Under the pieces are notes generated by a model. That model did not search any database and was not told where the DNA came from. It was given only the letters and a program-made list of their open reading frames with translations. 61,758 nucleotides of DNA from Verrucomicrobiota bacterium (GTDB taxonomy: Bacteria; Verrucomicrobiota; Verrucomicrobiia; Limisphaerales; UBA9464): assembly GCA_025363585.1 (NCBI GenBank), contig JANYDN010000315.1:1-61758 (forward strand), given 5' to 3'. Every line of letters begins with the position of its first letter. Within the stretch, counting starts at the first letter, position 1. Positions 1 through 61,758 of this stretch are shown piece after piece. The position numbers were made by a program, and so were the translations under genes.

Positions 1-60
1 CGGCAGGGCCGCCGTCACCCACCCAGGCTGGATCGGTCCGCGCCGTCACCCACCCATCCT
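1..60. repeat. Short dispersed repeat, family E (GCCGTCACCCACC core), two copies
   Basis: ggcagggccgccgtcacccacc at 2-23 is identical to 36581-36602. A second cgccgtcacccaccca lies at about 41-56. Confidence 0.5.
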
Positions 61-63
61 CCG

Positions 64-618
64 TCACGCGCCCTTCGCCAAGCGGTACCAGAACATCACC
101 CACACCGACAACCACAGCAGGCCGGCCGCGACCACGGCTGCGGCGAGGTCGTCGATCACCACGCCGATACCGCCGGGCAACCGCTGGAGTCGGCGGATCG
201 GCCACGGCTTCCAAACATCGAGGATTCGGAACAGCACGAACGCGCCGGCCATGAACGGCCACCACAGGCGGGCGTCACCCACGCCTGGCATCTGGCCCGT
301 GCCCAACACCCAATGGATCGCGTAGCCGCCGAAGGCGATCGGCATCGCGATGATCTCGTCGATCACGACCGACGACGGGTCGTGCTCGCCGAGGATGCGT
401 TCCGCGGCGGTGCAGGCACGGACGGCGAGCGGGATCGAGAGCGCGACGGCGACGACGTAGAACCACGGGCGTGGATACGCGAGCAGGAGGAAGGTCCACG
501 CGATGCCGACGAGCGATCCCCAGGTTCCCGGGCCGGGCCGGAGTCGTCCGGATCCGAAGCCTTGGGCGATCCACAAGAGGACGCGGTCGCGCGGGCCGGT
601 TTCCCGTGCGGCGTTCAT
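64..618 (-). CDS. pgpA: Phosphatidylglycerophosphatase A
   Basis: The C-terminal 184 aa of ORF 64..987 carries the PgpA-like motifs WIAQGFGSGRLRPGPGTWGS and VVIDEIIAMP. The internal ATG at 618 (MNAARETG) overlaps the pgsA stop by 4 nt. The upstream part of the ORF is Arg-rich shadow sequence. Confidence 0.8.
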   Translation of the reverse strand: MNAARETGPRDRVLLWIAQGFGSGRLRPGPGTWGSLVGIAWTFLLLAYPRPWFYVVAVALSIPLAVRACTAAERILGEHDPSSVVIDEIIAMPIAFGGYAIHWVLGTGQMPGVGDARLWWPFMAGAFVLFRILDVWKPWPIRRLQRLPGGIGVVIDDLAAAVVAAGLLWLSVWVMFWYRLAKGA

Positions 619-1205
619 GTATCGCTGAGGTAGACCTCGCGGTTTCGCCAGAGATAGATCCAGCCGCTGAGGATGGTGAGGATGACGGACGCCCACTTGG
701 AAACGCCGGCGACCCACCAGAGCCACGAATGCCCGGCGAAACCCCACCCGAAGATCGCGATGCCCACCGATCCCCATTGCTCGTAACTCAGCAGGAGAAG
801 GATGGCGATGATCGCGGTCATCTGGGAGATCGTCTTGTGTTTGCCGAAGCCCTCGGCGGCAAGGATGACGTTGCGCGAGACGGCGAGCAGGCGGAGTCCG
901 GTGATGGCGAGTTCGCGGGACACGATGACGACGACCATCCAAGCCTCGAATTGGCCGAGCTCGACGAACGCGATCAACGCGGAGCACGCGAGGATCTTGT
1001 CCGCCAGGGGATCCATGAGGATCCCGAAGTTGGTGATCAGCTTGCGTTGCCGGGCGATGCGACCGTCGAGGGCATCGGTGATGGCCGCGGCGGTGAAGAG
1101 GACGAGCGCGACGGTTTCGTTGTAGGGAAACCGGGCGAAGATCGCGCCGAGGAAGAATCCGGTCAGGACGAATCGCGAGACCGTGAGCTTGTTGGGAAGA
1201 TTCAC
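615..1205 (-). CDS. pgsA: CDP-diacylglycerol--glycerol-3-phosphate 3-phosphatidyltransferase
   Basis: CDP-alcohol phosphatidyltransferase motif DALDGRIARQRKLITNFGILMDPLADK. Multiple TM helices. 196 aa. Confidence 0.9.
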   Translation of the reverse strand: MNLPNKLTVSRFVLTGFFLGAIFARFPYNETVALVLFTAAAITDALDGRIARQRKLITNFGILMDPLADKILACSALIAFVELGQFEAWMVVVIVSRELAITGLRLLAVSRNVILAAEGFGKHKTISQMTAIIAILLLLSYEQWGSVGIAIFGWGFAGHSWLWWVAGVSKWASVILTILSGWIYLWRNREVYLSDT

Positions 1206-1218
1206 GCGCCGGATGCGG

Positions 1219-1812
1219 TCAACGGGCGGCGGCGGATGCGGCCGGTGCGGCGTGGTCTTCGGGAGCCGGCGGAGCCTTGTGGACGAAGGCGAGGGCGCCG
1301 ACGGCGATGCCGGCGACGGCGACGGCGATGCCGATGCGGATGAAGACGCGCGACTCGGTCAGGAGCGTGAGCGAACAGAGCACGACGGCGACCTGAAGGA
1401 GGATTTCCGAATGGTCGAAGCCCTCGTTGCGGGCGCCCGAGAGCTGGGCTTCCCGCGCGAGATGCTTGGCTTCGGTCTGGATCTTTTCGCCTTCTCCCGC
1501 GTACTCGGCGTTCTTTTTGGCCAGTTCCGCGGAGAAGCGGCGAAGGGCATCGCCCTGCGCCGGGGTGGGGTTGCCGGCGAGCTCGATCTCGATGCGACGG
1601 ATCTCGGTCTCGTTGGCGTGCTCGCGCAGGCGCTTGGATTGGTACCACGAGAACGCGTTCGAGGATTTCACCTCGTCGACGATCATGTCGTTCGCGGCGT
1701 TGTGCCCGAGGGCGCTGACGATGGACATGAGCACGGCGATGATCGCGATGACGATCCCGATTTGTTTTTCGCCCTTCTTGCCCTCGCCGTGTGGAATCTC
1801 GATCTCTGCCAT
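1219..1812 (-). CDS. DUF4337-like membrane-anchored protein
   Basis: Start MAEIEIPHGEGKK at 1812. Coiled region with FSWYQSKRLREH, resembling the DUF4337 WAFYQAK motif. C-terminal TM helices. Confidence 0.6.
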   Translation of the reverse strand: MAEIEIPHGEGKKGEKQIGIVIAIIAVLMSIVSALGHNAANDMIVDEVKSSNAFSWYQSKRLREHANETEIRRIEIELAGNPTPAQGDALRRFSAELAKKNAEYAGEGEKIQTEAKHLAREAQLSGARNEGFDHSEILLQVAVVLCSLTLLTESRVFIRIGIAVAVAGIAVGALAFVHKAPPAPEDHAAPAASAAAR

Positions 1813-2063
1813 GGTGTGGATGACGTGACGTCGCGGGAAACCTACGGAGAGCCCGGGCAAAGGGGAAGGATGGCGTTAAAAAGGGGACGTCCCGGCTGCC
1901 CGATCGGCGCCGTCCCGGTTCGGTGCGTTGGACCGCGGGCCGGGGGAAGACAACGGAATCGGGCGGGGACGCCCGAGCCTTGCGCAGCCGGGGACGGCCG
2001 CTCCACGCCTTGCCACGCAAGTCCGGGGATTGTCGCGGGTGCGTCCACGACTATCGTGGGCGC

Positions 2064-3365
2064 ATGCACTCGCCCAAGCTCTCGCGCCGTCGGTTTGCGG
2101 TGGGATTGGCCGCGACCGCAGCCGGCGCGAGGCGCGTGCTCGCGGCGCGGCCGAACGCGGAGTTTAGGTCGGAGGCGGAATCCGTGCGGCGGGACCTCGG
2201 GAAGCGCGTGCTGCCGTACTGGCACGACACGGCGGTGGATTGGATCGGCGGGGGCTATGCGTTGAACGACGACGCGGTGCGCGGGCGGGCGAAGCCGTTG
2301 GAGAAACAGATCGTGACGCAGGCGCGGATGGTCTGGGGATTCTCGCTGGCATTCCGGAAGGGACTTTCGGATCCGATGCACGACTACCGGAAGGCGGCGG
2401 GACACGGGGTCGAGTTCCTGCGCACCCGGATGCGCGATCCCGAACATGGCGGGTACTATTTTGCGGTGACGCCGGACGGGTCGACGGCGACGAACCCGCG
2501 GAAGCTCCTCTACGGGCAGGCATTCGTGATCCACGGGTTGATCGAGTACTACCGTGCGACGCGCGACCGGACGGTGTTGAAGGAGGCGATGGAGCTTTTC
2601 CGGTGGGTGCAGGACAAGGCGCACGACGCGAAAAACCGCGGGTGGAACGAGCATTTCGAACGGGATTGGATGCCGGTCCGCGCGGACGACGCGAATCCGA
2701 TCGTGGAATTGGCCGGCCATAAGAGCGCGAACACGCACCTGCACCTGATGGAGGCGTTCACGGAGCTGTATGCGGAGACGCATGACGGCGCGGTGCGCAC
2801 GGCGTTGCTGGAGACGATCGACCTTAACCGGGTCCATTTTTATCCGGGCGATCCGGCGAAGTCCGCGCTCCACTTCCACCCGGATTGGCAGCCGTCGACC
2901 GATCCGCGGAGCGCGGGTGTGAGCTACGGGCACAACGTCGAGTTCGCGTGGCTGATGATGCGGGCGACGGAGACGCTCTCGATCCGATCGGATTGGGTCC
3001 ACTTCCACGCGCATCTCGAGCATGCGTTGCGCTGCGGCACCGACCACGCGCGCGGCGGTGTCTTCCACCGTGGATTCGGGAACGATCCGGCGGTGGACAC
3101 CGACAAGGTGTGGTGGGTGCAGGCGGAGATGATCGCGGCGCTGGTGGACGGATTGCGCAACCGGCCCGACGACGAGGCGTACACCAAGGCACTGCGGCAA
3201 CTGTTGGAATTCACGACGCGATACCAGACCGATCCGAAGACCGGGATCTGGATGGACACGGTGGCGGCGGACGGGACGCCGAAGTCCACGGGACTCGCGC
3301 ACTCGTGGAAGGCCAATTACCACGACGTGCGCGCGCTGATGCGGTTCGCGGAAGCGATGGATTGA
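2064..3365 (+). CDS. N-acylglucosamine 2-epimerase (AGE) superfamily isomerase/epimerase, Tat-exported
   Basis: Twin-arginine leader MHSPKLSRRRFAVGLAATAAG. AGE-family (alpha/alpha)6 signatures: QARMVWGFS, YGQAFVIHGL, ANTHLHLMEAF, GHNVEFAWL, WWVQAE. Confidence 0.7.
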   Translation: MHSPKLSRRRFAVGLAATAAGARRVLAARPNAEFRSEAESVRRDLGKRVLPYWHDTAVDWIGGGYALNDDAVRGRAKPLEKQIVTQARMVWGFSLAFRKGLSDPMHDYRKAAGHGVEFLRTRMRDPEHGGYYFAVTPDGSTATNPRKLLYGQAFVIHGLIEYYRATRDRTVLKEAMELFRWVQDKAHDAKNRGWNEHFERDWMPVRADDANPIVELAGHKSANTHLHLMEAFTELYAETHDGAVRTALLETIDLNRVHFYPGDPAKSALHFHPDWQPSTDPRSAGVSYGHNVEFAWLMMRATETLSIRSDWVHFHAHLEHALRCGTDHARGGVFHRGFGNDPAVDTDKVWWVQAEMIAALVDGLRNRPDDEAYTKALRQLLEFTTRYQTDPKTGIWMDTVAADGTPKSTGLAHSWKANYHDVRALMRFAEAMD

Positions 3366-3826
3366 CCGGAGAACGCGGCGTGCCATCGCACCCTTTCCCG
3401 GGTGCGAAGCCCTTTTGAGCACCCACAATGCAAATATTTTCGCAAGAATCCGACGCTTTCCATTGTATTGCGTGCTAGCAGTTTGCGTCGTTTGTCAGGA
3501 TTCGGATGACACCGGGTCTAGAAAAAGCACGGCAAAGGTTTCAGTGGAATCGGGCGTGACGGAACAGGTACATGATGCGTGTCCCATAAGGATGGTCACT
3601 GCCGAAGTGGTCGAGACCGCGGTGTTCGTTCCCCCCAGGGCCGACAAGCCCAGAACGAGCGCCCGGCGAGACGCGAGGCAGGGATCCCGCCCCAAGGAAG
3701 GTCGGACCGAGTTCCCCCAATTCCCGCCGACGCGGGAAGATTCGGACCGGATTTCCGCAAGGCGGCGACAGCAACACAGCCGGAAGTTTCCCCCGGGGAA
3801 GCAGCCGGCGGACGAATAGAAAAGCA

Positions 3827-6127
3827 ATGAACTCCTCGTTCCCCAAGCGGGTCGGCGCGCTCCTGGCCGCCGTCCTGTCGATGCAAGTCGGATTCGGCCT
3901 ATCGGCGAGTCCGAACAATCCAGGGTTCCACGGACATACCGAGGGTCCGGATCTCCACCTGGGCGGCGTGACCAGCGGTCGCGACGCGGTGAATGCGCTC
4001 GGCGGGAATCTGGGCGAGGTCGCCCGGCGGCATGGGCTCGATGGCTCGCAGTTGGCTCTACGGCTCGCGACGGATCCGGCCCTGCACGTGGATCGCTCGG
4101 GTCACCTGCTGTACGGGTGCGACGGGGTTGCCACGCGGGCTCCCAAGGCGGCCGCGGGCGCAAAGACACTCGGCGGGGCGACCGCGGGCGTCGCGCCCCA
4201 GCCCTTGGCGAACACGTTCCTCCTTCACAGTCTGCCGGCCTCGACCCTGAAGGTGTTCCTTGATTTCGACGGCAACACGACCGCCGGCACGTTGTGGAAC
4301 AATTCGTTCACCCGCGGCACGCCGATCGTCACGCCGCCGTTCGACCTCGATGGCAATCCGGCCGCCTTTAGCGACGCGGAATTGACCCGGATCCAACTGA
4401 TCTGGCAACGGGTCGCGGAAGACTACGCGGTGTTCGGCGTGGACGTGACCACCGAGGATCCGGGCGTCGAAGGTCTCCGGAGGACGTCAAACACCGACAC
4501 GGCGTACGGCATCCACGTGTGCATCGGCGGCAGCAGCACGGATTGGTACGGGTCGGCCGGCGGCGTTTCGTTCGTGGGCAGCTTTGATTGGAGTTCGGAC
4601 ACCCCGAATTTCGTGTTTCCCGCGCAGCTCGGCGGCGGTGACGAGAAGTACACGGCCGAGGCGATCGCGCACGAGGTCGGGCATTCCTTCAACCTGAACC
4701 ACGACGGCCAGTCGCCATCGACGGAATACTACGCCGGCCAGGGCGTGGCCCCGATGACGTGGGCGCCGATCATGGGCGTCTCGTACTACGCGAACATCAC
4801 CCAGTTCAGCAAAGGCGAGTACACGGGCGCGAACAACACCGAGGACGACCTCGCCAAGATCGCCGGGTACGTCGGGTATCGGGCGGATGACTTCGGCGAC
4901 ACCATGGCGACCGCGACGTTGCTGCCGGCCGGCGCGACGCTCTCGGCTTCCGGAATCATCTCGGGCCAGACCGACGTGGACGTGATCGCGTTCACGACCG
5001 GCGCCGGGGTGATCAACCTGAACCTGACGAGCGGCACGGAGGACGCGGATCTCGACCTTTCGGTGGAACTGCGCGACTCGACGGGCGCGTTGATCGGGGC
5101 GAGCAATCCCGCCTCGTCGCTCGGCGCCGCGTTCGTCCTCACGGTTCCCGCGGGGACCTATTATCTCTTCATCAGCGGCGCCGGGTATCTCGAGCCCCTG
5201 TTGCTGGGCTATTCTTCCTACGGCTCGATCGGGACCTACCAGCTCACGGGCACGGTCCCGAATCCGTCCGGCGGCATCGCCCCGATCGCGGTCGCGACGG
5301 CGAACCCGACGGCCGGCGTCGCCCCGCTGACGGTAACCTTCACCGGCACGGCGTCCTCGGATCCCGACGGCTTCATCACCTCGTACGCATGGAGTTTCAG
5401 CGATGGCTCCGTCGCCACGGGCGCCACGGTGACCAAGACCCTGACGACCGCGGGCAATTGGTTGGCGACGTTGAAAGTCACCGACAACAGCGGCTTGAGC
5501 TCGTCGGCGGGGGTGGTGGTGTCCGTGTCGGCGCCGGTGCCGAACCTGCCGCCCGTCGCGTCGTTCACCGCCACGCCGAGCTCCGGCTACGGCCCGCTCA
5601 CGGTGGCGTTCGATGCCTCGTCCTCGTCCGATCCCGATGGCACGATCGCGACCTACGCTTGGAATTACGGCGACGGCACGACGGGCACCGGCAAGACGAC
5701 TTCGCATGTGTACACGGCACTTGGCACGTTCACCTCGTTGCTCACGGTCACCGACAACAAGGGCCTGAAGTCGAGCGTGAGCATCCCGATCGCCGTGCTG
5801 CAGGATCCGACGAAGATCATCCGCGTCCAATCGATCGTTTTGTCGGTCGCTGCTGGACGCGCCAAGTCGCTGGTCAAGGTCACCGACCTTGCGGGCAATC
5901 CAGTGTCGCTGGCGAGTGTGGGCGGCAAGTGGTCGGGTGCCTCCAACGGCAATGTGTCGGCGACCACCGATGCCACCGGCGTCGCGACGCTGACCACGTC
6001 GGGTTCCCTGAAGACGGGTACCCTGACCTTCACGGTGACATCCGTTGGCAAGAGCGGCGTCACGTACGACGCGACCAAGAACATCGTCACCAGCACCTCG
6101 ATCCAGGCCGCGCCGACGGCGCACTGA
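3827..6127 (+). CDS. Secreted zinc metalloprotease (reprolysin/M12B-like HExxHxxGxxHD) with PPC domain, two PKD domains and a Big-like tail
   Basis: N-terminal signal peptide. Motif HEVGHSFNLNHDG. Pre-peptidase C-terminal-like DDFGDT...DVDVIAFT...YYLFISG. Two PKD repeats (DPDG.I.SYAW.F.DG...VTDN.GL.S). Confidence 0.8.
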   Translation: MNSSFPKRVGALLAAVLSMQVGFGLSASPNNPGFHGHTEGPDLHLGGVTSGRDAVNALGGNLGEVARRHGLDGSQLALRLATDPALHVDRSGHLLYGCDGVATRAPKAAAGAKTLGGATAGVAPQPLANTFLLHSLPASTLKVFLDFDGNTTAGTLWNNSFTRGTPIVTPPFDLDGNPAAFSDAELTRIQLIWQRVAEDYAVFGVDVTTEDPGVEGLRRTSNTDTAYGIHVCIGGSSTDWYGSAGGVSFVGSFDWSSDTPNFVFPAQLGGGDEKYTAEAIAHEVGHSFNLNHDGQSPSTEYYAGQGVAPMTWAPIMGVSYYANITQFSKGEYTGANNTEDDLAKIAGYVGYRADDFGDTMATATLLPAGATLSASGIISGQTDVDVIAFTTGAGVINLNLTSGTEDADLDLSVELRDSTGALIGASNPASSLGAAFVLTVPAGTYYLFISGAGYLEPLLLGYSSYGSIGTYQLTGTVPNPSGGIAPIAVATANPTAGVAPLTVTFTGTASSDPDGFITSYAWSFSDGSVATGATVTKTLTTAGNWLATLKVTDNSGLSSSAGVVVSVSAPVPNLPPVASFTATPSSGYGPLTVAFDASSSSDPDGTIATYAWNYGDGTTGTGKTTSHVYTALGTFTSLLTVTDNKGLKSSVSIPIAVLQDPTKIIRVQSIVLSVAAGRAKSLVKVTDLAGNPVSLASVGGKWSGASNGNVSATTDATGVATLTTSGSLKTGTLTFTVTSVGKSGVTYDATKNIVTSTSIQAAPTAH

Positions 6128-6154
6128 TCGCGGCGGGCGGGACTTCGTTTCGAA

Positions 6155-6190
6155 GGGCGGCGCGGATGGATCATCCCGCCGCCCTTTTCC
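6155..6190 (+). terminator. Rho-independent terminator after the metalloprotease gene
   Basis: gggcggcg ... cgccgccc stem followed by ttttcc, 28 nt after the stop codon. Confidence 0.55.
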
Positions 6191-6232
6191 GTTCCGCGCG
6201 CGGCCCCGAGCGCGCTACGTTGCCGCCGTCCC

Positions 6233-7732
6233 ATGGCTTTCCTGACGTTCCACGGCATCAGCAAACGATTCCCCGGCGTGCTCGCGCTTGATGGCGTCGG
6301 ATTCGAGGTGAAGCGTGGAAGTTGCCACGCGTTGATGGGCGAGAACGGTGCCGGCAAGAGCACGCTCGGGAAAATCCTCGCCGGCGTGCATACCGCGGAT
6401 GCCGGGGAGATCCGGCTCGAGGGCGCGCCCATCGCCGCGCCCGATCCGCTCGCGGCGCGACGCCAGGGAATCGCGATGGTCCACCAGGAACTGGCCTTCT
6501 GCCCGAACCTTTCCATCGCCGAGAACCTTTGCCTCGGCGAGCTCCCGAATCGCGGGGGATGGGTCGATCGCGATCGCATGCGCGCGATCGCCCGCGACCG
6601 GCTCCGGCAGATTGGCGCCGACTTCGACGTGGATCTTCCCATCGGCGAGCTTTCCACGGGCCAGGAACAACTCGTGCAGATCGCCGCCGCCGTGGGCACG
6701 GGCGCGAGGATCGTCGTGATGGACGAGCCCACGAGTTCGTTGTCGGTCGCCGAAAGCGAACACCTCTTCGGGCTGCTCTCTGAACTCCGTTCCCGCGGCA
6801 TCACGATCCTCTACGTCTCGCACCGCATGGACGAGATCTTCCGCCTGTGCGACACCATCACGGTGCTGCGCGACGGGCGTCACGTGTCGACCGTGCCCGC
6901 GTCGGAGACGAATCCGGAGCGCGTGATCCACGAGATGATCGGGCGCGACGTGGAAGCGCACGATCCCGCGCACCTGAAGGGCGAACTCGGCGAGGAAGTG
7001 CTGCGGGTCGAGAATTTTTCGTCGCCGGGAAAATTCTCCGGCATCTCGTTGTCACTGCGCCGGGGCGAGGTGCTGGGATTCGCCGGCCTCGTCGGTGCGG
7101 GACGCAGCGAGGTCGCGCAGGCCATCTTCGGTCTCGATCCCAACGCGACCGGTTCCGTCTTCGTCCATGGACGGCCGTTGCCTCCGGCCGACGTCCAGGC
7201 CGCGTTGGCAGCGGGGATCGGGTTGTTGCCGGAGGATCGGAAACGACTGGGCTTGGTGCTCTCGATGAATTGCCGCGAGAACACGTCGCTCGCCGCGCTG
7301 CCCCGCATCAGTCGCGCGGGAATCGTCGACCGCAAGGCCGAGCGCGCGATGGCCGGCGAGTATTGCGACCGGTTGCGCGTGAAAACGCCCGGGCTCGAGT
7401 CGGGCATCGCGGGATTGTCCGGCGGCAACCAACAAAAAATCGCGCTCGCGAAGTGGCTTGCGAGGCGCTGTGACATTCTGATCGTGGACGAGCCGACGCG
7501 GGGCGTCGATGTCGGTGCGAAGTCGGAGATCCACCGGTTGCTCGACGAGTTGGCCTGCCAAGGACTCGCGATCCTGGTGATCTCGAGCGAGCTCCCGGAA
7601 GTGATGAATCTCAGCCGTCGCATCATGGTGTTGCGCGAGGGCCGCCGGATGGGCGAGTTGGCTCGCGCGGAGTTCACGCAGGCTCGGCTCATGCGCCTGA
7701 TGGCTGGGATCCGGGAAGAGGAAACGGCATGA
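6233..7732 (+). CDS. Sugar-type ABC transporter ATP-binding protein with duplicated ATPase domains
   Basis: Walker A GENGAGKST. Signatures LSTGQEQ and LSGGNQQK. Two ABC cassettes as in RbsA/MglA/XylG-type proteins. No permease or binding-protein gene is adjacent. Confidence 0.85.
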   Translation: MAFLTFHGISKRFPGVLALDGVGFEVKRGSCHALMGENGAGKSTLGKILAGVHTADAGEIRLEGAPIAAPDPLAARRQGIAMVHQELAFCPNLSIAENLCLGELPNRGGWVDRDRMRAIARDRLRQIGADFDVDLPIGELSTGQEQLVQIAAAVGTGARIVVMDEPTSSLSVAESEHLFGLLSELRSRGITILYVSHRMDEIFRLCDTITVLRDGRHVSTVPASETNPERVIHEMIGRDVEAHDPAHLKGELGEEVLRVENFSSPGKFSGISLSLRRGEVLGFAGLVGAGRSEVAQAIFGLDPNATGSVFVHGRPLPPADVQAALAAGIGLLPEDRKRLGLVLSMNCRENTSLAALPRISRAGIVDRKAERAMAGEYCDRLRVKTPGLESGIAGLSGGNQQKIALAKWLARRCDILIVDEPTRGVDVGAKSEIHRLLDELACQGLAILVISSELPEVMNLSRRIMVLREGRRMGELARAEFTQARLMRLMAGIREEETA

Positions 7733-8208
7733 AGGCTGCAGACTTGGGGCACGCGGACGGAAGCGACGCGGCGGGACTCGTCGAACGTCTCCGACGCTTG
7801 CGCGACCCGCAGGCGCGCCTCCAGCTCGCCGTCGATCTGGCGCGGACGCGGTCCGGATTGCCGGAGGCGCTGCGCATCGACGCGCACCGCGTGCACGGCT
7901 GTCTCGTGCGGCTGTGGGTCGTGGGCGCGATGCAAGAGGGTCGTTGTTGGTTTGCCGTGGATTCGGATGCGGTGTCGCTCAAGGCAATCGTCGGACTCCT
8001 GTGCGATCTCAATTCCGGTCTGCGGCCGGACGAGATCGACGAGAATCCCGCTGCGGTGCTGGAGGAATTGGGTTTGCTGCGCCAGCTCGCGGAGAGCCGT
8101 CGCGCGACGATCCTGAGGGTTGCGGCAACGCTTCGTTCCGTCGCGGTCGGCGCGAACGAGACGCAAGCCGCGGGTCACCACGCGATCAAGGTCCCCAAGG
8201 CGCGATGA
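7729..8208 (+). CDS. SufE-like sulfur acceptor protein
   Basis: ATGA overlap with the ABC gene stop. SufE-type motif RVHGCLVRLWVV around the conserved Cys, and a C-terminal SRRATILRV-like segment. Confidence 0.6.
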   Translation: MKAADLGHADGSDAAGLVERLRRLRDPQARLQLAVDLARTRSGLPEALRIDAHRVHGCLVRLWVVGAMQEGRCWFAVDSDAVSLKAIVGLLCDLNSGLRPDEIDENPAAVLEELGLLRQLAESRRATILRVAATLRSVAVGANETQAAGHHAIKVPKAR

Positions 8209-9059
8209 ACTTCCACGACGCCCACAACCATCTTCAGGACGATCGGTTCGGCGGACGCCAGGACACGTTGTTGCGCGAGGCTGCCGAGGCCGGTGTCGCG
8301 CGCATGGTGGTGAATGGTTCGTGCGAGGAGGATTGGCCGGCGGTCGCGGCGCTTGCGGAACTGCATCCCGACCGCGTGATACCGGCGTTCGGTTACCATC
8401 CGTGGTACCTGCATGAGCGCTCGCGCGGTTGGCACGAGGTGCTCGAGGGTTGGTTGGCCGGGCATCCGGAAGCCGTCCTGGGCGAGATCGGTTTGGACCG
8501 TTGGATCCTGGATCAATCGAGGTCGGCACGGGCGCGGCACAACCCGGCGCTGGCGGAAATCGAACCGGCGTCGTTCGCGATCCAGGAAGAAGTGTTCGTC
8601 TGGCAGTTGCGATTCGCGGCGGAACGCAATTTGCCCGTCACCATCCATTGCCTCCAGGCTTGGGGAAGAATGCTGGAATTGCTCCGTGCGAACCCGCGTC
8701 CGGAAGTTGGATTCCTTCTCCACAGTTACGGCGGGCCGGCGGAGATGATCGGTGGATTGGCGAAGCTGGGCGCGTATTTCGGTTTCCCCGGATACTTCGC
8801 GCACGAGCGGAAATCGCGGCAGTTCGAGGTGTTCCGGCAAGTTCCGCTGGACCGGTTGTTGGTGGAGACCGACGCGCCGGATCAAATGCCGCCGGACCGA
8901 CTCGTCACGCACCGTTTGGCAACGGTCGACGGAACGACGGCGTTGAACCACCCGGCGAATCTCGGGGCGATTCAGAATTTTCTCGCGGGCAAGCTGGGCA
9001 TCGAGACGGGTGAATTCGCCGCGCGGATCGCGGAGAATTTCGGGCGGTTGTTTGGGTGA
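8205..9059 (+). CDS. tatD: TatD-family metal-dependent hydrolase
   Basis: ATGA overlap with the SufE-like stop. N-terminal FHDAHNHL, plus the motifs EIGLD, VTIHC and VETDAP. Confidence 0.85.
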   Translation: MNFHDAHNHLQDDRFGGRQDTLLREAAEAGVARMVVNGSCEEDWPAVAALAELHPDRVIPAFGYHPWYLHERSRGWHEVLEGWLAGHPEAVLGEIGLDRWILDQSRSARARHNPALAEIEPASFAIQEEVFVWQLRFAAERNLPVTIHCLQAWGRMLELLRANPRPEVGFLLHSYGGPAEMIGGLAKLGAYFGFPGYFAHERKSRQFEVFRQVPLDRLLVETDAPDQMPPDRLVTHRLATVDGTTALNHPANLGAIQNFLAGKLGIETGEFAARIAENFGRLFG

Positions 9060-9125
9060 GCGCAGGCGGGGACGCCCGCGCTACGATCCACCGCGTCACC
9101 GCGTCGGCCACGGGACGCCCGCGCC
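9060..9125. repeat. REP-like element, family A (GGACGCCCGC core)
   Basis: gcgcaggcggggacgcccgcgctac (9060-9084) is the exact reverse complement of 38719-38743. A second gggacgcccgcgcc lies at about 9110. Confidence 0.7.
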
Positions 9126-9385
9126 ACGGCCGAGGCCGGGCTTGACCGCGCGCCGGACTTTCGGCACTCAGTCCTGGTCATGAATCGTCCCGCTGCCCTT
9201 TGTGCCGCCCGGATCGTCGCTGTCGCGACGGCCCGAGCCTCGGCCTTGGCAGCGGCTGCCGCCTCGGCCGCGGCCTGATCGGCCGCGTCCCGTTCGTGAC
9301 CCGGAAATGGTCCGGCGCGCACTTCGGGATTCCCCGCACCCTCTTCCTTTGGTTCCAATCACCGTCCGTCACGCACTCGAATCGT

Positions 9386-10573
9386 ATGTCCATTCCCCAG
9401 CGCAAATTCGTGGCCGACCACGTCGCCGGCATCCCGCGGTCCGGGATCCGCGATTTCTTCGACGTGGTCCAAAGCATGCCCGACGCCATCTCGCTAGGCG
9501 TCGGCGAGCCGGATTTCGTCACCCCTTGGCACATCCGCGAGGCCGCCATCTACGCGCTGGAACGGGGCCGCACGCAGTACACGGCCAACCTCGGGCTGCT
9601 CCGCCTGCGCGAGTCCATCGCCCGGTACGTCTCGAAGAAGTTCGGCGTGAACTATGATCCAAAGTCGCAGGTGCTGGTAGCCGTCGGCGTGTCCGAGGCC
9701 CTGGATCTCGCGCTGCGCGCGGTGCTGAACCCGGGCGACGAGGTCATCTACCACGAGCCGTGCTACGTCAGCTACGCGCCGTCCGTCCTGCTCGCCCACG
9801 CCACGCCCGTGCCGGTGTCGTGCCGGCCCGAGGATGGGTTCGCCGTGAGCGCGCGCGCGATCGAGGCAAAGATCACGCCGCGCACAAAAGTGCTGATGAT
9901 CTCGTTCCCGACCAACCCGACGGGCGGCACCATGACCCGCGCCCAGTTGCTCGAGATCGCCGAGGTCGCCATCCGGCACGACCTGCTGGTGCTCACCGAC
10001 GAGATCTATTCGGAGCTCACGTTCGAGGGCGAGCACGTGTCGATCGCGTCGCTCCCGGGCATGGCGGAGCGGACGATCTTCCTGCACGGGTTCTCGAAGG
10101 CGTTCGCGATGACGGGATTCCGGATCGGGTACGCGTGCGGTCCGGCGGAATTGATCGAGGCAATGATGAAGGTGCACCAATACGCGATCATGTGCGCGAG
10201 CATCATCGCGCAGGAAGCGGCGGTGGAGGCGCTGGAAAACGGCGACGCGGCCGCGGCGGAAATGCGCGACCAATATTGCATGCGGCGGAACTTCATCGTG
10301 AAAGCGCTGAACGACATGGGGCTGCCGTGCCACCGGCCGCGCGGATCGTTCTACGCGTTCCCGGACATCCGGGGCACCGGGCTGGGATCGCGCGATTTCG
10401 CGGTGCGGTTGCTGCAGGAGGAAAAAGTCGCGGCGGTGCCGGGCGGCGCGTTCGGGCCGACGGGCGAGGGATTCCTGCGGATGTGTTTCGCGACGGCGAT
10501 CGACCAGATCCAGATCGCGATGGAGCGCACGGCGCGTTTCGTCGAGCGCGTGCGGAAGGAGCAGGGGCGTTGA
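9386..10573 (+). CDS. Class I/II pyridoxal-phosphate aminotransferase (aspartate/aromatic-like)
   Basis: Start MSIPQRKF at 9386. Motifs SGIRDFF, LGVGEPDF, YTANLG, FPTNPTG, SKAFAMTGFRIGY (PLP lysine) and LRMCFA. Confidence 0.85.
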   Translation: MSIPQRKFVADHVAGIPRSGIRDFFDVVQSMPDAISLGVGEPDFVTPWHIREAAIYALERGRTQYTANLGLLRLRESIARYVSKKFGVNYDPKSQVLVAVGVSEALDLALRAVLNPGDEVIYHEPCYVSYAPSVLLAHATPVPVSCRPEDGFAVSARAIEAKITPRTKVLMISFPTNPTGGTMTRAQLLEIAEVAIRHDLLVLTDEIYSELTFEGEHVSIASLPGMAERTIFLHGFSKAFAMTGFRIGYACGPAELIEAMMKVHQYAIMCASIIAQEAAVEALENGDAAAAEMRDQYCMRRNFIVKALNDMGLPCHRPRGSFYAFPDIRGTGLGSRDFAVRLLQEEKVAAVPGGAFGPTGEGFLRMCFATAIDQIQIAMERTARFVERVRKEQGR

Positions 10574-10622
10574 ACCCGCGTCCCATCGACACCGCCCCGG
10601 GGTTCGTCCACGTTCCGGCGCG

Positions 10623-11360
10623 ATGAACCCGGCCCCGCTGATGCCGTCGCTCGCGCGTGTTGTGCGCGGATTGTCGGCGTTGTTCTGGGGTTTGCCGTTG
10701 GCGTTGTTGACCTGCGTGAAGACGGCGATGGGCGACACGTGGCGGATTTTCGGGGTGTGGGGCACGCCGTTGTGGAGGTCGCGCGGGGTGGCGGGCGTGC
10801 TGCTCGACGCGTACGCGGTGGCGCTCCCGGGTTTGGCGGCGCTGGCGCTGTTGTTGTACGGGCTGCGTTCGTTGGTGCGCTTCCAGCCGCAGGAGCGCGT
10901 CTGGACGGGCGCGGTGGAACGGGCCAGCGTCCTGAACTGGGTCTTGATCGGCCTGCTGCCGTTCGCGCACTGGTGGAACGTGCGTCCGTCGCAGCCGATT
11001 TTCCTGCAGGGCTTGGGGCTGCTGGTGGTGTGCGGCATCGGGTTCATGCTCGCGTTGAACGGCGTCCTGTCGCGGTTGGCGGCGATGCTTCCCGACGAGG
11101 TGCTCCGCTCCGACACGCGGTTGTTCACGCGGGTCAACGGTTGGTTGATCGGGATCCTCGCCGCCTTGTTGTCGCTCGAATGGCTCGCGATGGTTTTGCC
11201 GGCGCGGGTGCCCCTCGTGCTGCACGTGTTCCTCGACGACGTGTCCGAATCCCGGAACTGGCTGTTCACCATGCTGGCGCTGCTGCCGTTGGCGCTGACG
11301 ATGACGCTCGTCTGGAAAGCCAAGGAGGCGATCCTGGCCAGCGTCTTCCGGGGGCATTGA
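10623..11360 (+). CDS. Hypothetical polytopic membrane protein
   Basis: 245-aa ORF with 5-6 hydrophobic helices and coding-like GC3. I recognise no family. Confidence 0.5.
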   Translation: MNPAPLMPSLARVVRGLSALFWGLPLALLTCVKTAMGDTWRIFGVWGTPLWRSRGVAGVLLDAYAVALPGLAALALLLYGLRSLVRFQPQERVWTGAVERASVLNWVLIGLLPFAHWWNVRPSQPIFLQGLGLLVVCGIGFMLALNGVLSRLAAMLPDEVLRSDTRLFTRVNGWLIGILAALLSLEWLAMVLPARVPLVLHVFLDDVSESRNWLFTMLALLPLALTMTLVWKAKEAILASVFRGH

Positions 11361-11568
11361 GCCGGAACGATTCGTTAGGCAAACGGGAATTCCTCGCGCC
11401 AAGCGGGACCAAGGCCGGCCAAGGGGCCACAAAGGTGGATTGGGATGCCCGCATCGAATCCCACCGTTCGGTGAGCTGACAACCGATGGTCTTTGTTCCC
11501 CTTGGATGGCCTTGGTCCGGCTTGGCGTGAAATATTTCCTCGGCCGCGACTGCATCGTTCCTGCTGAG

Positions 11569-11780
11569 GGAGGGGGCGAGTTTCAAGATTCAAGTTTGAA
11601 GAGGCTGCGTCGTCGGCCGTCGTCCGCCCGGCTTGAATCTTGAAACTTGAATCTTGAAACTCAGGACCGCTCCCCGCCCCGCCGACGCGATCCACCGAGG
11701 TCCACGGTCTCACGACCACAGCGACGACGTCCTCGGGCTTGAAACTTGAATCCTGAAACTTGAAACTCCTCCCTTCCCTA
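11569..11780. repeat. Family B repeats (TTGAAAC/TTGAATC words) in inverted arrangement
   Basis: gagtttcaagattcaagtttgaag faces cttgaatcttgaaacttgaatcttgaaactc and cttgaaacttgaatcctgaaacttgaaactcc. The same words recur at 30789-30817 and 33664-33693. Confidence 0.7.
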
Positions 11781-11869
11781 AATTCCTGTAACTCCCGCGT
11801 GCGCCGGGGAGTCACAAGCGCTGTACGTCACCAGCTAGAAGTCATCACAACAATCCATCGGAGGATCCC

Positions 11870-12481
11870 ATGAAGAATCGCATCATGCGTCTCGTTTCGG
11901 CGGCCGGCTTTGCCGCCGCGCTCACGATCGCGACCGCCCAGGTGGCGGCGCAGGACAACAACGCCGACACCCAGGGCCAAGGCGGCGGACGTCGCAATGG
12001 CGGCGGCGGCAATTTCGATCCCGAGGCCATGCGTCAGCGCATGAACGAACGGATGAAGGAGCAGTTTGGCGTGAAGGACGACGCCGAGTGGAAGTTGATC
12101 TCCGAACGCGTCGAGAAGGTCAACGAGGCGCGCCGCGAGGTCGGCGGCGGCCGCGGCATGATGGGCATGATGGGACGCGGGGGCCCCGGTGGTCCCGGTG
12201 GCGGCGGACCCGGTGGCGCCGCCCCGGACGCGGGTGGTGCCGGCGGCGGGGGTCGCCGCGGTGGAGGCGGATTCGGCGGGACGCCGAGCCCCGAGGCGGA
12301 ATCGCTGCAGAAGGCAATCGAGGCCAACGCGCCGGCCGACGAGATCAAGTCGAAGCTCGCCAAGTACCGGACGTCGCAGAAGGACAAGCAGGCCAAGCTG
12401 GAGAAATCCCAGGAAGACCTGCGCCAGGTCCTCTCCGTGAAGCAGGAAGCCCAGGCCGTGTTGATGGGTCTTCTCAAGTAA
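11870..12481 (+). CDS. Secreted glycine-rich helical protein, possibly CpxP/Spy-like with an LTXXQ-type motif
   Basis: Signal peptide MKNRIMRLVSAAGFAAALTIATAQVAA. Long G-rich tracts lie between charged helices. C-terminal LSVKQEAQAVL resembles the LTXXQ motif. First gene upstream of gspE. Confidence 0.55.
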   Translation: MKNRIMRLVSAAGFAAALTIATAQVAAQDNNADTQGQGGGRRNGGGGNFDPEAMRQRMNERMKEQFGVKDDAEWKLISERVEKVNEARREVGGGRGMMGMMGRGGPGGPGGGGPGGAAPDAGGAGGGGRRGGGGFGGTPSPEAESLQKAIEANAPADEIKSKLAKYRTSQKDKQAKLEKSQEDLRQVLSVKQEAQAVLMGLLK

Positions 12482-12492
12482 TCGATACCACG

Positions 12493-12530
12493 GCGGCGGG
12501 CCATCCTCCGGCCCGCCGCGTTTCCCTTTC
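12493..12530 (+). terminator. Possible weak terminator/attenuator hairpin between the Gly-rich protein gene and gspE
   Basis: ggcgggcc atcctcc ggcccgcc followed by gcgtttcccttt. The T-tract is poor. Confidence 0.3.
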
Positions 12531-12533
12531 GCC

Positions 12534-14258
12534 ATGTCCGATGCTTCTCCCGTCACAGCGCTTCTCGACCGCATGGTCGGCGACCGCCAGTTGTCCGCCG
12601 ACGACGCGCGGACGCTCGCATCCCTGCGCGACGACGCCGCCCCGACGTCCGAGTCGGAAGTGCTGAAGTGGCTTGCGCGGGAATACGAGGTCCCGTTCAA
12701 CGCGCTGGACGACATCGATCCCGAGAAACAGGTCCTCGGCCTTTTTCCCGCGCGCATCCTCCTTCGCGAGGAACTCCTGCCCCTCCGCCGCGACAACGGC
12801 ACCGTCGAGGTCGCCACCAGCCGGTTGTTTGCCACGCAGGGACTCGACGCGCTGAAATCGCTGACCGGGCTCCACCTGCAGCCGGTCCTGGCGCCGCGCG
12901 AGGCGATCCTCCGCGAGATGAAGAAGCGCCTCGGCGTCGGCGCGGACACGATCGACACCCTCGGCGAGGAGGAATCGTTCCAGGTCGTCGACGAGGATGG
13001 TTCGGAGGACACCAATCTCGACACGGCGGCCGAGGACGCGTCGATCATCCGGTTCGTCAACCAGGTGTTGCGCGACGCCATCGACCTGCGGGCGTCCGAC
13101 ATCCATCTCGAGCCGTTCGAGGACGAGATGCGGATCCGGTACCGCATCGACGGCGTGCTGCAGGACGTGCCGGTGCCGGCGCAGATCAAGCGCTTCCAGC
13201 CCGCGATCGTCTCTCGCGTCAAGATCCTCAGCCACCTGAACATCGCCGAGAAGCGGTTGCCGCAGGACGGACGCATCAAGATCCGGCTCGACGCCGCGGA
13301 GGTGGACATCCGCGTGTCGGTGATCCCGATGTTGCACGGCGAGGCGGTGGTGATGCGTTTGCTGCGCCAGAATTCCGCGTTGCGCGGCATGGGCCAGATG
13401 GGGATGGACGACCGCGAACTGGTTTCGTTCCGGCGCGTCCTCGGGTTGCCGCACGGCATCATCCTCGTCACCGGACCCACCGGCAGCGGCAAGACCTCGA
13501 CGCTCTACACGGCGCTCGGGGAGATCAACGATTCGGTCCGCAAGATCATCACCATCGAGGATCCGATCGAGTACCAGTTGAAGGGCATCAACCAGATCCA
13601 GGTGTCCGAGAAATCGGGACTGACGTTTGCCCGCGGTCTCCGCGCGATCCTGCGCCACGATCCCGACGTGCTGCTGATCGGCGAAATCCGCGACGCGGAA
13701 ACGGCGACGATCGCGGTGCAGGCATCGCTGACGGGCCATTTGGTTTTCTCGACCCTTCACACGAATGACGCGCCCGGCGCGTTGACCCGTCTCGTGGACA
13801 TGGGCGTCGAGCCGTATCTCGTCGCGTCGTCGCTCGAGGCCGTGCTCGCCCAACGCCTCGTGCGCGTCCTGTGCCCGCATTGCAAACAAGTCGATGTCTC
13901 GCCGACGGCGCGGACATTGGCCTCGGACCTGGGGTTCCCGTCGGATACGTCGATCTACCGCTCGGTCGGTTGCCGCGAGTGCCGGAACACCGGTTACCAT
14001 GGCCGCCGCGGCATCTTCGAGTGGATGGACACGACTCCCGAAATCCGCCGGCTCATCCTGAAGAATTCCTCGAGCGGCGAGATCCGCGACGCGGCGCGGC
14101 GCGGTGGGATGCGGATGCTGGCCGACGACGGCTGGCGGCTCGTGCGCCTCGGGGTCACGACGCCGGAGGAAGTGCTGCGCGTCACGAAGGCGCAGACGGA
14201 CGGCGAGGAGAAGAAGGCCAACAACGCCGCCGAGATCGTCGCCACCGCCGCGGGTTGA
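12534..14258 (+). CDS. gspE: Type II secretion / type IV pilus assembly ATPase
   Basis: T2SSE N-terminal domain. Walker A GPTGSGKTST. Asp and His boxes. Tetracysteine CPHC...CRECRNTGYHGRRGIFE. Confidence 0.9.
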   Translation: MSDASPVTALLDRMVGDRQLSADDARTLASLRDDAAPTSESEVLKWLAREYEVPFNALDDIDPEKQVLGLFPARILLREELLPLRRDNGTVEVATSRLFATQGLDALKSLTGLHLQPVLAPREAILREMKKRLGVGADTIDTLGEEESFQVVDEDGSEDTNLDTAAEDASIIRFVNQVLRDAIDLRASDIHLEPFEDEMRIRYRIDGVLQDVPVPAQIKRFQPAIVSRVKILSHLNIAEKRLPQDGRIKIRLDAAEVDIRVSVIPMLHGEAVVMRLLRQNSALRGMGQMGMDDRELVSFRRVLGLPHGIILVTGPTGSGKTSTLYTALGEINDSVRKIITIEDPIEYQLKGINQIQVSEKSGLTFARGLRAILRHDPDVLLIGEIRDAETATIAVQASLTGHLVFSTLHTNDAPGALTRLVDMGVEPYLVASSLEAVLAQRLVRVLCPHCKQVDVSPTARTLASDLGFPSDTSIYRSVGCRECRNTGYHGRRGIFEWMDTTPEIRRLILKNSSSGEIRDAARRGGMRMLADDGWRLVRLGVTTPEEVLRVTKAQTDGEEKKANNAAEIVATAAG

Positions 14259-14271
14259 AGGGATTTTCCCA

Positions 14272-15594
14272 ATGGCATCCTTTCATTACCGCGCGATGCA
14301 GCCCAACGGCTCGGTCGCCGAGGGACAACTCGACGCCGGCAACCGTGCCGAGGCCCTTCGCCTGATCGAGGCCAAGGGACTCCGCCCGATCCGCCTCAAC
14401 GAAAACGGCGTCGCCGCCGCGTCGGGCCCCTCCCGTCCCGCCGCGCGTCGCGAATCGGCGGCACCCGCCAAGACGGCGGCGAAAGCAGTGGCGAAGGATT
14501 CGGCGAAGGAAACGCCGGGCGGCGTGGGTCCGCTCAAACTGGGGTTGGGCCAGGGCAAGATCACTCCCCGCATTCTCGAGAATTTCACGCGGCTACTCGC
14601 GAGCCTCCTCGCGGCGGGCGTGCCGCTGAGCCGCGCGCTGGTGATCCTCCAGCGCGAGGCGGCGAATCCCGCGGCGCGCGCCCAGTGGAAGGAAATCCAC
14701 GATCTCGTCGTCGACGGACTCGCGCTCGCGGACGCGATGGGCCGGTCGCCGTCGACGTTTCCCAAGGTCTACGTGGCGATGGTGGAGGCGGGAGAGGCGG
14801 GCGGGTTCCTGGATTTGGTGCTCGGCCAGATCGCCGACTTCCAGGCGCGCGAGAAGGAGATGCGGGCGAAGGCGACCGCGGCGCTGATGTACCCGGTGAT
14901 CCTGGCGGTGCTCGCGATCGGTGTCCTCGTCTTCCTTCTCGTGTTCTTCATCCCGAGGTTCCAGTTGATCTTCGCGAGCTTCGGCGCGGAGTTGCCGTTG
15001 ATCACGCGGATCATCATCGGCGTGAGCGAGGTGCTTCGTGGCTACGGGTTGCTGATTTTGGGGGCGTTCGTGGTCGCCGCGTTCCTGCTCCGGACGTGGT
15101 TGACGTCGGCGGCGGGTCGACGCGTGTGGGAGGGACAGATTCTGCGCGCGCCGGCGGTCGGGCCGCTGATCGCCCAGTTCGCGATGTCCCGCTTTTGCCG
15201 CATGCTCGGCACCCTGCTGGGTGCCGGCGTGCCGCTCGTCAACAGCCTCAACGTCGCCCGCCGCTCGATCGGCAACCAGATCCTCGTCGACGCGGTGTCG
15301 AATTCCATCGAGCGCGTGAAGGAGGGCAAGGCGCTCGGGCCGAGTCTCGGCGGCTGCCGCGCGTTGTTCTCGGGCTCGACGTTGGAAATGATTTCCGTCG
15401 CGGAGGAGAGCGGGAAGCTGGACCGCGAACTCGTGCGGTTGGCGAACACCACCGAGGGAGAGCTCGACCAACAATTGAAGATCGTCGTGGCTCTGGCCGA
15501 GCCGATCATGCTTTTCCTCATCGCCGGCTTCATCGGCGTGATTTTCATCGGCATGCTGCTTCCCATCTTCTCCCTTCAGGACCACATCAAGTGA
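14272..15594 (+). CDS. gspF: Type II secretion inner-membrane platform protein
   Basis: Start MASFHYRAMQ at 14272. Two T2SSF repeats separated by TM helices. It has an unusual Ala/Pro-rich insert after the first helical bundle. Confidence 0.85.
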   Translation: MASFHYRAMQPNGSVAEGQLDAGNRAEALRLIEAKGLRPIRLNENGVAAASGPSRPAARRESAAPAKTAAKAVAKDSAKETPGGVGPLKLGLGQGKITPRILENFTRLLASLLAAGVPLSRALVILQREAANPAARAQWKEIHDLVVDGLALADAMGRSPSTFPKVYVAMVEAGEAGGFLDLVLGQIADFQAREKEMRAKATAALMYPVILAVLAIGVLVFLLVFFIPRFQLIFASFGAELPLITRIIIGVSEVLRGYGLLILGAFVVAAFLLRTWLTSAAGRRVWEGQILRAPAVGPLIAQFAMSRFCRMLGTLLGAGVPLVNSLNVARRSIGNQILVDAVSNSIERVKEGKALGPSLGGCRALFSGSTLEMISVAEESGKLDRELVRLANTTEGELDQQLKIVVALAEPIMLFLIAGFIGVIFIGMLLPIFSLQDHIK

Positions 15595-15614
15595 TCTTCA
15601 AACAAACCCATCCC

Positions 15615-16070
15615 ATGAGAACGAACCGAATCCACTCGGCCGGGCGGCAGCGTCGCGGCGGCTTCACGCTCATCGAGCTCCTGCTGGTGCTCGTCATCCT
15701 CGGCATCCTCGCGGCCGTCGTGTTGCCCAAATTCGCCAACCGCGGCGAACAGGCGCGCCAGGCCGCGGCGGCGACGCAGATCTCCAACTTCAGCACGGCG
15801 CTCGACGCGTTCGAGGTCGACACCGGTCGTTTTCCGCACGGCAAGAATGGCCTGCAGGACCTCTTCGTCATGCCGCGCGACGCCCAGAATTGGCGCGGAC
15901 CGTACATGAAGGACGCGCTGCCCAAGGATCCCTGGGGCAACGAGTACGTGTACGAGTGCCCCGGCAAACACAACCCCAGCGGCTACGACCTGTATTCCAT
16001 GGGCCTCGATGCCCGCGCCGGGACCGAAGACGATGTCACCAACTGGCAAAACCAGAACCAGAAGCGCTGA
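15615..16070 (+). CDS. gspG: Major pseudopilin
   Basis: Prepilin leader ending RRG|GFTLIELLLVLVILGILAAVV. GspG-type core: RGPYM, DPWGNEY.Y..PG, YDLYS.G.D. Confidence 0.85.
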   Translation: MRTNRIHSAGRQRRGGFTLIELLLVLVILGILAAVVLPKFANRGEQARQAAAATQISNFSTALDAFEVDTGRFPHGKNGLQDLFVMPRDAQNWRGPYMKDALPKDPWGNEYVYECPGKHNPSGYDLYSMGLDARAGTEDDVTNWQNQNQKR

Positions 16071-16650
16071 CGCGCGCGGCCGCGCCGGGTTCACGCTCAT
16101 CGAGCTGATCCTGGTGATGGCCGTGCTCGCCATCGTCCTCATGATCATGGCGCCGTCCCTCGGGAATTTTTTCCGGGGCCGGACGCTGGATTCCGAGGCG
16201 CGCCGGTTCGTGTCGTTGACCCGCTACGCGGAAAGCCGCGCGGTGTCCGAAGGTTCCCCCATGTTGCTTTGGATCGATCCCCAACTGCGCGCCTACGGGC
16301 TCGCCGAGGAACTCAGTTTCTCCGGCGGCGGCAGCGGAGCGCAGGCGGATCCGCATGCGGTCGAGTACAGCGTGGGACGCGAGGTGATGATGGATATCGT
16401 GGCGCCCGTCTCCGCGGCGGCGCGACGCGAGCAGGCGCAGAACGGCGCGCGCCTCGGGCGCAACGCCACGGTCATCCGTTTCCAGCCGGACGGATTCATG
16501 GGCGAGGGCGGGCCCGACGCGATTGCTTTCCGGCCGGACCCCGCCACCGGCCGCAGGGTCGATCCCTACGACGCCGTGTGGGTCGCCAAGACCTACAACC
16601 AACTCCACTATGAAATTCCCACGAACCAACTCGTCTACGTGCGCCGCTGA
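16033..16650 (+). CDS. Minor pseudopilin, GspH-like
   Basis: Prepilin motif RAGFTLIELILVMAVLAI. About 200 aa. Second pseudopilin position in the operon. The start is uncertain (16009 or 16033) and overlaps the gspG end. Confidence 0.6.
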   Translation: MSPTGKTRTRSADARGRAGFTLIELILVMAVLAIVLMIMAPSLGNFFRGRTLDSEARRFVSLTRYAESRAVSEGSPMLLWIDPQLRAYGLAEELSFSGGGSGAQADPHAVEYSVGREVMMDIVAPVSAAARREQAQNGARLGRNATVIRFQPDGFMGEGGPDAIAFRPDPATGRRVDPYDAVWVAKTYNQLHYEIPTNQLVYVRR

Positions 16651-17071
16651 CGGCGCGCGCGGCGTGGCTCGGCGGTTTTTCGCCCTGTCGCCGCGTCGGC
16701 CGCTTGCCGTTCGCGCCGCGGGCTTCACGCTCATCGAGGCGATCGCGGCAATGATGTTTCTCGCGATTGTCATCCCGGTGGCCGTGCAGGGACTGCAGAT
16801 CGCCAGCCGCGCGGGAACGGTGGCGCTGCGCAAGAGCGAGGCGGTCCACGTCGCCGACCATCTGCTCGGCGAGATGGTCGCGACGGGCCAGTGGAAGCTG
16901 TCGGGCGGCGGCACGGTGCGGGAAGGCATCCATGAATACCGTTGGAAAGTGGAATCCCGGGCCTGGGAGAAAGATGCGTTGAAACTGGTTTCGCTGCAGG
17001 TGGTCTACAGCGTTCAGAACCGCGACTACGATGTCCGGGTGAGCACGTTGCTCGACCCGAACCAGCAGTGA
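16610..17071 (+). CDS. Minor pseudopilin, GspI-like
   Basis: AAGFTLIEAIAAMMFLAIV prepilin motif with a small globular domain. Start is ATG 16610 or GTG 16664. Confidence 0.6.
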   Translation: MKFPRTNSSTCAADGARGVARRFFALSPRRPLAVRAAGFTLIEAIAAMMFLAIVIPVAVQGLQIASRAGTVALRKSEAVHVADHLLGEMVATGQWKLSGGGTVREGIHEYRWKVESRAWEKDALKLVSLQVVYSVQNRDYDVRVSTLLDPNQQ

Positions 17072-17093
17072 CCGACCAGGACGCCAGCAAACG

Positions 17094-17864
17094 ATGAACG
17101 CCGTGCCGCCCACCACCCGATCCTCCGGAATCCCGGCGGCGGCGTGGCGTCGCGGGCCGGCCGGCCAGGCGTTCACTCTGATCGAATTGCTGCTGGCGAT
17201 CGCGATTTTCTCGTTGGTTCTCAGCGCCATCAGCGGCGTTTTCTACGGCGCGATGCGGTTGCGGACGCGCACGAGCGAGGCCATCGAGGAGGCCCTGCCG
17301 GTCCAGCGCGCGCTCGCGATCCTCCGCAAGGACCTCGCGGGCATCGTCCTTCCCCGCGGAACCATCCAGAGCAATCTCGTGGTGGCGGCGGGTTCGGGCG
17401 AGGGCTCGGTGCAGGACTCCGACACCGCCATCTACACCTCGAGCGCCGCGGTTTCGCCGAACCTGCCGTGGGGCGAGGTCCAGCGGGTTTGGTACGGACT
17501 GCGCCCGCCGACCAACGCGTACGCGTCGTATGGGAAGGATCTCGTCCGCTTCGTGGTGCGCAACCCGCTGCCGGTGCTCCAGGACGACGTCGACGAGCAG
17601 CACATTCTCGGCGGCGTCCTTCGCCTGGAGTTTTCCTTCTACGACGGCACGACCTGGCAGACCTCGTGGAACACGTCCAACCAGACGGCCGTCCTGCCCG
17701 CGGCCGTGAAGGTCCTGCTCACGATGGCGGACAATCCCGCCCGCCGCGTCCCGGGCGCTTCCACCGGCCCCGGGCAGGCCCCGTTCCAAGTGGTCGTTCC
17801 CATCCTGCTCGGCGCGACGAACGCCGCCAGCACGACGGACTCGACCGGGGGAGGGCAGCCGTGA
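17094..17864 (+). CDS. Minor pseudopilin, GspJ-like
   Basis: GQAFTLIELLLAIAIFSLV prepilin motif. About 250 aa. Position before gspK. Confidence 0.6.
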   Translation: MNAVPPTTRSSGIPAAAWRRGPAGQAFTLIELLLAIAIFSLVLSAISGVFYGAMRLRTRTSEAIEEALPVQRALAILRKDLAGIVLPRGTIQSNLVVAAGSGEGSVQDSDTAIYTSSAAVSPNLPWGEVQRVWYGLRPPTNAYASYGKDLVRFVVRNPLPVLQDDVDEQHILGGVLRLEFSFYDGTTWQTSWNTSNQTAVLPAAVKVLLTMADNPARRVPGASTGPGQAPFQVVVPILLGATNAASTTDSTGGGQP

Positions 17865-19273
17865 GGATCCGCTTCCCCAATCCCCGCGCCGAGCGCGATG
17901 GCACGGCGTTGGTCATCGTGATGTGGATCGCGTTGGGCTTGGTGAGCATCGCGCTCTACTTCGGCAATTCGTGCGCGCTCGAGCTCAAGGCGGCGGACAA
18001 TCGCGTCGCGGCGGTCGAGGCGGAACACGCGCTGGACGGCGCCGCCCGGTACGCGATGTACGTGCTCACCAACACCGACCAACCCGGCGTCCTTCCCGAC
18101 CCGGTCACCTACCTGCGCGAGTCGGTTCCCGTCGGCGAGGCCCGGTTCTGGTTCGTCGGGCGCGACACCCGGTCGTCCCAGCCCGCGCCGGAGAAGGCGT
18201 TCTTCGGACTCGTCGACGAGTGTTCGAAACTGAATCTCAACACCGCCACCCTGGCGATGCTCACCAATCTCCCGCGCATGTCGCCGGAGCTCGCGGCCGC
18301 GATCATCGACTGGCGCGACACCGACAGCAACGTCACCGACGGTGGCGCGGAGGACGACACCTACGCGCGGTTGAATCCGCCGTACCATTGCAAGAACGCG
18401 CCGTTCGACAGCGTCGAGGAACTCCGCTTCGTGGCGGGCGCCGACATGGACGTGCTGTTCGGCGAGGACACCAATTTGAACGGCGTGCTGGACGCGAACG
18501 AAAACGACGGCCAATCGACGCTGCCGCTCGACAACCGCGACGGCCGGCTCGATCCGGGAATCCTCGAGTACCTCACCGTGTACAGCGCGCAGCCGACGAC
18601 GTTGCCGGACGGCACGGCGATGGTGAACGTCGGCGGCGCGAACGCGCTGCAAAGCGTCGCGTCGCTGCTCGGGGATCGGCTCGGCACGGACCGTTCGAAC
18701 CAGATCCTGCGGAACCTCGGCGGCGGCGGCGGTGGAGGTGGAGGTGGGGGCGGCGGCAACACGACGACGTTCCGCAGCGTCCTGGAGTTCTACATCCGGA
18801 GCCAGATGACCGCGAACGAGTTCAGCCAGATCGAGACGAACCTCGTCGCGACGGCCGCCGCGCAACCGGGCCAGACCGCGACCGCAAACAGTCCCGTGAA
18901 CGTCAACACCGCGAGCGAGGCCGTCCTGACCTGCATCCCTGGCATCGGGCTCGACTACGCCTCGCAGGTCGTGCAGTTCCGGCAGGCCAATTCCGACCGA
19001 CTCAACACCGTCGCGTGGGTCTCGGAAATCCTGCCCCGCGCCAACGCGATCCAGGCGGGTCCGTACCTGACCGGCCGCAGCTACCAGTTTACCGCCGACG
19101 TCGTTGCCACCGGCCATCTCGGCCGCGGGTACCGCCGCGCGCGCTACGTGATCGACATCTCCGGCAAGACCGCGCGGATCGTCGCGCGCCGGGATCTCAG
19201 CCATCTGGGCTGGGCACTTGGGCGCGAGGCCCGCGATCAACAACGGCTTTTGCTTACCCAGAACCAACGATGA
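17861..19273 (+). CDS. gspK: GspK-like minor pseudopilin
   Basis: GTGA overlap with the preceding stop. N-terminal TM GTALVIVMWIALGLVSIAL without a conserved Glu5. Helix-hairpin-helix-like NVNTASEAVLTCIPGIG and LNLNTATLAML, typical of GspK. Contains 13 consecutive Gly. Confidence 0.7.
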   Translation: MRIRFPNPRAERDGTALVIVMWIALGLVSIALYFGNSCALELKAADNRVAAVEAEHALDGAARYAMYVLTNTDQPGVLPDPVTYLRESVPVGEARFWFVGRDTRSSQPAPEKAFFGLVDECSKLNLNTATLAMLTNLPRMSPELAAAIIDWRDTDSNVTDGGAEDDTYARLNPPYHCKNAPFDSVEELRFVAGADMDVLFGEDTNLNGVLDANENDGQSTLPLDNRDGRLDPGILEYLTVYSAQPTTLPDGTAMVNVGGANALQSVASLLGDRLGTDRSNQILRNLGGGGGGGGGGGGGNTTTFRSVLEFYIRSQMTANEFSQIETNLVATAAAQPGQTATANSPVNVNTASEAVLTCIPGIGLDYASQVVQFRQANSDRLNTVAWVSEILPRANAIQAGPYLTGRSYQFTADVVATGHLGRGYRRARYVIDISGKTARIVARRDLSHLGWALGREARDQQRLLLTQNQR

Positions 19274-20709
19274 AGTCCTGGCCCCCCATGAAACGCCACC
19301 CCGCGGTGCTCGGCCTCGCCCTCGATGGCCGCCGTGCCGAGGCGTTGGTCGTGCGCCGCACCAATGGCTCCGTCGAGGCGGGCGACACGGTGTCGTTCGT
19401 TTTTTCCGCCGACCTCGCCACGGGCGACGTCGCGGTGCTCGGCGCGGAATTGCGCGCGCAACTCGACGCGGCCGGCATTCGCGAACGGCGTTGCGTGGTC
19501 GGGCTACCGCTCGATTGGGTGATGTCGATTTCCACGCCGTTGCCCGAGCTGCCCGAGGACGACATCGCCGCGATGCTCCAGCTCGAGGCCGAGCGCGGGT
19601 TCCCGTATTCGCCGGACGACCTGATGATCGCGCAGTCACGCTACGGGGCGCAGCCGGGTGGAGCGGGCGCGCTCCAGCTCGCGGTCGCGCTCGAACGCGT
19701 CGATCGCATCGAGCAAATCCTCCGCGCCGCGAAACTCACCGCGGTGTCCTTCACCCTCGCGTTCCCGATCCTCGCGGTGGCCTCGGCCGGATCCGCGGAC
19801 CGCGCCGTGACGCTCGCCGTCGGCGAGACCAGCGTCGCGGTGGCCATCGGCAGCGGCAAGGGGTTCGCCGCGTTGCGCACCATCGCCGGCGCGCTCGATG
19901 CCTCGGGCACCGCGCCCCTCGCGAAGGCCGACGTGGTCGCCCGCGAACTGCGCGTCACGCTCGGGCAAGTCGACGCCGGCCTGCGCGCGCGCATCGAGCG
20001 CCTGCGCATCGTGGGTGCCGGCCCGGCGGCGGATCGCCTCGCGTCGGAATTGCAGTCGAGGGCCGTCGCGCTCGGACTGGTGGTGGAACGCGTGACCGCC
20101 CCGAACCCCGCGGCGCTCGGCCTCGGGGTGCCCCCGGGCAAGGCGCTGTCGGGCGCGTTGGTCGTGGCGACCCGCCATCTCGCGGTGCAGAAGGCGGAAC
20201 TCGAATTCCTGCCGCCGCGCCTTTCGGCCTGGCAACAGTTCACGTCGCGCCATTCGTCCAAGCAACTGGCCTACGTGGGCATGGTCGCCGGCGTCGTCGC
20301 GTTCCTCGTGCTGGTGGCCTTCGCATACCAGCAGGTCCAACTCGCCAGCCTCGGCACCGAGTGGAAGGGAATGGAGAAACGGGTCGAGAACGTCACCAAC
20401 CTCAAGACGCAGATCCGGCGTTTCCGGCCTTGGTACGACGAGTCGTTCCGCACCCTCGGCGTGCTGCGGCGCGTCACCGAGGCTTTCCCCGAGGACAGCT
20501 CGGTCACCGCCAAGACCATCGAGTTCCGCGAGGCCGGGCTGGTCGTTTGCTCCGGAACCGCGCGCGACAGCGCCGCGTTGCTCAAGACGCTCGACAAGCT
20601 GCGCTCGACGACGGGCATCTCCGAGGTCCAGGTCGAGCAGGTCCGCGGGAAGTCCCCGCAGCAATTCACCTTCAATCTCCGCTGGGACAGCCTCGTACGG
20701 CAGCCATGA
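19270..20709 (+). CDS. GspL / PilM-PilN-like fusion assembly protein
   Basis: ATGA overlap with the gspK stop. Cytoplasmic actin-like domain. Single TM LAYVGMVAGVVAFLVLVAFAY. Periplasmic PilN/GspL-like ferredoxin-type domain. Confidence 0.6.
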   Translation: MKSWPPMKRHPAVLGLALDGRRAEALVVRRTNGSVEAGDTVSFVFSADLATGDVAVLGAELRAQLDAAGIRERRCVVGLPLDWVMSISTPLPELPEDDIAAMLQLEAERGFPYSPDDLMIAQSRYGAQPGGAGALQLAVALERVDRIEQILRAAKLTAVSFTLAFPILAVASAGSADRAVTLAVGETSVAVAIGSGKGFAALRTIAGALDASGTAPLAKADVVARELRVTLGQVDAGLRARIERLRIVGAGPAADRLASELQSRAVALGLVVERVTAPNPAALGLGVPPGKALSGALVVATRHLAVQKAELEFLPPRLSAWQQFTSRHSSKQLAYVGMVAGVVAFLVLVAFAYQQVQLASLGTEWKGMEKRVENVTNLKTQIRRFRPWYDESFRTLGVLRRVTEAFPEDSSVTAKTIEFREAGLVVCSGTARDSAALLKTLDKLRSTTGISEVQVEQVRGKSPQQFTFNLRWDSLVRQP

Positions 20710-21245
20710 AAATCGACTTTCGCAATCGACAGCATCTCCTCCTCTTTTTGGTCGGGGTGCTCGCCGCGTACTGGATCAGCGACAAGGTGATCATCGGGCC
20801 GCTGACCAAGACTTGGGGCGCGCGGTCGGACCGGATCAAGGAGCTGCGCACGCGCATTGCCCAGGGCAAGGAGTCGCTGAACCGCGAACGGGTCATCGTC
20901 GCCGATTGGGAACGCATGCGGACCAATGCCCTTCCTGGCGTCGTCTCTTCCGCCGAGGGCACCGTCCTCCGCGCCTTCGACCGGTGGTCGGCCGAAAGCC
21001 GCATCAGCGTCACGTCCGTGAAGCCCCAGTGGAAACATCCCGAGGACGACTACATGACCCTCGAGTGCCGCGTCGACGCCAACGGTAGCCTGTCGGCGCT
21101 GTCGCGATTCCTGTACGAGGTGGAGGCGGATCCCCTCGGCGTGCGCATCGATTCGCTCGAGCTGAGCACCCGGGAGAGCGACGGCTCGCAGTTGACGCTC
21201 GCGTTGACCGTGAATGGCCTTTATCTGAACCCGCCCCCCCAATGA
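20706..21245 (+). CDS. GspM / PilO-like assembly protein
   Basis: ATGA overlap. N-terminal TM LLLFLVGVLAAYWI. Coiled segment plus a small periplasmic domain. Operon position. Confidence 0.55.
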   Translation: MKIDFRNRQHLLLFLVGVLAAYWISDKVIIGPLTKTWGARSDRIKELRTRIAQGKESLNRERVIVADWERMRTNALPGVVSSAEGTVLRAFDRWSAESRISVTSVKPQWKHPEDDYMTLECRVDANGSLSALSRFLYEVEADPLGVRIDSLELSTRESDGSQLTLALTVNGLYLNPPPQ

Positions 21246-22066
21246 CGCTTTTCCCAGCCAAAGCCCGTTTCCTGCTGGCCGCCGCGATGGTCGCGTCGTG
21301 CGTCGCGAGCGCCGCCGAGACCAACGCGCCCCCGACCGCTTCCGCGACCAACGAGTCGGGAACCAACGCGCCGGCGGCGTCCACCACGGCGACGAACGCG
21401 CCCCCCGTGGAGTCGACGGCCGAGAAGTCGCCGGAAACGTCCGTGGAGGACAAGCCCGCCGTGGCAACCGAGGTTTCCACCAATGCCCCGGCGGCCCCGG
21501 CGCCCACCCGGATATCCGGGAAGAAGGTGGAGTTCGCCGAGTTCCGGCTCATCGGCGACCGCAATATTTTCAACCCGAACCGTTCCCCGCGTTCCAATCG
21601 CGGTGGACGCGGCGGCCCCGAGCGCAAGCCCGTCAAGATCGAGACCTTCACCCTCGTCGGGCTCATGACGTACGACCGCGGCGACGTGGCGTATTTCGAC
21701 AGTTCCGCGTCGGCTTTCCGCAAAAGCGTCCGGACCAATGACACGATCGCGGGCTATCGCGTGACCTCGCTGACGCCGACCGAGGCGAAGCTCGAGGCGG
21801 ATGGCAAGACGATCGTCGCCCACGTGGGCACGAAATTCCGGAGGACCGATGGCGGGCCGTGGGAGACGGCCGCGGCGGGCGGGACATTTTCAGTGGAGCC
21901 GAAGCCGGAAACGGCGTCGGCGGATGGATCGAAGGACGTGGAGCCGTCTTCGGACGACGCCACGGACAAGGAAACTTCGGGTGGAGGATCGGGCGGCGCC
22001 GTCAACGACGTGCTGAAGCGCCTGATGCAAAAGCGTGAACAGGAGACCAAGAATGAAAAACAATAG
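21242..22066 (+). CDS. GspC / PilP-like periplasmic secretin-interacting protein
   Basis: ATGA overlap. Signal peptide. Low-complexity T/A/P-rich linker. C-terminal beta domain FTLVGLMTYDRGDVAYFD...IAGYRVTSLTPTEAKLE. Position immediately before the secretin. Confidence 0.5.
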   Translation: MTLFPAKARFLLAAAMVASCVASAAETNAPPTASATNESGTNAPAASTTATNAPPVESTAEKSPETSVEDKPAVATEVSTNAPAAPAPTRISGKKVEFAEFRLIGDRNIFNPNRSPRSNRGGRGGPERKPVKIETFTLVGLMTYDRGDVAYFDSSASAFRKSVRTNDTIAGYRVTSLTPTEAKLEADGKTIVAHVGTKFRRTDGGPWETAAAGGTFSVEPKPETASADGSKDVEPSSDDATDKETSGGGSGGAVNDVLKRLMQKREQETKNEKQ

Positions 22067-23711
22067 TCGCCGAATCTGGCCAGTCTGCGTGTTGGCCGGA
22101 ATGCTCGCGTGGGGTGGCCTGCGCGCGGAGGACGAGCCGGTGGCCAAGGCCGCCGCCGATGCCGCCGTCGCACCCGCGCCCGCGCCCGAAACTCCAGCGG
22201 AGACCACCGCGGCACCCGTCGAGGCGCCGCCCGCGTCGAAGAGCATCCGGCTCAATTTCCGCAACGCGCCGATCGAGATGGTTCTCAACCATCTCAGCGA
22301 GGCCGCGGGATACATCATCCTCCTCGACACCGAGGTCCGCGGGAAGATCGACGTGTGGAGCAACCAGCCCGTCACCGGCGACGAGGCGGTCGGGATCCTT
22401 GAAACGGTCCTGAGCAAGAACGGCTATATCCTGCTCCACAACGGCCGCACGCTCCACGTCATCAGCAAGGACAACGCGGCCCGCAAGCCCATCCCCGTCA
22501 AGGTTGGCACCAATTTCAAGCAGATCCCGCAGAACGAGGAGATGGTCACGCAGATTCTTCCCATCCGCTACATCAGCGCCACGGGTCTCACCCAAAACCT
22601 CCAGCCGCTCCTCTCGTCGGACGCCTCGATGACCGCCAACGACGCCGGCAATGCGCTGATCCTCACGGACACCCAGGTCAACATCCACCGCATCGCAGAG
22701 ATCATCACCGCGCTCGACACGTCGGGCAGCGGTTCGACGACGATCAAGGTGTTCAAGCTCAATTTCGCCGATGCGAAGGAACTCGCCGCCGTGGTAAAGG
22801 AACTTTACCCGGTGACCGCGAACGCCGGTGGTGGCGGTGGCGGCGGGAACAATGGCGGCAACAACAATAACGGCAACCGTTTTGGCGGTGGTGGCGGAGG
22901 GTTTCCCGGCGGCGGTGGTGGATTCCCCGGTGGGGGCGGTGGCGGCGGCGGACAAGGTGGCGGCGGTGCCGGCGGCGGCCGCGGCGGTGGAGCGGGCAAT
23001 GGCTCGCGCGCCGCGTCGGCACGCGTCACGGCGGTCGCGGATGAGCACAGCAATTCGCTCGTCGTGAACGCGCCCGACGACGTCATGCCGTCGATCGAGG
23101 AACTCGTGAGGAGCGTCGACACCAACATCCAGGACGTGACCGAGCTCCGCGTGTTCCCCCTCCGTTACGCGGATCCCGGCGAGATGGCGGACCTCCTCGG
23201 CAGCCTCTTTCCCGACGACACGCGCGCCAATGACAACACCCGCGGCCAACAGGTCCGGTTCGGCGGCGGGTTCGGTGGATTCGGCGGCGGCGGTGCCGCG
23301 CGCACCGGGGCGGCATCCGGAACCGACAGCCAGCTCTCCAAGAAAAAGGGCCGGGTGCTCGCGGTCGCCGACCGGCGCACCAGCTCGGTCATCGTCAGCG
23401 CGGCGCACGACCTGATGAGCCAGATCGGCGAGATGGTCGCGAAGCTGGATTCCAACCCGGCGCGCAAACAAAAGGTCTACGTGTACGACCTTGAGAACGC
23501 CGATCCGACCCAGGTCCAGGAAGTCCTGAACAACCTTTTCGTCTCCCAGACGTCCAACCGCAGCCAGCGCTCGACGGCCAACCAGAACAGCGCGTTGTCC
23601 ACGCGCCAGACCCAGCAGACCCAAAACTCCGGCAGGACGAGTGGCAGCGGGTTTGGCAGTACTGGCGGAGGCGGAGGCGCGGGCGGCGGAGGCGTCGGCC
23701 GCGGCAACTGA
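22053..23711 (+). CDS. Secretin N-terminal half: N0 plus repeated N-domains, no pore domain
   Basis: Signal peptide MKNNSRRIWPVCVLAGMLAWGGLRA. N0-like FRNAPIEMVLNHLSEAAGY. Three complete ring-building N-domains with Gly-rich loops. A fourth first-half KVYVYDLENADPTQVQEVLNNLF is followed by a Q/S/G-rich tail and the stop at 23709-23711. Confidence 0.75.
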   Translation: MKNNSRRIWPVCVLAGMLAWGGLRAEDEPVAKAAADAAVAPAPAPETPAETTAAPVEAPPASKSIRLNFRNAPIEMVLNHLSEAAGYIILLDTEVRGKIDVWSNQPVTGDEAVGILETVLSKNGYILLHNGRTLHVISKDNAARKPIPVKVGTNFKQIPQNEEMVTQILPIRYISATGLTQNLQPLLSSDASMTANDAGNALILTDTQVNIHRIAEIITALDTSGSGSTTIKVFKLNFADAKELAAVVKELYPVTANAGGGGGGGNNGGNNNNGNRFGGGGGGFPGGGGGFPGGGGGGGGQGGGGAGGGRGGGAGNGSRAASARVTAVADEHSNSLVVNAPDDVMPSIEELVRSVDTNIQDVTELRVFPLRYADPGEMADLLGSLFPDDTRANDNTRGQQVRFGGGFGGFGGGGAARTGAASGTDSQLSKKKGRVLAVADRRTSSVIVSAAHDLMSQIGEMVAKLDSNPARKQKVYVYDLENADPTQVQEVLNNLFVSQTSNRSQRSTANQNSALSTRQTQQTQNSGRTSGSGFGSTGGGGGAGGGGVGRGN

Positions 23712-23752
23712 TCCAACCAACCTTCATGTCCAATCTTCAGGGAAACCCAACC

Positions 23753-24994
23753 ATGAGATTCAATACCCGACCCCGTTCGGCCGCGCCGATCGCGTTGTGT
23801 CTGGCCGCGCTCGCGGCCGTGCCGGCCTTCGGCCAGGGCAACTTCGGCGGTGGCGCCGGCGGTGGTTTCGGCGGCGGCGGCGGCGGCGGTGGCGGCAACC
23901 GCGCCGGTTCCGGCGGCACCACCCGCCAGTATCCGAACAACACCCAGGTCGGCGACGCCATGATCTCGATCGATCCGGAAACCCGGAAGATCATCGTCAT
24001 CACCGACGACGAGACCAACGTCCAGATCGGCGACGTGATCAAGAGCCTCGATCACCCGCGCCCGCAGGTCCTCATCAAGGTCGTGTTCCTCGAGATCACC
24101 CACAACAATGGCTCGGACATCGGTGTCGAGGGTGGATGGACCAAGGGCGTCGGCGGCGGCAACACGCCGAGTGTCGGCAACGTTTTCGGCCTCTCCGGCC
24201 TCAACAACGCCGCGTCCAACAACATCCTCAACTCGCTCGGCCAGCCGATCTCCAGCTTCAGCCCGACGCCTCCCGGCGCCGGCCTTTACCAGATGCTTGG
24301 CTCCGACTACCAGGTCGCCCTCCGAGCCATCGCGACGGCCGGCAAAGCCGAGATCCTTTCTCGCCCGTCGATCCTCGCCCGGAACAACCAGCCGGCCACC
24401 ATCTCGCTCGGCCAGCAGGTGCCGTTGGTCAGCAACACCCGCTTCGACGCGGTCAACGGCCAGATCAACACCGTCACCTACCAGAGCGTCGGCATCATCC
24501 TCCGCGTCACCCCGTTCATTGGCAGCGATGGCATGGTCGAGATGATCGTCTCGCCCGAGACGTCCTCGCTCGCCGACAAGTCGTTCTGGGTGCCGATATC
24601 GAAGGACGCCCTCGCGCCGGTCATCAACTCGCGCGTCGCCGACACCGTCGTCGTGGTGCCCGACGGCCAGACCGTGATCATCGGCGGCCTGATGTCGAAC
24701 GAGGTGACCGAGTCCGAAAGCAAGATCCCGTTGCTGGGCGACATCCCGTGGATCGGGAACGCCTTCAAGCGAAAGCAAAAGCAGAACACGAAGACCGAGC
24801 TGATGATTTTCCTCACCCCGCACGTCGTGGCCGCGCCTGGCCAACTTGCCAACCTCACGGCCGAGGAACGCGCGAAGGGGACGCTCAAGATGAACTCGAT
24901 GAGCGAGCAGCAGCTCGACAAGTTCCTCGAGACGATCCCGCTGAAGGGCGATCCCAACGCCGTGGATCCCGACAAGAAGAAGAAAAAGAAGTAG
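23753..24994 (+). CDS. Secretin C-terminal half: second half of an N-domain plus the secretin pore domain
   Basis: Own signal peptide MRFNTRPRSAAPIALCLAALAAVPAFG|Q. Gly-rich tract, then AMISIDPETRKIIVITDDETNVQIGDVIKSLD. Secretin motifs ILSRPSILARNNQPATISLGQQVP, VVVVPDGQTVIIGGL, KIPLLGDIPWIGNAFK and TELMIFLTPHVV. The alternative start is 23726. Confidence 0.8.
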   Translation: MRFNTRPRSAAPIALCLAALAAVPAFGQGNFGGGAGGGFGGGGGGGGGNRAGSGGTTRQYPNNTQVGDAMISIDPETRKIIVITDDETNVQIGDVIKSLDHPRPQVLIKVVFLEITHNNGSDIGVEGGWTKGVGGGNTPSVGNVFGLSGLNNAASNNILNSLGQPISSFSPTPPGAGLYQMLGSDYQVALRAIATAGKAEILSRPSILARNNQPATISLGQQVPLVSNTRFDAVNGQINTVTYQSVGIILRVTPFIGSDGMVEMIVSPETSSLADKSFWVPISKDALAPVINSRVADTVVVVPDGQTVIIGGLMSNEVTESESKIPLLGDIPWIGNAFKRKQKQNTKTELMIFLTPHVVAAPGQLANLTAEERAKGTLKMNSMSEQQLDKFLETIPLKGDPNAVDPDKKKKKK

Positions 24995-25012
24995 CCAGTC
25001 GGCCGGCCGGAG

Positions 25013-25056
25013 CCCCGTTGCCGCGAGTTTCACGCGGCGGCGGGGTTTTTCATTTT
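25013..25056 (+). terminator. Rho-independent terminator of the secretion operon
   Basis: 13-bp stem ccccgttgccgcg / cgcggcggcgggg (two G-U pairs), 7-nt loop, then tttttcatttt. Begins 19 nt after the secretin stop. Confidence 0.75.
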
Positions 25057-25128
25057 CGTGGAGTGGCCGCCGTTGTTCGTGGAGTGGCCGACTTGTTCGT
25101 GGCCGCCGTCGTTCGTGGCCGCCGTCGT
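25055..25128. repeat. Short tandem repeats
   Basis: The 21-mers ttcgtggagtggccgccgttg and ttcgtggagtggccgacttg are followed by ttcgtggccgccgtcg x2. Confidence 0.7.
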
Positions 25129-25204
25129 GAGACGGTGGAAAGAAGCGATGCAGCTCCCCGAAAGCAACGCAGGCGAGGACGCCCGCGGCGGCGCGCCGAG
25201 GAAT

Positions 25205-25345
25205 GGCAGCATGATGTAGAGCGGCCGTCCCCGGCTGCGCAGAAAAGCACCGTCCCCGGTGCGTCTCGTCTTGCCGCGACTTGCGGGGCACGGGCGAGGA
25301 CGCCCGTGATCTGCGCAGGCGGGGACGCCCGCTCTACGCCGCGCC
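25205..25345. repeat. REP-like element, family A, inverted orientation
   Basis: ctgcgcagaaaagcaccgtccccggtgcgtctcgtcttgccgcgacttgcggggcac is the reverse complement (few mismatches) of the unit at 29672-29728. It is followed by gcaggcggggacgcccgctctacgccg. Confidence 0.75.
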
Positions 25346-25423
25346 CCCCAAAGGTGCGATTGCCAGCCGTCGTCCTCGGGGCCTTACTGGCCGCATGATT
25401 CCCCGCGCGGTTCCCGGAACGCC

Positions 25424-28108
25424 ATGAAGTGGCGTCGCTCCAGTATTGCGCGCGTTTTGGCGCTCGCCCTTGCGGCGGCCGCGTTCTTCCCCGCGCTCGG
25501 CGGCGACCCCACCAACCACTGGGCCTACCGTCCCATCGTTCGTCCCGCCGTGCCCGCGGCCGACGCTCCCAGCGGGAATCCCATCGATGCCTTCGTGCGC
25601 GCGCGACTCGGATCCCGCGGTCTCTCGCCCGCGCCCGGGGCGGATCGTCGGACCTTGGTGCGCCGCGTGTTTCTCGATCTGGTCGGATTGCCGCCATCCC
25701 CCGAGGAGTCGGACGCGTTCGTCGCCGATGACCGGCCCGACGCATTCGGCGAACTCGTGGATCGTCTCCTCGCCTCGCCGCGCCACGGCGAGCGGTGGGC
25801 ACGGCATTGGATCGACGCCGCGCACTTCGCGGAGACGCACGGGCACGACCAGGACCGCATCCGCACGCACGCGTGGCCGTACCGCGACTATCTCGTCGGC
25901 GCGTTCAACGACGACAAACCCTACGACCGCTTCGTCCGCGAACAGGTGGCCGGCGACGTCCTGTATCCGGACGATCCGGCCGCGACCGTCGCGCTTGGCT
26001 TTCTGGCGTCCGGTCCGTGGGACGAAAGCTCCCTGCGTGACATCCGTGAGGACACCGTGGACCGGCAGATCGGACGGTATCTCGACCGGGACGACGTCGT
26101 GACGACCGTGATGCAGACGTTTGCGAGCATCACCGTCCAGTGCGCGCGCTGCCACGACCACAAGTTCGACCCGATTCCGCAGCGTGACTACTACGCGTTG
26201 CAGGCGGTGTTCGCCGGCGTCGACCGCGCGGACCGCGCGTGGGACGCGGATCCGGCCGTGCACCGGAAACGTCAGGAACTCTTCGCGCTTCGAAGGCGGT
26301 TGGGACGCGGCGATCCATCGCTCGTGCTGTCGGCGCAATCCAAACGCGAGGCCACGGAGTGGATCCGCGCCACCGGCGCGCGCCCGATTTCGTGGCGCGT
26401 CTTCGGGCCGCGGACATTCGTCTCGACCGGCGGCGCGACGCTGGCGTTGAACGAAGACGGGTCGGTGTCGTCCGCGGGGAAACGTCCGGACCGCGACACG
26501 ACCACGTTTTCGGGCCCGCCGGCATTGGACGAAATCACCGCGGTACGGCTCGAGGTGTTGCCCGACGACGCGTTGCCGAAACACGGGCCGGGCCGGAACG
26601 AGAACGGGAATTTCCATCTCAGCGAATTCCAACTGCTGATCTTCGAGCCCGGCGTCGCGAAGGCACGCGTCGTCGAGCTCGCGAATCCCACGTCGGATTT
26701 CGACCAGGACGGCTGGGGCATCGCGCGTGCCCTCGACGGCGACGAGAAGACCGCGTGGGGAATCCATCCGCGCGAGGGCGAGGCGCACGAGGCGATCTTC
26801 GAATTGAAGGCGCCGCTTCGTGCGGCCGCGGGTTCGACGCTCGTCTTCGTCCTCAAGCAACTCCACGGGGACGGGCACGTGATCGGGCGCGCGCGTCTCT
26901 CCGTCACCGACGCGCCGCTTCCCATCCGAATCCTTCCGCCGGTGATTCGCGAGGCCGTCGCCGTCGACGCGGGCCAACGCACCGACGCGCAGTGGACCGC
27001 GCTCGCACGACATGTGGTCGGCGGGAGCATCGAGAAGGACCTCGCCGCGTTGCCCGCGCCGTCGATGGTTTACGCCGCGGCCGCGGACTTCGAACCCGAC
27101 GGCGGATTGAAGCCGTCGGGCGCGCCGCGGATGGTGCGGGTATTGCATCGCGGCGACATCGGCAAACCGCGCGAGGACGCCTCGCCGGGAGCGCTTGGAT
27201 GCGTCGCCGCGTTGCCGTCGCGGTTCGAGGTGGATCCGGGCGCGGAGGAAGGAGCGCGCCGCGCGGCGTTGGCCGACTGGCTCTCCGACCGCGAGAACCC
27301 GCTGGTCTGGCGCTCGATCGTCAACCGCGTCTGGCGCCTGCATTTCGGGCGCGGCCTCGTCGAGACGCCGAACGACTTCGGCAAGATGGGCGACGCGCCG
27401 TCGCATCCGGAACTTTTGGATTGGCTGGCCGCGTGGTTCCGCGACGACGCCCACGGGTCGTTGAAGCAATTGCACCGGTTGATCGTGACCAGCGCGACGT
27501 ACCGCCAGCGTTGCGTCGCCGAGGATCCACATGGGGTGGCGGCGATCGATCCCGACAACCGTTTGCTCTCGCACATGAACCGCGCGCGGCTCGATGCCGA
27601 ACAGGTGCGCGACGGGATCCTGCAGGCGTCGGGCCGGCTCGATCTGCGGATGGGAGGACCGGGCGACCGCCAGTTCGATCTGCAGCCTGGCATCCACGTG
27701 ACGCCGCGGGTCGACTACACGAAGTTCGACGTCGACGCCGACGCGGGCCGGCGGCGCGGCATCTACCGTTTTCTGTTCCGGACGTTGCCCGATCCGTTCA
27801 TGGACGCGCTGGATTGTCCCGCGGGCGACCAACTCACGCCGGTGCGCGGCGCGGGGGTCACGGTGCAGCAGGCGCTGGCGCTGTGGAACGACGTGTTCGT
27901 GACGCGCCACGCCGAGCACCTTGCGCGACGCATCGAGGGCGAACGCGCCGGACCCGAGGCACGCATCGCGCGCGCGTTCGAGCTGTTGCTGCAACGCCCG
28001 CCCACGTCCGCGGAATCCACGGAGTTCGTCGGGTACGCGAACCGGCACGGCCTGGCGAACGGATGCCGGCTGTTGCTGAACTCCAACGAATTCATGTTCG
28101 TGAACTGA
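25424..28108 (+). CDS. DUF1549/DUF1553 (PSD1-type) domain protein
   Basis: Signal peptide. DUF1549 motifs IDAFVRARL and RRV.LDL.GLPP...E..AF. A central discoidin-like segment. DUF1553 motifs NPL..R..VNR.W...FG.G.V....DFG..G..PSHPELLDWLA. Confidence 0.85.
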   Translation: MKWRRSSIARVLALALAAAAFFPALGGDPTNHWAYRPIVRPAVPAADAPSGNPIDAFVRARLGSRGLSPAPGADRRTLVRRVFLDLVGLPPSPEESDAFVADDRPDAFGELVDRLLASPRHGERWARHWIDAAHFAETHGHDQDRIRTHAWPYRDYLVGAFNDDKPYDRFVREQVAGDVLYPDDPAATVALGFLASGPWDESSLRDIREDTVDRQIGRYLDRDDVVTTVMQTFASITVQCARCHDHKFDPIPQRDYYALQAVFAGVDRADRAWDADPAVHRKRQELFALRRRLGRGDPSLVLSAQSKREATEWIRATGARPISWRVFGPRTFVSTGGATLALNEDGSVSSAGKRPDRDTTTFSGPPALDEITAVRLEVLPDDALPKHGPGRNENGNFHLSEFQLLIFEPGVAKARVVELANPTSDFDQDGWGIARALDGDEKTAWGIHPREGEAHEAIFELKAPLRAAAGSTLVFVLKQLHGDGHVIGRARLSVTDAPLPIRILPPVIREAVAVDAGQRTDAQWTALARHVVGGSIEKDLAALPAPSMVYAAAADFEPDGGLKPSGAPRMVRVLHRGDIGKPREDASPGALGCVAALPSRFEVDPGAEEGARRAALADWLSDRENPLVWRSIVNRVWRLHFGRGLVETPNDFGKMGDAPSHPELLDWLAAWFRDDAHGSLKQLHRLIVTSATYRQRCVAEDPHGVAAIDPDNRLLSHMNRARLDAEQVRDGILQASGRLDLRMGGPGDRQFDLQPGIHVTPRVDYTKFDVDADAGRRRGIYRFLFRTLPDPFMDALDCPAGDQLTPVRGAGVTVQQALALWNDVFVTRHAEHLARRIEGERAGPEARIARAFELLLQRPPTSAESTEFVGYANRHGLANGCRLLLNSNEFMFVN

Positions 28109-28118
28109 AGGGAGCCCA

Positions 28119-29600
28119 ATGCCGATGCCATCGATCCAACGGATTTCGGAAAGTCGACGCTCGTTCCTGTGGCGCACGGGCGGCGGGTTGGGCGGCGTGG
28201 CGCTGGCGCAACTGCTCGGCGCGGGTCGGACGCTGGGCGCGGACGCCCCGGGTTCCGTCGCGGCGGCGATTCCCGACGGCCTGCGGCATCATCCGGTGCG
28301 TGCCAAGCGCGTCATCCAGTTGTTCATGAACGGCGGCGCGAGCCAGATGGATCTCTTCGACCACAAGCCCGAGTTGTTCCGCCGGCACGGCGAGAAGTTC
28401 GATCCCGGCAACGGCGAACACGTGGAAGCCGCCACCAGCGAGCCCGGGAAAATCCTGAAGCCGCCGTACGAGATGCGGCGCCACGGACAAAGCGGGCGTT
28501 GGGTTTCGGACCTGATGCCCAACCTCGCGCGCCACGTCGACGACCTCGCGTTCTTCATGGCGATGTCGTCCCGGACCAATGTCCACGGGCCCGGAAGCTT
28601 CCTCATGAACACCGGCTTCCTCCTTCCGGGGTTCCCGAGTTTTGGTTCGTGGGTGAGCTACGCGTTGGGAAGCGAGTCGGACAATCTCCCGTCGTTCGTG
28701 GTGCTGCCGGACGCGCGCGGGTTGCCGTACAACCAGAAGGGCAATTTCTCCGCCGGGTTTCTCCCCGTGCAACACCAAGGGACGATCATCCAGTCGCGTC
28801 CGGCGGCCGGCGACGTGCCCGCGGAATTCGTCTTCGGCGATCTCCGGCCACCGCCGTCGGCGCGCTACATCACGTCGGCGTCGTCGGGCGAGGGACTCGA
28901 TTTGCTCGGCCGCTTCAACCGTGCACACCAGTCGGAGAACGCGGATGACCCGCGGCTGGAGGCGCGGATCCGGGCCTACGAACTCGCGGCGAAGATGCAG
29001 CTCAGCGCGCCCGAGGTTCTCGATCTTTCGGGCGAGAGCGACGCGACGCGGCGGCTCTACGGCGTCGATGGACCGGTCACCGGGGATTTCGGGCGGCGTT
29101 GCCTGTTGGCGCGGCGGTTGGTGGAACGCGGCGTGCGGTGCGTGCAGGTTTGGAGCGGCGCGGGCGGCCCGACGAACAACTGGGACAACCACGCGAACAT
29201 CGCGAAGGAACTCCCGCCGATGTGCGCGGCGACGGACCAACCGGTCGCGGCGTTGCTGTCGGATTTGAACGCGCGCGGGATGCTCGAGGACACGCTGGTG
29301 TTGTGGAACACGGAGTTCGGCCGGATGCCCTTCTCGCAAAGCGGCGACGGCCGCGACCACAACGGCGGGACGTTCGTGGGATGGATGGCGGGCGCGGGCG
29401 TGCGGCCCGGCGTGGCGTATGGGTCGAGCGACGACTGGTCGTGGAAAGCGGCCCAGGACGTGACGACGACGTACGACTTCCACGCGACCGTGCTGCACCT
29501 TCTGGGCATGGACCACCACCGCCTGGTGTACCGGCACGGCGGCGCGGACCGCCGTTTGACGGACGTGCACGGCGAGGTCGTGCGCGCGGTGCTGGCGTAG
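28119..29600 (+). CDS. DUF1501 (sulfatase-fold) protein, Tat-exported
   Basis: Twin-arginine leader SRRSFLWRTGGGLGGVALAQLLGA. DUF1501 motifs FMNGG.SQ.D.FD.KP, WD.H and GRDHN..GF. Canonical partner of the preceding gene. Confidence 0.85.
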   Translation: MPMPSIQRISESRRSFLWRTGGGLGGVALAQLLGAGRTLGADAPGSVAAAIPDGLRHHPVRAKRVIQLFMNGGASQMDLFDHKPELFRRHGEKFDPGNGEHVEAATSEPGKILKPPYEMRRHGQSGRWVSDLMPNLARHVDDLAFFMAMSSRTNVHGPGSFLMNTGFLLPGFPSFGSWVSYALGSESDNLPSFVVLPDARGLPYNQKGNFSAGFLPVQHQGTIIQSRPAAGDVPAEFVFGDLRPPPSARYITSASSGEGLDLLGRFNRAHQSENADDPRLEARIRAYELAAKMQLSAPEVLDLSGESDATRRLYGVDGPVTGDFGRRCLLARRLVERGVRCVQVWSGAGGPTNNWDNHANIAKELPPMCAATDQPVAALLSDLNARGMLEDTLVLWNTEFGRMPFSQSGDGRDHNGGTFVGWMAGAGVRPGVAYGSSDDWSWKAAQDVTTTYDFHATVLHLLGMDHHRLVYRHGGADRRLTDVHGEVVRAVLA

Positions 29601-29775
29601 AGCGGGCGTCCTCGCCTGCGCAAATCACGGGCGTCCTCGCCTTCGCCGGGCTTCGGCGGAGCAAGCCCGCCCGTGCCCCGCGGGTCGCGACAATACGAGA
29701 CGCACCGGGGACGGTGCTTTTTTGCGCAGGCGAGACGCCCGCGACTACCGCAGGCGAGGACGCCCGCGCCACATC
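29598..29775. repeat. REP-like element, family A, with an embedded terminator-like hairpin
   Basis: gtagagcgggcgtcctcgcctgcgca...cgtgccccgcgggtcgcgacaatacgagacgcaccggggacggtgcttttttgcgcaggcgagacgcccgcgactaccgcaggcgaggacgcccgcgc. Hairpin gcaccg-ggga-cggtgc + tttttt at 29702-29723. Confidence 0.8.
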
Positions 29776-29852
29776 TTGCGGCGCAATCATGCCGGCCGGG
29801 GCAATCGGCCGCCTCGTTGACGGCAATTCGGCTGTGCTGTAAATGTGTAAGC

Positions 29853-30137
29853 ATGGTTCGAACTCAGGTGCAGCTTCCAGACGACGTGTACGCACGAGCG
29901 AAGCGGCTCGCGGAGCGGCGCGAGGTTTCCCTCGCCGAACTAACCCGTCGCGGCCTCGAGTACATTCTCAGCATCTATCCCCCCGACGACGGATCCAATG
30001 CCGTGTGGCAGCCGCCCGCTCCCCGGAAGTTGGGTTGGCGAGGGCTCGACGACGCGGAACTCAAGGCCGAGGCGCAACGTGGGACCGCGGAGGATCTCGT
30101 CGTCCGAGCCCGGAAAACAGCCCGCCGATCGCGATGA
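29853..30137 (+). CDS. vapB: Ribbon-helix-helix antitoxin (VapB/CopG-like)
   Basis: MVRTQVQLPDDVYARAKRLAERREVSLAELTRRGLEYIL is an RHH pattern. Its stop overlaps the toxin ATG (ATGA). Confidence 0.75.
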   Translation: MVRTQVQLPDDVYARAKRLAERREVSLAELTRRGLEYILSIYPPDDGSNAVWQPPAPRKLGWRGLDDAELKAEAQRGTAEDLVVRARKTARRSR

Positions 30138-30577
30138 TTTCCTTCGACACCAACCTGCTATTCCACGCCTACAACGCGGATTCGCCCTCGCACGAGGCAG
30201 CCTACCGATGGTTGGGATCGTTCGACCGGGACGAGGAGGCGGCTGTATCTGAGTTTGTATTGGCCGAGTTCTACGGGCTCCTCCGGAATCCGCGGGTGCT
30301 GACGGCACCGTTGACGGCCGCCGAGGCGGTCGGCGTCGTCCAGAGTTATCGACGTCACCCGAATTGGCGGTTGGTGGGATTCCCAGCGGAAAGTCGCATG
30401 CTTCACGATGCACTCTGGAAGAAGGCGGGCGCCCGCGACTTCGCGTTCCGGCGCCTTTACGACGTCCGCACCGCCTTGACCCTGCAAGCGCATGGAGTCA
30501 CGGAATTCGCGACCGTCAACGTGAAGGATTTCCGGGATTTGGGATTCGCGAAGGTTTGGAACCCGCTCGAGGAATAG
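30134..30577 (+). CDS. vapC: PIN-domain ribonuclease toxin
   Basis: MISFDTNLL (first acidic residue), SEFVLAEFY and a TVNVKDF tail. About 147 aa. Coupled to the RHH gene. Confidence 0.8.
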   Translation: MISFDTNLLFHAYNADSPSHEAAYRWLGSFDRDEEAAVSEFVLAEFYGLLRNPRVLTAPLTAAEAVGVVQSYRRHPNWRLVGFPAESRMLHDALWKKAGARDFAFRRLYDVRTALTLQAHGVTEFATVNVKDFRDLGFAKVWNPLEE

Positions 30578-30622
30578 GCACGGGTCCGCGTGGGAGTCCG
30601 CGGGCGCGACGCGACGGCCGGC

Positions 30623-30785
30623 TGACGGACGTGCACGGCGAGGTCGTGCGCGCGGTGCTGGCGTAGAGCGGGCGTCCTCGCCCGTGCCCCGCGGGTCGCG
30701 ACAATACGAGACGCACCGGGGACGGTGCTCTTTTGCGCAGGCGAGACGCCCGCGACTACCGCAGGCGAGGACGCCCGCGCTACGC
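30623..30785. repeat. Duplicate of the DUF1501 3' end (44 coding nt plus stop) and a family A REP unit
   Basis: 30623-30682 matches 29557-29616. 30683-30780 matches about 29672-29769 with one mismatch seen. ORF 30364..30666 ends RLTDVHGEVVRAVLA, as does the DUF1501 protein. Confidence 0.85.
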
Positions 30786-30788
30786 CGC

Positions 30789-30817
30789 TTCAAACTTCAA
30801 ACCTGAAACTTGAAACC
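30789..30817. repeat. Family B repeat words
   Basis: ttcaaacttcaaacctgaaacttgaaacc, directly abutting the family A unit and the valS stop. Confidence 0.6.
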
Positions 30818-30828
30818 CCGCCCCCGCC

Positions 30829-33537
30829 CTATTCCGGCGGCAAATTGTCGATCGCGGATTGCACCTGCCTGAGCTTCGTCTGCCAGTCGGCGAGGCGCTG
30901 CTTGTGTTCCTCGAACACCTTCGCCGGAACTTTCTGCGCGAAAGCCGGGTTCGCCAGCTTCTCCTCCACCTTCACGATCTCGCCCGCGATCCTCTCCTTC
31001 TCCTTCGTGAGCCGCACGCGTTCCGCCGCGTGGTCCACGAGTCCCGCCAACGGCAGGAACAATTCGCCCAGCGCGTTCGCCGCCACCGGCGTTCCGCGTT
31101 CCGGAGCCCAGCCCGCCGGCGCGATCTCGATCGACTCCGCATTCAGCAAGAGCTTGAGCACCTCGATCTCCGCCGCCGGCAATTCGCCCGTGGGCCGCAG
31201 CACAAACTTCACCCGCTTCGCCGGCTCGATCTTCGAGTCGCGCTTCAACCCGCGTCCCAATGACACCAGATCGAACGTCGCCTGCGCCACTTGGTCCGCC
31301 GCGTCGTCGAGCGCGAAGTGCGTCTTCTCGTCGTCGTCGAACGGCTTCGGCCACGTCGCGAACATCAGCGTCTTGCCGCCGCGATCGGCCGGTAGGTCGC
31401 GATCGAATCCCATCCCGTGCCACAACTCCTCGGTGATGAACGGCAGGAACGGATGGAACAACCGCAGCAGGTTCCCGAGCACGAAGTCGGTCACCGCGAG
31501 TTTGTTCGCCTTCAGCCGCTCGCCGCCCGCGCCGGCCGTGCCCAGCGCCGCCTTGCTGGCCTCGATGTACCAGTCGCAATACTCGCTCCAGAAGAAGCGG
31601 TACAACGTCGCCGTCGCGTCGCTGAACTTGTACTCGGCGAACGCCCGGGTCACCTCGCCGATCGCCTGGTCCAGCCGCAGCAGGATCCACTTGTCGTCGT
31701 TGGTGAGCAGCGCGGGATCGATCTCGCCCTCGGTCTCGCCGCCCTGCATTTGCCGGAACCGGCACGCGTTCCAGAGCTTGTTGCAGAAGTTCCGGCCGAG
31801 CTCGACCGACTGCTCGTCGAACAACACGTCCTGTCCCAGCGGCGCCGCGCGCATCACGCCGAAGCGCAGCGCGTCCGCGCCGAACTTCGCGATGAGGTCG
31901 AGCGGGTCGGGCGAGTTGCCGAGCGACTTCGACATCTTCCGGCCCTGTTTGTCGCGGATGATGCCCGTGAAGTAGACGTTCCGGAACGGCAGGTCGCCCA
32001 TGTACTCATGCCCGGCCATGATCATGCGCGCGACCCAGAAGAAGATGATGTCGGGCCCCGTGACCAAGTCGGTGGTTGGATAGAACGCCTTCAACGTCGC
32101 GTTCTTCGCGTCCGTCGATTGGTCGTCGATCCAACCCATCGTGGCGAACGGCCACAGCCAAGAGCTGAACCACGTGTCGAGCACGTCGGGGTCCTGCGTC
32201 CAACCGTCGCCGGCAGGCGCTTCCATGCCGCAATACCGTTCGTCGCCGCGATACCACACCGGCACGCGGTGCCCCCACCAGAGCTGGCGGCTGATGCACC
32301 AGTCCTGGATGCCGCTCAGCCAGTGGTCGTACACCTTGGCCCAACGATCGGGGAAGAAGCGCATCGCGCCGTCGGCGACGCACGCCTTCGATTCCGCGAC
32401 GCTCGGGTACTTCAGGAACCATTGCTCGCTGAGACGCGGCTCGATGGGCACGTCCGCGCGTTCGCTGAATCCGACGTTGTTCGTGTACGGCTCGGATTTC
32501 TCAAGCGCGCCCGCCGCCTCGAGGATCTCGGCCGACTTCTTTCGCGCGGCGAATCGGTCCAAGCCCGCGAGGTCCGTGCCCGCGCCGTCCGTCATCTTGC
32601 CGTCGGGCGTCAGGACATCGATCACCGGCAGCTTGTGCCGCAGGCCGATTTCATAGTCCGCCTTGTCGTGCGCGGGCGTGACCTTGAGCACGCCGGTGCC
32701 GAATTCGAAATCGACGTGGTCGTCGGCGATGATCGGGATCAGGCGTTGCTCCTTCGGCACGTCGAGCGGCAACGCCTTCACGACGTGTTTGCCCACGAGG
32801 TGCGCGTAGCGCGGGTCCTTGGGATTCACCGCCACGGCGGTGTCCGCGGGGATCGTCTCGGGCCGCGTCGTGGCGATGGTAAGGAACGTGCCGGGCGCCT
32901 CGGCCACTTCCACACGGAAGTGGTACATGAAGCCCTTCTGTTCCTTCATCACCACTTCCTCGTCGGAGAGCGCTGTGAGCGACGCGGGGCACCAGTTCAC
33001 CATGCGCTTGCCGCGGTAGATCAGGCCCTTCGCGTAGAGATCGACGAACACCTTCTGGACGCACCGGGAATATTCCGGGTCCATGGTGAAGCGCGTGCGC
33101 GACCAATCGCACGAGGCGCCGAGCGCGCGGAGCTGCTTCAGGATGATGCCGCCGTACTTCTCCTTCCACTCCCAGATGCGCGCGACGAGTGCCTCGCGGC
33201 CGAGATCGTCGCGGTGCTTGATCTCGCCGGCTTTCTTCAGCGTTTTCTCGACGACGTTCTGCGTCGCGATGCCGGCGTGGTCGGTGCCGGGAAGCCAGAG
33301 GACTTCCTTGCCGTCCATGCGCGCCTTGCGGGCGAGGATGTCCTGGATGGTGTTGTTGAGGACATGGCCGAGCGTGAGGACGCCGGTGACGTTCGGCGGC
33401 GGGATGACGATGGAATAGGCGGGACGGGTCGCGGAGACGCGCGCGGGATCTGCGGTGAAGCATCCCTGCTCCAGCCAGAAGTCATACCAGCGCGTCTCGA
33501 CGGCTTGCGGTTCGTAGGCCTTTGAAATCTCGGTCAT
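30829..33537 (-). CDS. valS: Valine--tRNA ligase
   Basis: Start MTEISKAYEPQAVE at 33537. HIGH-type PPPNVTGVLTLGHVLN. KMSKS motif. C-terminal coiled coil. 902 aa. Confidence 0.95.
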   Translation of the reverse strand: MTEISKAYEPQAVETRWYDFWLEQGCFTADPARVSATRPAYSIVIPPPNVTGVLTLGHVLNNTIQDILARKARMDGKEVLWLPGTDHAGIATQNVVEKTLKKAGEIKHRDDLGREALVARIWEWKEKYGGIILKQLRALGASCDWSRTRFTMDPEYSRCVQKVFVDLYAKGLIYRGKRMVNWCPASLTALSDEEVVMKEQKGFMYHFRVEVAEAPGTFLTIATTRPETIPADTAVAVNPKDPRYAHLVGKHVVKALPLDVPKEQRLIPIIADDHVDFEFGTGVLKVTPAHDKADYEIGLRHKLPVIDVLTPDGKMTDGAGTDLAGLDRFAARKKSAEILEAAGALEKSEPYTNNVGFSERADVPIEPRLSEQWFLKYPSVAESKACVADGAMRFFPDRWAKVYDHWLSGIQDWCISRQLWWGHRVPVWYRGDERYCGMEAPAGDGWTQDPDVLDTWFSSWLWPFATMGWIDDQSTDAKNATLKAFYPTTDLVTGPDIIFFWVARMIMAGHEYMGDLPFRNVYFTGIIRDKQGRKMSKSLGNSPDPLDLIAKFGADALRFGVMRAAPLGQDVLFDEQSVELGRNFCNKLWNACRFRQMQGGETEGEIDPALLTNDDKWILLRLDQAIGEVTRAFAEYKFSDATATLYRFFWSEYCDWYIEASKAALGTAGAGGERLKANKLAVTDFVLGNLLRLFHPFLPFITEELWHGMGFDRDLPADRGGKTLMFATWPKPFDDDEKTHFALDDAADQVAQATFDLVSLGRGLKRDSKIEPAKRVKFVLRPTGELPAAEIEVLKLLLNAESIEIAPAGWAPERGTPVAANALGELFLPLAGLVDHAAERVRLTKEKERIAGEIVKVEEKLANPAFAQKVPAKVFEEHKQRLADWQTKLRQVQSAIDNLPPE

Positions 33538-33606
33538 GTCGCGTCCGGCGAGCCTAACAAACGGATGCGCCGATGGGGAGAAGGAGTTGAGGAAGGCGTG
33601 GAGAGG

Positions 33607-33693
33607 GGCACGGGCGGGGACGCCCGTGATTTGTGCAGGCGAGACGCCCGCCCTACGCCGGCCCTTGAAACTTGAAACTGAAAACTTGAAACT
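33607..33693. repeat. Composite family A + family B repeat in the valS/WD40 divergent region
   Basis: ggcacgggcggggacgcccgtgatttgtgcaggcgagacgcccgccctacgccg followed by cttgaaacttgaaactgaaaacttgaaactcc. Confidence 0.7.
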
Positions 33694-33752
33694 CCACGCG
33701 GGCCTTGCGCCGCGTGGCGCGCGATGGCAATCACTCCGGGACTTCACCCGTC

Positions 33753-35909
33753 ATGTTGCGACCGTATTTCGACCGCGCCCGCCGCCTTCTTTCCTCCGCA
33801 TCTTTTCTTGGGCTGATCGTCGCGTTCGGCGGCATGGCCCGCGCCGCCACGACCGCCGCGGAATCCCTGGCCTCGCTCGAGGCGGACGTTCGTGCGAAGC
33901 CCACGAACGCCATCGCGGCCATGCGCCTGGGTTCGGCGTTGACCCATCGGGATTGGCTCGTGCCCACGCGTCCGCCGACCAACACCGTGTTCGCCGGCGC
34001 GGCCACCAAGGTGACGGCGGCAACCAACGAATTCCCCGCGCCCTCGCGCCAGGTCCGCCTGCGGGTGTTGCCGAACTCGGTCGAACTGCTGCAGGAACCC
34101 GACGGCAAGGTGGCCGCGTCCATCGAGGCGACGGCGCCGTGGGAAACGGTCGCGTGGCATCCGAGCAGCGCGCTGGTGGTGTTGGGACGCAAGGGAGCGC
34201 TGGAAATCCGCGACGGGCAGACGCTGGCGCGGGTTCCGTTCGACACCGAACGCGTCGACGGCGCGGCGTTGGCTTTCAGCCCGGATGGATTGTGGCTGGC
34301 CGCGGCGTGCCGGCAGGGCGGGATCGATCTCTGGGATTGGAGCGAGGGCCAACTTTTGGCCGAGGGACTTTCGACGCGGACCGGATTCACGGGCATCGAG
34401 TTCTCGACCGACGGCCGTTACCTGCGTGTGTCCGCGCCGACGGGACCGGTGACGCTGGACGCACGGCCCAGCCGCAGTCTGGGACCGTGGATGGTGCACA
34501 CGAGCGCCGTGGTTCAGGCCGTCGGTTTCCCCGACCGTTCGCGGACGCTGACGCTCCACGCGGATGGCACGATGCGCTTTTGGGGCGTCGATGCGCAGGA
34601 AGCCGCGCCCTCGATGCGCCTGGCCACCGTGCCGCTCGCGATCGTTCCGTCGGCGGATCGTCGGACGGTTGCCACGTTGCTCGCGCCCGGGAAGGTCCGT
34701 GTCTGGGACACGGTGACGATGCGGCCGATCGGCGAATGGCTGAATCACCCGGGCGGTGCCGTGGGCGTCGCGTTCGACGGACCGCGTCGGCACGTGTGGA
34801 CGGGCGGCGGCGACTCGATTCGTTGCTGGGAATACAAGCGGTCCGTCGTCCGGTTGGCGAACGTCTCCACCGGCGCACCGGTCGCGGCGTTGGTCGGGAG
34901 TCCGAACGCCGGTTGGGTCGCGGTGCTGCGTCGCGGAGCCGCGGGCCCGGTCGCGTCGTGGTGGCCGGCGGCGGACACCAATGCGATCCCGATCCACGAG
35001 ATCGCGGTCGGCGGGACGAACGTTTTCGCGTTGTCGCCGAATTCCGACCAACTCCTCGCGGCGGTCACGCCCTCGCGTCTCGGGCGTTGGGATCTTGGTT
35101 CCGGAAAAACCGTCGGACCGGACATTGATCACGGGGCGCCGATCACGTTCGCGGGCTGGAGCGTCGATTCGAAGCATTTCATCACGGTGGGCGACGACCA
35201 CGCGGTCCGGGTCTGGGATCTTCGCGGGGAGAAGCCGACCTCGGTGGCGGTGCCCGTGCCGGGCACGGTCATCGACGCCGAGTTGGACGGACTCGCGGAA
35301 CACCTGCTGGTTTGCGGTTCCGACCGGCGCTGGCGGGTTTTGGATGTGGCGACAGGCGCGCCTATTACGGAATCGTGGCCGCTGGATCCCAAGACGCGTT
35401 TCCCCGCGATGAAGCCGGTGCGTCTCCCGGGCGCGCGTTGGGCGGGTGGCGGCACCGAGGTCTTGGTCACGGACACGGCGCTGGGCGCGCGTTGGATGCC
35501 CCTGTTGCCGAAAGCGGCGGCACCAGCTTGGCTCCCCGATTTGGCCGCCGGCATCGCGGGCGAGGGAACCGGCGATCCCGTCGAACGCATCGAGGGCGTG
35601 CGCGGTGCCCTCGCCCGGGAACCCTTGATCGCCGGCCCGTGGGTCGACTGGGGGCGTTGGTGGACGGCAGATCGAATGGCGCGGCCCGCTTCGCTGCCGA
35701 ACGGTCCCAAAGCCGACGCGTTGGTCGAGCGCGGCATCGCGCTGGATATACCCAACGGACTTCTCGAGTTGATCCGGCTCGATCCCTCGGCCCCGCGATT
35801 GCGGGCGGTGTTGATGGAACAAATGTGGACCAACATTTTCTGGGCGCGGCCGCGGCGGATGGAGCAGGCCGGCTGGCTGCGGCAACGCGGGGCCGTCGAC
35901 GGGAAATAG
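33753..35909 (+). CDS. Exported WD40/beta-propeller repeat protein
   Basis: N-terminal anchor/signal LLSSASFLGLIVAFGGMARA. Repeated WD-like strands (IDLWDW, MRFWGVD, VRVWDTV, IRCWEY, VRVWDLRG). Confidence 0.6.
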   Translation: MLRPYFDRARRLLSSASFLGLIVAFGGMARAATTAAESLASLEADVRAKPTNAIAAMRLGSALTHRDWLVPTRPPTNTVFAGAATKVTAATNEFPAPSRQVRLRVLPNSVELLQEPDGKVAASIEATAPWETVAWHPSSALVVLGRKGALEIRDGQTLARVPFDTERVDGAALAFSPDGLWLAAACRQGGIDLWDWSEGQLLAEGLSTRTGFTGIEFSTDGRYLRVSAPTGPVTLDARPSRSLGPWMVHTSAVVQAVGFPDRSRTLTLHADGTMRFWGVDAQEAAPSMRLATVPLAIVPSADRRTVATLLAPGKVRVWDTVTMRPIGEWLNHPGGAVGVAFDGPRRHVWTGGGDSIRCWEYKRSVVRLANVSTGAPVAALVGSPNAGWVAVLRRGAAGPVASWWPAADTNAIPIHEIAVGGTNVFALSPNSDQLLAAVTPSRLGRWDLGSGKTVGPDIDHGAPITFAGWSVDSKHFITVGDDHAVRVWDLRGEKPTSVAVPVPGTVIDAELDGLAEHLLVCGSDRRWRVLDVATGAPITESWPLDPKTRFPAMKPVRLPGARWAGGGTEVLVTDTALGARWMPLLPKAAAPAWLPDLAAGIAGEGTGDPVERIEGVRGALAREPLIAGPWVDWGRWWTADRMARPASLPNGPKADALVERGIALDIPNGLLELIRLDPSAPRLRAVLMEQMWTNIFWARPRRMEQAGWLRQRGAVDGK

Positions 35910-35958
35910 GATGCGACCCGGCGTGAACATCGCGTCGGGCCCAACGTCGAACACCGCG

Positions 35959-36489
35959 ATGAGGCGCCTTGCCATCCTTCTTTTCGTGCTCGCGTTGCCG
36001 TCGGTGTTCGCGGTTCCCGCGCGCGTGATCCTGATCCGCCACGCCGAGAAACCCGCGGACCATGGGGATCCGCACCTGACGAGCGAAGGCCGCGCGCACG
36101 CGGTGCGATGGGCGTCGTGGTTGACGCGGACCAACGCGCCGCGGCCGGACGCGTTGTTCGCGCCGAATCCCACGTCGAAGCATCCCAGCGTGCGCGCCAC
36201 CGAGACCTTGGAGCCCGTCGCCAAGCAACTGGGGATCGAGGTCCGGATGACCGAGGACAGCGGCACCTTTGAACGCCTCGCGAAGTCCGTGCTGGCGGAT
36301 CCGAAGCTCGATGGGAAGACCGTCGTCGTCTGCTGGGTCCACCAGTATCTCCCGCAATTCGCGGCGGCACTCGGCGTCACGCCCGAGCCCGTGAAGTGGA
36401 AGGACGAGGACTACGACGGCGTGTACGAGATCACCTTCTCCGAGGGCCGGGCCGCGTTGCGGAAAACCAGCGCCCCCCGGTCGCGCTGA
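35959..36489 (+). CDS. Histidine phosphatase superfamily protein (secreted)
   Basis: Signal peptide MRRLAILLFVLALPSVFA. Catalytic-type RHAEK motif (VILIRHAEKP) and a downstream H in VVCWVHQ. Confidence 0.55.
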   Translation: MRRLAILLFVLALPSVFAVPARVILIRHAEKPADHGDPHLTSEGRAHAVRWASWLTRTNAPRPDALFAPNPTSKHPSVRATETLEPVAKQLGIEVRMTEDSGTFERLAKSVLADPKLDGKTVVVCWVHQYLPQFAAALGVTPEPVKWKDEDYDGVYEITFSEGRAALRKTSAPRSR

Positions 36490-36514
36490 GCGGGAACGAT
36501 GTTGGCTGGGTGGG

Positions 36515-36605
36515 TGACGGCGCCCCTGCCGTCACCGTGGCGATTCGAGAAACCGCCGGAGGCTCGCGCCGGGAAGTGATGGCAGGGCCGCCGTCACCCA
36601 CCTTG
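36515..36605. repeat. Family E repeat plus hairpin
   Basis: ggtgacggc gcccct gccgtcacc hairpin, and ggcagggccgccgtcacccacc identical to window positions 2-23. Confidence 0.6.
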
Positions 36606-36674
36606 GTCGAGGGGTTCCGAGCCCATGCTGCCGTCGGTTGTATCCGATCCTCCCATCCCGCAGTCTCTCCCACC

Positions 36675-38711
36675 ATGCGCCAGGGTTCCTCGCTCCGTTT
36701 CGGTCGCCCGTTCGTCGTGGGCGCGTTCCTGCTGGCGCTCGTCGTTCCCGCGTTGGCAGCGGAACGCAAACGCGAGAGTCCCTCCGAGCGATTCGAGAAA
36801 ATGGATCGCAACCACGACGGCAAACTCACCGCCGACGAGGTGGGCAACCCGATCCTGTTCCACATGCTCGATCTCGATGGCGATGGATCGGTGACGCGCA
36901 CGGAGGCGGCGGGCGCACTTTCGGAAATCGAGACGAGCCGGCGCTGGGCAAAATACGAGCCGAAGGCGGATGCCGGCGCCTCGAACGCGCCCTTCGCCGA
37001 GGCGCTCCACGCGGTCCCGGCCGCCGCGCTGGGCGTGGGCAAGCGCGTCGAACCGATCGATGCGCGCGATCTCGACGGACATCGCCGCCGCCTTTTCCCG
37101 GCGAAGGATGACAAGGCGTTGGTGATCGCGGTGGTGTCGTCGTCGTGCCCGCTCTCCGGCAAATACGCGCCCGTGTTGGCGCGTCTCGAGGCCGAGTACC
37201 GCGCGCGCGGCGTCGGCTTCGCGTTCGTCGCGCCGGTGGCGACGGATTCCGCCGCGTCGCTCGCGGAAATGCGCCGTGCGAACGACTGGAAGGGCCCGGT
37301 GTTCGCCGATCCCAAGCGCGCGATCGCGTCGTCGCTCGGCGTCCGCACCACCACGGAAGTGTTCGTGTGCGACGCTTCGGGAACGCTGCGTTACCGCGGC
37401 GCGATCGATGATCAATACGGCCTTGGCTACGCGCGTGCGGAGGCCCGCGCGCATCCGCTGGCCGATGCGTTGGACGCGATCCTTGACGGAAAGGAACCGC
37501 CGATGACGGCGACGACCGCGCCCGGATGCGTGGTCGAGTCGACGGCGACGAAGCCCACGAAGCCGACGCGGGCGACCTATCACCGCGACATCGCGCGCCT
37601 GATGCAGGCTCATTGCGTGGAGTGCCATCGCGAGGGCGGGCTCGCGCCGTTCGCGCTCGGGAATTACCGCGAGGTCGTCGGGCACGCGGGGATGATCCGC
37701 AAGCAGGTCGAGCGCGGGGCGATGCCGCCGTGGTTCGCGGCGCCGGGACACGGCGTGGAGTTTGCCAACGACCGGTCGCTGCCGGATCCGGACCGCGCGT
37801 TGTTGTTGGCGTGGCTGGATTCCGGACGTCCCGAAGGCGACGCGAAGGAAGCGCCGTTGCCGCGTCGCTACGATCCGGAGTGGCTCATCGGCAAACCCGA
37901 CGCGGTATTCCAGATCCCGAAGCCCATCGCCATCGCCGCCGAGGGGGTGATGGACTACCAGGAAGCGTTCGTGGACACGGGCCTCTCCGAGGATCGATGG
38001 ATCGGCGCGATCGAGATCCAGCCGACGGCGCGTGCGGTGGTGCACCACGTGTTGGTGTTCGCGTTGAAGGCGGGCGAACGGAAGGGGAAACGAGGCGACG
38101 ACGCGGCGGACGAGCAGGCGGGATTCTTCGCGGCGTACGTTCCGGGCAACAGCGCGCAGACGTTTCCCACGGGGTTCGGCAAACGGATGCCCGCGGGCAC
38201 CCGGCTGCGTTTCCAGATCCACTACACGCCCAACGGTCGCGCCACCAACGACCAGATCCGGCTGGGCGTGCGGTATCTCAAGTCGCCGCCGTTGCATGCG
38301 GTGCACGTGCTGGGACTCGCAAACCCGTTGATCGAGATTCCCGCCGGTTCGCCGCGCCACGCCGAGTTCGCGGGAGCGCAGTTGCCCCACGAGGCGCGGA
38401 TCCTCGCCTTCATGCCGCACATGCACGTCCGCGGCACCGCGTTCCGCTACGATCTGGTGCAGGCGGACGGGAAATCGCGCGTCCTACTCGACATCCCGCG
38501 CTACGACTTCAACTGGCAGCTTTCGTATCGATGCACCGAACCGGTGGCGGCGACCGCGGGTTCGCGCGTGCGGGCCACGGCGTGGTTCGACAACAGCACC
38601 GGGAATCCCGCCAATCCCGATCCCGCCCGGGTGGTCCATTGGGGACGCCAGACCTTCGAGGAGATGATGATCGGCTACATCGAGTACTACTTTCCCGACG
38701 AGGCCCCGTAG
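36675..38711 (+). CDS. Secreted multidomain redox protein: 2 EF-hands + thioredoxin-like domain + CxxCH haem motif + PHM/DBH-like copper monooxygenase motifs
   Basis: Signal peptide. EF loops DRNHDGKLTADE and DLDGDGSVTRTE. Redoxin-like VIAVVSSSCPLSGKY. CVECH. The ordered His/Met set VVHHVLVF, FQIHY, PHMHVRG and EEMMIGY. Confidence 0.7.
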   Translation: MRQGSSLRFGRPFVVGAFLLALVVPALAAERKRESPSERFEKMDRNHDGKLTADEVGNPILFHMLDLDGDGSVTRTEAAGALSEIETSRRWAKYEPKADAGASNAPFAEALHAVPAAALGVGKRVEPIDARDLDGHRRRLFPAKDDKALVIAVVSSSCPLSGKYAPVLARLEAEYRARGVGFAFVAPVATDSAASLAEMRRANDWKGPVFADPKRAIASSLGVRTTTEVFVCDASGTLRYRGAIDDQYGLGYARAEARAHPLADALDAILDGKEPPMTATTAPGCVVESTATKPTKPTRATYHRDIARLMQAHCVECHREGGLAPFALGNYREVVGHAGMIRKQVERGAMPPWFAAPGHGVEFANDRSLPDPDRALLLAWLDSGRPEGDAKEAPLPRRYDPEWLIGKPDAVFQIPKPIAIAAEGVMDYQEAFVDTGLSEDRWIGAIEIQPTARAVVHHVLVFALKAGERKGKRGDDAADEQAGFFAAYVPGNSAQTFPTGFGKRMPAGTRLRFQIHYTPNGRATNDQIRLGVRYLKSPPLHAVHVLGLANPLIEIPAGSPRHAEFAGAQLPHEARILAFMPHMHVRGTAFRYDLVQADGKSRVLLDIPRYDFNWQLSYRCTEPVAATAGSRVRATAWFDNSTGNPANPDPARVVHWGRQTFEEMMIGYIEYYFPDEAP

Positions 38712-38718
38712 CCGCCGT

Positions 38719-38743
38719 GTAGCGCGGGCGTCCCCGCCTGCGC
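38719..38743. repeat. Family A REP core
   Basis: gtagcgcgggcgtccccgcctgcgc is the reverse complement of 9060-9084. Confidence 0.75.
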
Positions 38744-38893
38744 AAGTTCTCCTCGCCGGGTGTCTCCTCGCCAGGTAGCCGCCGACGTGAGTCGGTGGAC
38801 CCCGTCCGGACTCCCGTGTATTCCTTTGAAACATCAGGCCCCCTTCCGGGTCGAATCCCGCGTCGTATCCGCGGCTTGCCGTGCCGACGCCGA

Positions 38894-39637
38894 ATGAACG
38901 CTTCTTTTCGACAGACCCACCGCGCCGCGGGCTTCACGCTCGTGGAGTTGCTCGTGGTCATCGGGATCATCGCGCTGCTCGCCTCGATGTTGTTGCCGGC
39001 GTTGGCCGGGGCGCGCCGCAAGGCGAGCCAAATCAAATGCCTCAGCAACCTGCGCCAGGTGAGCCTCGCCTTGAATCTCTACGCGACGGACCACGACGGC
39101 GAGTATCCGGTCCGTCGTCGCGTGCCCGACGCATGGCCCGCGAAGTTGCTCCCGTATTTCAAGGATCCGGCGGTGATCTGGTGCCCGTCGGACCGCATGC
39201 CGACGGGCTACAAGATCGGCAACGACGCCACCAACCGCGCGAATTATCGCCGGAGTTATATTTTCAACGGGTTCAACGACTACTTCCGCGCGTTGCTGTC
39301 GGACAAGGACTACAAGAAGTTCGATCTCTGGCAGTGGCCGCACGGCATGAAGGAGTCGGCGATCGCGTTGCCGTCGGACACCATCCTGCTGGGCGAGAAG
39401 CGCGAGGGGTCGCGTCATTTCCACATGGATTTCCTGCAAGGAGTCAGCGGAAACGACGCGGAAGAGATCGCGCAGAACCGGCACCGCGCGGGCGGGATTT
39501 TCAGCAAGGACGGCGGCTCGAATTTCTCGTTCGCCGACGGCAGCGTGCGGTTCCTGAAGTACGGGCAATCGACGAACCCGAAGAACCTGTGGGCGGTCTC
39601 GGAGGAATGGCGCAACGCACCACCGAAGCTGCCGTAA
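38894..39637 (+). CDS. Prepilin-type N-terminal cleavage/methylation protein, DUF1559 / H-X9-DG class
   Basis: [27 protein letters not shown] followed by KCLSNLRQ. C-terminal HRAGG...[12 protein letters not shown] (H-X9-DG-like). Confidence 0.8.
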
Positions 39638-39645
39638 GCGGGCTG

Positions 39646-39970
39646 ACCACGGAACGGGGGAGGTGGAACCACGGATTTCAGCCCATTTTCACGGATTTCC
39701 CTTTTGACCACGGAGCACACGGACGAGAGGAACCAATCGTCGGGGATTTGTGACCACGGAAATCACGGAAATCACGGAACGTCCAGGAAGGAATCACCCG
39801 TGAATTCATGAAGATCGGAGTCCGTTCCATCCCTCTTTCCCCTTTCCGTGATTTCAGTGATTTCCGTGGTTACGAGCCCAGCCGCCCAAGCTTCCGCGTG
39901 CTCCGTGGTTGATGTCTTTCCGCGGGATTAGTCCGCGGAAATGGGCCTCAAACTGTGGCTCAAAAAACGA
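39646..39970. repeat. Family C composite element (CCACGGA / ATCACGGAA / GCACACGGA words, inverted arms, conserved tail)
   Basis: gaccacggaaatcacggaaatcacggaac (39752-39780) faces ccgtgatttcagtgatttccgtggt (39846-39870). The tail tccgcggaaatgggcctcaaactgtggctc is homologous to 53296-53325. Confidence 0.75.
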
Positions 39971-39986
39971 GTCGGAATCCGTGGAG

Positions 39987-40015
39987 GAAAAAAACAACCG
40001 AGCACGAAGGCTCGG
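39987..40015 (-). terminator. Rho-independent terminator downstream of tRNA-Gly
   Basis: The minus strand reads ccgagc cttcgt gctcgg ttgttttttt. Confidence 0.7.
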
Positions 40016-40036
40016 TGGATACGGACGGGAAGAAAT

Positions 40037-40113
40037 TGGAGCGAGTGAAGGGATTCGAACCCTCGACATTCACCTTGGCAAGGTGACGCTCTACCAGGCT
40101 GAGCTACACTCGC
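40037..40113 (-). tRNA. tRNA-Gly (anticodon GCC), CCA encoded
   Basis: The minus strand gives GCGAGTGTAGCTCAGCCTGGTAGAGCGTCACCTTGCCAAGGTGAATGTCGAGGGTTCGAATCCCTTCACTCGCTCCA. Cloverleaf with 7-bp acceptor, anticodon loop TTGCCAA and T-loop GGTTCGAATCC. Confidence 0.9.
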
Positions 40114-40286
40114 GATGCCACGGACGGCGGATGGAATAGGGTGCGACGGCGCCGATTGCAAGCGGTGTTTTTCGCGCCTTTTCACGATCTTGCTTTGGCC
40201 TCTTGGCAAATTGCCATTCGTTCGCCACTGTGTCCCAACCAAGGTGGCCCCGGACGTTCCTCTCTTCGTCCGGGTCCAAACGACCC

Positions 40287-41060
40287 ATGAATTCAGGACT
40301 CTCGGATGCCATGATGCCCATGGCGTCGCCTTTCGCGACGACCCATTGGAGCCTCGTTCTCAAAGCCGGCAAAACCGGTTCCGACCACAACGACGCCGCG
40401 CTCGAAAAACTCTGCCGGACCTATTGGGCACCCCTCTACTCGTACGTGCGCCGCCATGGCCACAATCCGGAGGACGCCCAGGATCTGACGCAGTCGTTCT
40501 TCGAGCGTTTGCTCAGCGAGGGACGTTTCAGTCTCGCCGATCCGTCGCGCGGCCGTTTCCGGAGTTTCCTTCTCACCGGCCTCAAGCACTTCCTCGTGAA
40601 CGAGTGGAAGCGCGGCCAACGCCTCAAACGCGGTGCCGGCGCCATCCATCTCTCCTTCAACTGCGAGCCGGAGGAGGCGTTCTTCGCGCGCGAACCCGTC
40701 GATGCCGTCACGCCCGAACAGGTCTATGAATACCGCTGGGCGCTGAAGATGCTCGAGCAGGCGATGGATGCCGTGCGCGAGGATCACGCGCGCGCCAACC
40801 AAACCGAGTTGTTCGAGGGATTGAAGGGATCGGCGTGGGGCGACGGCGACGGGGGCCGCTACCAGGACGTCGCCGGCCGACTCGGCCTGAGCGAGGGCGC
40901 GTTCAAGATCGCCGTGTTCCGCCTGCGCCTGCGGTTTCGCGAACGACTCCGCGAGATCGTCGCCGCCACCCTGCCGGATCCCAGGAACCGCGTGGAGGTC
41001 GACGACGAGATCCGGCATTTGCAGGAAGTCCTGCGCCGTTCCCGCACCGGCCTTGCCTGA
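40287..41060 (+). CDS. ECF-type RNA polymerase sigma factor, Ser/Thr-kinase-associated type
   Basis: N-terminal TTHWSLVLKAG motif. Region 2 DAQDLTQSFFERLL. Region 4 YQDVAGRLGLSEGAFKIAVFRLRLRFRE. No anti-sigma gene is adjacent. The start could be 40287 or about 40311. Confidence 0.75.
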   Translation: MNSGLSDAMMPMASPFATTHWSLVLKAGKTGSDHNDAALEKLCRTYWAPLYSYVRRHGHNPEDAQDLTQSFFERLLSEGRFSLADPSRGRFRSFLLTGLKHFLVNEWKRGQRLKRGAGAIHLSFNCEPEEAFFAREPVDAVTPEQVYEYRWALKMLEQAMDAVREDHARANQTELFEGLKGSAWGDGDGGRYQDVAGRLGLSEGAFKIAVFRLRLRFRERLREIVAATLPDPRNRVEVDDEIRHLQEVLRRSRTGLA

Positions 41061-41119
41061 CGGCGGTTTCACCCGGTGCCGCGCGCCACGCGTCCTCCCA
41101 ATCCCCATCCGATACCACG

Positions 41120-44100
41120 ATGTCCGGAACACCGCCCGATCCCGGCGTTTGCCCGCGCTGCGGGACCCCCACGCCGGCGACGCGACTCCCCGGTCTCGCC
41201 GGGGTCTGCACGGGTTGCCTCGCGGATTCGCTGTGCGACATCGAGGCGCCGCCCGCGGGGGCCTGGCTTCCCGGCCCGCCGCCGACGTTGCCCCGGCGTG
41301 TCGGTGACTACGAACTGCTCAGCGAACTCGCCCGCGGGGGAATGGGCGTCGTCTATCTGGCCCGGCAGGTCAGCCTCGACCGCCGCGTCGCCGTCAAATT
41401 GCTCCTGCCCGGATTCGTCGCGAGTCCCGCGCGTCTCGCCCGCTTCCGCTCCGAGGCGACGCTCGCGGCGCGGTTGCGCCATCCCAACATCGTGGCAATC
41501 CACGACGTCGGGGAGCACGAGGGCGCGCCGTTTTTCTCGATGGATTACGTCGAGGGCCGCGATCTGGGACGTTTGGTCCGCGACCAAGGCGTGGGCGCGC
41601 GGCAGGCCGCGGGATTGGTCCGGGGCGTGGCCCGCGCCATCCAGTACGCGCACGAACGCGGCGTGCTGCACCGCGATCTCAAACCCTCGAACGTCCTCGT
41701 CACTCCCGAGGGCGAGCCGTGGGTGACCGACTTCGGCCTCGCGAAACCCCTCGATCCGGAATCCGACCTCACGCTCTCGGGCGAGATCCTCGGCAGCCCG
41801 AGTTTCATGTCGCCCGAACAGGCGTCGGGGCGGAAACGCCAGATCGACGTCCGCAGCGATGTCTACGGTCTGGGCGGACTTCTTTACTACACGTTGACCG
41901 GTCGCCCGCCGTTCGTGGGCGACAGCGTTTCGGACACCTTGCGCCGCGTGGTGGCGGGCGATCTCGTGCCGCCGTCGGTGCTCCGTCCGGGAATCCCATT
42001 GGAACTCGGGATCGTCGCGATGCGTTGCCTCGCGCGCGATCCCCGGCATCGGTACGCGAGCGCCGGGGAGGTGGCGGAGGATCTCGACCGGTTCCTGCGC
42101 GGCGTGCCGATCCTGGCGCGGGCGCCCCATCGCGGGGAACGCCTGTGGAGATGGGCACGGCGCGAGCCGACGTTGGCCGCGCTGCTGGGTACCGCGCTCC
42201 TGCTCGGCGTCGTCGTCGTCGGTGGCGCGCTGCTTCTTGCCAGCCAGCGTGAGTTCGCCCGCCAAAACGACGCCGAGCGCCGGGCGTCGTCGGAGATGCA
42301 CCGGTACGTCGCCGACGTGAGCAACGCCAGCCGGTCGATCGCGGAAGGCAAGACCCACGACGCGTTGCGCATGCTCGATGGCCTTCGTCCCGCGCCCGGC
42401 GACGCGGATCCACGCGGCTTCGAATGGCATTGGTTGAGGTCGCGGACCAGCGATGCCTCGGGCGCGCCGTGGTGGGAAGGGAAGGAACCAATCGGCGCCC
42501 TCGCATGGTCGCCCGATGGCCGGCGTCTCGCGGTGGTCTGCCCGCGTTCCGTCCGCATCATGTCCCGCGGCGGACGCCGGGTGTTCGCCGAGCATCCCCT
42601 CGGCGGTCCGGTCTCGCTCCGGTCGGCGGTCTTCGATCGCGAGGGACGCTTCCTTTACATCGCCGATTCCCAGGGCCTGAGGCGCATGGAATTGACCGTG
42701 GGGCGAACCGACACCCTCGTGGCCGAGCCGCTCGACGGGATCGTCGCCTCGCCCGATGGCCAATGGCTCGCGGTGCGGACGTCGGCGGTGCACGGACGCC
42801 GCGAATCGCGCGACGTGCTCATCGTCGATCCGGACGACGGCGACATCCGCGCCCAACTCGAGGGCGTCGGCGGGCCGGCCATGGTTTGGACGCAAACGGC
42901 GGGATTCCGCGGGCTGGCGGCGGACGGACGGATCTGGGGATGGGACGAGAACGCGGGGAAGCGCGTCCTGGCCGAGTCGAACCACGACGTCCCGTTGGCG
43001 GCGGCGCTCGATGCCGAGGGCACGATGTGCGCGACGCTCTCGGCGGACGGCCTGCTCCGCACGCGCGAGGTCGGCACGGGACGAGTGATCTCGGAACGCC
43101 GCGGCAAACCGCAGCGCGACGTCCAATTGGCGTTCTCGCCCGATGGCCGGACGCTCTCGGTGGTGGGCGGTGCCGACGAGCGGGTCTGGGTTTGGTCCAC
43201 GGCGGACTGGACGGTGGCGCATCGGTGGACGGCGCACACGGACCTGGTGACGTCGGCCGTTTTCCACAAGGACGGGCGCACGTTGGTGACCGCGGGCAAC
43301 GACGGGACTGTGCGCGCGTGGGATCTTGCCGAGGAGCCCTTCGAGCGGCGATGGGCGCATGCGTGCGCGAATTTGCCCGAGGGTTCCGCCCGCTTTTCGC
43401 AGGACGGACGCTGGATCGCCGGCGTGCGCCGCAATGACTCCGGCGAGGAAACCGCGTTGTGGCCGGTCGCGGATCCGGACGCGCGTCCCATCGCGGTTCC
43501 CGGCCGGCCGGTGAGCTTCTCGCCCGACGGGAAATTCCTGCTCCAGTGGGAGAAGGGCGGGATGCTGCGGCTCTGGGACATCACCAACGGGACGGAGTGC
43601 GTGTCGTTCGCCCTCAACCCGCGGCCGACGGAATCGCCCGACCAGTTGTCGCCGGACGGACGGTACTTCGTTTGCCTGGATTGGCAGCACCAAGTCCACC
43701 TGTACCATGCGGCCACCACGGAGGAATTGCCGGGACCGGTCGCGCACGTCCTGCGGGTGGTCGTCTCTCCGGACAGCGAATGGGTCGGCTACACCACGCC
43801 GGAGACGGTCGGCGTTTTCCGGATCGCAACGGGCGAGCCCAACGGATTCATCTTCAAGGGCGCGACGGACCTCGCGTTCTCGCCCGACGCCCGGTACCTC
43901 GCGGCCGGGCAGGGTGGCGGACGCATCCGCATCTATGACATCGCGGAGCACCGCATCGTCGAGGATTTGCCCGCGCACACGGCGCCCGTGACCGCGGTGA
44001 TGTTCGCGCCGGACGGCCGGACGCTGGCGTCCGCGGGCGAGGATTCATCGGTGCGTTGGTGGCACGTGCCCGCGTGGCGCGAGCTGGTCCATGTGCCGCT

Positions 44101-44317
44101 GCCGGCGCCGGTGTCGCAACTGCAGTACTCGCGCGACGGCGGCAGCCTGCTGCTGGGAATGCCCTCCGAGTACCGGATGCTTTCGGCGGGCGCGACTGCG
44201 GCCCCTCCGGCGGCCCGGCTTCCCAAGGGATTCTGGATCGATCCGGTGAACATCGGCCAACGGCTCGGCAAACGGGCGACCGTGACGACGACGATGGCGA
44301 CGAAGCCGGCGCATTGA
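41120..44317 (+). CDS. Ser/Thr protein kinase with N-terminal zinc-ribbon-like CxxC pairs, one TM helix and a large WD40 beta-propeller region
   Basis: CPRCG...CTGC. Kinase motifs GGMGVVYLA, VAVKLL, HRDLKPSNVLV, DFGLAK and SPEQ. TM LAALLGTALLLGVVVVGGALLLA. More than 10 WD-like repeats (VRAWDL, LRLWDI, IRIYDI, VRWWHV). Confidence 0.9.
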   Translation: MSGTPPDPGVCPRCGTPTPATRLPGLAGVCTGCLADSLCDIEAPPAGAWLPGPPPTLPRRVGDYELLSELARGGMGVVYLARQVSLDRRVAVKLLLPGFVASPARLARFRSEATLAARLRHPNIVAIHDVGEHEGAPFFSMDYVEGRDLGRLVRDQGVGARQAAGLVRGVARAIQYAHERGVLHRDLKPSNVLVTPEGEPWVTDFGLAKPLDPESDLTLSGEILGSPSFMSPEQASGRKRQIDVRSDVYGLGGLLYYTLTGRPPFVGDSVSDTLRRVVAGDLVPPSVLRPGIPLELGIVAMRCLARDPRHRYASAGEVAEDLDRFLRGVPILARAPHRGERLWRWARREPTLAALLGTALLLGVVVVGGALLLASQREFARQNDAERRASSEMHRYVADVSNASRSIAEGKTHDALRMLDGLRPAPGDADPRGFEWHWLRSRTSDASGAPWWEGKEPIGALAWSPDGRRLAVVCPRSVRIMSRGGRRVFAEHPLGGPVSLRSAVFDREGRFLYIADSQGLRRMELTVGRTDTLVAEPLDGIVASPDGQWLAVRTSAVHGRRESRDVLIVDPDDGDIRAQLEGVGGPAMVWTQTAGFRGLAADGRIWGWDENAGKRVLAESNHDVPLAAALDAEGTMCATLSADGLLRTREVGTGRVISERRGKPQRDVQLAFSPDGRTLSVVGGADERVWVWSTADWTVAHRWTAHTDLVTSAVFHKDGRTLVTAGNDGTVRAWDLAEEPFERRWAHACANLPEGSARFSQDGRWIAGVRRNDSGEETALWPVADPDARPIAVPGRPVSFSPDGKFLLQWEKGGMLRLWDITNGTECVSFALNPRPTESPDQLSPDGRYFVCLDWQHQVHLYHAATTEELPGPVAHVLRVVVSPDSEWVGYTTPETVGVFRIATGEPNGFIFKGATDLAFSPDARYLAAGQGGGRIRIYDIAEHRIVEDLPAHTAPVTAVMFAPDGRTLASAGEDSSVRWWHVPAWRELVHVPLPAPVSQLQYSRDGGSLLLGMPSEYRMLSAGATAAPPAARLPKGFWIDPVNIGQRLGKRATVTTTMATKPAH

Positions 44318-44351
44318 CGCGCCACGCGCCTTGCCGCGGGGCACATCTTGA

Positions 44352-44598
44352 CACTGCCTCGGTTCGACTCGTGGAACTGAAAACATATAACAGAAGGTAA
44401 CGGAGGAAACGAAGCCTTCGTCTCGCTCGCGACGGCATGACCCGCCTGTTTTCCCTTTCGCGCGGAGGCACGTTGCGGAGGACCTGGGTCTCACTGCTGG
44501 AGACGGGCCCACGCGAAGCCCGCGACGAGCAAGTCTTCGTTGCCTCTGTTACCTTCTGTAAAAAGCCCCCTGTCCCGTTGGAACCAATCGAGGCAGTG
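44352..44598. repeat. Roughly 250-bp imperfect nested palindrome
   Basis: Outer arms cactgcctcggttc (44352-44365) and gaaccaatcgaggcagtg (44581-44598). Inner arms acagaaggtaacggaggaaacgaag (44390-44414) and cttcgttgcctctgttaccttctgt (44535-44559), with 2 mismatches. Confidence 0.7.
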
Positions 44599-44610
44599 CC
44601 CGGATGCGCC

Positions 44611-45939
44611 ATGAGCCGCGCCGCGGCGTGCCGGGTGCTTGTGATCGGGAGTCGCGCGCGTTACACCTGCCGGGTGTCAGAACAGGCGCACGACGTGATC
44701 GTCATCGGGGGTGGACCCGGCGGCAGTTGCGCGGCGACGGTGCTCGCGAAGGCCGGCCGGCGCGTGCTGCTGCTCGAACGCGAGAAGTTCCCGAGGTTCC
44801 ACGTCGGCGAGTCGCTCCTGCCCTACAACCACGCGATCTTCGAGGAACTCGGCCTTCTCCCCATCCTCGAGAAGGCCGGCTTCCCGGCCAAGCGCGGCGC
44901 GCAGTTCCACATCGCCGACGGTTCCAAGGGCACCGCGTTCGTGTTCGGCAAGGGCCGTTTCACGCGCCATCCCGCGGCGTTCCAGGTCGAGCGTTCGCGC
45001 TTCGACGAAATCCTGCTCCGCCACGCCGAGTCCTGCGGCGCCGAGGTCCGCGAGGAATTCTCCGTCAAGCGCACCGCCAACGATGCCGATGGCGTCGAGG
45101 TCGAGGGCATCGGACGCGATGGTTCACGCGCCACGTTCCGCGCGCGGTTCCTCGTCGATGCCACCGGACGCGACAACCTCACGGGCAATCGCGACGGCCT
45201 CCGCGACATGAACCCGAAGCTCCGCAAGCTCGCGGTGTTCGCGCATTTCTCGGGCGTCCGGCTCGATCCCGGGACCGCGGGTGGCGACACCGTGATCGTG
45301 CGCCTGGAGAACAAGTGGTTCTGGGTGATCCCGGTCGGCGTCGACAAGGTCAGCGTCGGCGTGGTGATGGAACGCGACGAGTTCGCGGCCGCGAAGTCCA
45401 CGCCCGGGGAAGTGTTCGAACGCTGGCGCGATTCCTCCGTCGCGATGAAGGAGCGCCTCGCGGACGCGCGGCGCCTCACCGAGTACCACGTCACCTCCGA
45501 CTGGTCGTATCGCAACCGGTCCTTCCATGGCCCCCGCCTGGTGCGCGTCGGCGACGCCGCGGGGTTCATCGACCCCATTTTCTCCAGCGGCGTCTTCCTC
45601 GCGATGCACTCCGCGCGCATCGCGGCCCACGCGATCGACGACGCGCTGGCGGGCGGCGGCGACGGCGCCGCGGGATTCGTCCGATACGAACGACGCATGC
45701 GGGACGCGCTCGGGATTTATTCGGAGATGGTGGAGAAGTTCTACACCACGCCGTTCATGGAACTGTTTCTCGAACCGCGGGACAAATGGCAGATCGCCGC
45801 CGCCATCAACGCGATCCTCGCCGGCGAACTCGAGGGCGGCTGGCGGCTGCGTTGGCGCATGCGCCTCTTCTTCATGCTCGTGTGGTTGCAGGAAAAGCGG
45901 CCGTTCATGCCGCGCATCCGCTTCGCCCCCGTCTCGTGA
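44611..45939 (+). CDS. FAD-dependent oxidoreductase of the flavin-halogenase / geranylgeranyl-reductase-like family
   Basis: DVIVIGGGPGGSCAATVLAKAG dinucleotide fold. FHVGESLLP. WFWVIP (WxWxIP motif). GDAAGFIDPIFSSGV. The alternative start is GTG 44674. Confidence 0.75.
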   Translation: MSRAAACRVLVIGSRARYTCRVSEQAHDVIVIGGGPGGSCAATVLAKAGRRVLLLEREKFPRFHVGESLLPYNHAIFEELGLLPILEKAGFPAKRGAQFHIADGSKGTAFVFGKGRFTRHPAAFQVERSRFDEILLRHAESCGAEVREEFSVKRTANDADGVEVEGIGRDGSRATFRARFLVDATGRDNLTGNRDGLRDMNPKLRKLAVFAHFSGVRLDPGTAGGDTVIVRLENKWFWVIPVGVDKVSVGVVMERDEFAAAKSTPGEVFERWRDSSVAMKERLADARRLTEYHVTSDWSYRNRSFHGPRLVRVGDAAGFIDPIFSSGVFLAMHSARIAAHAIDDALAGGGDGAAGFVRYERRMRDALGIYSEMVEKFYTTPFMELFLEPRDKWQIAAAINAILAGELEGGWRLRWRMRLFFMLVWLQEKRPFMPRIRFAPVS

Positions 45940-46418
45940 AGCCCGCGCGTCCCATCGGTCCCGGCCGCTCGGTGGCGGCGTGCGTGGCCATCGCGGCCGC
46001 GTTCGCGACGGGTTGCGCCGCGCCGCGCATCGCGCCCATCGACCTCGGCGAACCCGGATGGAAGGTCCATGAATCCGCCGCCGTCTGGCATCCGCCGGGC
46101 AACGCGCCGGAGTTGGCCGGCGAACTCCTCGTCGCGGCCCATCCAGACGGACGCTTGCTCGTTCAGTTCTCGAAGCAGTCCCTTCCCATCGTCACCGCCA
46201 CCGCGGTGCCGGGCGCTTGGTCCATCGCCTCCCCGCTCCGGCGTTCGGCCGTCGGCGGGCACGGCCGCCCCACCGATCGCGTGCCGTGGTTCCAGATCCG
46301 TTCGCTGCCGCCGGGTGCGCCCGGGTCGGCACGGTGGAAGCTGACGGCGGTGCCCGGCGCGCCTTGGCGGTTGGGCGCCGCTTCCGGGACCGAATTCGTC
46401 GAGGGACCCAACCCGTGA
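45936..46418 (+). CDS. Small lipoprotein of unknown function
   Basis: GTGA overlap with the upstream stop. Lipobox AAAFATG|C. 160 aa. Coupled on both sides. Confidence 0.55.
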   Translation: MKPARPIGPGRSVAACVAIAAAFATGCAAPRIAPIDLGEPGWKVHESAAVWHPPGNAPELAGELLVAAHPDGRLLVQFSKQSLPIVTATAVPGAWSIASPLRRSAVGGHGRPTDRVPWFQIRSLPPGAPGSARWKLTAVPGAPWRLGAASGTEFVEGPNP

Positions 46419-49400
46419 CGCGCCGCGGTTGGATCGGTTGGATTCTCGTCGCGCTCCTCGTCGTCGTCGGGGCCGCGCGGTTGCGCTTCGACGTCGATGT
46501 CCTCGGACTGTTGCCGCGCGCGCTTCCGGAAGTCCGCGGACTCGCGGCCTACCAACGGCATTTCGCGTCCGGACGACAATTGATCGTCAGCGTGGCCGCG
46601 CCGGACGCGACCACCGCCACCGGCGTCGCCCGCGATCTCGCGGCCGCCCTTCGCGCCGAACCCGGACTCGTCCGCTCCGCGGAGTGGCAGGCGCCGTGGA
46701 TCGAGCATCCGTCCGACATTCCCGAACTCCTCGGCTGGATGTGGCTGAACCGTCCGCCGGAGAAGTTCGCGTCGCTCGCCGCGGGCCTCGCCCCGGACCG
46801 CGTCGGCTCCACGCTGGATGCGGCGCGCGAGACGCTCGCCACGTCGCTGTCGCCCGCCGACCTCGCGCGGGTGGCCAACGATCCGTTCGGCTTCACGCGC
46901 CTGTCGGAAGGCGGCATGCCGGAATGGGCGTCGTCGGATGCCGGATTCTCGGCCGAGGACGGGACGTTCCGCATCGTCTCGGTGGAACCGCTCGCGGGCG
47001 CGGGCAACTACCGCGCGGCGACGGCCTGGCTCGCCGAGGTGCGTCGCGTCGCGGCAAACGTCCCGTCGGTCAAGGCCGGCGTTGCACGCGTGCGTTACAC
47101 CGGCGGGCCGGCGTTCGCGGCGGAAATCGCGCGCGGCATGCAAAGCGATTTCGGGAGCTCGGTCGTGACGACGGCACTCGTCATCGCGGCGTTGTTCTGG
47201 TGGGCGCATCGTTCGTGGAAGCCGTTGGTGCGATTGATCGCGACGCTCGGCGCGACGCTCGCGTTGACGCTGCTCGCGGGCGGCGCGGTGTTCGGCGGGC
47301 TCAATGTCGTCGGTCTCGGCTTCGCCGCGGTGTTGCTCGGGTTGGTCGTCGACTACGGACTCGTCACCTACCAGGAGCGCGTCGCGTCGCCGCGCATCCC
47401 GCCGTCGGAACTCCGGCACGAACTCGCGCCCGCGCTGGGCTGGGCCGCGGCGACCACCGCCGGGACCTTCCTAGCGCTCGCCGGCGCGGGTCTTCCCGGT
47501 CTTGCCCAGCTCGGCGCGCTCGTCGCCATCGGCATCGTCCTCGGTGCCGGCCTCATGCTGTGGCAGTTCTCGCGTCCGTTGCCCGCCTCGGCCATTCCCG
47601 CCTTCGATCCCGTCCCGGACCCGACGCCGGTCCGCGGTTACCGTCCGCTCGCCTTGGGCGCGACGGCAGTGCTGTTGCTCGCCGCCGCGCTCGTGTTGGT
47701 CGTTCGTCGCCCTCCCGCGCTGGACACCTCGGCAGAGCCGCTGCGCCCGCGCCAAAGCGAGGCGTACGACGCGATGGAGGAAATCTCGCGCCGGCTTCTC
47801 CGCGCGGCCGATCCGTCGTGGGTGGTCGTGGCGGGACGCACGGCGGACGAGGTCGATCGACGCATGGAATCGGCGCGGGCCAAACTCGCCGACGCGCGCG
47901 CCGCGGGTGTCGTCGGGGAATTCGTGTTGCCATCGGAAATCTGGCCGCATCCGCGGTGGATCGAATCCAACCGGCCCGCGGGATTGGCGCTGGCCGCCCG
48001 ACGCGACGCGATCCGCGACGCGGCGTTGGACGCGGGCTTCACGACGAACGCGATGTCGCTGGCCGACGCGGTGTTTCGTTCGTGGCGCACGGCGCCCTCC
48101 GGCGGATCGTGGCCCACCAACGCCACCGCGAACTGGCTCACGCGGCAGGCGGCCGCGCGCGACGGCGACGATTGGTTCGCGCTCGGCATGGTGCGGCTCG
48201 CCACCAACGCGCCCCCGAAAGCGCTCGTGGCGGACCTCGCGCGCGACGACGCGTGGCTCACCGGGTGGTCGTTGCTCGGGCCGGCGCTCGTCGGGCACGT
48301 CCGCGGCCGCGTGGGCTGGTTGACCGCGGGCGTCGCGCTGACGCTCGTCGGTTGCCTGATGCTCACCTTCCGGCGCGCGCGGGAGGTTCTGCTTGGGTTG
48401 GCGGCGCTCGCGTTCAGCGGGCTGCTGGTGCTCGCCGCGATGCGCGTCGCCGGTTGGTCGTGGAACCTCATGAGCCTCGTCGCGGTCCCGTTGCTGTTGG
48501 GAACTTCCGTCGACCAGACGATCCACGTGATGCTCGCGCTGCGGCGCCATGCGGGAAACCTGCGCGCGGTTTGGCGCACGACGGGCCGCGCGCTGTTGTT
48601 GTGCGCGGGCGCGAACATCGCGGGCTTCGGATCGCTCGCGTTCAGCAGCAACGCCGGCCTCGCGAGCCTCGACCTCGTCTGCGCGCTCGGCGTCACCGCG
48701 GTGTTCTTCGTCTCGCTCGCGTTGTTGCCCGCGTGGTGGCTCGCGTGCGGCGGTCCCGCAGGGGCGGGACGCGAATTCAGACCCGCGCCATCGACGCTGT
48801 ATCGGGCCGGATGGTGGCGGCTCGCGGTGGGCATCACGCGGTTCGTGCCCCGCGCTTGGCTCGGGCGCGTCGCCGCCGCCGTCGCCGTGGTGTACGCGGC
48901 CGTTCGTCCCGCGCGCCGGCGGATCGTCGCCGACAATCTGCTGCCGTGGTGCGGCGACGATCGGCGCGTCGCGGAATGCCTGGCATGGGCGAACTTTGCC
49001 GGGTTCGGACGCAAACTCGTCGACCTGTGGTTGTGCGAGTCGGGCGTCGATGTCCTGCCGTGGGTGCGTCCCGACCATCGTTGGGTCGAGCCCGCGCGGG
49101 TGCGTGTCGCGGGACGCGGCGTGTTGCTCGTCACGATCCATCTCGGCAACTGGGAATTCGGCGCGCCGCTTTTGGCGAGGGACGGCTGGCCATTACTCGT
49201 GCTCACCGCCCCCGAACCCGGTGTTGGCCTCACCGAATTCCGCAGCGAAGCGCGGGCGCGGCAGGGCATTCGCACGCTCGTGGTCGGCGACGATCCCTTC
49301 GCGTTCGTCGAGGTGATCCGCTGGCTCGGGGACGGCGGCACCGTCGCGCTTCTCCTCGATCGTCCGCCGGGCCAGAACGCGGCCACGGTCGAGTGGTGCG

Positions 49401-49660
49401 GACGGCGGTTCCTCGCGTCGCCCGCGGCCGCCGAACTTGCGCGCGCGACCGGCTGTCTCGTGGTGCCCGTCGTCCTGCCACGCGTCGGCGACGTCTACGA
49501 GGCGCGCATGCTCGAGCCGGTGGAGTACGATCGACAGGCGCTCGGCGACCGCGCGGCGCGGGCCGCGTTCACCGGCAGGATCCTTCGTGCGTTCGAGCCA
49601 GTCGTGCGCGAATGTCCCGAACAATGGTTTCACTTCGTTCCCGTCTGGCCGCGGTCGTGA
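46415..49660 (+). CDS. MMPL/RND-type exporter fused to an LpxL/HtrB-type lysophospholipid acyltransferase domain
   Basis: GTGA overlap. Two 6-TM bundles with large periplasmic loops (MMPL pattern). The C-terminal ~300 aa carry VLLVTIHLGNWEF (HxxxxE acyltransferase box) and ALLLDRPP. Confidence 0.7.
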   Translation: MTRRGWIGWILVALLVVVGAARLRFDVDVLGLLPRALPEVRGLAAYQRHFASGRQLIVSVAAPDATTATGVARDLAAALRAEPGLVRSAEWQAPWIEHPSDIPELLGWMWLNRPPEKFASLAAGLAPDRVGSTLDAARETLATSLSPADLARVANDPFGFTRLSEGGMPEWASSDAGFSAEDGTFRIVSVEPLAGAGNYRAATAWLAEVRRVAANVPSVKAGVARVRYTGGPAFAAEIARGMQSDFGSSVVTTALVIAALFWWAHRSWKPLVRLIATLGATLALTLLAGGAVFGGLNVVGLGFAAVLLGLVVDYGLVTYQERVASPRIPPSELRHELAPALGWAAATTAGTFLALAGAGLPGLAQLGALVAIGIVLGAGLMLWQFSRPLPASAIPAFDPVPDPTPVRGYRPLALGATAVLLLAAALVLVVRRPPALDTSAEPLRPRQSEAYDAMEEISRRLLRAADPSWVVVAGRTADEVDRRMESARAKLADARAAGVVGEFVLPSEIWPHPRWIESNRPAGLALAARRDAIRDAALDAGFTTNAMSLADAVFRSWRTAPSGGSWPTNATANWLTRQAAARDGDDWFALGMVRLATNAPPKALVADLARDDAWLTGWSLLGPALVGHVRGRVGWLTAGVALTLVGCLMLTFRRAREVLLGLAALAFSGLLVLAAMRVAGWSWNLMSLVAVPLLLGTSVDQTIHVMLALRRHAGNLRAVWRTTGRALLLCAGANIAGFGSLAFSSNAGLASLDLVCALGVTAVFFVSLALLPAWWLACGGPAGAGREFRPAPSTLYRAGWWRLAVGITRFVPRAWLGRVAAAVAVVYAAVRPARRRIVADNLLPWCGDDRRVAECLAWANFAGFGRKLVDLWLCESGVDVLPWVRPDHRWVEPARVRVAGRGVLLVTIHLGNWEFGAPLLARDGWPLLVLTAPEPGVGLTEFRSEARARQGIRTLVVGDDPFAFVEVIRWLGDGGTVALLLDRPPGQNAATVEWCGRRFLASPAAAELARATGCLVVPVVLPRVGDVYEARMLEPVEYDRQALGDRAARAAFTGRILRAFEPVVRECPEQWFHFVPVWPRS

Positions 49661-50325
49661 GCGCGTTCGCCGTGCTCGCCTCCGCTTCCACGCGGGCCGC
49701 GGGCAACCCCGTCGTCGATGCCTGGCTGGGCGGGCAGACGAACGTCTCCACGTGGTCGGCCGACTTCGTCCAGACCCGCCGCCTGCCCGCGCTGGCGCGT
49801 CCGTTGACGGCGCCGGGCCACGTGTGGTTCGCGACGCCCGACCGCTTCCGCTGGGAACTCGGCGAGCCCGTCCAGAGCGTGGCGGTGCGCCGCGGCGACG
49901 CGCTGCTGGTCCTGAGCCCGCGCCTCAAGCGCGCCGAGACGCTCGACCTCCGCGCGGTCGCGCGCGGCCCGATGCGCGACGCGATGGCCTTGCTCGACAC
50001 CGGTTTTCCGCGCGACGCCGCCGAGTTCTCCCGACGCTTCGAGGTGCGATCCATCGGGACGACCAACGCGTGCCACGAACTGAACCTGTTGCCCCGCGAT
50101 GCCGGCGCGCGCCGCTTGTTGGCGGGACTGACCGTGACCGTCGCGACGAACGGGTTCGCCCTGGTCGCGACCGAACTTCGGTTCGCGGATGGAACCGTGC
50201 TGCGCAACGATTTCACGAACGCCGCCGTGAACGCCGCGATCGCGCCGGGGCGATTCGACACCGCTGTGCCCGAGGGCTACTCGGTCGCCGGCGCCACGCG
50301 GACCAGCGCGATCCCGCGACGTTGA
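49624..50325 (+). CDS. LolA-like outer-membrane lipoprotein carrier family protein
   Basis: Signal peptide LAAVVSAFAVLASAS. LolA-like F.Q.R........G.VWF..P..FRWE pattern. The alternative start is 49612. Confidence 0.65.
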   Translation: MVSLRSRLAAVVSAFAVLASASTRAAGNPVVDAWLGGQTNVSTWSADFVQTRRLPALARPLTAPGHVWFATPDRFRWELGEPVQSVAVRRGDALLVLSPRLKRAETLDLRAVARGPMRDAMALLDTGFPRDAAEFSRRFEVRSIGTTNACHELNLLPRDAGARRLLAGLTVTVATNGFALVATELRFADGTVLRNDFTNAAVNAAIAPGRFDTAVPEGYSVAGATRTSAIPRR

Positions 50326-50330
50326 ACGAC

Positions 50331-50765
50331 ATGAATCCTTCCCACGCCGACGCGTTGGCCGCGTTGCCGCACGGGCCCGAGTTCCGGTTCGTGGACCGCT
50401 TGCTCGCTCTCGATCCCGGCGTTTCCGGCGCCGCGGAATTCCGGCTGACGGGCGACGAGCCATTCCTGCGCGGGCATTTCCCGGGGGATCCCATGATGCC
50501 CGGGGTGCTGTTGGTCGAGGCGGGCGCGCAACTCGCGGGCGTGGTGGCCCAATCCGATCCGCGGCAACCGGCGATCGTCGGGCTGCGTCTGGCCGCCCTG
50601 CGCCAGATCAAGATCCTCGGCGCCGTGCGACCCGGCGAGACGGTGCGCCTCGAGGCCGTCGTCGTCGCGCGCATGGGAACGCTTGTGCAAGCACGCGTCT
50701 CCGCCGCGGTGGACGGGCGCCAGGTGATGCTGGGCGAGGTGACCCTCGCGGGGACGGCGGAGTAG
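50331..50765 (+). CDS. FabZ/FabA-like hotdog-fold dehydratase
   Basis: LPHGPEFRFVDRLL and FLRGHFPGDPMMPGVLLVEAGAQL (catalytic His motif). 144 aa. Confidence 0.8.
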   Translation: MNPSHADALAALPHGPEFRFVDRLLALDPGVSGAAEFRLTGDEPFLRGHFPGDPMMPGVLLVEAGAQLAGVVAQSDPRQPAIVGLRLAALRQIKILGAVRPGETVRLEAVVVARMGTLVQARVSAAVDGRQVMLGEVTLAGTAE

Positions 50766-50770
50766 AAAGT

Positions 50771-50915
50771 GTTCAGTAGTCAGTTTTCAGTCGTCGGTTA
50801 GGAAAGAACCCCCCGACCGCGGATAGGCGACAGGAGTCCGGACCTAACGGCTGAACACTGAACACTGAAAACTGACCACTGAACACTGACGACTGACGAC
50901 TGACCACTGGCCACT
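50771..50915. repeat. Family D repeats (ACTGAAC / ACTGACC / ACTGACG words) with an inverted left arm
   Basis: gttcagtagtcagttttcagtcgtc faces ctgaacactgaacactgaaaactgaccactgaacactgacgactgacgactgaccactggccactg. Lies between convergent genes. Confidence 0.75.
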
Positions 50916-50917
50916 GC

Positions 50918-52174
50918 CTACTTCCCCGCCCGCCAACGCGCGCGCCATTCCGCCCGCGGAAGTTTGCCCCGCGCGCCGGAAGCCAGCGATTCCACCGGCC
51001 ACCATTCGCGGGGCACTTGCCACGCCGGCAATCGCGCCGCGGCATGGGCGCGCAGCTCCGCGGACGAAACGCCGGGCGACTCGACGCAGGCCACGATCGT
51101 CTCGCCGCGCGGATCGTCCGGCGACTCGGCGCCGAACACGAGGCACTCGCGCACGCCCGGATGCGTCCGCAACGCGGCCTCGACCGTTTCCGGCGCGAGC
51201 TTTCTTCCCGCGACGTTGATCACGTCCGCCGCCCGCCCCAGCCAGCGCACCGCGCCCGATGCGCCGATCTCGACGAAATCGGACGTGCGGAAACATCCGT
51301 CGGACAACGCGGGATCCGATTCCGGCCAATACGAAGTGCCCACCGCCGCCCCGCGCACCTCGAGGCATCCGCCGCGACCGGTCGCGAGCGACACGCCGTC
51401 GAGTGCGGTGCCCACGACGCGCTCGTCCGTGCGCGGCGTGCCGGCGCGGTCGTACGCGATGCCGCCGCATTCGGACGAGCCGAGGAAGTTGTGGAGTTTG
51501 AGTGCCGACCGGGCGAACACCGCTTCCTCGAGCGCGAGCGGCAACGGCGCGCCCGCGGAGATCGCCAATCGAACGTTCGTGGGCACGCATCCGGCCTCCT
51601 GCCACGCGCGCCACATCGCGGGTACCGCGGGCAACGCCATTCCCTCGAACCCCGACGCAGCGCGCGCCAACGACTCGGGCAACGGCGCCGGGACCAACAC
51701 CAGGGGAATCCCGTGCAGCAAGAGCGGTGTCACGAGATTCGAGAAGCCGTAGCTGTGCGCCATCGAGATCACGCCGAGGTTCGGCCACTCCGGACGCAGG
51801 CCCATCGTCGCGACGATCTGGTCGGCGTCGGCCGCCAATTGGGATCCGGTGAACGCGATGCCGCGCGGGACTCCCGTGGAACCCGAGGTGAATTTCAGGT
51901 GCGCGATGCCGTCCGGCGGCACGGGCAACGCGGGCGCGGAAGTTCCCGGTTCCAACGGACACACGGCCTTCCCGTCGCGCCATCCCGCGAGCACGTCGAC
52001 GACGAACGCGACGGAATGCCCGCGCGGGAAAACCCACGCGCCCTCGCGGCGGCCTTCTTGTTCCGCGAGATCGGCGAGGGCGGCGAACGTCAGCGCGAGG
52101 CCCGTGGCGGTGTCCACCAACGCGGTCGCGTCGGGAGAGCGACGGACGATGGCGCGCCAGCGATCGTAGAGCAT
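50918..52174 (-). CDS. AMP-dependent synthetase/ligase (adenylate-forming enzyme)
   Basis: AMP motif TSGSTGVPRG, GSSECGG, and a C-terminal GKL lysine region. I prefer the MLYDRW start at 52174 because it leaves a divergent promoter gap. The ORF extends to 52285. Confidence 0.75.
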   Translation of the reverse strand: MLYDRWRAIVRRSPDATALVDTATGLALTFAALADLAEQEGRREGAWVFPRGHSVAFVVDVLAGWRDGKAVCPLEPGTSAPALPVPPDGIAHLKFTSGSTGVPRGIAFTGSQLAADADQIVATMGLRPEWPNLGVISMAHSYGFSNLVTPLLLHGIPLVLVPAPLPESLARAASGFEGMALPAVPAMWRAWQEAGCVPTNVRLAISAGAPLPLALEEAVFARSALKLHNFLGSSECGGIAYDRAGTPRTDERVVGTALDGVSLATGRGGCLEVRGAAVGTSYWPESDPALSDGCFRTSDFVEIGASGAVRWLGRAADVINVAGRKLAPETVEAALRTHPGVRECLVFGAESPDDPRGETIVACVESPGVSSAELRAHAAARLPAWQVPREWWPVESLASGARGKLPRAEWRARWRAGK

Positions 52175-52287
52175 TGCGGTCGCTGTGTGCCCGTCGCTAG
52201 CCTCCGCGGCAAGCCGGAACAGCGGGGAAGCCGCCGCGGATTCCGGCCCATTCGCGCGGAACCATGCCGACACGTCCGAGGACATCG

Positions 52288-53100
52288 ATGGAACAAAAAC
52301 AGGGAACCGGATCCCGCCGCGGGCTCGTGGCCCTCTTCCTTCTCTCGCTGTTCCTCGCGGGATGCACGACGCCGAGGGAAGTGGCTTCGAGGCATCCGTT
52401 CCGCGTGCCGGCCGACACCCTCGCGTTCGCCAACGAGACGGTGTGGAGATACAAAGTCGATCCCATCGCGGGCGTGCAGGAACACGAGCGCAAGAAGATG
52501 CCGCCGCGATACGCGCTGCATTGCTTCGCGATGTCGCGGATCACGAAGGAGTTTTTCCTCCACGCGCGGTTCATTCCCGACGCGCCGCCGCTGGACGGGG
52601 ACTCGTTGCGCCGCCGCATCCGGCAGGTCGTCGTGCGCGGGCCGCGCCACGTGGACGCCGACGAGCTACGCGTGGAGATCCCGGGCTTCGCGGACCTGTG
52701 GGAATTGAGCACGGCCCAACCGGACCTGTTGAAGGCCGAGGCGGGCGGCAGTTGGCGCAGTTATTTCCAGCGCGGGAACTGGCGGATGGTGTTGCCGTTC
52801 ACGGCCGGCCAACGCGGGCGCGAGGCGAGCCGCATCGCCGACGAGCTGGGCCGCGGGAACATCGCGGTGGTCCACCTGTTCACCTTCCCCGCGCTTCGCA
52901 TGAACCACGCCCTCGTGGTCCACGCCGTGCGCGCGACCGACGCCGGCTGGAGCTTCGATGCCTACGACCCCAACGCGCCGGGCGAACCGCTGGTCATCGA
53001 CTACGACGCGCGCACCGCCCACTTTCGCATGCCACCGACGCACTACACCGTGGGAGGCGACGTGGACGCCTACGAGGTCTACCGCGACTGGTTCCATTGA
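52288..53100 (+). CDS. Lipoprotein of unknown function with an ordered Cys...His...Asp motif
   Basis: Lipobox LFLAG|C. Motifs YALHCFAMS, MNHALVVHAV and FDAYDPNAP occur in papain-fold order. Confidence 0.5.
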   Translation: MEQKQGTGSRRGLVALFLLSLFLAGCTTPREVASRHPFRVPADTLAFANETVWRYKVDPIAGVQEHERKKMPPRYALHCFAMSRITKEFFLHARFIPDAPPLDGDSLRRRIRQVVVRGPRHVDADELRVEIPGFADLWELSTAQPDLLKAEAGGSWRSYFQRGNWRMVLPFTAGQRGREASRIADELGRGNIAVVHLFTFPALRMNHALVVHAVRATDAGWSFDAYDPNAPGEPLVIDYDARTAHFRMPPTHYTVGGDVDAYEVYRDWFH

Positions 53101-53397
53101 CCACGGACTGGCTTCATATTGTTTACCATGGAGCACACGGAGCACACGGAGCACACGGAAGCGACGAACTGCTGCTGCTACGGAGATCATGGACCTGGGA
53201 GCCAAGCGGATTCCCTTTTCGTACCCTCCGTCGCACCCAAAGGTCCGGCACCCCAACCCCATCGAGCTCACCCGACTCCACGACCTCTTAATATATCCGC
53301 GAAAACGGGCTCAATCTGTGGCTTCCGCCTTCAGTGATTTCCGTGATTTCCGCGGTTAAAAAAACAATCAACCCCCGCTTCCGTGTGCTCCGTGGTT
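53101..53397. repeat. Family C composite element
   Basis: ccacggac...ggagcacac x3 (about 53130-53157) on the left. cagtgatttccgtgatttccgcgg and ccgtgtgctccgtgg on the right. The internal tccgcgaaaacgggctcaatctgtggcttc is homologous to 39930-39960. Confidence 0.75.
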
Positions 53398-53424
53398 GAG
53401 TCCCCGTGGAGCCCTTCGGTGGCA

Positions 53425-53775
53425 TCAGCGGACGAGCGAGCGGAGGCGCGAGACGCGGCGGTACATCAGTCCGAAGAAGATCGCGCCGCAAAGATTGACC
53501 CCCGTGGTGTAGCCCAGCTTGTAGGTGCGGCCCGTGTTGCGGTCGGCGTAGATCACCGTGTCGTGTCCGACCAACAATCCCGGCCACGTCAACGGCATCG
53601 CGGCGCCGTGCAGCATGCCACGCCCGAACCCAGCCGGTTCCGGCCGCGCGCCGTCCCAGAGCATCGCCGCGGACAACCCGCGCACGATCACCGCCGCGAC
53701 GACCGCCATCACCAGCAGGCGGAGGAGCACGGGTTTCCGGCCCGAAGCCGATGGTGGGACTTGTTCGCGGCGCAT
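53425..53775 (-). CDS. Small hypothetical membrane protein
   Basis: 116 aa, MRREQVPP... with TM LLRLLVMAVVAAVIV and a C-terminal hydrophobic segment GVNLCGAIFFGLMY. High GC3 in this frame. The rest of ORF 53425..54456 is the shadow of the methyltransferase gene. Confidence 0.4.
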   Translation of the reverse strand: MRREQVPPSASGRKPVLLRLLVMAVVAAVIVRGLSAAMLWDGARPEPAGFGRGMLHGAAMPLTWPGLLVGHDTVIYADRNTGRTYKLGYTTGVNLCGAIFFGLMYRRVSRLRSLVR

Positions 53776-53796
53776 CGTTCTGATTTCGTCGCAACG

Positions 53797-54480
53797 ATGT
53801 TTTTGCGGATGCGCGCCACGCAAGCCGAATACTTCGACGCCCCCGACCGGACGCCCGAGGAGGTGCGCGAAAGCTACCGGTGGCTGGGCCGCGTCAACCG
53901 CATCACGCGCTTCGACGGGCCGTTCCGCATGTGGATCCCGCGCCTCATCGGCGACGAGGCCTGCCGCGAACTGACGGTGCTCGACCTCGGCGCGGGCGAC
54001 GGTTCGCTGGGTCGTTCGTTGGCCGCATGGGCCGCGGGTCGCGGTTGGAAATGGACGTTCACCAACGTCGATCTCAACCCGTTGCTCGACGAATTGAATC
54101 CCGGCGGAGACAACGTCCGCGCGTCGGTCGTCGACCTCCCTTTCCCCGACGGGCGCTTCGACGTCGTGATCGCCACCACGATGACCCACCATCTCGACGA
54201 CGAGTCGGACGTCGCCGCGCATTTCCGCGAGGCCCACCGCGTCGCGCGACGCGCGGTTCTCCTGTGCGACCTCCAGCGGAACCCGTTCCTCGCCGCGTGG
54301 CTGTGGATGTTGCTGACGGCGATCCGCGCGCCGCGCGAATTCAAGTCCGACGGAATCATGTCCGTGCGGCGCGGTTGGCGTGCGGACGAGTGGCGGCGTC
54401 TCGCGGCGGACGCGGGGATCCGCGACGCGCGCGTCTGGCAAGAGCACGGCGCCCACGTGTTGCTGGCCGCGGGAAAGTAG
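53797..54480 (+). CDS. Class I SAM-dependent methyltransferase
   Basis: Motif I VLDLGAGDGSLG. Post-I NVDLN. Motif II/III FDVVIATTMTHHL. Confidence 0.75.
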   Translation: MFLRMRATQAEYFDAPDRTPEEVRESYRWLGRVNRITRFDGPFRMWIPRLIGDEACRELTVLDLGAGDGSLGRSLAAWAAGRGWKWTFTNVDLNPLLDELNPGGDNVRASVVDLPFPDGRFDVVIATTMTHHLDDESDVAAHFREAHRVARRAVLLCDLQRNPFLAAWLWMLLTAIRAPREFKSDGIMSVRRGWRADEWRRLAADAGIRDARVWQEHGAHVLLAAGK

Positions 54481-54500
54481 CCAGACTTGGTTTTTATCCT

Positions 54501-55880
54501 CTACGGCGTCGCGCCGATCGCGCTCCGTTTCCGCAACTCCTCGAGAATGGCGGGCGCATTGGCATAGGTGCCGGCCCGGATCTCCGGGACCATGGCGTCC
54601 ATCGCGACGGTGTCGCGTCGGAGACCGGCCGCCATTGGGGTCGCCGGGGGAATTCCCGGCATGCGGAGCAGATCGAATTTCCAGGCGTTGCCGTCCCTGA
54701 CGAATTTCAATCCCGGTCCGCCCACCAACGCGACCGTGGCGGCACGGTCCTCGATGGTGACATTGGCGTCGGACAGTTGCCGGTCGGTGAGAATGTCCGC
54801 CAAGCGGAGGAGAACGCCATCGGCCGCCCCATCGCCGAGACGATCGCGAATCGCTTTCACGAACCTTCCCCGGGCGCGCGTGTTTTCGTCGAGGAGCGGT
54901 TTGAGCGCCTCTTCCGGACCCGGTCGGAAGTAGATCACGGAAACGTAGCGCGCGCCGTCGCCGTCCCGAAGCGCCTCGTTGCGCGCGCGCAGTGCTTCCA
55001 ACGGCGACGCGGGTCCGGCGAACCGGAGGAATGCGACCGCCACCGCGACCGAAACGAGGACCGACGCGACGAACGCCTGCGCATGGGGTCGAAGTCTCCG
55101 CACGATCCGGACGGACGGCGTTGCCGCCGTCGGAAGCGTGCCCGCAAGCCGCGCCATCTCGGCGACGATCGAGGCGTGCAACCCCGCGGGTGCGGCTTGC
55201 AGCGTGAGCCCGGACAAGCCGGCGAGCAGGAGGGCCGCCGAGATTCCAACGCCGCGATTCGCGAAAAACCGATGGAGCTTTTCCGCCGCGCGGGCGACGC
55301 GTTGACGCGCCGCGACTTCACGGATGCCGAGGGCCGCGCCGACTTCCCTGAGCGACTTGCGCTCGAAAAACCTAAGGAGAATGCAGCGCCGATCCGTTTC
55401 GCGCAGCACGGCGAGCGCTTCCGGAAGCAACGGCACGAGCTCCTCCCACGTGGATTGGGATCCATTCTCGCCGGGATTGGTTTCCATTCGTGCGGCCTGC
55501 ATTTCGCGTCGTTCGCGCCGCATCTCGCTCTTCATGGCGTCGGCCGCCGCGAACCGCGCGGTGCGGAACAGCCAACCGGAAAGGATCACGCCGGGCGGCA
55601 ACCCGGCGGCTTTGCGCGCGAGCGTGATGAACACCGTCTGCGCGACGTCCCGCGAGAGCGCGTGGTTCCGTACCCGCGAATACGCGACGCAACAGACGAG
55701 ATCGAGGTGACGGCCGACGATGCTCGAAAACGCCTCCTCGGAATGGCTCCGGACGAATTCCGCCAGCAATGCGGAGTCGTCCACGGGGCCCCCGCCGGCC
55801 CCCACCGGATCGGGTGAGTCCCCGATCGGGGATGCATCGGGCGATTGGATGGATTCCGTCGCGCGCATGGCGGGTCTCAT
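54501..55880 (-). CDS. ECF sigma factor fused to a TM helix and extracytoplasmic C-terminal domain
   Basis: Region 2 HLDLVCCVAYSRVRNHALSRDVAQTVFITLA. Region 4 SLREVGAALGIREVAARQRVARAAEKL. Then hydrophobic helices and about 180 aa of an uncharacterised domain. Its ATG overlaps the upstream gene stop (ATGA). Confidence 0.7.
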   Translation of the reverse strand: MRPAMRATESIQSPDASPIGDSPDPVGAGGGPVDDSALLAEFVRSHSEEAFSSIVGRHLDLVCCVAYSRVRNHALSRDVAQTVFITLARKAAGLPPGVILSGWLFRTARFAAADAMKSEMRRERREMQAARMETNPGENGSQSTWEELVPLLPEALAVLRETDRRCILLRFFERKSLREVGAALGIREVAARQRVARAAEKLHRFFANRGVGISAALLLAGLSGLTLQAAPAGLHASIVAEMARLAGTLPTAATPSVRIVRRLRPHAQAFVASVLVSVAVAVAFLRFAGPASPLEALRARNEALRDGDGARYVSVIYFRPGPEEALKPLLDENTRARGRFVKAIRDRLGDGAADGVLLRLADILTDRQLSDANVTIEDRAATVALVGGPGLKFVRDGNAWKFDLLRMPGIPPATPMAAGLRRDTVAMDAMVPEIRAGTYANAPAILEELRKRSAIGATP

Positions 55881-57745
55881 TCGGAAGCGCGGTAGGCCAT
55901 CGCTTCCACGTCCGACGGGACCTCGACGGTGAAGGTTCCGTCGGGATTCGCGGGCGTTTCCAGTGGGCTCCAGTTCGACATGTCGACGGATTGCTCGATC
56001 TTATATGCGACGCCTTTGGCGCCCCGTAGCGTCAGCGAAAGCTTTTCCGCCGAAACCGATTTGGCCACGGAAATCAACGAGGGTTCCCGGACCGTCAGGA
56101 TTTGGTCGACCGCGACATCGGTGAGCGTTTGGACGATCCCGGACGGCCACTCGATCCGCACTTGGTCAACGCGGGTGGCGTCGCGAAGGCCGAAGTGCGG
56201 ATCGAGGGCGTTCTGGCTGTCGAGCCCGCCACCCCCGGAGATTTCCCGGAGTTGTTGGACGGGCTTGCCGGAAAGGTTCGCCACTACATGGACTTTCGTT
56301 CCGATGGCGGAACGGTTGCTGACGGTGCCTCGGCACTTGAGGGTAAGCCAGTGGTTGGTGTTGCCGGTGTTTTGATAGATGTAAGTCGGGTTCTTGTTGA
56401 TCGAAGCGACATAGAGATCGGGAAAGCCGTCGCTGTTGAAATCGCCCCACGCGGACCCGACCCAGATGGCGGGCTCGTTGACCATGCTACCGGTCGGAAT
56501 GCGTTCGAAAGTACCGTCGCCCTTGTTGTGCAAGAGCACGTTCGTCCCGTTGCGCGTGACGAACAGGTCGAGGTATCCGTCGTTGTCATAGTCCGCGCAC
56601 GAGGCATCGATCGAATTGCCGCCGTCGTTGGGGTACAGGGGGACGTCGGATTTCACGAACACGCCCGCGCGGTTCCAATAAAGGATGTTCGCAGTGCCGC
56701 AGACGAAGAGATCCAGATACCCATCGTTGTCGAAATCGGCCCATAGACATCCGCTGCCGGTGCTGGTCCTCGACACCGGGCCGTTGGTGACGCCGGAGAA
56801 TGTTCCGTTCCCGTTGTTGTGGAAGAGCAGATTGTTGCCACCAAAACGGGCCACCATCAGGTCGGGATATCCGTCGTTGTCGTAGTCGCCCCAGGCGCAG
56901 CCCTGTGAATTGCCGGTTGTCGTGGTCACCCCGTTGGTCGTGACGCGACGGAACTTCCCGTTGCCCTCGTTGTGGTATAGGAAATTGTTCTGGTCGGAAT
57001 TCACGACGTAGAGATCCACGAATCCGTCGCGATCGTAGTCCGCCCACGCGCAGCCGTTGCCGTGCCCGGAGTCCCCGGTCGGTGCTCCGGAGGCGACGGA
57101 TGCGAAGGTGCCGTCGCCACGGCCGAGATAGAGTTTGTCCCCGCCGTTGTTGACCGAGACGAAAAGATCGAGAAAGCCGTCGTTGTCGATGTCCGCCGCC
57201 GCGGATGCCAGCGAACCGAAGCTTCCGGTGACCACCGGTCCCGACGTGACCTTCTTGAAGCCGCCGTTGCCCAGGTTGGTATAGAGGAGATTGGGCGAGC
57301 CTGCCACGTCGACGAAAAGATCCGGCAGCCCGTCGTTGTTGAAATCACCCCAAGAGGCTCCGTTCGCGCCGGTGCCGGTTGACACGATTGGAAACGACGA
57401 AAGCTTTCGAAACGTCGTGTCCACCTCGAGCGTCCAGCCGTTGCTGTCCACGTCGCCATCCGCGTCGCTCACGCGGACCGTGTAGATTCCGCCGTCGGGG
57501 ACGCCGAGGTTGGTGACCGTGATCGAGGCGTGGATCGCGCCGGGAATATCCGTCCCGTTCAAACGCCATTGGAAAACCAGGGGCGGTTGGCGGGTCGACG
57601 CCAAGACCGACGTGGAAGCGGTCGCGCCCAAGCTTGCCGAGGTGGCGGGGTTGGGTTGTTTGGTGATGGTGGGAACGGCTTGGACCGGGACTTGCGGTCC
57701 CATCGCCGCGACCGCGACCGCGCACAAAATGGATTTCGTGGACAT
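55877..57745 (-). CDS. FG-GAP/VCBS repeat protein with ASPIC/UnbV C-terminal domain (CRTAC1-like) and an N-terminal Ig-like domain
   Basis: Signal peptide MSTKSILCAVAVAAMG. Repeated W.D.DNDG.LDL.V motifs about 8 times. UnbV-like NHWLTLKC.G..SNRSAIG..V. Only the C-terminal 622 codons of ORF 55877..59278 are genuine. Confidence 0.8.
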   Translation of the reverse strand: MSTKSILCAVAVAAMGPQVPVQAVPTITKQPNPATSASLGATASTSVLASTRQPPLVFQWRLNGTDIPGAIHASITVTNLGVPDGGIYTVRVSDADGDVDSNGWTLEVDTTFRKLSSFPIVSTGTGANGASWGDFNNDGLPDLFVDVAGSPNLLYTNLGNGGFKKVTSGPVVTGSFGSLASAAADIDNDGFLDLFVSVNNGGDKLYLGRGDGTFASVASGAPTGDSGHGNGCAWADYDRDGFVDLYVVNSDQNNFLYHNEGNGKFRRVTTNGVTTTTGNSQGCAWGDYDNDGYPDLMVARFGGNNLLFHNNGNGTFSGVTNGPVSRTSTGSGCLWADFDNDGYLDLFVCGTANILYWNRAGVFVKSDVPLYPNDGGNSIDASCADYDNDGYLDLFVTRNGTNVLLHNKGDGTFERIPTGSMVNEPAIWVGSAWGDFNSDGFPDLYVASINKNPTYIYQNTGNTNHWLTLKCRGTVSNRSAIGTKVHVVANLSGKPVQQLREISGGGGLDSQNALDPHFGLRDATRVDQVRIEWPSGIVQTLTDVAVDQILTVREPSLISVAKSVSAEKLSLTLRGAKGVAYKIEQSVDMSNWSPLETPANPDGTFTVEVPSDVEAMAYRASE

Positions 57746-57958
57746 GTTTCGGTTCGGGCCCGGCGGATGCACGGGTATCGAACAACGACAAATGGCCGCC
57801 CGGCCGCGAATGGTACAAAATAAGTGAAATGCGCGGCCGAAAGTTGGGCCGGGCGTTGTCGAGGCGGCGTGGGATTGAAGTTCTTCGCCTGGGAAGGGTT
57901 CCGCTCCTCCACCACGCCGCGGGTTGCCGAACGAACGGCCCGCGGTCAGGGTCCCGCC

Positions 57959-59281
57959 ATGATTCCCGGCCGTCGCCTTCCCGCGCTCCTCGCCGCGCTC
58001 TCGTTGTCCGGATCGGCAGCCGCCGCGCCGGATGCCCGGATCCAGACGGCGTTCCGCGCCGAACAGGCATCGCTCACCGAACTCTACCTTCACCTCCACT
58101 CGCACCCGGAGTTGTCGTGGCGCGAGTCCGCGACCGCCGCGCGGATGGCCGCCGAATGGCGCGCGATCGGATGCGAGGTCTCCACCGGCATCGGCACCAA
58201 CGGCGTCGTCGGCGTGCTGAAACGCGGCGATGGTCCCGTCGTCCTGCTGCGCACCGATCTCGACGCGCTTCCCGTGAAGGAGGAGACGGGCGTTTCCTAT
58301 GCGAGCACGGTGCGGACTTCGGACGGCCGCGGTGGCGAGACCTCCGTCATGCACGCCTGCGGGCACGACCTGCACATGACCGCGGTCACCGGAGTCGCGC
58401 GGGTGCTGAAGGCGATTCCCGGTTGGCACGGAACGGTCCTTCTCGTCGGGCAACCGGCGGAGGAAGTCGGATCCGGCGCGCGCGCGATGGTGCGCGACGG
58501 CATCTACCGGCGTTTTGGAAAACCCGATTTCGCGCTCTCGCTCCATTGCCACGCCTCGCTCCCGGCGGGGACCGTCGGCGTCGTCGAGGGCTTCGCGCTC
58601 GCCAACGTCGACACGGTGGACATCCGCATCCGCGGTCTCGGCGGCCACGGCGCGTATCCCGAGGCGACGCGCGATCCCGTGGTGCTCGCGGCGCAGTCGA
58701 TCCTCGCGTTGCAGACGATCCGCAGCCGCGAGATCGCCGCGCGCGACGCCGTGGTGGTGACCGTCGGCTCCGTGCACGGCGGGACCAAACACAACATCAT
58801 CCCCGAGGACGTGGCGCTGCAGTTGACGGTGCGCTCCTACACCGACGAGGTGCGCGACAAGACGCTGGCATCGATCCGCCGGATCGTGCGCGGCCAGGCG
58901 ATCGCCGCGGGCATCCCGGAGGACCGGATGCCGGAAGTCGTGTTGCAGGACAACTTCACGCCGGCGCTTTACAACGACCCGAAGCTCGCGGCGCGATGCC
59001 GCGGCGTGCTGAAGGGCGCGCTGGGCGACGACCGTGTCCTCGACGCGCAACCGGAGATGGGCGGGGAGGACTTCAGCGAATTCGGGCGGACCGCGGAAAA
59101 AGTGCCGCTGTTCGACCTCTGGATCGGCGCGGTGGAACCGGGCAAATACGCGACGGCGAAGGCGGCGGGGCGCGCATTGCCGTCGTTGCACTCGAACCAA
59201 TTCGCGCCCGACCACGGACCCGCGCTGGAGACCGCCGTGACGTCCCTTTCGGCGTGCGTCCTCGAACTGCTGGGCCACTGA
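57959..59281 (+). CDS. M20D-family amidohydrolase (aminoacylase / hippurate hydrolase-like), exported
   Basis: Signal peptide. Motifs LHSHPELS, LRTDLDALP, HACGHD, GQPAEE, HGGTKHNIIP and SLHSNQF. Confidence 0.85.
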   Translation: MIPGRRLPALLAALSLSGSAAAAPDARIQTAFRAEQASLTELYLHLHSHPELSWRESATAARMAAEWRAIGCEVSTGIGTNGVVGVLKRGDGPVVLLRTDLDALPVKEETGVSYASTVRTSDGRGGETSVMHACGHDLHMTAVTGVARVLKAIPGWHGTVLLVGQPAEEVGSGARAMVRDGIYRRFGKPDFALSLHCHASLPAGTVGVVEGFALANVDTVDIRIRGLGGHGAYPEATRDPVVLAAQSILALQTIRSREIAARDAVVVTVGSVHGGTKHNIIPEDVALQLTVRSYTDEVRDKTLASIRRIVRGQAIAAGIPEDRMPEVVLQDNFTPALYNDPKLAARCRGVLKGALGDDRVLDAQPEMGGEDFSEFGRTAEKVPLFDLWIGAVEPGKYATAKAAGRALPSLHSNQFAPDHGPALETAVTSLSACVLELLGH

Positions 59282-59304
59282 AGGAAGCTTGGAACGAGGG
59301 GGTA

Positions 59305-59479
59305 TTTTACCACGGAAATCACTGAATTCACGGAAAGGGGGCAGCTCACTGGATCTTTACCACGGAGCACACGGAATGATGGCAATTTTGCCTGGTTCCA
59401 ATTCCGTGTGGTCCGTGTGCTCCGTGGTCAAAAACCATTGGGGCCCTTTCCGTGAATTCAGTGATTTCCGTGGTAAAAA
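59305..59479. repeat. Family C nested hairpin with perfect 34-bp outer arms
   Basis: ttttaccacggaaatcactgaattcacggaaaggg (59305-59338) is the exact reverse complement of the sequence at 59445-59478. The inner arms accacggagcacacggaat / attccgtgtggtccgtgtgctccgtggt are imperfect. Confidence 0.85.
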
Positions 59480-59549
59480 TCCCCGCGTCCGTGGCCCATT
59501 CCCCGGCTTTCACTTCCTCGTGTTCCGCGGTAGCGTGACCGCGTCTTTC

Positions 59550-59828
59550 ATGAGTTCCGAATCTTCCGGCGCGTTGCGAGCGCAGATCAAATCGCTGCTG
59601 GTCGAGACGCTGATGCTGCAGGTTTCCGCGACGGAGATCGGCGACGAGCGGGCACTGTTCGGACCGGAGGGGCTCGGGCTCGATTCCGTCGACGCCCTCC
59701 AGTTGGTGGTGATGCTCGACAAGCATTTCGGACTGAAGGTCACCGACACCGAGGCCGCGCAGAAAGTGCTGAGGTCCGTCGCGACCATGGCGGACGCGGT
59801 CGAACGCCACCGCACGAACGCGGGTTGA
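59550..59828 (+). CDS. Acyl carrier protein
   Basis: 92 aa. Phosphopantetheine site GLGLDSVDALQL. Four-helix ACP length. Confidence 0.8.
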   Translation: MSSESSGALRAQIKSLLVETLMLQVSATEIGDERALFGPEGLGLDSVDALQLVVMLDKHFGLKVTDTEAAQKVLRSVATMADAVERHRTNAG

Positions 59829-59922
59829 GGCGAACGCGGACGAAGGATCCACTTGTCGTCTTGCCGCGGTCCGCGGTTTTGCAACCGCTGCCACGACGCG
59901 ACCGCTGCCATGTCGCTTCCGT

Positions 59923-60717
59923 CTAATACCCGCCGGCCCCGATGGCGGCGGTGCCGGTCGTGGCCGCCTCTCCTGCCTTCTCGGCGGCCTCGCGACGGCG
60001 GTACTCCTCCATCATCGCGGCCGTCGCCGTGGCGCCGCAACGCGAGGCACCGAGCTCGCGGACCCGGATGAGCCCGTCGAGATCGCGGACGCCACCCGCC
60101 GCCTTCACCTGCACCCGCGGGGACACGGCGGCTCGCATGAGGGCCAGGTCGTGCTCGGTCGCGCCCTTGTAGTTATAGTTTCCGTCGGACTGCTTCACGA
60201 AGCCGTAGCCGCTCGAGGTCTTGACCCAGTCCGCGCCGGCCTTCTCGCACACCGCGCATAGCTTTCGCTTGAACGCGTCGGCGTCGAGACCCGCGCCACC
60301 CTTCGCGAGGTAGTCGTTCTCGAAGATCACCTTCACCTTGGCGCCCCGACGGTGCGCTTCCTCGCACACGACCTTCACGTCGTTCTCGATGAAATCCCAG
60401 TCGCCCGACAGCGCCTTGCCCACGTTGATCACCATGTCGATCTCCGCGGCGCCGTCGCGGCATGCGAGCTCGGTCTCGTAGCGCTTCGATTCGGTCGCGG
60501 AATTGCCGTGCGGGAAACCGATGACCGCGCCGACGAGAACGCCGGTGCCGCGAAGCAGCCCCGCGGCGCGCTTGACCGCATACGGCTTGATGCAGACGGA
60601 CACGGCGCCGTACCTCGCGGCGATGCTGCAGCCTTCCTCGAGCTCCGCATCCGTCATCGTCGGATGCAGGAGGGAGTGGTCGATCATTTTGGCGAGTTCT
60701 TCGTAGGTATATTTCAT
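59923..60717 (-). CDS. deoC: Deoxyribose-phosphate aldolase
   Basis: Start MKYTYEELAKMIDHSLL at 60717. Motifs VCI.P, DMVIN, KVI.E, VKTS.G (Schiff-base Lys) and VKA.GG.R. Confidence 0.85.
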   Translation of the reverse strand: MKYTYEELAKMIDHSLLHPTMTDAELEEGCSIAARYGAVSVCIKPYAVKRAAGLLRGTGVLVGAVIGFPHGNSATESKRYETELACRDGAAEIDMVINVGKALSGDWDFIENDVKVVCEEAHRRGAKVKVIFENDYLAKGGAGLDADAFKRKLCAVCEKAGADWVKTSSGYGFVKQSDGNYNYKGATEHDLALMRAAVSPRVQVKAAGGVRDLDGLIRVRELGASRCGATATAAMMEEYRRREAAEKAGEAATTGTAAIGAGGY

Positions 60718-60948
60718 GGGTGGGTCGGCATTCGGACTCCGTCGGGATGATATTCCGGAGACCCAAATGAAAAGACGTGACCCCGGACAAGTCGCCCGGG
60801 GGCATGGCCACTGTCTACCTACCGGATCGCAAACCGGGGGGCAAGCCGGGGGAATCGCGAGTGGCGAGTGGCGGCGCATCGTGGGGGCCGCCCCGCGTCC
60901 CGTCGGGGAACGGCCCGGCTTTGTTGGATCCGGCCACGGTCGGGCCGC

Positions 60949-61758
60949 CTAGTCCGCGTGGTACCCGCGCCACACCCAGACCAGCGTGTCCGCCAGCGTC
61001 TGCTCGAAGACACGCTTATCGCAGTGCCCGGTCGCTTTGCTAAAGACGAACCGGTGATGATAACCCTTCGCCTTCAGCGCCGCTTCCGTGCGCCGGCCCG
61101 CCATCACCCAGTTATGATGGGTCTCCTCCGCATCATTTGGCCGGATGTCTTTCTCGGACACATGCGTGAAAATGCGCAGCGGCTTTAGCTCACTGGTCTC
61201 GATCAGCTTCATGCCGGAATGGTATTCCCATGCTCCGAGCGGATACTTTGCCTCCTCGGGCGCAGCGTCATCCTGCTGATCCACAAAGGTGCCGGAATAG
61301 GCAATCACACGGCGGAACCAATCGGGGCGGAACCACGCCATCGTCAAGGCCGCCGCACCTCCGGAGCTGCATCCGATGACGCCGCGACCCCACGGGTTAT
61401 CGGTAAGTGTAAAGTGCGGATATGCGGCTTTGATTTCCGCATTCTTCAACACTGCCGGCAGGACTTCATCGTGGATGAAGCGCGCCAGCCGGTCGGACAT
61501 CGTGTCATACTCCAGCCCGCGCTCGCTCTTCTTCCCGTAGTTGCCGCCATTCTCGACAGCAATCGCGACGAATGCGGGCAGCGTGCGTTTTGGGTCTTTG
61601 GAAATGGTAAGGTTATCGAGCGCATTGCGGACGAGACTTAGCTGGCAGGGGCCATCGTGGATGATGAGCAGGGGGGCCTTTGCTCCGTCCTTGTAGGCAG
61701 CCGGAACATAGACCGTGATCTTGCGTTCCTTTCGCACCGGCTTCTTCGCGGAGTCGAG
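60949..61758 (-). CDS. Alpha/beta-hydrolase esterase (esterase D / enterochelin-esterase-like), 5' end probably beyond the window
   Basis: Nucleophile elbow GCSSGG. Esterase-family pattern PLLIIHDG ... WGRGVIGCSSGGAAAL. The reading frame stays open to the window edge upstream of the first ATG. Confidence 0.7.
   Translation of the reverse strand, partial: LDSAKKPVRKERKITVYVPAAYKDGAKAPLLIIHDGPCQLSLVRNALDNLTISKDPKRTLPAFVAIAVENGGNYGKKSERGLEYDTMSDRLARFIHDEVLPAVLKNAEIKAAYPHFTLTDNPWGRGVIGCSSGGAAALTMAWFRPDWFRRVIAYSGTFVDQQDDAAPEEAKYPLGAWEYHSGMKLIETSELKPLRIFTHVSEKDIRPNDAEETHHNWVMAGRRTEAALKAKGYHHRFVFSKATGHCDKRVFEQTLADTLVWVWRGYHAD

Follow-up and report, generated by a model that had tools for sequence, protein, structure and literature searches.

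Background

GspD is a roughly 15-mer outer-membrane channel through which folded proteins are exported. In the window, as we call the whole 61,758-nucleotide stretch of verrucomicrobial DNA analysed here, two adjacent genes appear to share this function, and the locus raises the question of whether they are one secretin cut in two and, if so, how the pieces would be exported and brought together again.

Split secretins as such are known. RhcC1 (NolW) and RhcC2 of the rhizobial type III secretion system (T3SS) and HrcIIC1 and HrcIIC2 of Pseudomonas syringae are of this kind (PMC3574062, PMC3973906, PMC3459982). RhcC1 corresponds to the N-terminus of a T3SS secretin, RhcC2, which carries a BON domain, is a secretin of the Tad type, their genes lie apart, and Abby and Rocha showed the split to be a partial gene replacement (PMC3459982). 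In the T2SS-like system of mitochondria, GspD is made of several polypeptides, namely GspD, GspDL and GspDN1-3 (Horvathova et al. 2021, PMC8134430), of which GspDN3 matches an N-domain in its N-terminal half alone and GspDN2 in its C-terminal half alone (PMC8134430). The original suggestion, made from the window alone, that the architecture seen here might not have been described stands in part: it is too broad in view of the Rhc and mitochondrial proteins, whereas a literature search found no description of a two-gene bacterial T2SS secretin of this form.

Results

Two secretin genes at the end of a gsp operon

The upstream gsp genes span 12534-21245 on the same strand as the two secretin genes, ORF A and ORF B (Table 1), and the gene pair probably ends a complete gsp (type II secretion) operon of a Pedosphaera/Limisphaerales-type verrucomicrobium. 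The protein encoded directly upstream of ORF A was without any Pfam or NCBIfam match; that it is a GspC/PilP-like partner is possible, as a guess. ORF B is read in a different frame from ORF A, and codon-position GC is gene-like in both. AGGGAA sits 8 nt before the ORF B ATG, and an in-frame ATG at 23726, which is an alternative start, likewise yields a signal peptide. A strong terminator follows ORF B, and neither a terminator nor a promoter match was found between ORF A and ORF B (23709-23752).

Table 1. Features of the gsp operon and of the two secretin genes, in window coordinates.
Feature	Position	Strand	Details and basis
GspE	12534-14258	+	Pfam T2SSE
GspF	14272-15594	+	Pfam T2SSF
GspG	15663-16070	+	Pfam T2SSG
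GspH-like	16009-16650	+	Pfam GspH
Additional pseudopilin	16523-17071	+	Translation reading alone
GspJ	17094-17864	+	Pfam T2SSJ
GspK	17921-19273	+	Pfam T2SSK
PilM/GspL-like	19270-20709	+	Weak PilM (NCBIfam)
GspM	20706-21245	+	NCBIfam GspM, E 5.5e-07
274-aa protein	21242-22066	+	Signal peptide; directly upstream of ORF A; translation
ORF A, N-terminal secretin chain	22053-23711	+	552 aa; ATG 22053, TGA 23709-23711
ORF A signal peptide	22053-22127	+	MKNNSRRIWPVCVLAGMLAWGGLRA, aa 1-25; read from sequence
ORF A N0-N3 block overall	22242-23450	+	Pfam; alignment to solved GspD N0-N2/N3; AlphaFold secondary structure
ORF A N0	22242-22478	+	aa 64-142; Pfam; alignment to solved GspD; AlphaFold secondary structure
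ORF A N1	22542-22718	+	aa 164-222; Pfam; solved GspD alignment; AlphaFold
ORF A N2	22737-23120	+	aa 229-356; 69-aa Gly/Asn loop at 22812-23018; Pfam; solved GspD; AlphaFold
ORF A N3	23136-23450	+	aa 362-466; 45-aa loop at 23214-23348; Pfam; solved GspD; AlphaFold
N4a, orphan β1-α1 half of last N-domain	23469-23540	+	QKVYVYDLENADPTQVQEVLNNLF, aa 473-496
ORF A C-terminal tail	23541-23708	+	56 aa; Q/N/S/T/G-rich; disordered, pLDDT <50 (AlphaFold)
QNSALSTR motif in ORF A tail	23583-23606	+	
ORF A TGA and 41-nt spacer	23709-23752	+	Spacer 23712-23752
ORF B, C-terminal secretin chain	23753-24994	+	413 aa; ATG 23753, TAG 24992-24994
ORF B signal peptide	23753-23833	+	MRFNTRPRSAAPIALCLAALAAVPAFG, then Q; inferred cleavage before Q28
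Start of mature ORF B, Gly-rich and disordered	23834-23950	+	aa 28-66; pLDDT <50
N4b, orphan β2-β3-α2 half of last N-domain	23951-24052	+	GDAMISIDPETRKIIVITDDETNVQIGDVIKSLD, aa 67-100
ORF B secretin pore domain	24053-24829	+	PF00263, E 1.5e-49
ORF B C-terminal tail	24830-24991	+	Two predicted helices (AlphaFold model, 720-733 and 742-751); poly-Lys end
Terminator-like hairpin	25009-25049	+	17-bp stem then T-run; just past ORF B, operon end

ORF A and ORF B are colinear parts of one GspD

ORF A has a signal peptide followed by N0, N1, N2 and N3, then N4 in its first half only, and it ends in a disordered tail. Pfam places an N0 match at residues 67-131 (PF21305, E 1.6e-13) and Secretin_N (PF03958, E 2.4e-36) in three stretches. 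The closest PDB matches of ORF B, by sequence and by fold, are GspD, PulD and ExeD, XcpQ being matched as well, and its C-terminal tail may be S-domain-like. Against the NCBIfam GspD model TIGR02517, ORF A covers model positions 1-284 and ORF B positions 279-600, so that the break is clean and colinear and the two ORFs jointly span the full model. Taken singly, ORF A (224.3 bits) and ORF B (249.0 bits) fall under the equivalog cut-off of 351.35 bits; the locus thus has the N0, the repeated Secretin_N, the secretin pore and the neighbouring core T2SS genes of a GspD, and differs in having no single polypeptide that reaches 351.35 bits across the whole model.

The same order was kept when the A tail and B of 21 pairs, combined in a profile, were aligned with E. 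coli GspD (5wq7_A), the A part falling on residues 208-278 and the B part on 271-591. Judged from the TIGR02517 matches, the colinearity of the two ORFs around the break is far beyond chance. The fourth βαββα Secretin_N domain is divided between them: N4a aligns with β1-α1 of N3 in E. coli GspD 5wq7 and in single-chain Phycisphaerae GspD, and N4b with β2-β3-α2 of the 5wq7_A N3. Among 69 paired loci, taken from the top 80 of 558 or more genome loci, N4a is 70-90% and N4b 70-99% conserved, the motif QNSALxxR in the tail of chain A is 60-90% conserved, and the head of mature B ends in a conserved TRQYPNNTQV.

Coordinates and content agree with the original reading, in which ORF A holds a signal peptide, an N0-like domain, three full N-domains and the first half of another, and ORF B, starting 41 nt on, a signal peptide, a Gly-rich tract, an orphan second half and the pore. 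The proposal built on it, that one secretin was fissioned inside a disordered loop of the last N-domain, is upheld by TIGR02517 and the 69 paired loci, the secretin being GspD-type and the loop the one between α1 and β2.

Chain B carries a signal peptide of its own

A residue scan of the 69 B homologues (KD hydrophobicity, charge and -3/-1 residues) detected a Sec-type signal peptide in every one, variable in sequence and constant in form, as expected from the earlier suggestion that the second piece had gained its own export signal. These peptides are 22-45 residues long, with a hydrophobic core whose 10-residue KD maximum is at least 1.89. They carry at least one K/R in 61 of the 69 cases, and the residues at -3/-1 are A.A in 39/69, the -1 residue being small in nearly all; Gln is the first residue of mature B in 67. 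No conserved lipobox Cys was found in the 69. B thus has the positively charged n-region, the hydrophobic h-region and the small -3/-1 residues of Sec/signal peptidase I substrates, and it is most likely cleaved by signal peptidase I to give a periplasmic product. From the conserved signal peptides, we infer that both chains are exported by Sec.

Putative re-formation of the divided domain

AlphaFold was run on a window-derived chimera with N3 left out, whose A half was modelled from an alignment of single-chain relatives and whose fold is therefore partly borrowed by homology. In this chimera N4a forms a β-strand and a helix (pLDDT 77-91), N4b reaches a pLDDT of ~91, and a 90-residue disordered link lies between them. 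When ORF A was modelled alone, no strand was called for N4a β1 (pLDDT 64) and the helix scored 66-77. Contact between N4a and N4b was judged from the DSSP strand call and pLDDT in runs that used different alignments, and it is in this sense suggestive that β1 of the A half is predicted to be ordered only when the B half is present. Together with the colinearity with N3 of the solved GspD, this contrast points to an N-domain re-formed in trans from N4a and N4b.

Alternatively, both proteins may be real and exported with no domain being rebuilt. Chain A would then be a free periplasmic adaptor or ring. The half-domains would be left over as relics or would engage something else, for instance neighbouring subunits by strand exchange or the upstream 274-aa protein. 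The conserved QNSALxxR hints at an interaction that the two-chain model leaves unused, the N-terminal piece RhcC1 of the rhizobial T3SS is under separate regulation and may serve a different purpose (PMC3973906), and the A-B contact is a predicted one. However, N4a and N4b are as well conserved among the 69 loci as the complete domains (70-99%), where a relic would decay; neither β1-α1 nor β2-β3-α2 alone makes a stable fold; the A and B genes are adjacent, co-transcribed and always paired; and the predicted ordering of β1 depends on N4b. We consider this alternative unlikely.

The split is conserved in a large group of Verrucomicrobia

Nearly all of the best 80 genome loci have an A homologue whose end lies immediately upstream of B, and in these 80 A and B never formed one open frame. 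Each of the 69 paired loci has both a stop codon for A and a start codon for B, the latter being ATG in 68. The gap between the genes ranges from -4 to 153 nt with frame offsets of 0, +1 or +2 (25, 14 and 30 pairs), and ~800 nt separate them in loci L062 and L065. The two-gene layout recurs in independent assemblies from many studies and includes the chromosome-level records OZ260084.1 and OW818681.1. Half-length proteins also make up the best 120 relatives of each ORF: those of ORF A (448-590 aa) have N0 and Secretin_N and in no case a Secretin domain, and those of ORF B (340-462 aa) all have Secretin, with Secretin_N in three as well (Pfam).

The comparison of fused and split orthologues, which had been proposed as a test, therefore gave at least 69 split pairs and no continuous frame. 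Two outcomes that had been named in advance as refuting the split, orthologues with one unbroken frame and a second piece lacking its signal peptide, are thereby excluded. The relatives are Verrucomicrobiota of the Pedosphaera/Limisphaerales type and not Opitutales as first assumed. By these sequence comparisons the split is conserved in a large group of Verrucomicrobia, which argues for a working two-chain design and against an error.

The variation among loci also bears on whether the two ORFs are merely apparent, one chain still being produced through programmed frameshifting or through read-through of a stop codon in the G-rich region. In favour of this, the frame of ORF B in the window runs open for ~77 codons before its ATG, and the 25 loci with A and B in the same frame have a stop codon between them. 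Yet with offset and gap varying as they do, no single recoding geometry is conserved, and the distance in L062 and L065 speaks against recoding as well; a fusion, moreover, would hold the signal peptide as an internal hydrophobic segment and leave the pattern of AxA followed by Gln unexplained. Recoding is thus highly improbable. A break in G/C-rich low-complexity DNA, in which indel errors are common, with the ORFs in different frames, might raise the suspicion of a faulty assembly or sequence, or of a recently formed pseudogene in one genome, but this is refuted by the recurrence of the layout in independent assemblies, two of them chromosome-level, by the half-length top relatives of either half, by the gene-like codon-position GC and by the signal peptide on every B.

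Single-chain relatives and origin of the split

The nearest single-chain relatives are GspD proteins of Phycisphaerae (Planctomycetota), such as that of Humisphaera borealis. They have N0, Secretin_N repeats and the pore in the same order, very long Gly/Ser-rich loops, the same type of gsp operon and ~40% identity to either half, but one N-domain fewer than the window secretin. In the alignment they are colinear with A plus B and carry a disordered loop of ~90-130 residues exactly at the break point. In a neighbour-joining tree without support values, all 28 short representatives form one clade in which none of the 31 fused representatives falls, and a single old fission is therefore likely; among clusters at 50% identity, the first ~36 representatives are short without exception. 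Fission of a long-loop single-chain GspD is a strongly supported origin for the pair.

Discussion

On balance we favour a working two-chain GspD secretin, which is probably right in its origin, export and assembly as set out here. The ancestor would have been a single-chain PVC-type GspD with a very long, disordered Gly/Ser/Asn-rich α1-β2 loop in its last N-domain, the one that sits on the pore. This loop would have been cut once, the first piece then ending in a stop codon and the second acquiring a start codon and a Sec signal peptide at its front. Both chains would leave by way of Sec, most likely with cleavage by signal peptidase I and with Gln as the first residue of mature B. Within the periplasm, chain A would contribute β1-α1 from its end and chain B β2-β3-α2 from its start, which would pack together into one βαββα N-domain, and the disordered ends of both chains would remain as loose tails. 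Chain A would provide the stacked periplasmic rings as well as N0 for the inner-membrane platform, and chain B the outer-membrane pore.

Such a secretin would differ from the single-chain GspD, PulD and XcpQ (TIGR02517; 5WQ7, 6HCG, 5WLN) in being made of two chains, the second with a signal peptide of its own, and in being cut within the loop that joins α1 to β2 in the pore-proximal N-domain. As in the Rhc split, secretin function is shared by two genes, one for the periplasmic N-terminal portion and one for the pore at the C-terminus. Here, by contrast, both halves are GspD-type, as seen from their best scores, and are the two sides of one intra-domain cut; the genes lie 41 nt apart in a gsp operon, and Pfam found no BON domain in either ORF.

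In the mitochondrial GspD, as far as the published description allows comparison, the cut inside the domain is of the same kind, and N-domain halves likewise reside on separate polypeptides, as N4a and N4b do. The mitochondrial proteins are eukaryotic, however, with N0 absent, the pore further truncated, scattered nuclear genes and mitochondrial rather than Sec targeting, whereas the window proteins are encoded in a bacterial operon and have N0 and Sec-type signal peptides. By analogy, the verrucomicrobial secretin might be the bacterial counterpart of the fragmented mitochondrial GspD, a connection that we regard as very doubtful; if true, the mitochondrial T2SS-like system would derive from a donor related to PVC bacteria in which the secretin was split already. 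The mitochondrial study, whose authors were not able to name a donor group, noted one accessory family, Gcp16, that the system has in common with PVC bacteria (PMC8134430).

Split secretins being already known, what is new is the form: a T2SS GspD cut inside an N-domain, with both halves apparently exported. In single-chain GspD the pore-adjacent N-domain is required for secretin multimerisation (PMC8134430), and the split may therefore tie pore assembly to the docking of the chains in the periplasm. We speculate that in these Verrucomicrobia assembly of the pore would depend on the docking of chain A.

The split secretin genes and their operon

ORF A and ORF B, which encode an upstream and a downstream secretin chain (chains A and B), are the final two genes of a full gsp operon and are separated by a spacer of 41 nt. 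In both, GC content varies with codon position as it does in real genes (the window sequence is 67% GC), and translation and Pfam searches showed the earlier description of the two ORFs, with its coordinates, domains, half-domains and signal peptides, to be right throughout. The last N-domain is divided between the chains into a β1-α1 half (N4a) and a β2-β3-α2 half (N4b). No promoter or terminator match was found between ORF A and ORF B, and no second secretin was found elsewhere within the window. The exported 274-aa protein had no Pfam or NCBIfam match, and by its position it may be a GspC/PilP-like partner; family searches on the GspL/PilM-like protein returned nothing useful.

Features of the split secretin locus and its surroundings
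Feature	Coordinates	Strand	Description
gsp operon order			GspE, F, G, H, further pseudopilin, J, K, PilM/GspL-like, GspM, exported 274-aa protein, ORF A, ORF B
GspK	17921-19273		14-glycine run in region 18361-18762: NLGGGGGGGGGGGGGGNTTTF
Exported 274-aa protein gene	21242-22066		directly 5' of ORF A; 14-nt overlap with ORF A start
ORF A	ATG 22053 to TGA 23709-23711	+	552 aa
ORF A, N-terminus onward			signal peptide, Ala/Pro-rich linker, N0 (PF21305)
ORF A, after N0			three Secretin_N domains (PF03958)
ORF A, past N3			QKVYVYDLENADPTQVQEVLNNLF alone, a β1-α1 unit (N4a)
ORF A, C-terminal end			56-residue tail, Q/N/S/T/G
Tail motif QNSALxxR	23583-23606		ORF A aa 511-518; same place in the best 80 loci (L001-L080)
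ORF B	ATG 23753 to TAG 24992-24994	+	413 aa; other reading frame than ORF A
ORF B, N-terminus			signal peptide MRFNTRPRSAAPIALCLAALAAVPAFG; mature start Q
ORF B, after signal peptide			39-residue head, Gly-rich for the most part
ORF B, after head			GDAMISIDPETRKIIVITDDETNVQIGDVIKSLD, a β2-β3-α2 unit (N4b)
ORF B, after N4b			secretin pore domain (PF00263), then helical Lys-rich tail
Terminator	25009-25049		17-bp stem, 3' of ORF B
31-nt GC-rich unit	25157, 25303, 29738		related to the inverted-repeat arms
Inverted-repeat arms	25232-25340 and 29594-29732
PSCyt2/PSD1 (DUF1549/DUF1553) and DUF1501 gene pair	25424-29600		flanked by the arms

In ORF A, Gly-rich loops of 69 aa in N2 and 45 aa in N3 separate α1 from β2. 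Long glycine runs fill these loops and the head of ORF B, and another stands in GspK; such insertions seem typical of the whole gsp operon. The inverted-repeat arms are complementary over 65 nt at 91% and over 48 nt at 96%, and together with the 31-nt unit they may constitute a repeated intergenic element.

Conservation of the two-gene form

The best 120 database relatives of ORF B (340-462 aa, 60-92% identity) all carried the Secretin domain of Pfam, accompanied by a Secretin_N match in three. The best 120 relatives of ORF A (448-590 aa) carried N0 and Secretin_N and in no case the Secretin domain; some bear the NCBI name 'secretin N-terminal domain-containing protein'. A genome scan that took a single genome for each species gave at least 558 relatives, of which the best 80 loci were examined. 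These were nearly all from Verrucomicrobiota of the Pedosphaera, Limisphaerales or subdivision 3 type, with two chromosome-level records among them, and in nearly all an ORF A homologue ended just 5' of the ORF B homologue. The comparison of fused and split forms thus upheld the prediction of a fissioned gene: in none of the best 80 loci did the A and B homologues share one open frame, and the best relatives of each ORF were half-length.

In 69 complete pairs of A and B homologues at one locus, B began -4 to 153 nt after the stop codon of A, with a median of 27 nt. The frame of B was offset from that of A by 0 (25 pairs), +1 (14 pairs) or +2 (30 pairs), and ATG was the start codon of B in 68. 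Neither a sequencing artefact shared by these genomes nor a conserved recoding site can yield such variable gaps and mixed frame offsets. About 800 nt lie between the A and B genes in L062 (about 2769-3535) and L065 (5070-5874), so that the gene pair tolerates physical separation; inspection of this stretch in L065 revealed no convincing gene. The split secretin is a real, conserved feature and, judging by these sequence comparisons, the two-gene form appears to be fixed across a deep verrucomicrobial clade.

The gene pair was also seen in MAGs labelled Kapaibacterium, Cyanophyceae, Methylomirabilota, Bifidobacterium, Haliangiales and Limnocylindrales, and several further loci labelled Akkermansia muciniphila look like environmental MAGs. 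These oddly labelled loci (L018, L025, L031, L043, L044, L047, L050, L055, L057, L063, L070) are probably mis-binned or mislabelled contigs.

Two chains covering one GspD

On the GspD equivalog model TIGR02517, ORF A matched positions 1-284 (224 bits) and ORF B positions 279-600 (249 bits); singly, each missed the cut-off of 351 bits, and jointly they covered the model once. Residues 55-372 of ORF B aligned to residues 274-584 of E. coli K12 GspD (5wq7_A), N4b falling on the second half of N3, directly before the pore. When A-tail and mature-B sequences from 21 natural pairs were combined in a profile, its A part fell on 5wq7_A residues 208-278, comprising N2 β2-β3-α2 and N3 β1-α1, and its B part on residues 271-591, with the order of A then B kept. 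The break therefore lies in the α1-β2 loop of the pore-proximal N-domain, and these colinear matches agree with the original prediction of a single secretin broken inside a loop of its last N-domain.

Across the 69 pairs, the N4a consensus NPAKKQKVxVYxLxNADPQQVQxVLxxLFE was 70-90% conserved and that of N4b with its lead-in, TRQYPNNTxVGDAxISxDPETRxIIVITDEET...LDxPxPQVLIKVVFLEV, 70-99%, the conservation of N4b equalling that of the complete N3; both half-domains are under selection. The disordered tail of ORF A was variable apart from a QNSALxxR(x)TQ motif (60-90% conserved), which was absent from the single-chain Phycisphaerae relatives.

The export signal of chain B

Signal peptides were present on B in all 22 aligned homologues. 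A sequence scan found their features in 69 of 69 paired B homologues as well, in keeping with the proposal that the second piece has its own export signal. In the pairs, the N-terminal segment comprised 22-45 residues with a hydrophobic core (10-residue KD maximum: median 2.46, minimum 1.89), preceded by at least one Lys or Arg in 61 of the 69. Positions -3/-1 read A.A in 39/69, the -1 residue was small in nearly all, and Gln was the first mature residue in 67/69. Their sequence is free to vary while their form is constant, and in this the segments seem to behave like functional signal peptides, which would be cleaved. A lipoprotein signal on ORF B was considered and dropped, the alignment of B homologues having no conserved lipobox Cys.

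Proposed re-formation of the last N-domain

To our knowledge, β1-α1 and β2-β3-α2 are joined in one βαββα unit in all solved secretins. By homology, neither part alone would be a stable fold, and we infer that N4a and N4b may rebuild one domain in trans. For structure prediction, segments of ORF A and ORF B were joined as one sequence (a chimera). Unpaired block-diagonal MAFFT alignments of a window chimera with complete A and B homologues put the second half of A N3 onto B N4b and the N4a of A proteins onto the pore start; this misplacement persisted whether or not fused relatives were included, and also when A-tail fragments or additional copies of the chimera were used. A chimera without N3 was used for this reason, the alignment of its A half being taken from fused relatives.

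The AlphaFold2 model of this chimera (alignment A4), which is partly homology-driven because its alignment consisted of single-chain relatives and B homologues, had a mean pLDDT of 71.5 and a confident pore. In it N4a comprised one strand (306-311) plus one helix (317-329) with pLDDT 77-91, N4b comprised two strands plus one helix (427-456) with pLDDT about 91, and the 90-residue link between them (333-422) had pLDDT below 50. Foldseek matched the model, in overall fold only, to PulD, ExeD and GspD. In the control run on ORF A alone, made on a different alignment (A5), the β1 segment of N4a was not called as a strand (pLDDT 64), and the N4a helix was weaker, at 66-77. A DSSP strand call requires a partner strand, so that the presence of the β1 strand in the chimera and its absence from ORF A alone suggest N4b as the predicted partner.

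Origin of the split

Among 50%-identity cluster representatives, the top ~36 matches (477 down to 232 bits) were all short proteins whose alignments began at their own N-termini. Full-length forms set in at a score of about 232 bits and an identity of about 40%; these were GspD proteins of the Planctomycetota class Phycisphaerae (Phycisphaerales, Tepidisphaeraceae, Humisphaera borealis), which have the order N0-N1-N2-N3-pore and a Gly/Ser/Thr-rich loop of ~90-130 residues between N3 α1 and β2. A chimera of A 61-357, A 466-552 and B 28-413 was colinear with them, DSNPARKQKVYVYDLENADPTQVQEVLNNLF aligning on DSNPxxxxxFFIYxLKNAxAxNLQxVLNxxFG and VGDAMISIDPETRKIIVITDD on xGQAFVVADxDTNSLLVT. The split domain is therefore orthologous to the last N-domain of Phycisphaerae GspD, and the N3 of the window is an extra domain relative to it. 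A neighbour-joining tree of the core formed by N4b and the pore, built without support values, grouped all 28 short, signal-peptide-bearing representatives with the window protein in one clade that excluded all 31 fused forms. A single old fission within an already long disordered loop would fit this pattern.

A secretin domain 33-44% identical to ORF B was also found at the extreme C-terminus of distantly related proteins of 3,400-5,500 aa (P0319, P0332, P0355, P0357, P0364-P0366, P0371, P0375, P0378, P0379, P0382, P0386 of the search of 50%-identity cluster representatives), which makes them giant secretin fusions.

Relation to known split secretins

Split secretins as such are already known. 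Rhizobial-type T3SS encode RhcC1 and RhcC2 (PMC3574062, PMC3973906), a partial replacement in which a T3SS secretin N-terminus and a Tad-type secretin with a BON domain are encoded apart (Abby and Rocha, PMC3459982). In the eukaryotic mitochondrial T2SS-like system, GspD is broken into several proteins, of which GspDN3 represents the N-terminal and GspDN2 the C-terminal half of an N-domain (PMC8134430). The present case differs from both in being a bacterial T2SS GspD, cut once inside the pore-proximal N-domain, with adjacent, co-transcribed halves, a new Sec signal peptide on the second half, and an apparently fixed occurrence in a deep verrucomicrobial clade. In open-access papers and preprints we found no account of GspD being split in Verrucomicrobia or in PVC bacteria at large, which is weak evidence. 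The suggestion that the architecture is undescribed may hold for bacterial T2SS GspD and fails for split secretins in general.

Proposed mechanism and significance

Secretins are giant outer-membrane gates that serve type II and type III secretion, type IV pili and filamentous phage export, and we know of no study of their assembly in other than single chains. In the mechanism we propose, both chains would be exported via Sec and their signal peptides cleaved, chain A contacting the inner-membrane platform through N0 and supplying the periplasmic rings, and chain B supplying the pore. N4a would then dock with N4b, rebuilding the ring that adjoins the pore and leaving the two disordered ends as tails. 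Since an N3-type domain is reported as required for pore assembly (PMC8134430), the split could tie assembly to the periplasmic chain; such coupling of the pore to the presence of chain A is speculation.

Annotation pipelines give the two pieces names such as 'secretin N-terminal domain-containing protein' or 'hypothetical protein'; both pieces score under the GspD cut-off, so that T2SS may be under-counted in Verrucomicrobiota. The gene pair illustrates how a domain can be cut, and a new signal peptide be born, where a long disordered loop allows it. If the pore-proximal N-domain is rebuilt, the two-chain secretin would be a natural periplasmic fragment-complementation system, of clear interest for secretin assembly, in which separately expressible pore and vestibule halves give a handle on the role of the N3-type domain in multimerisation and gating.
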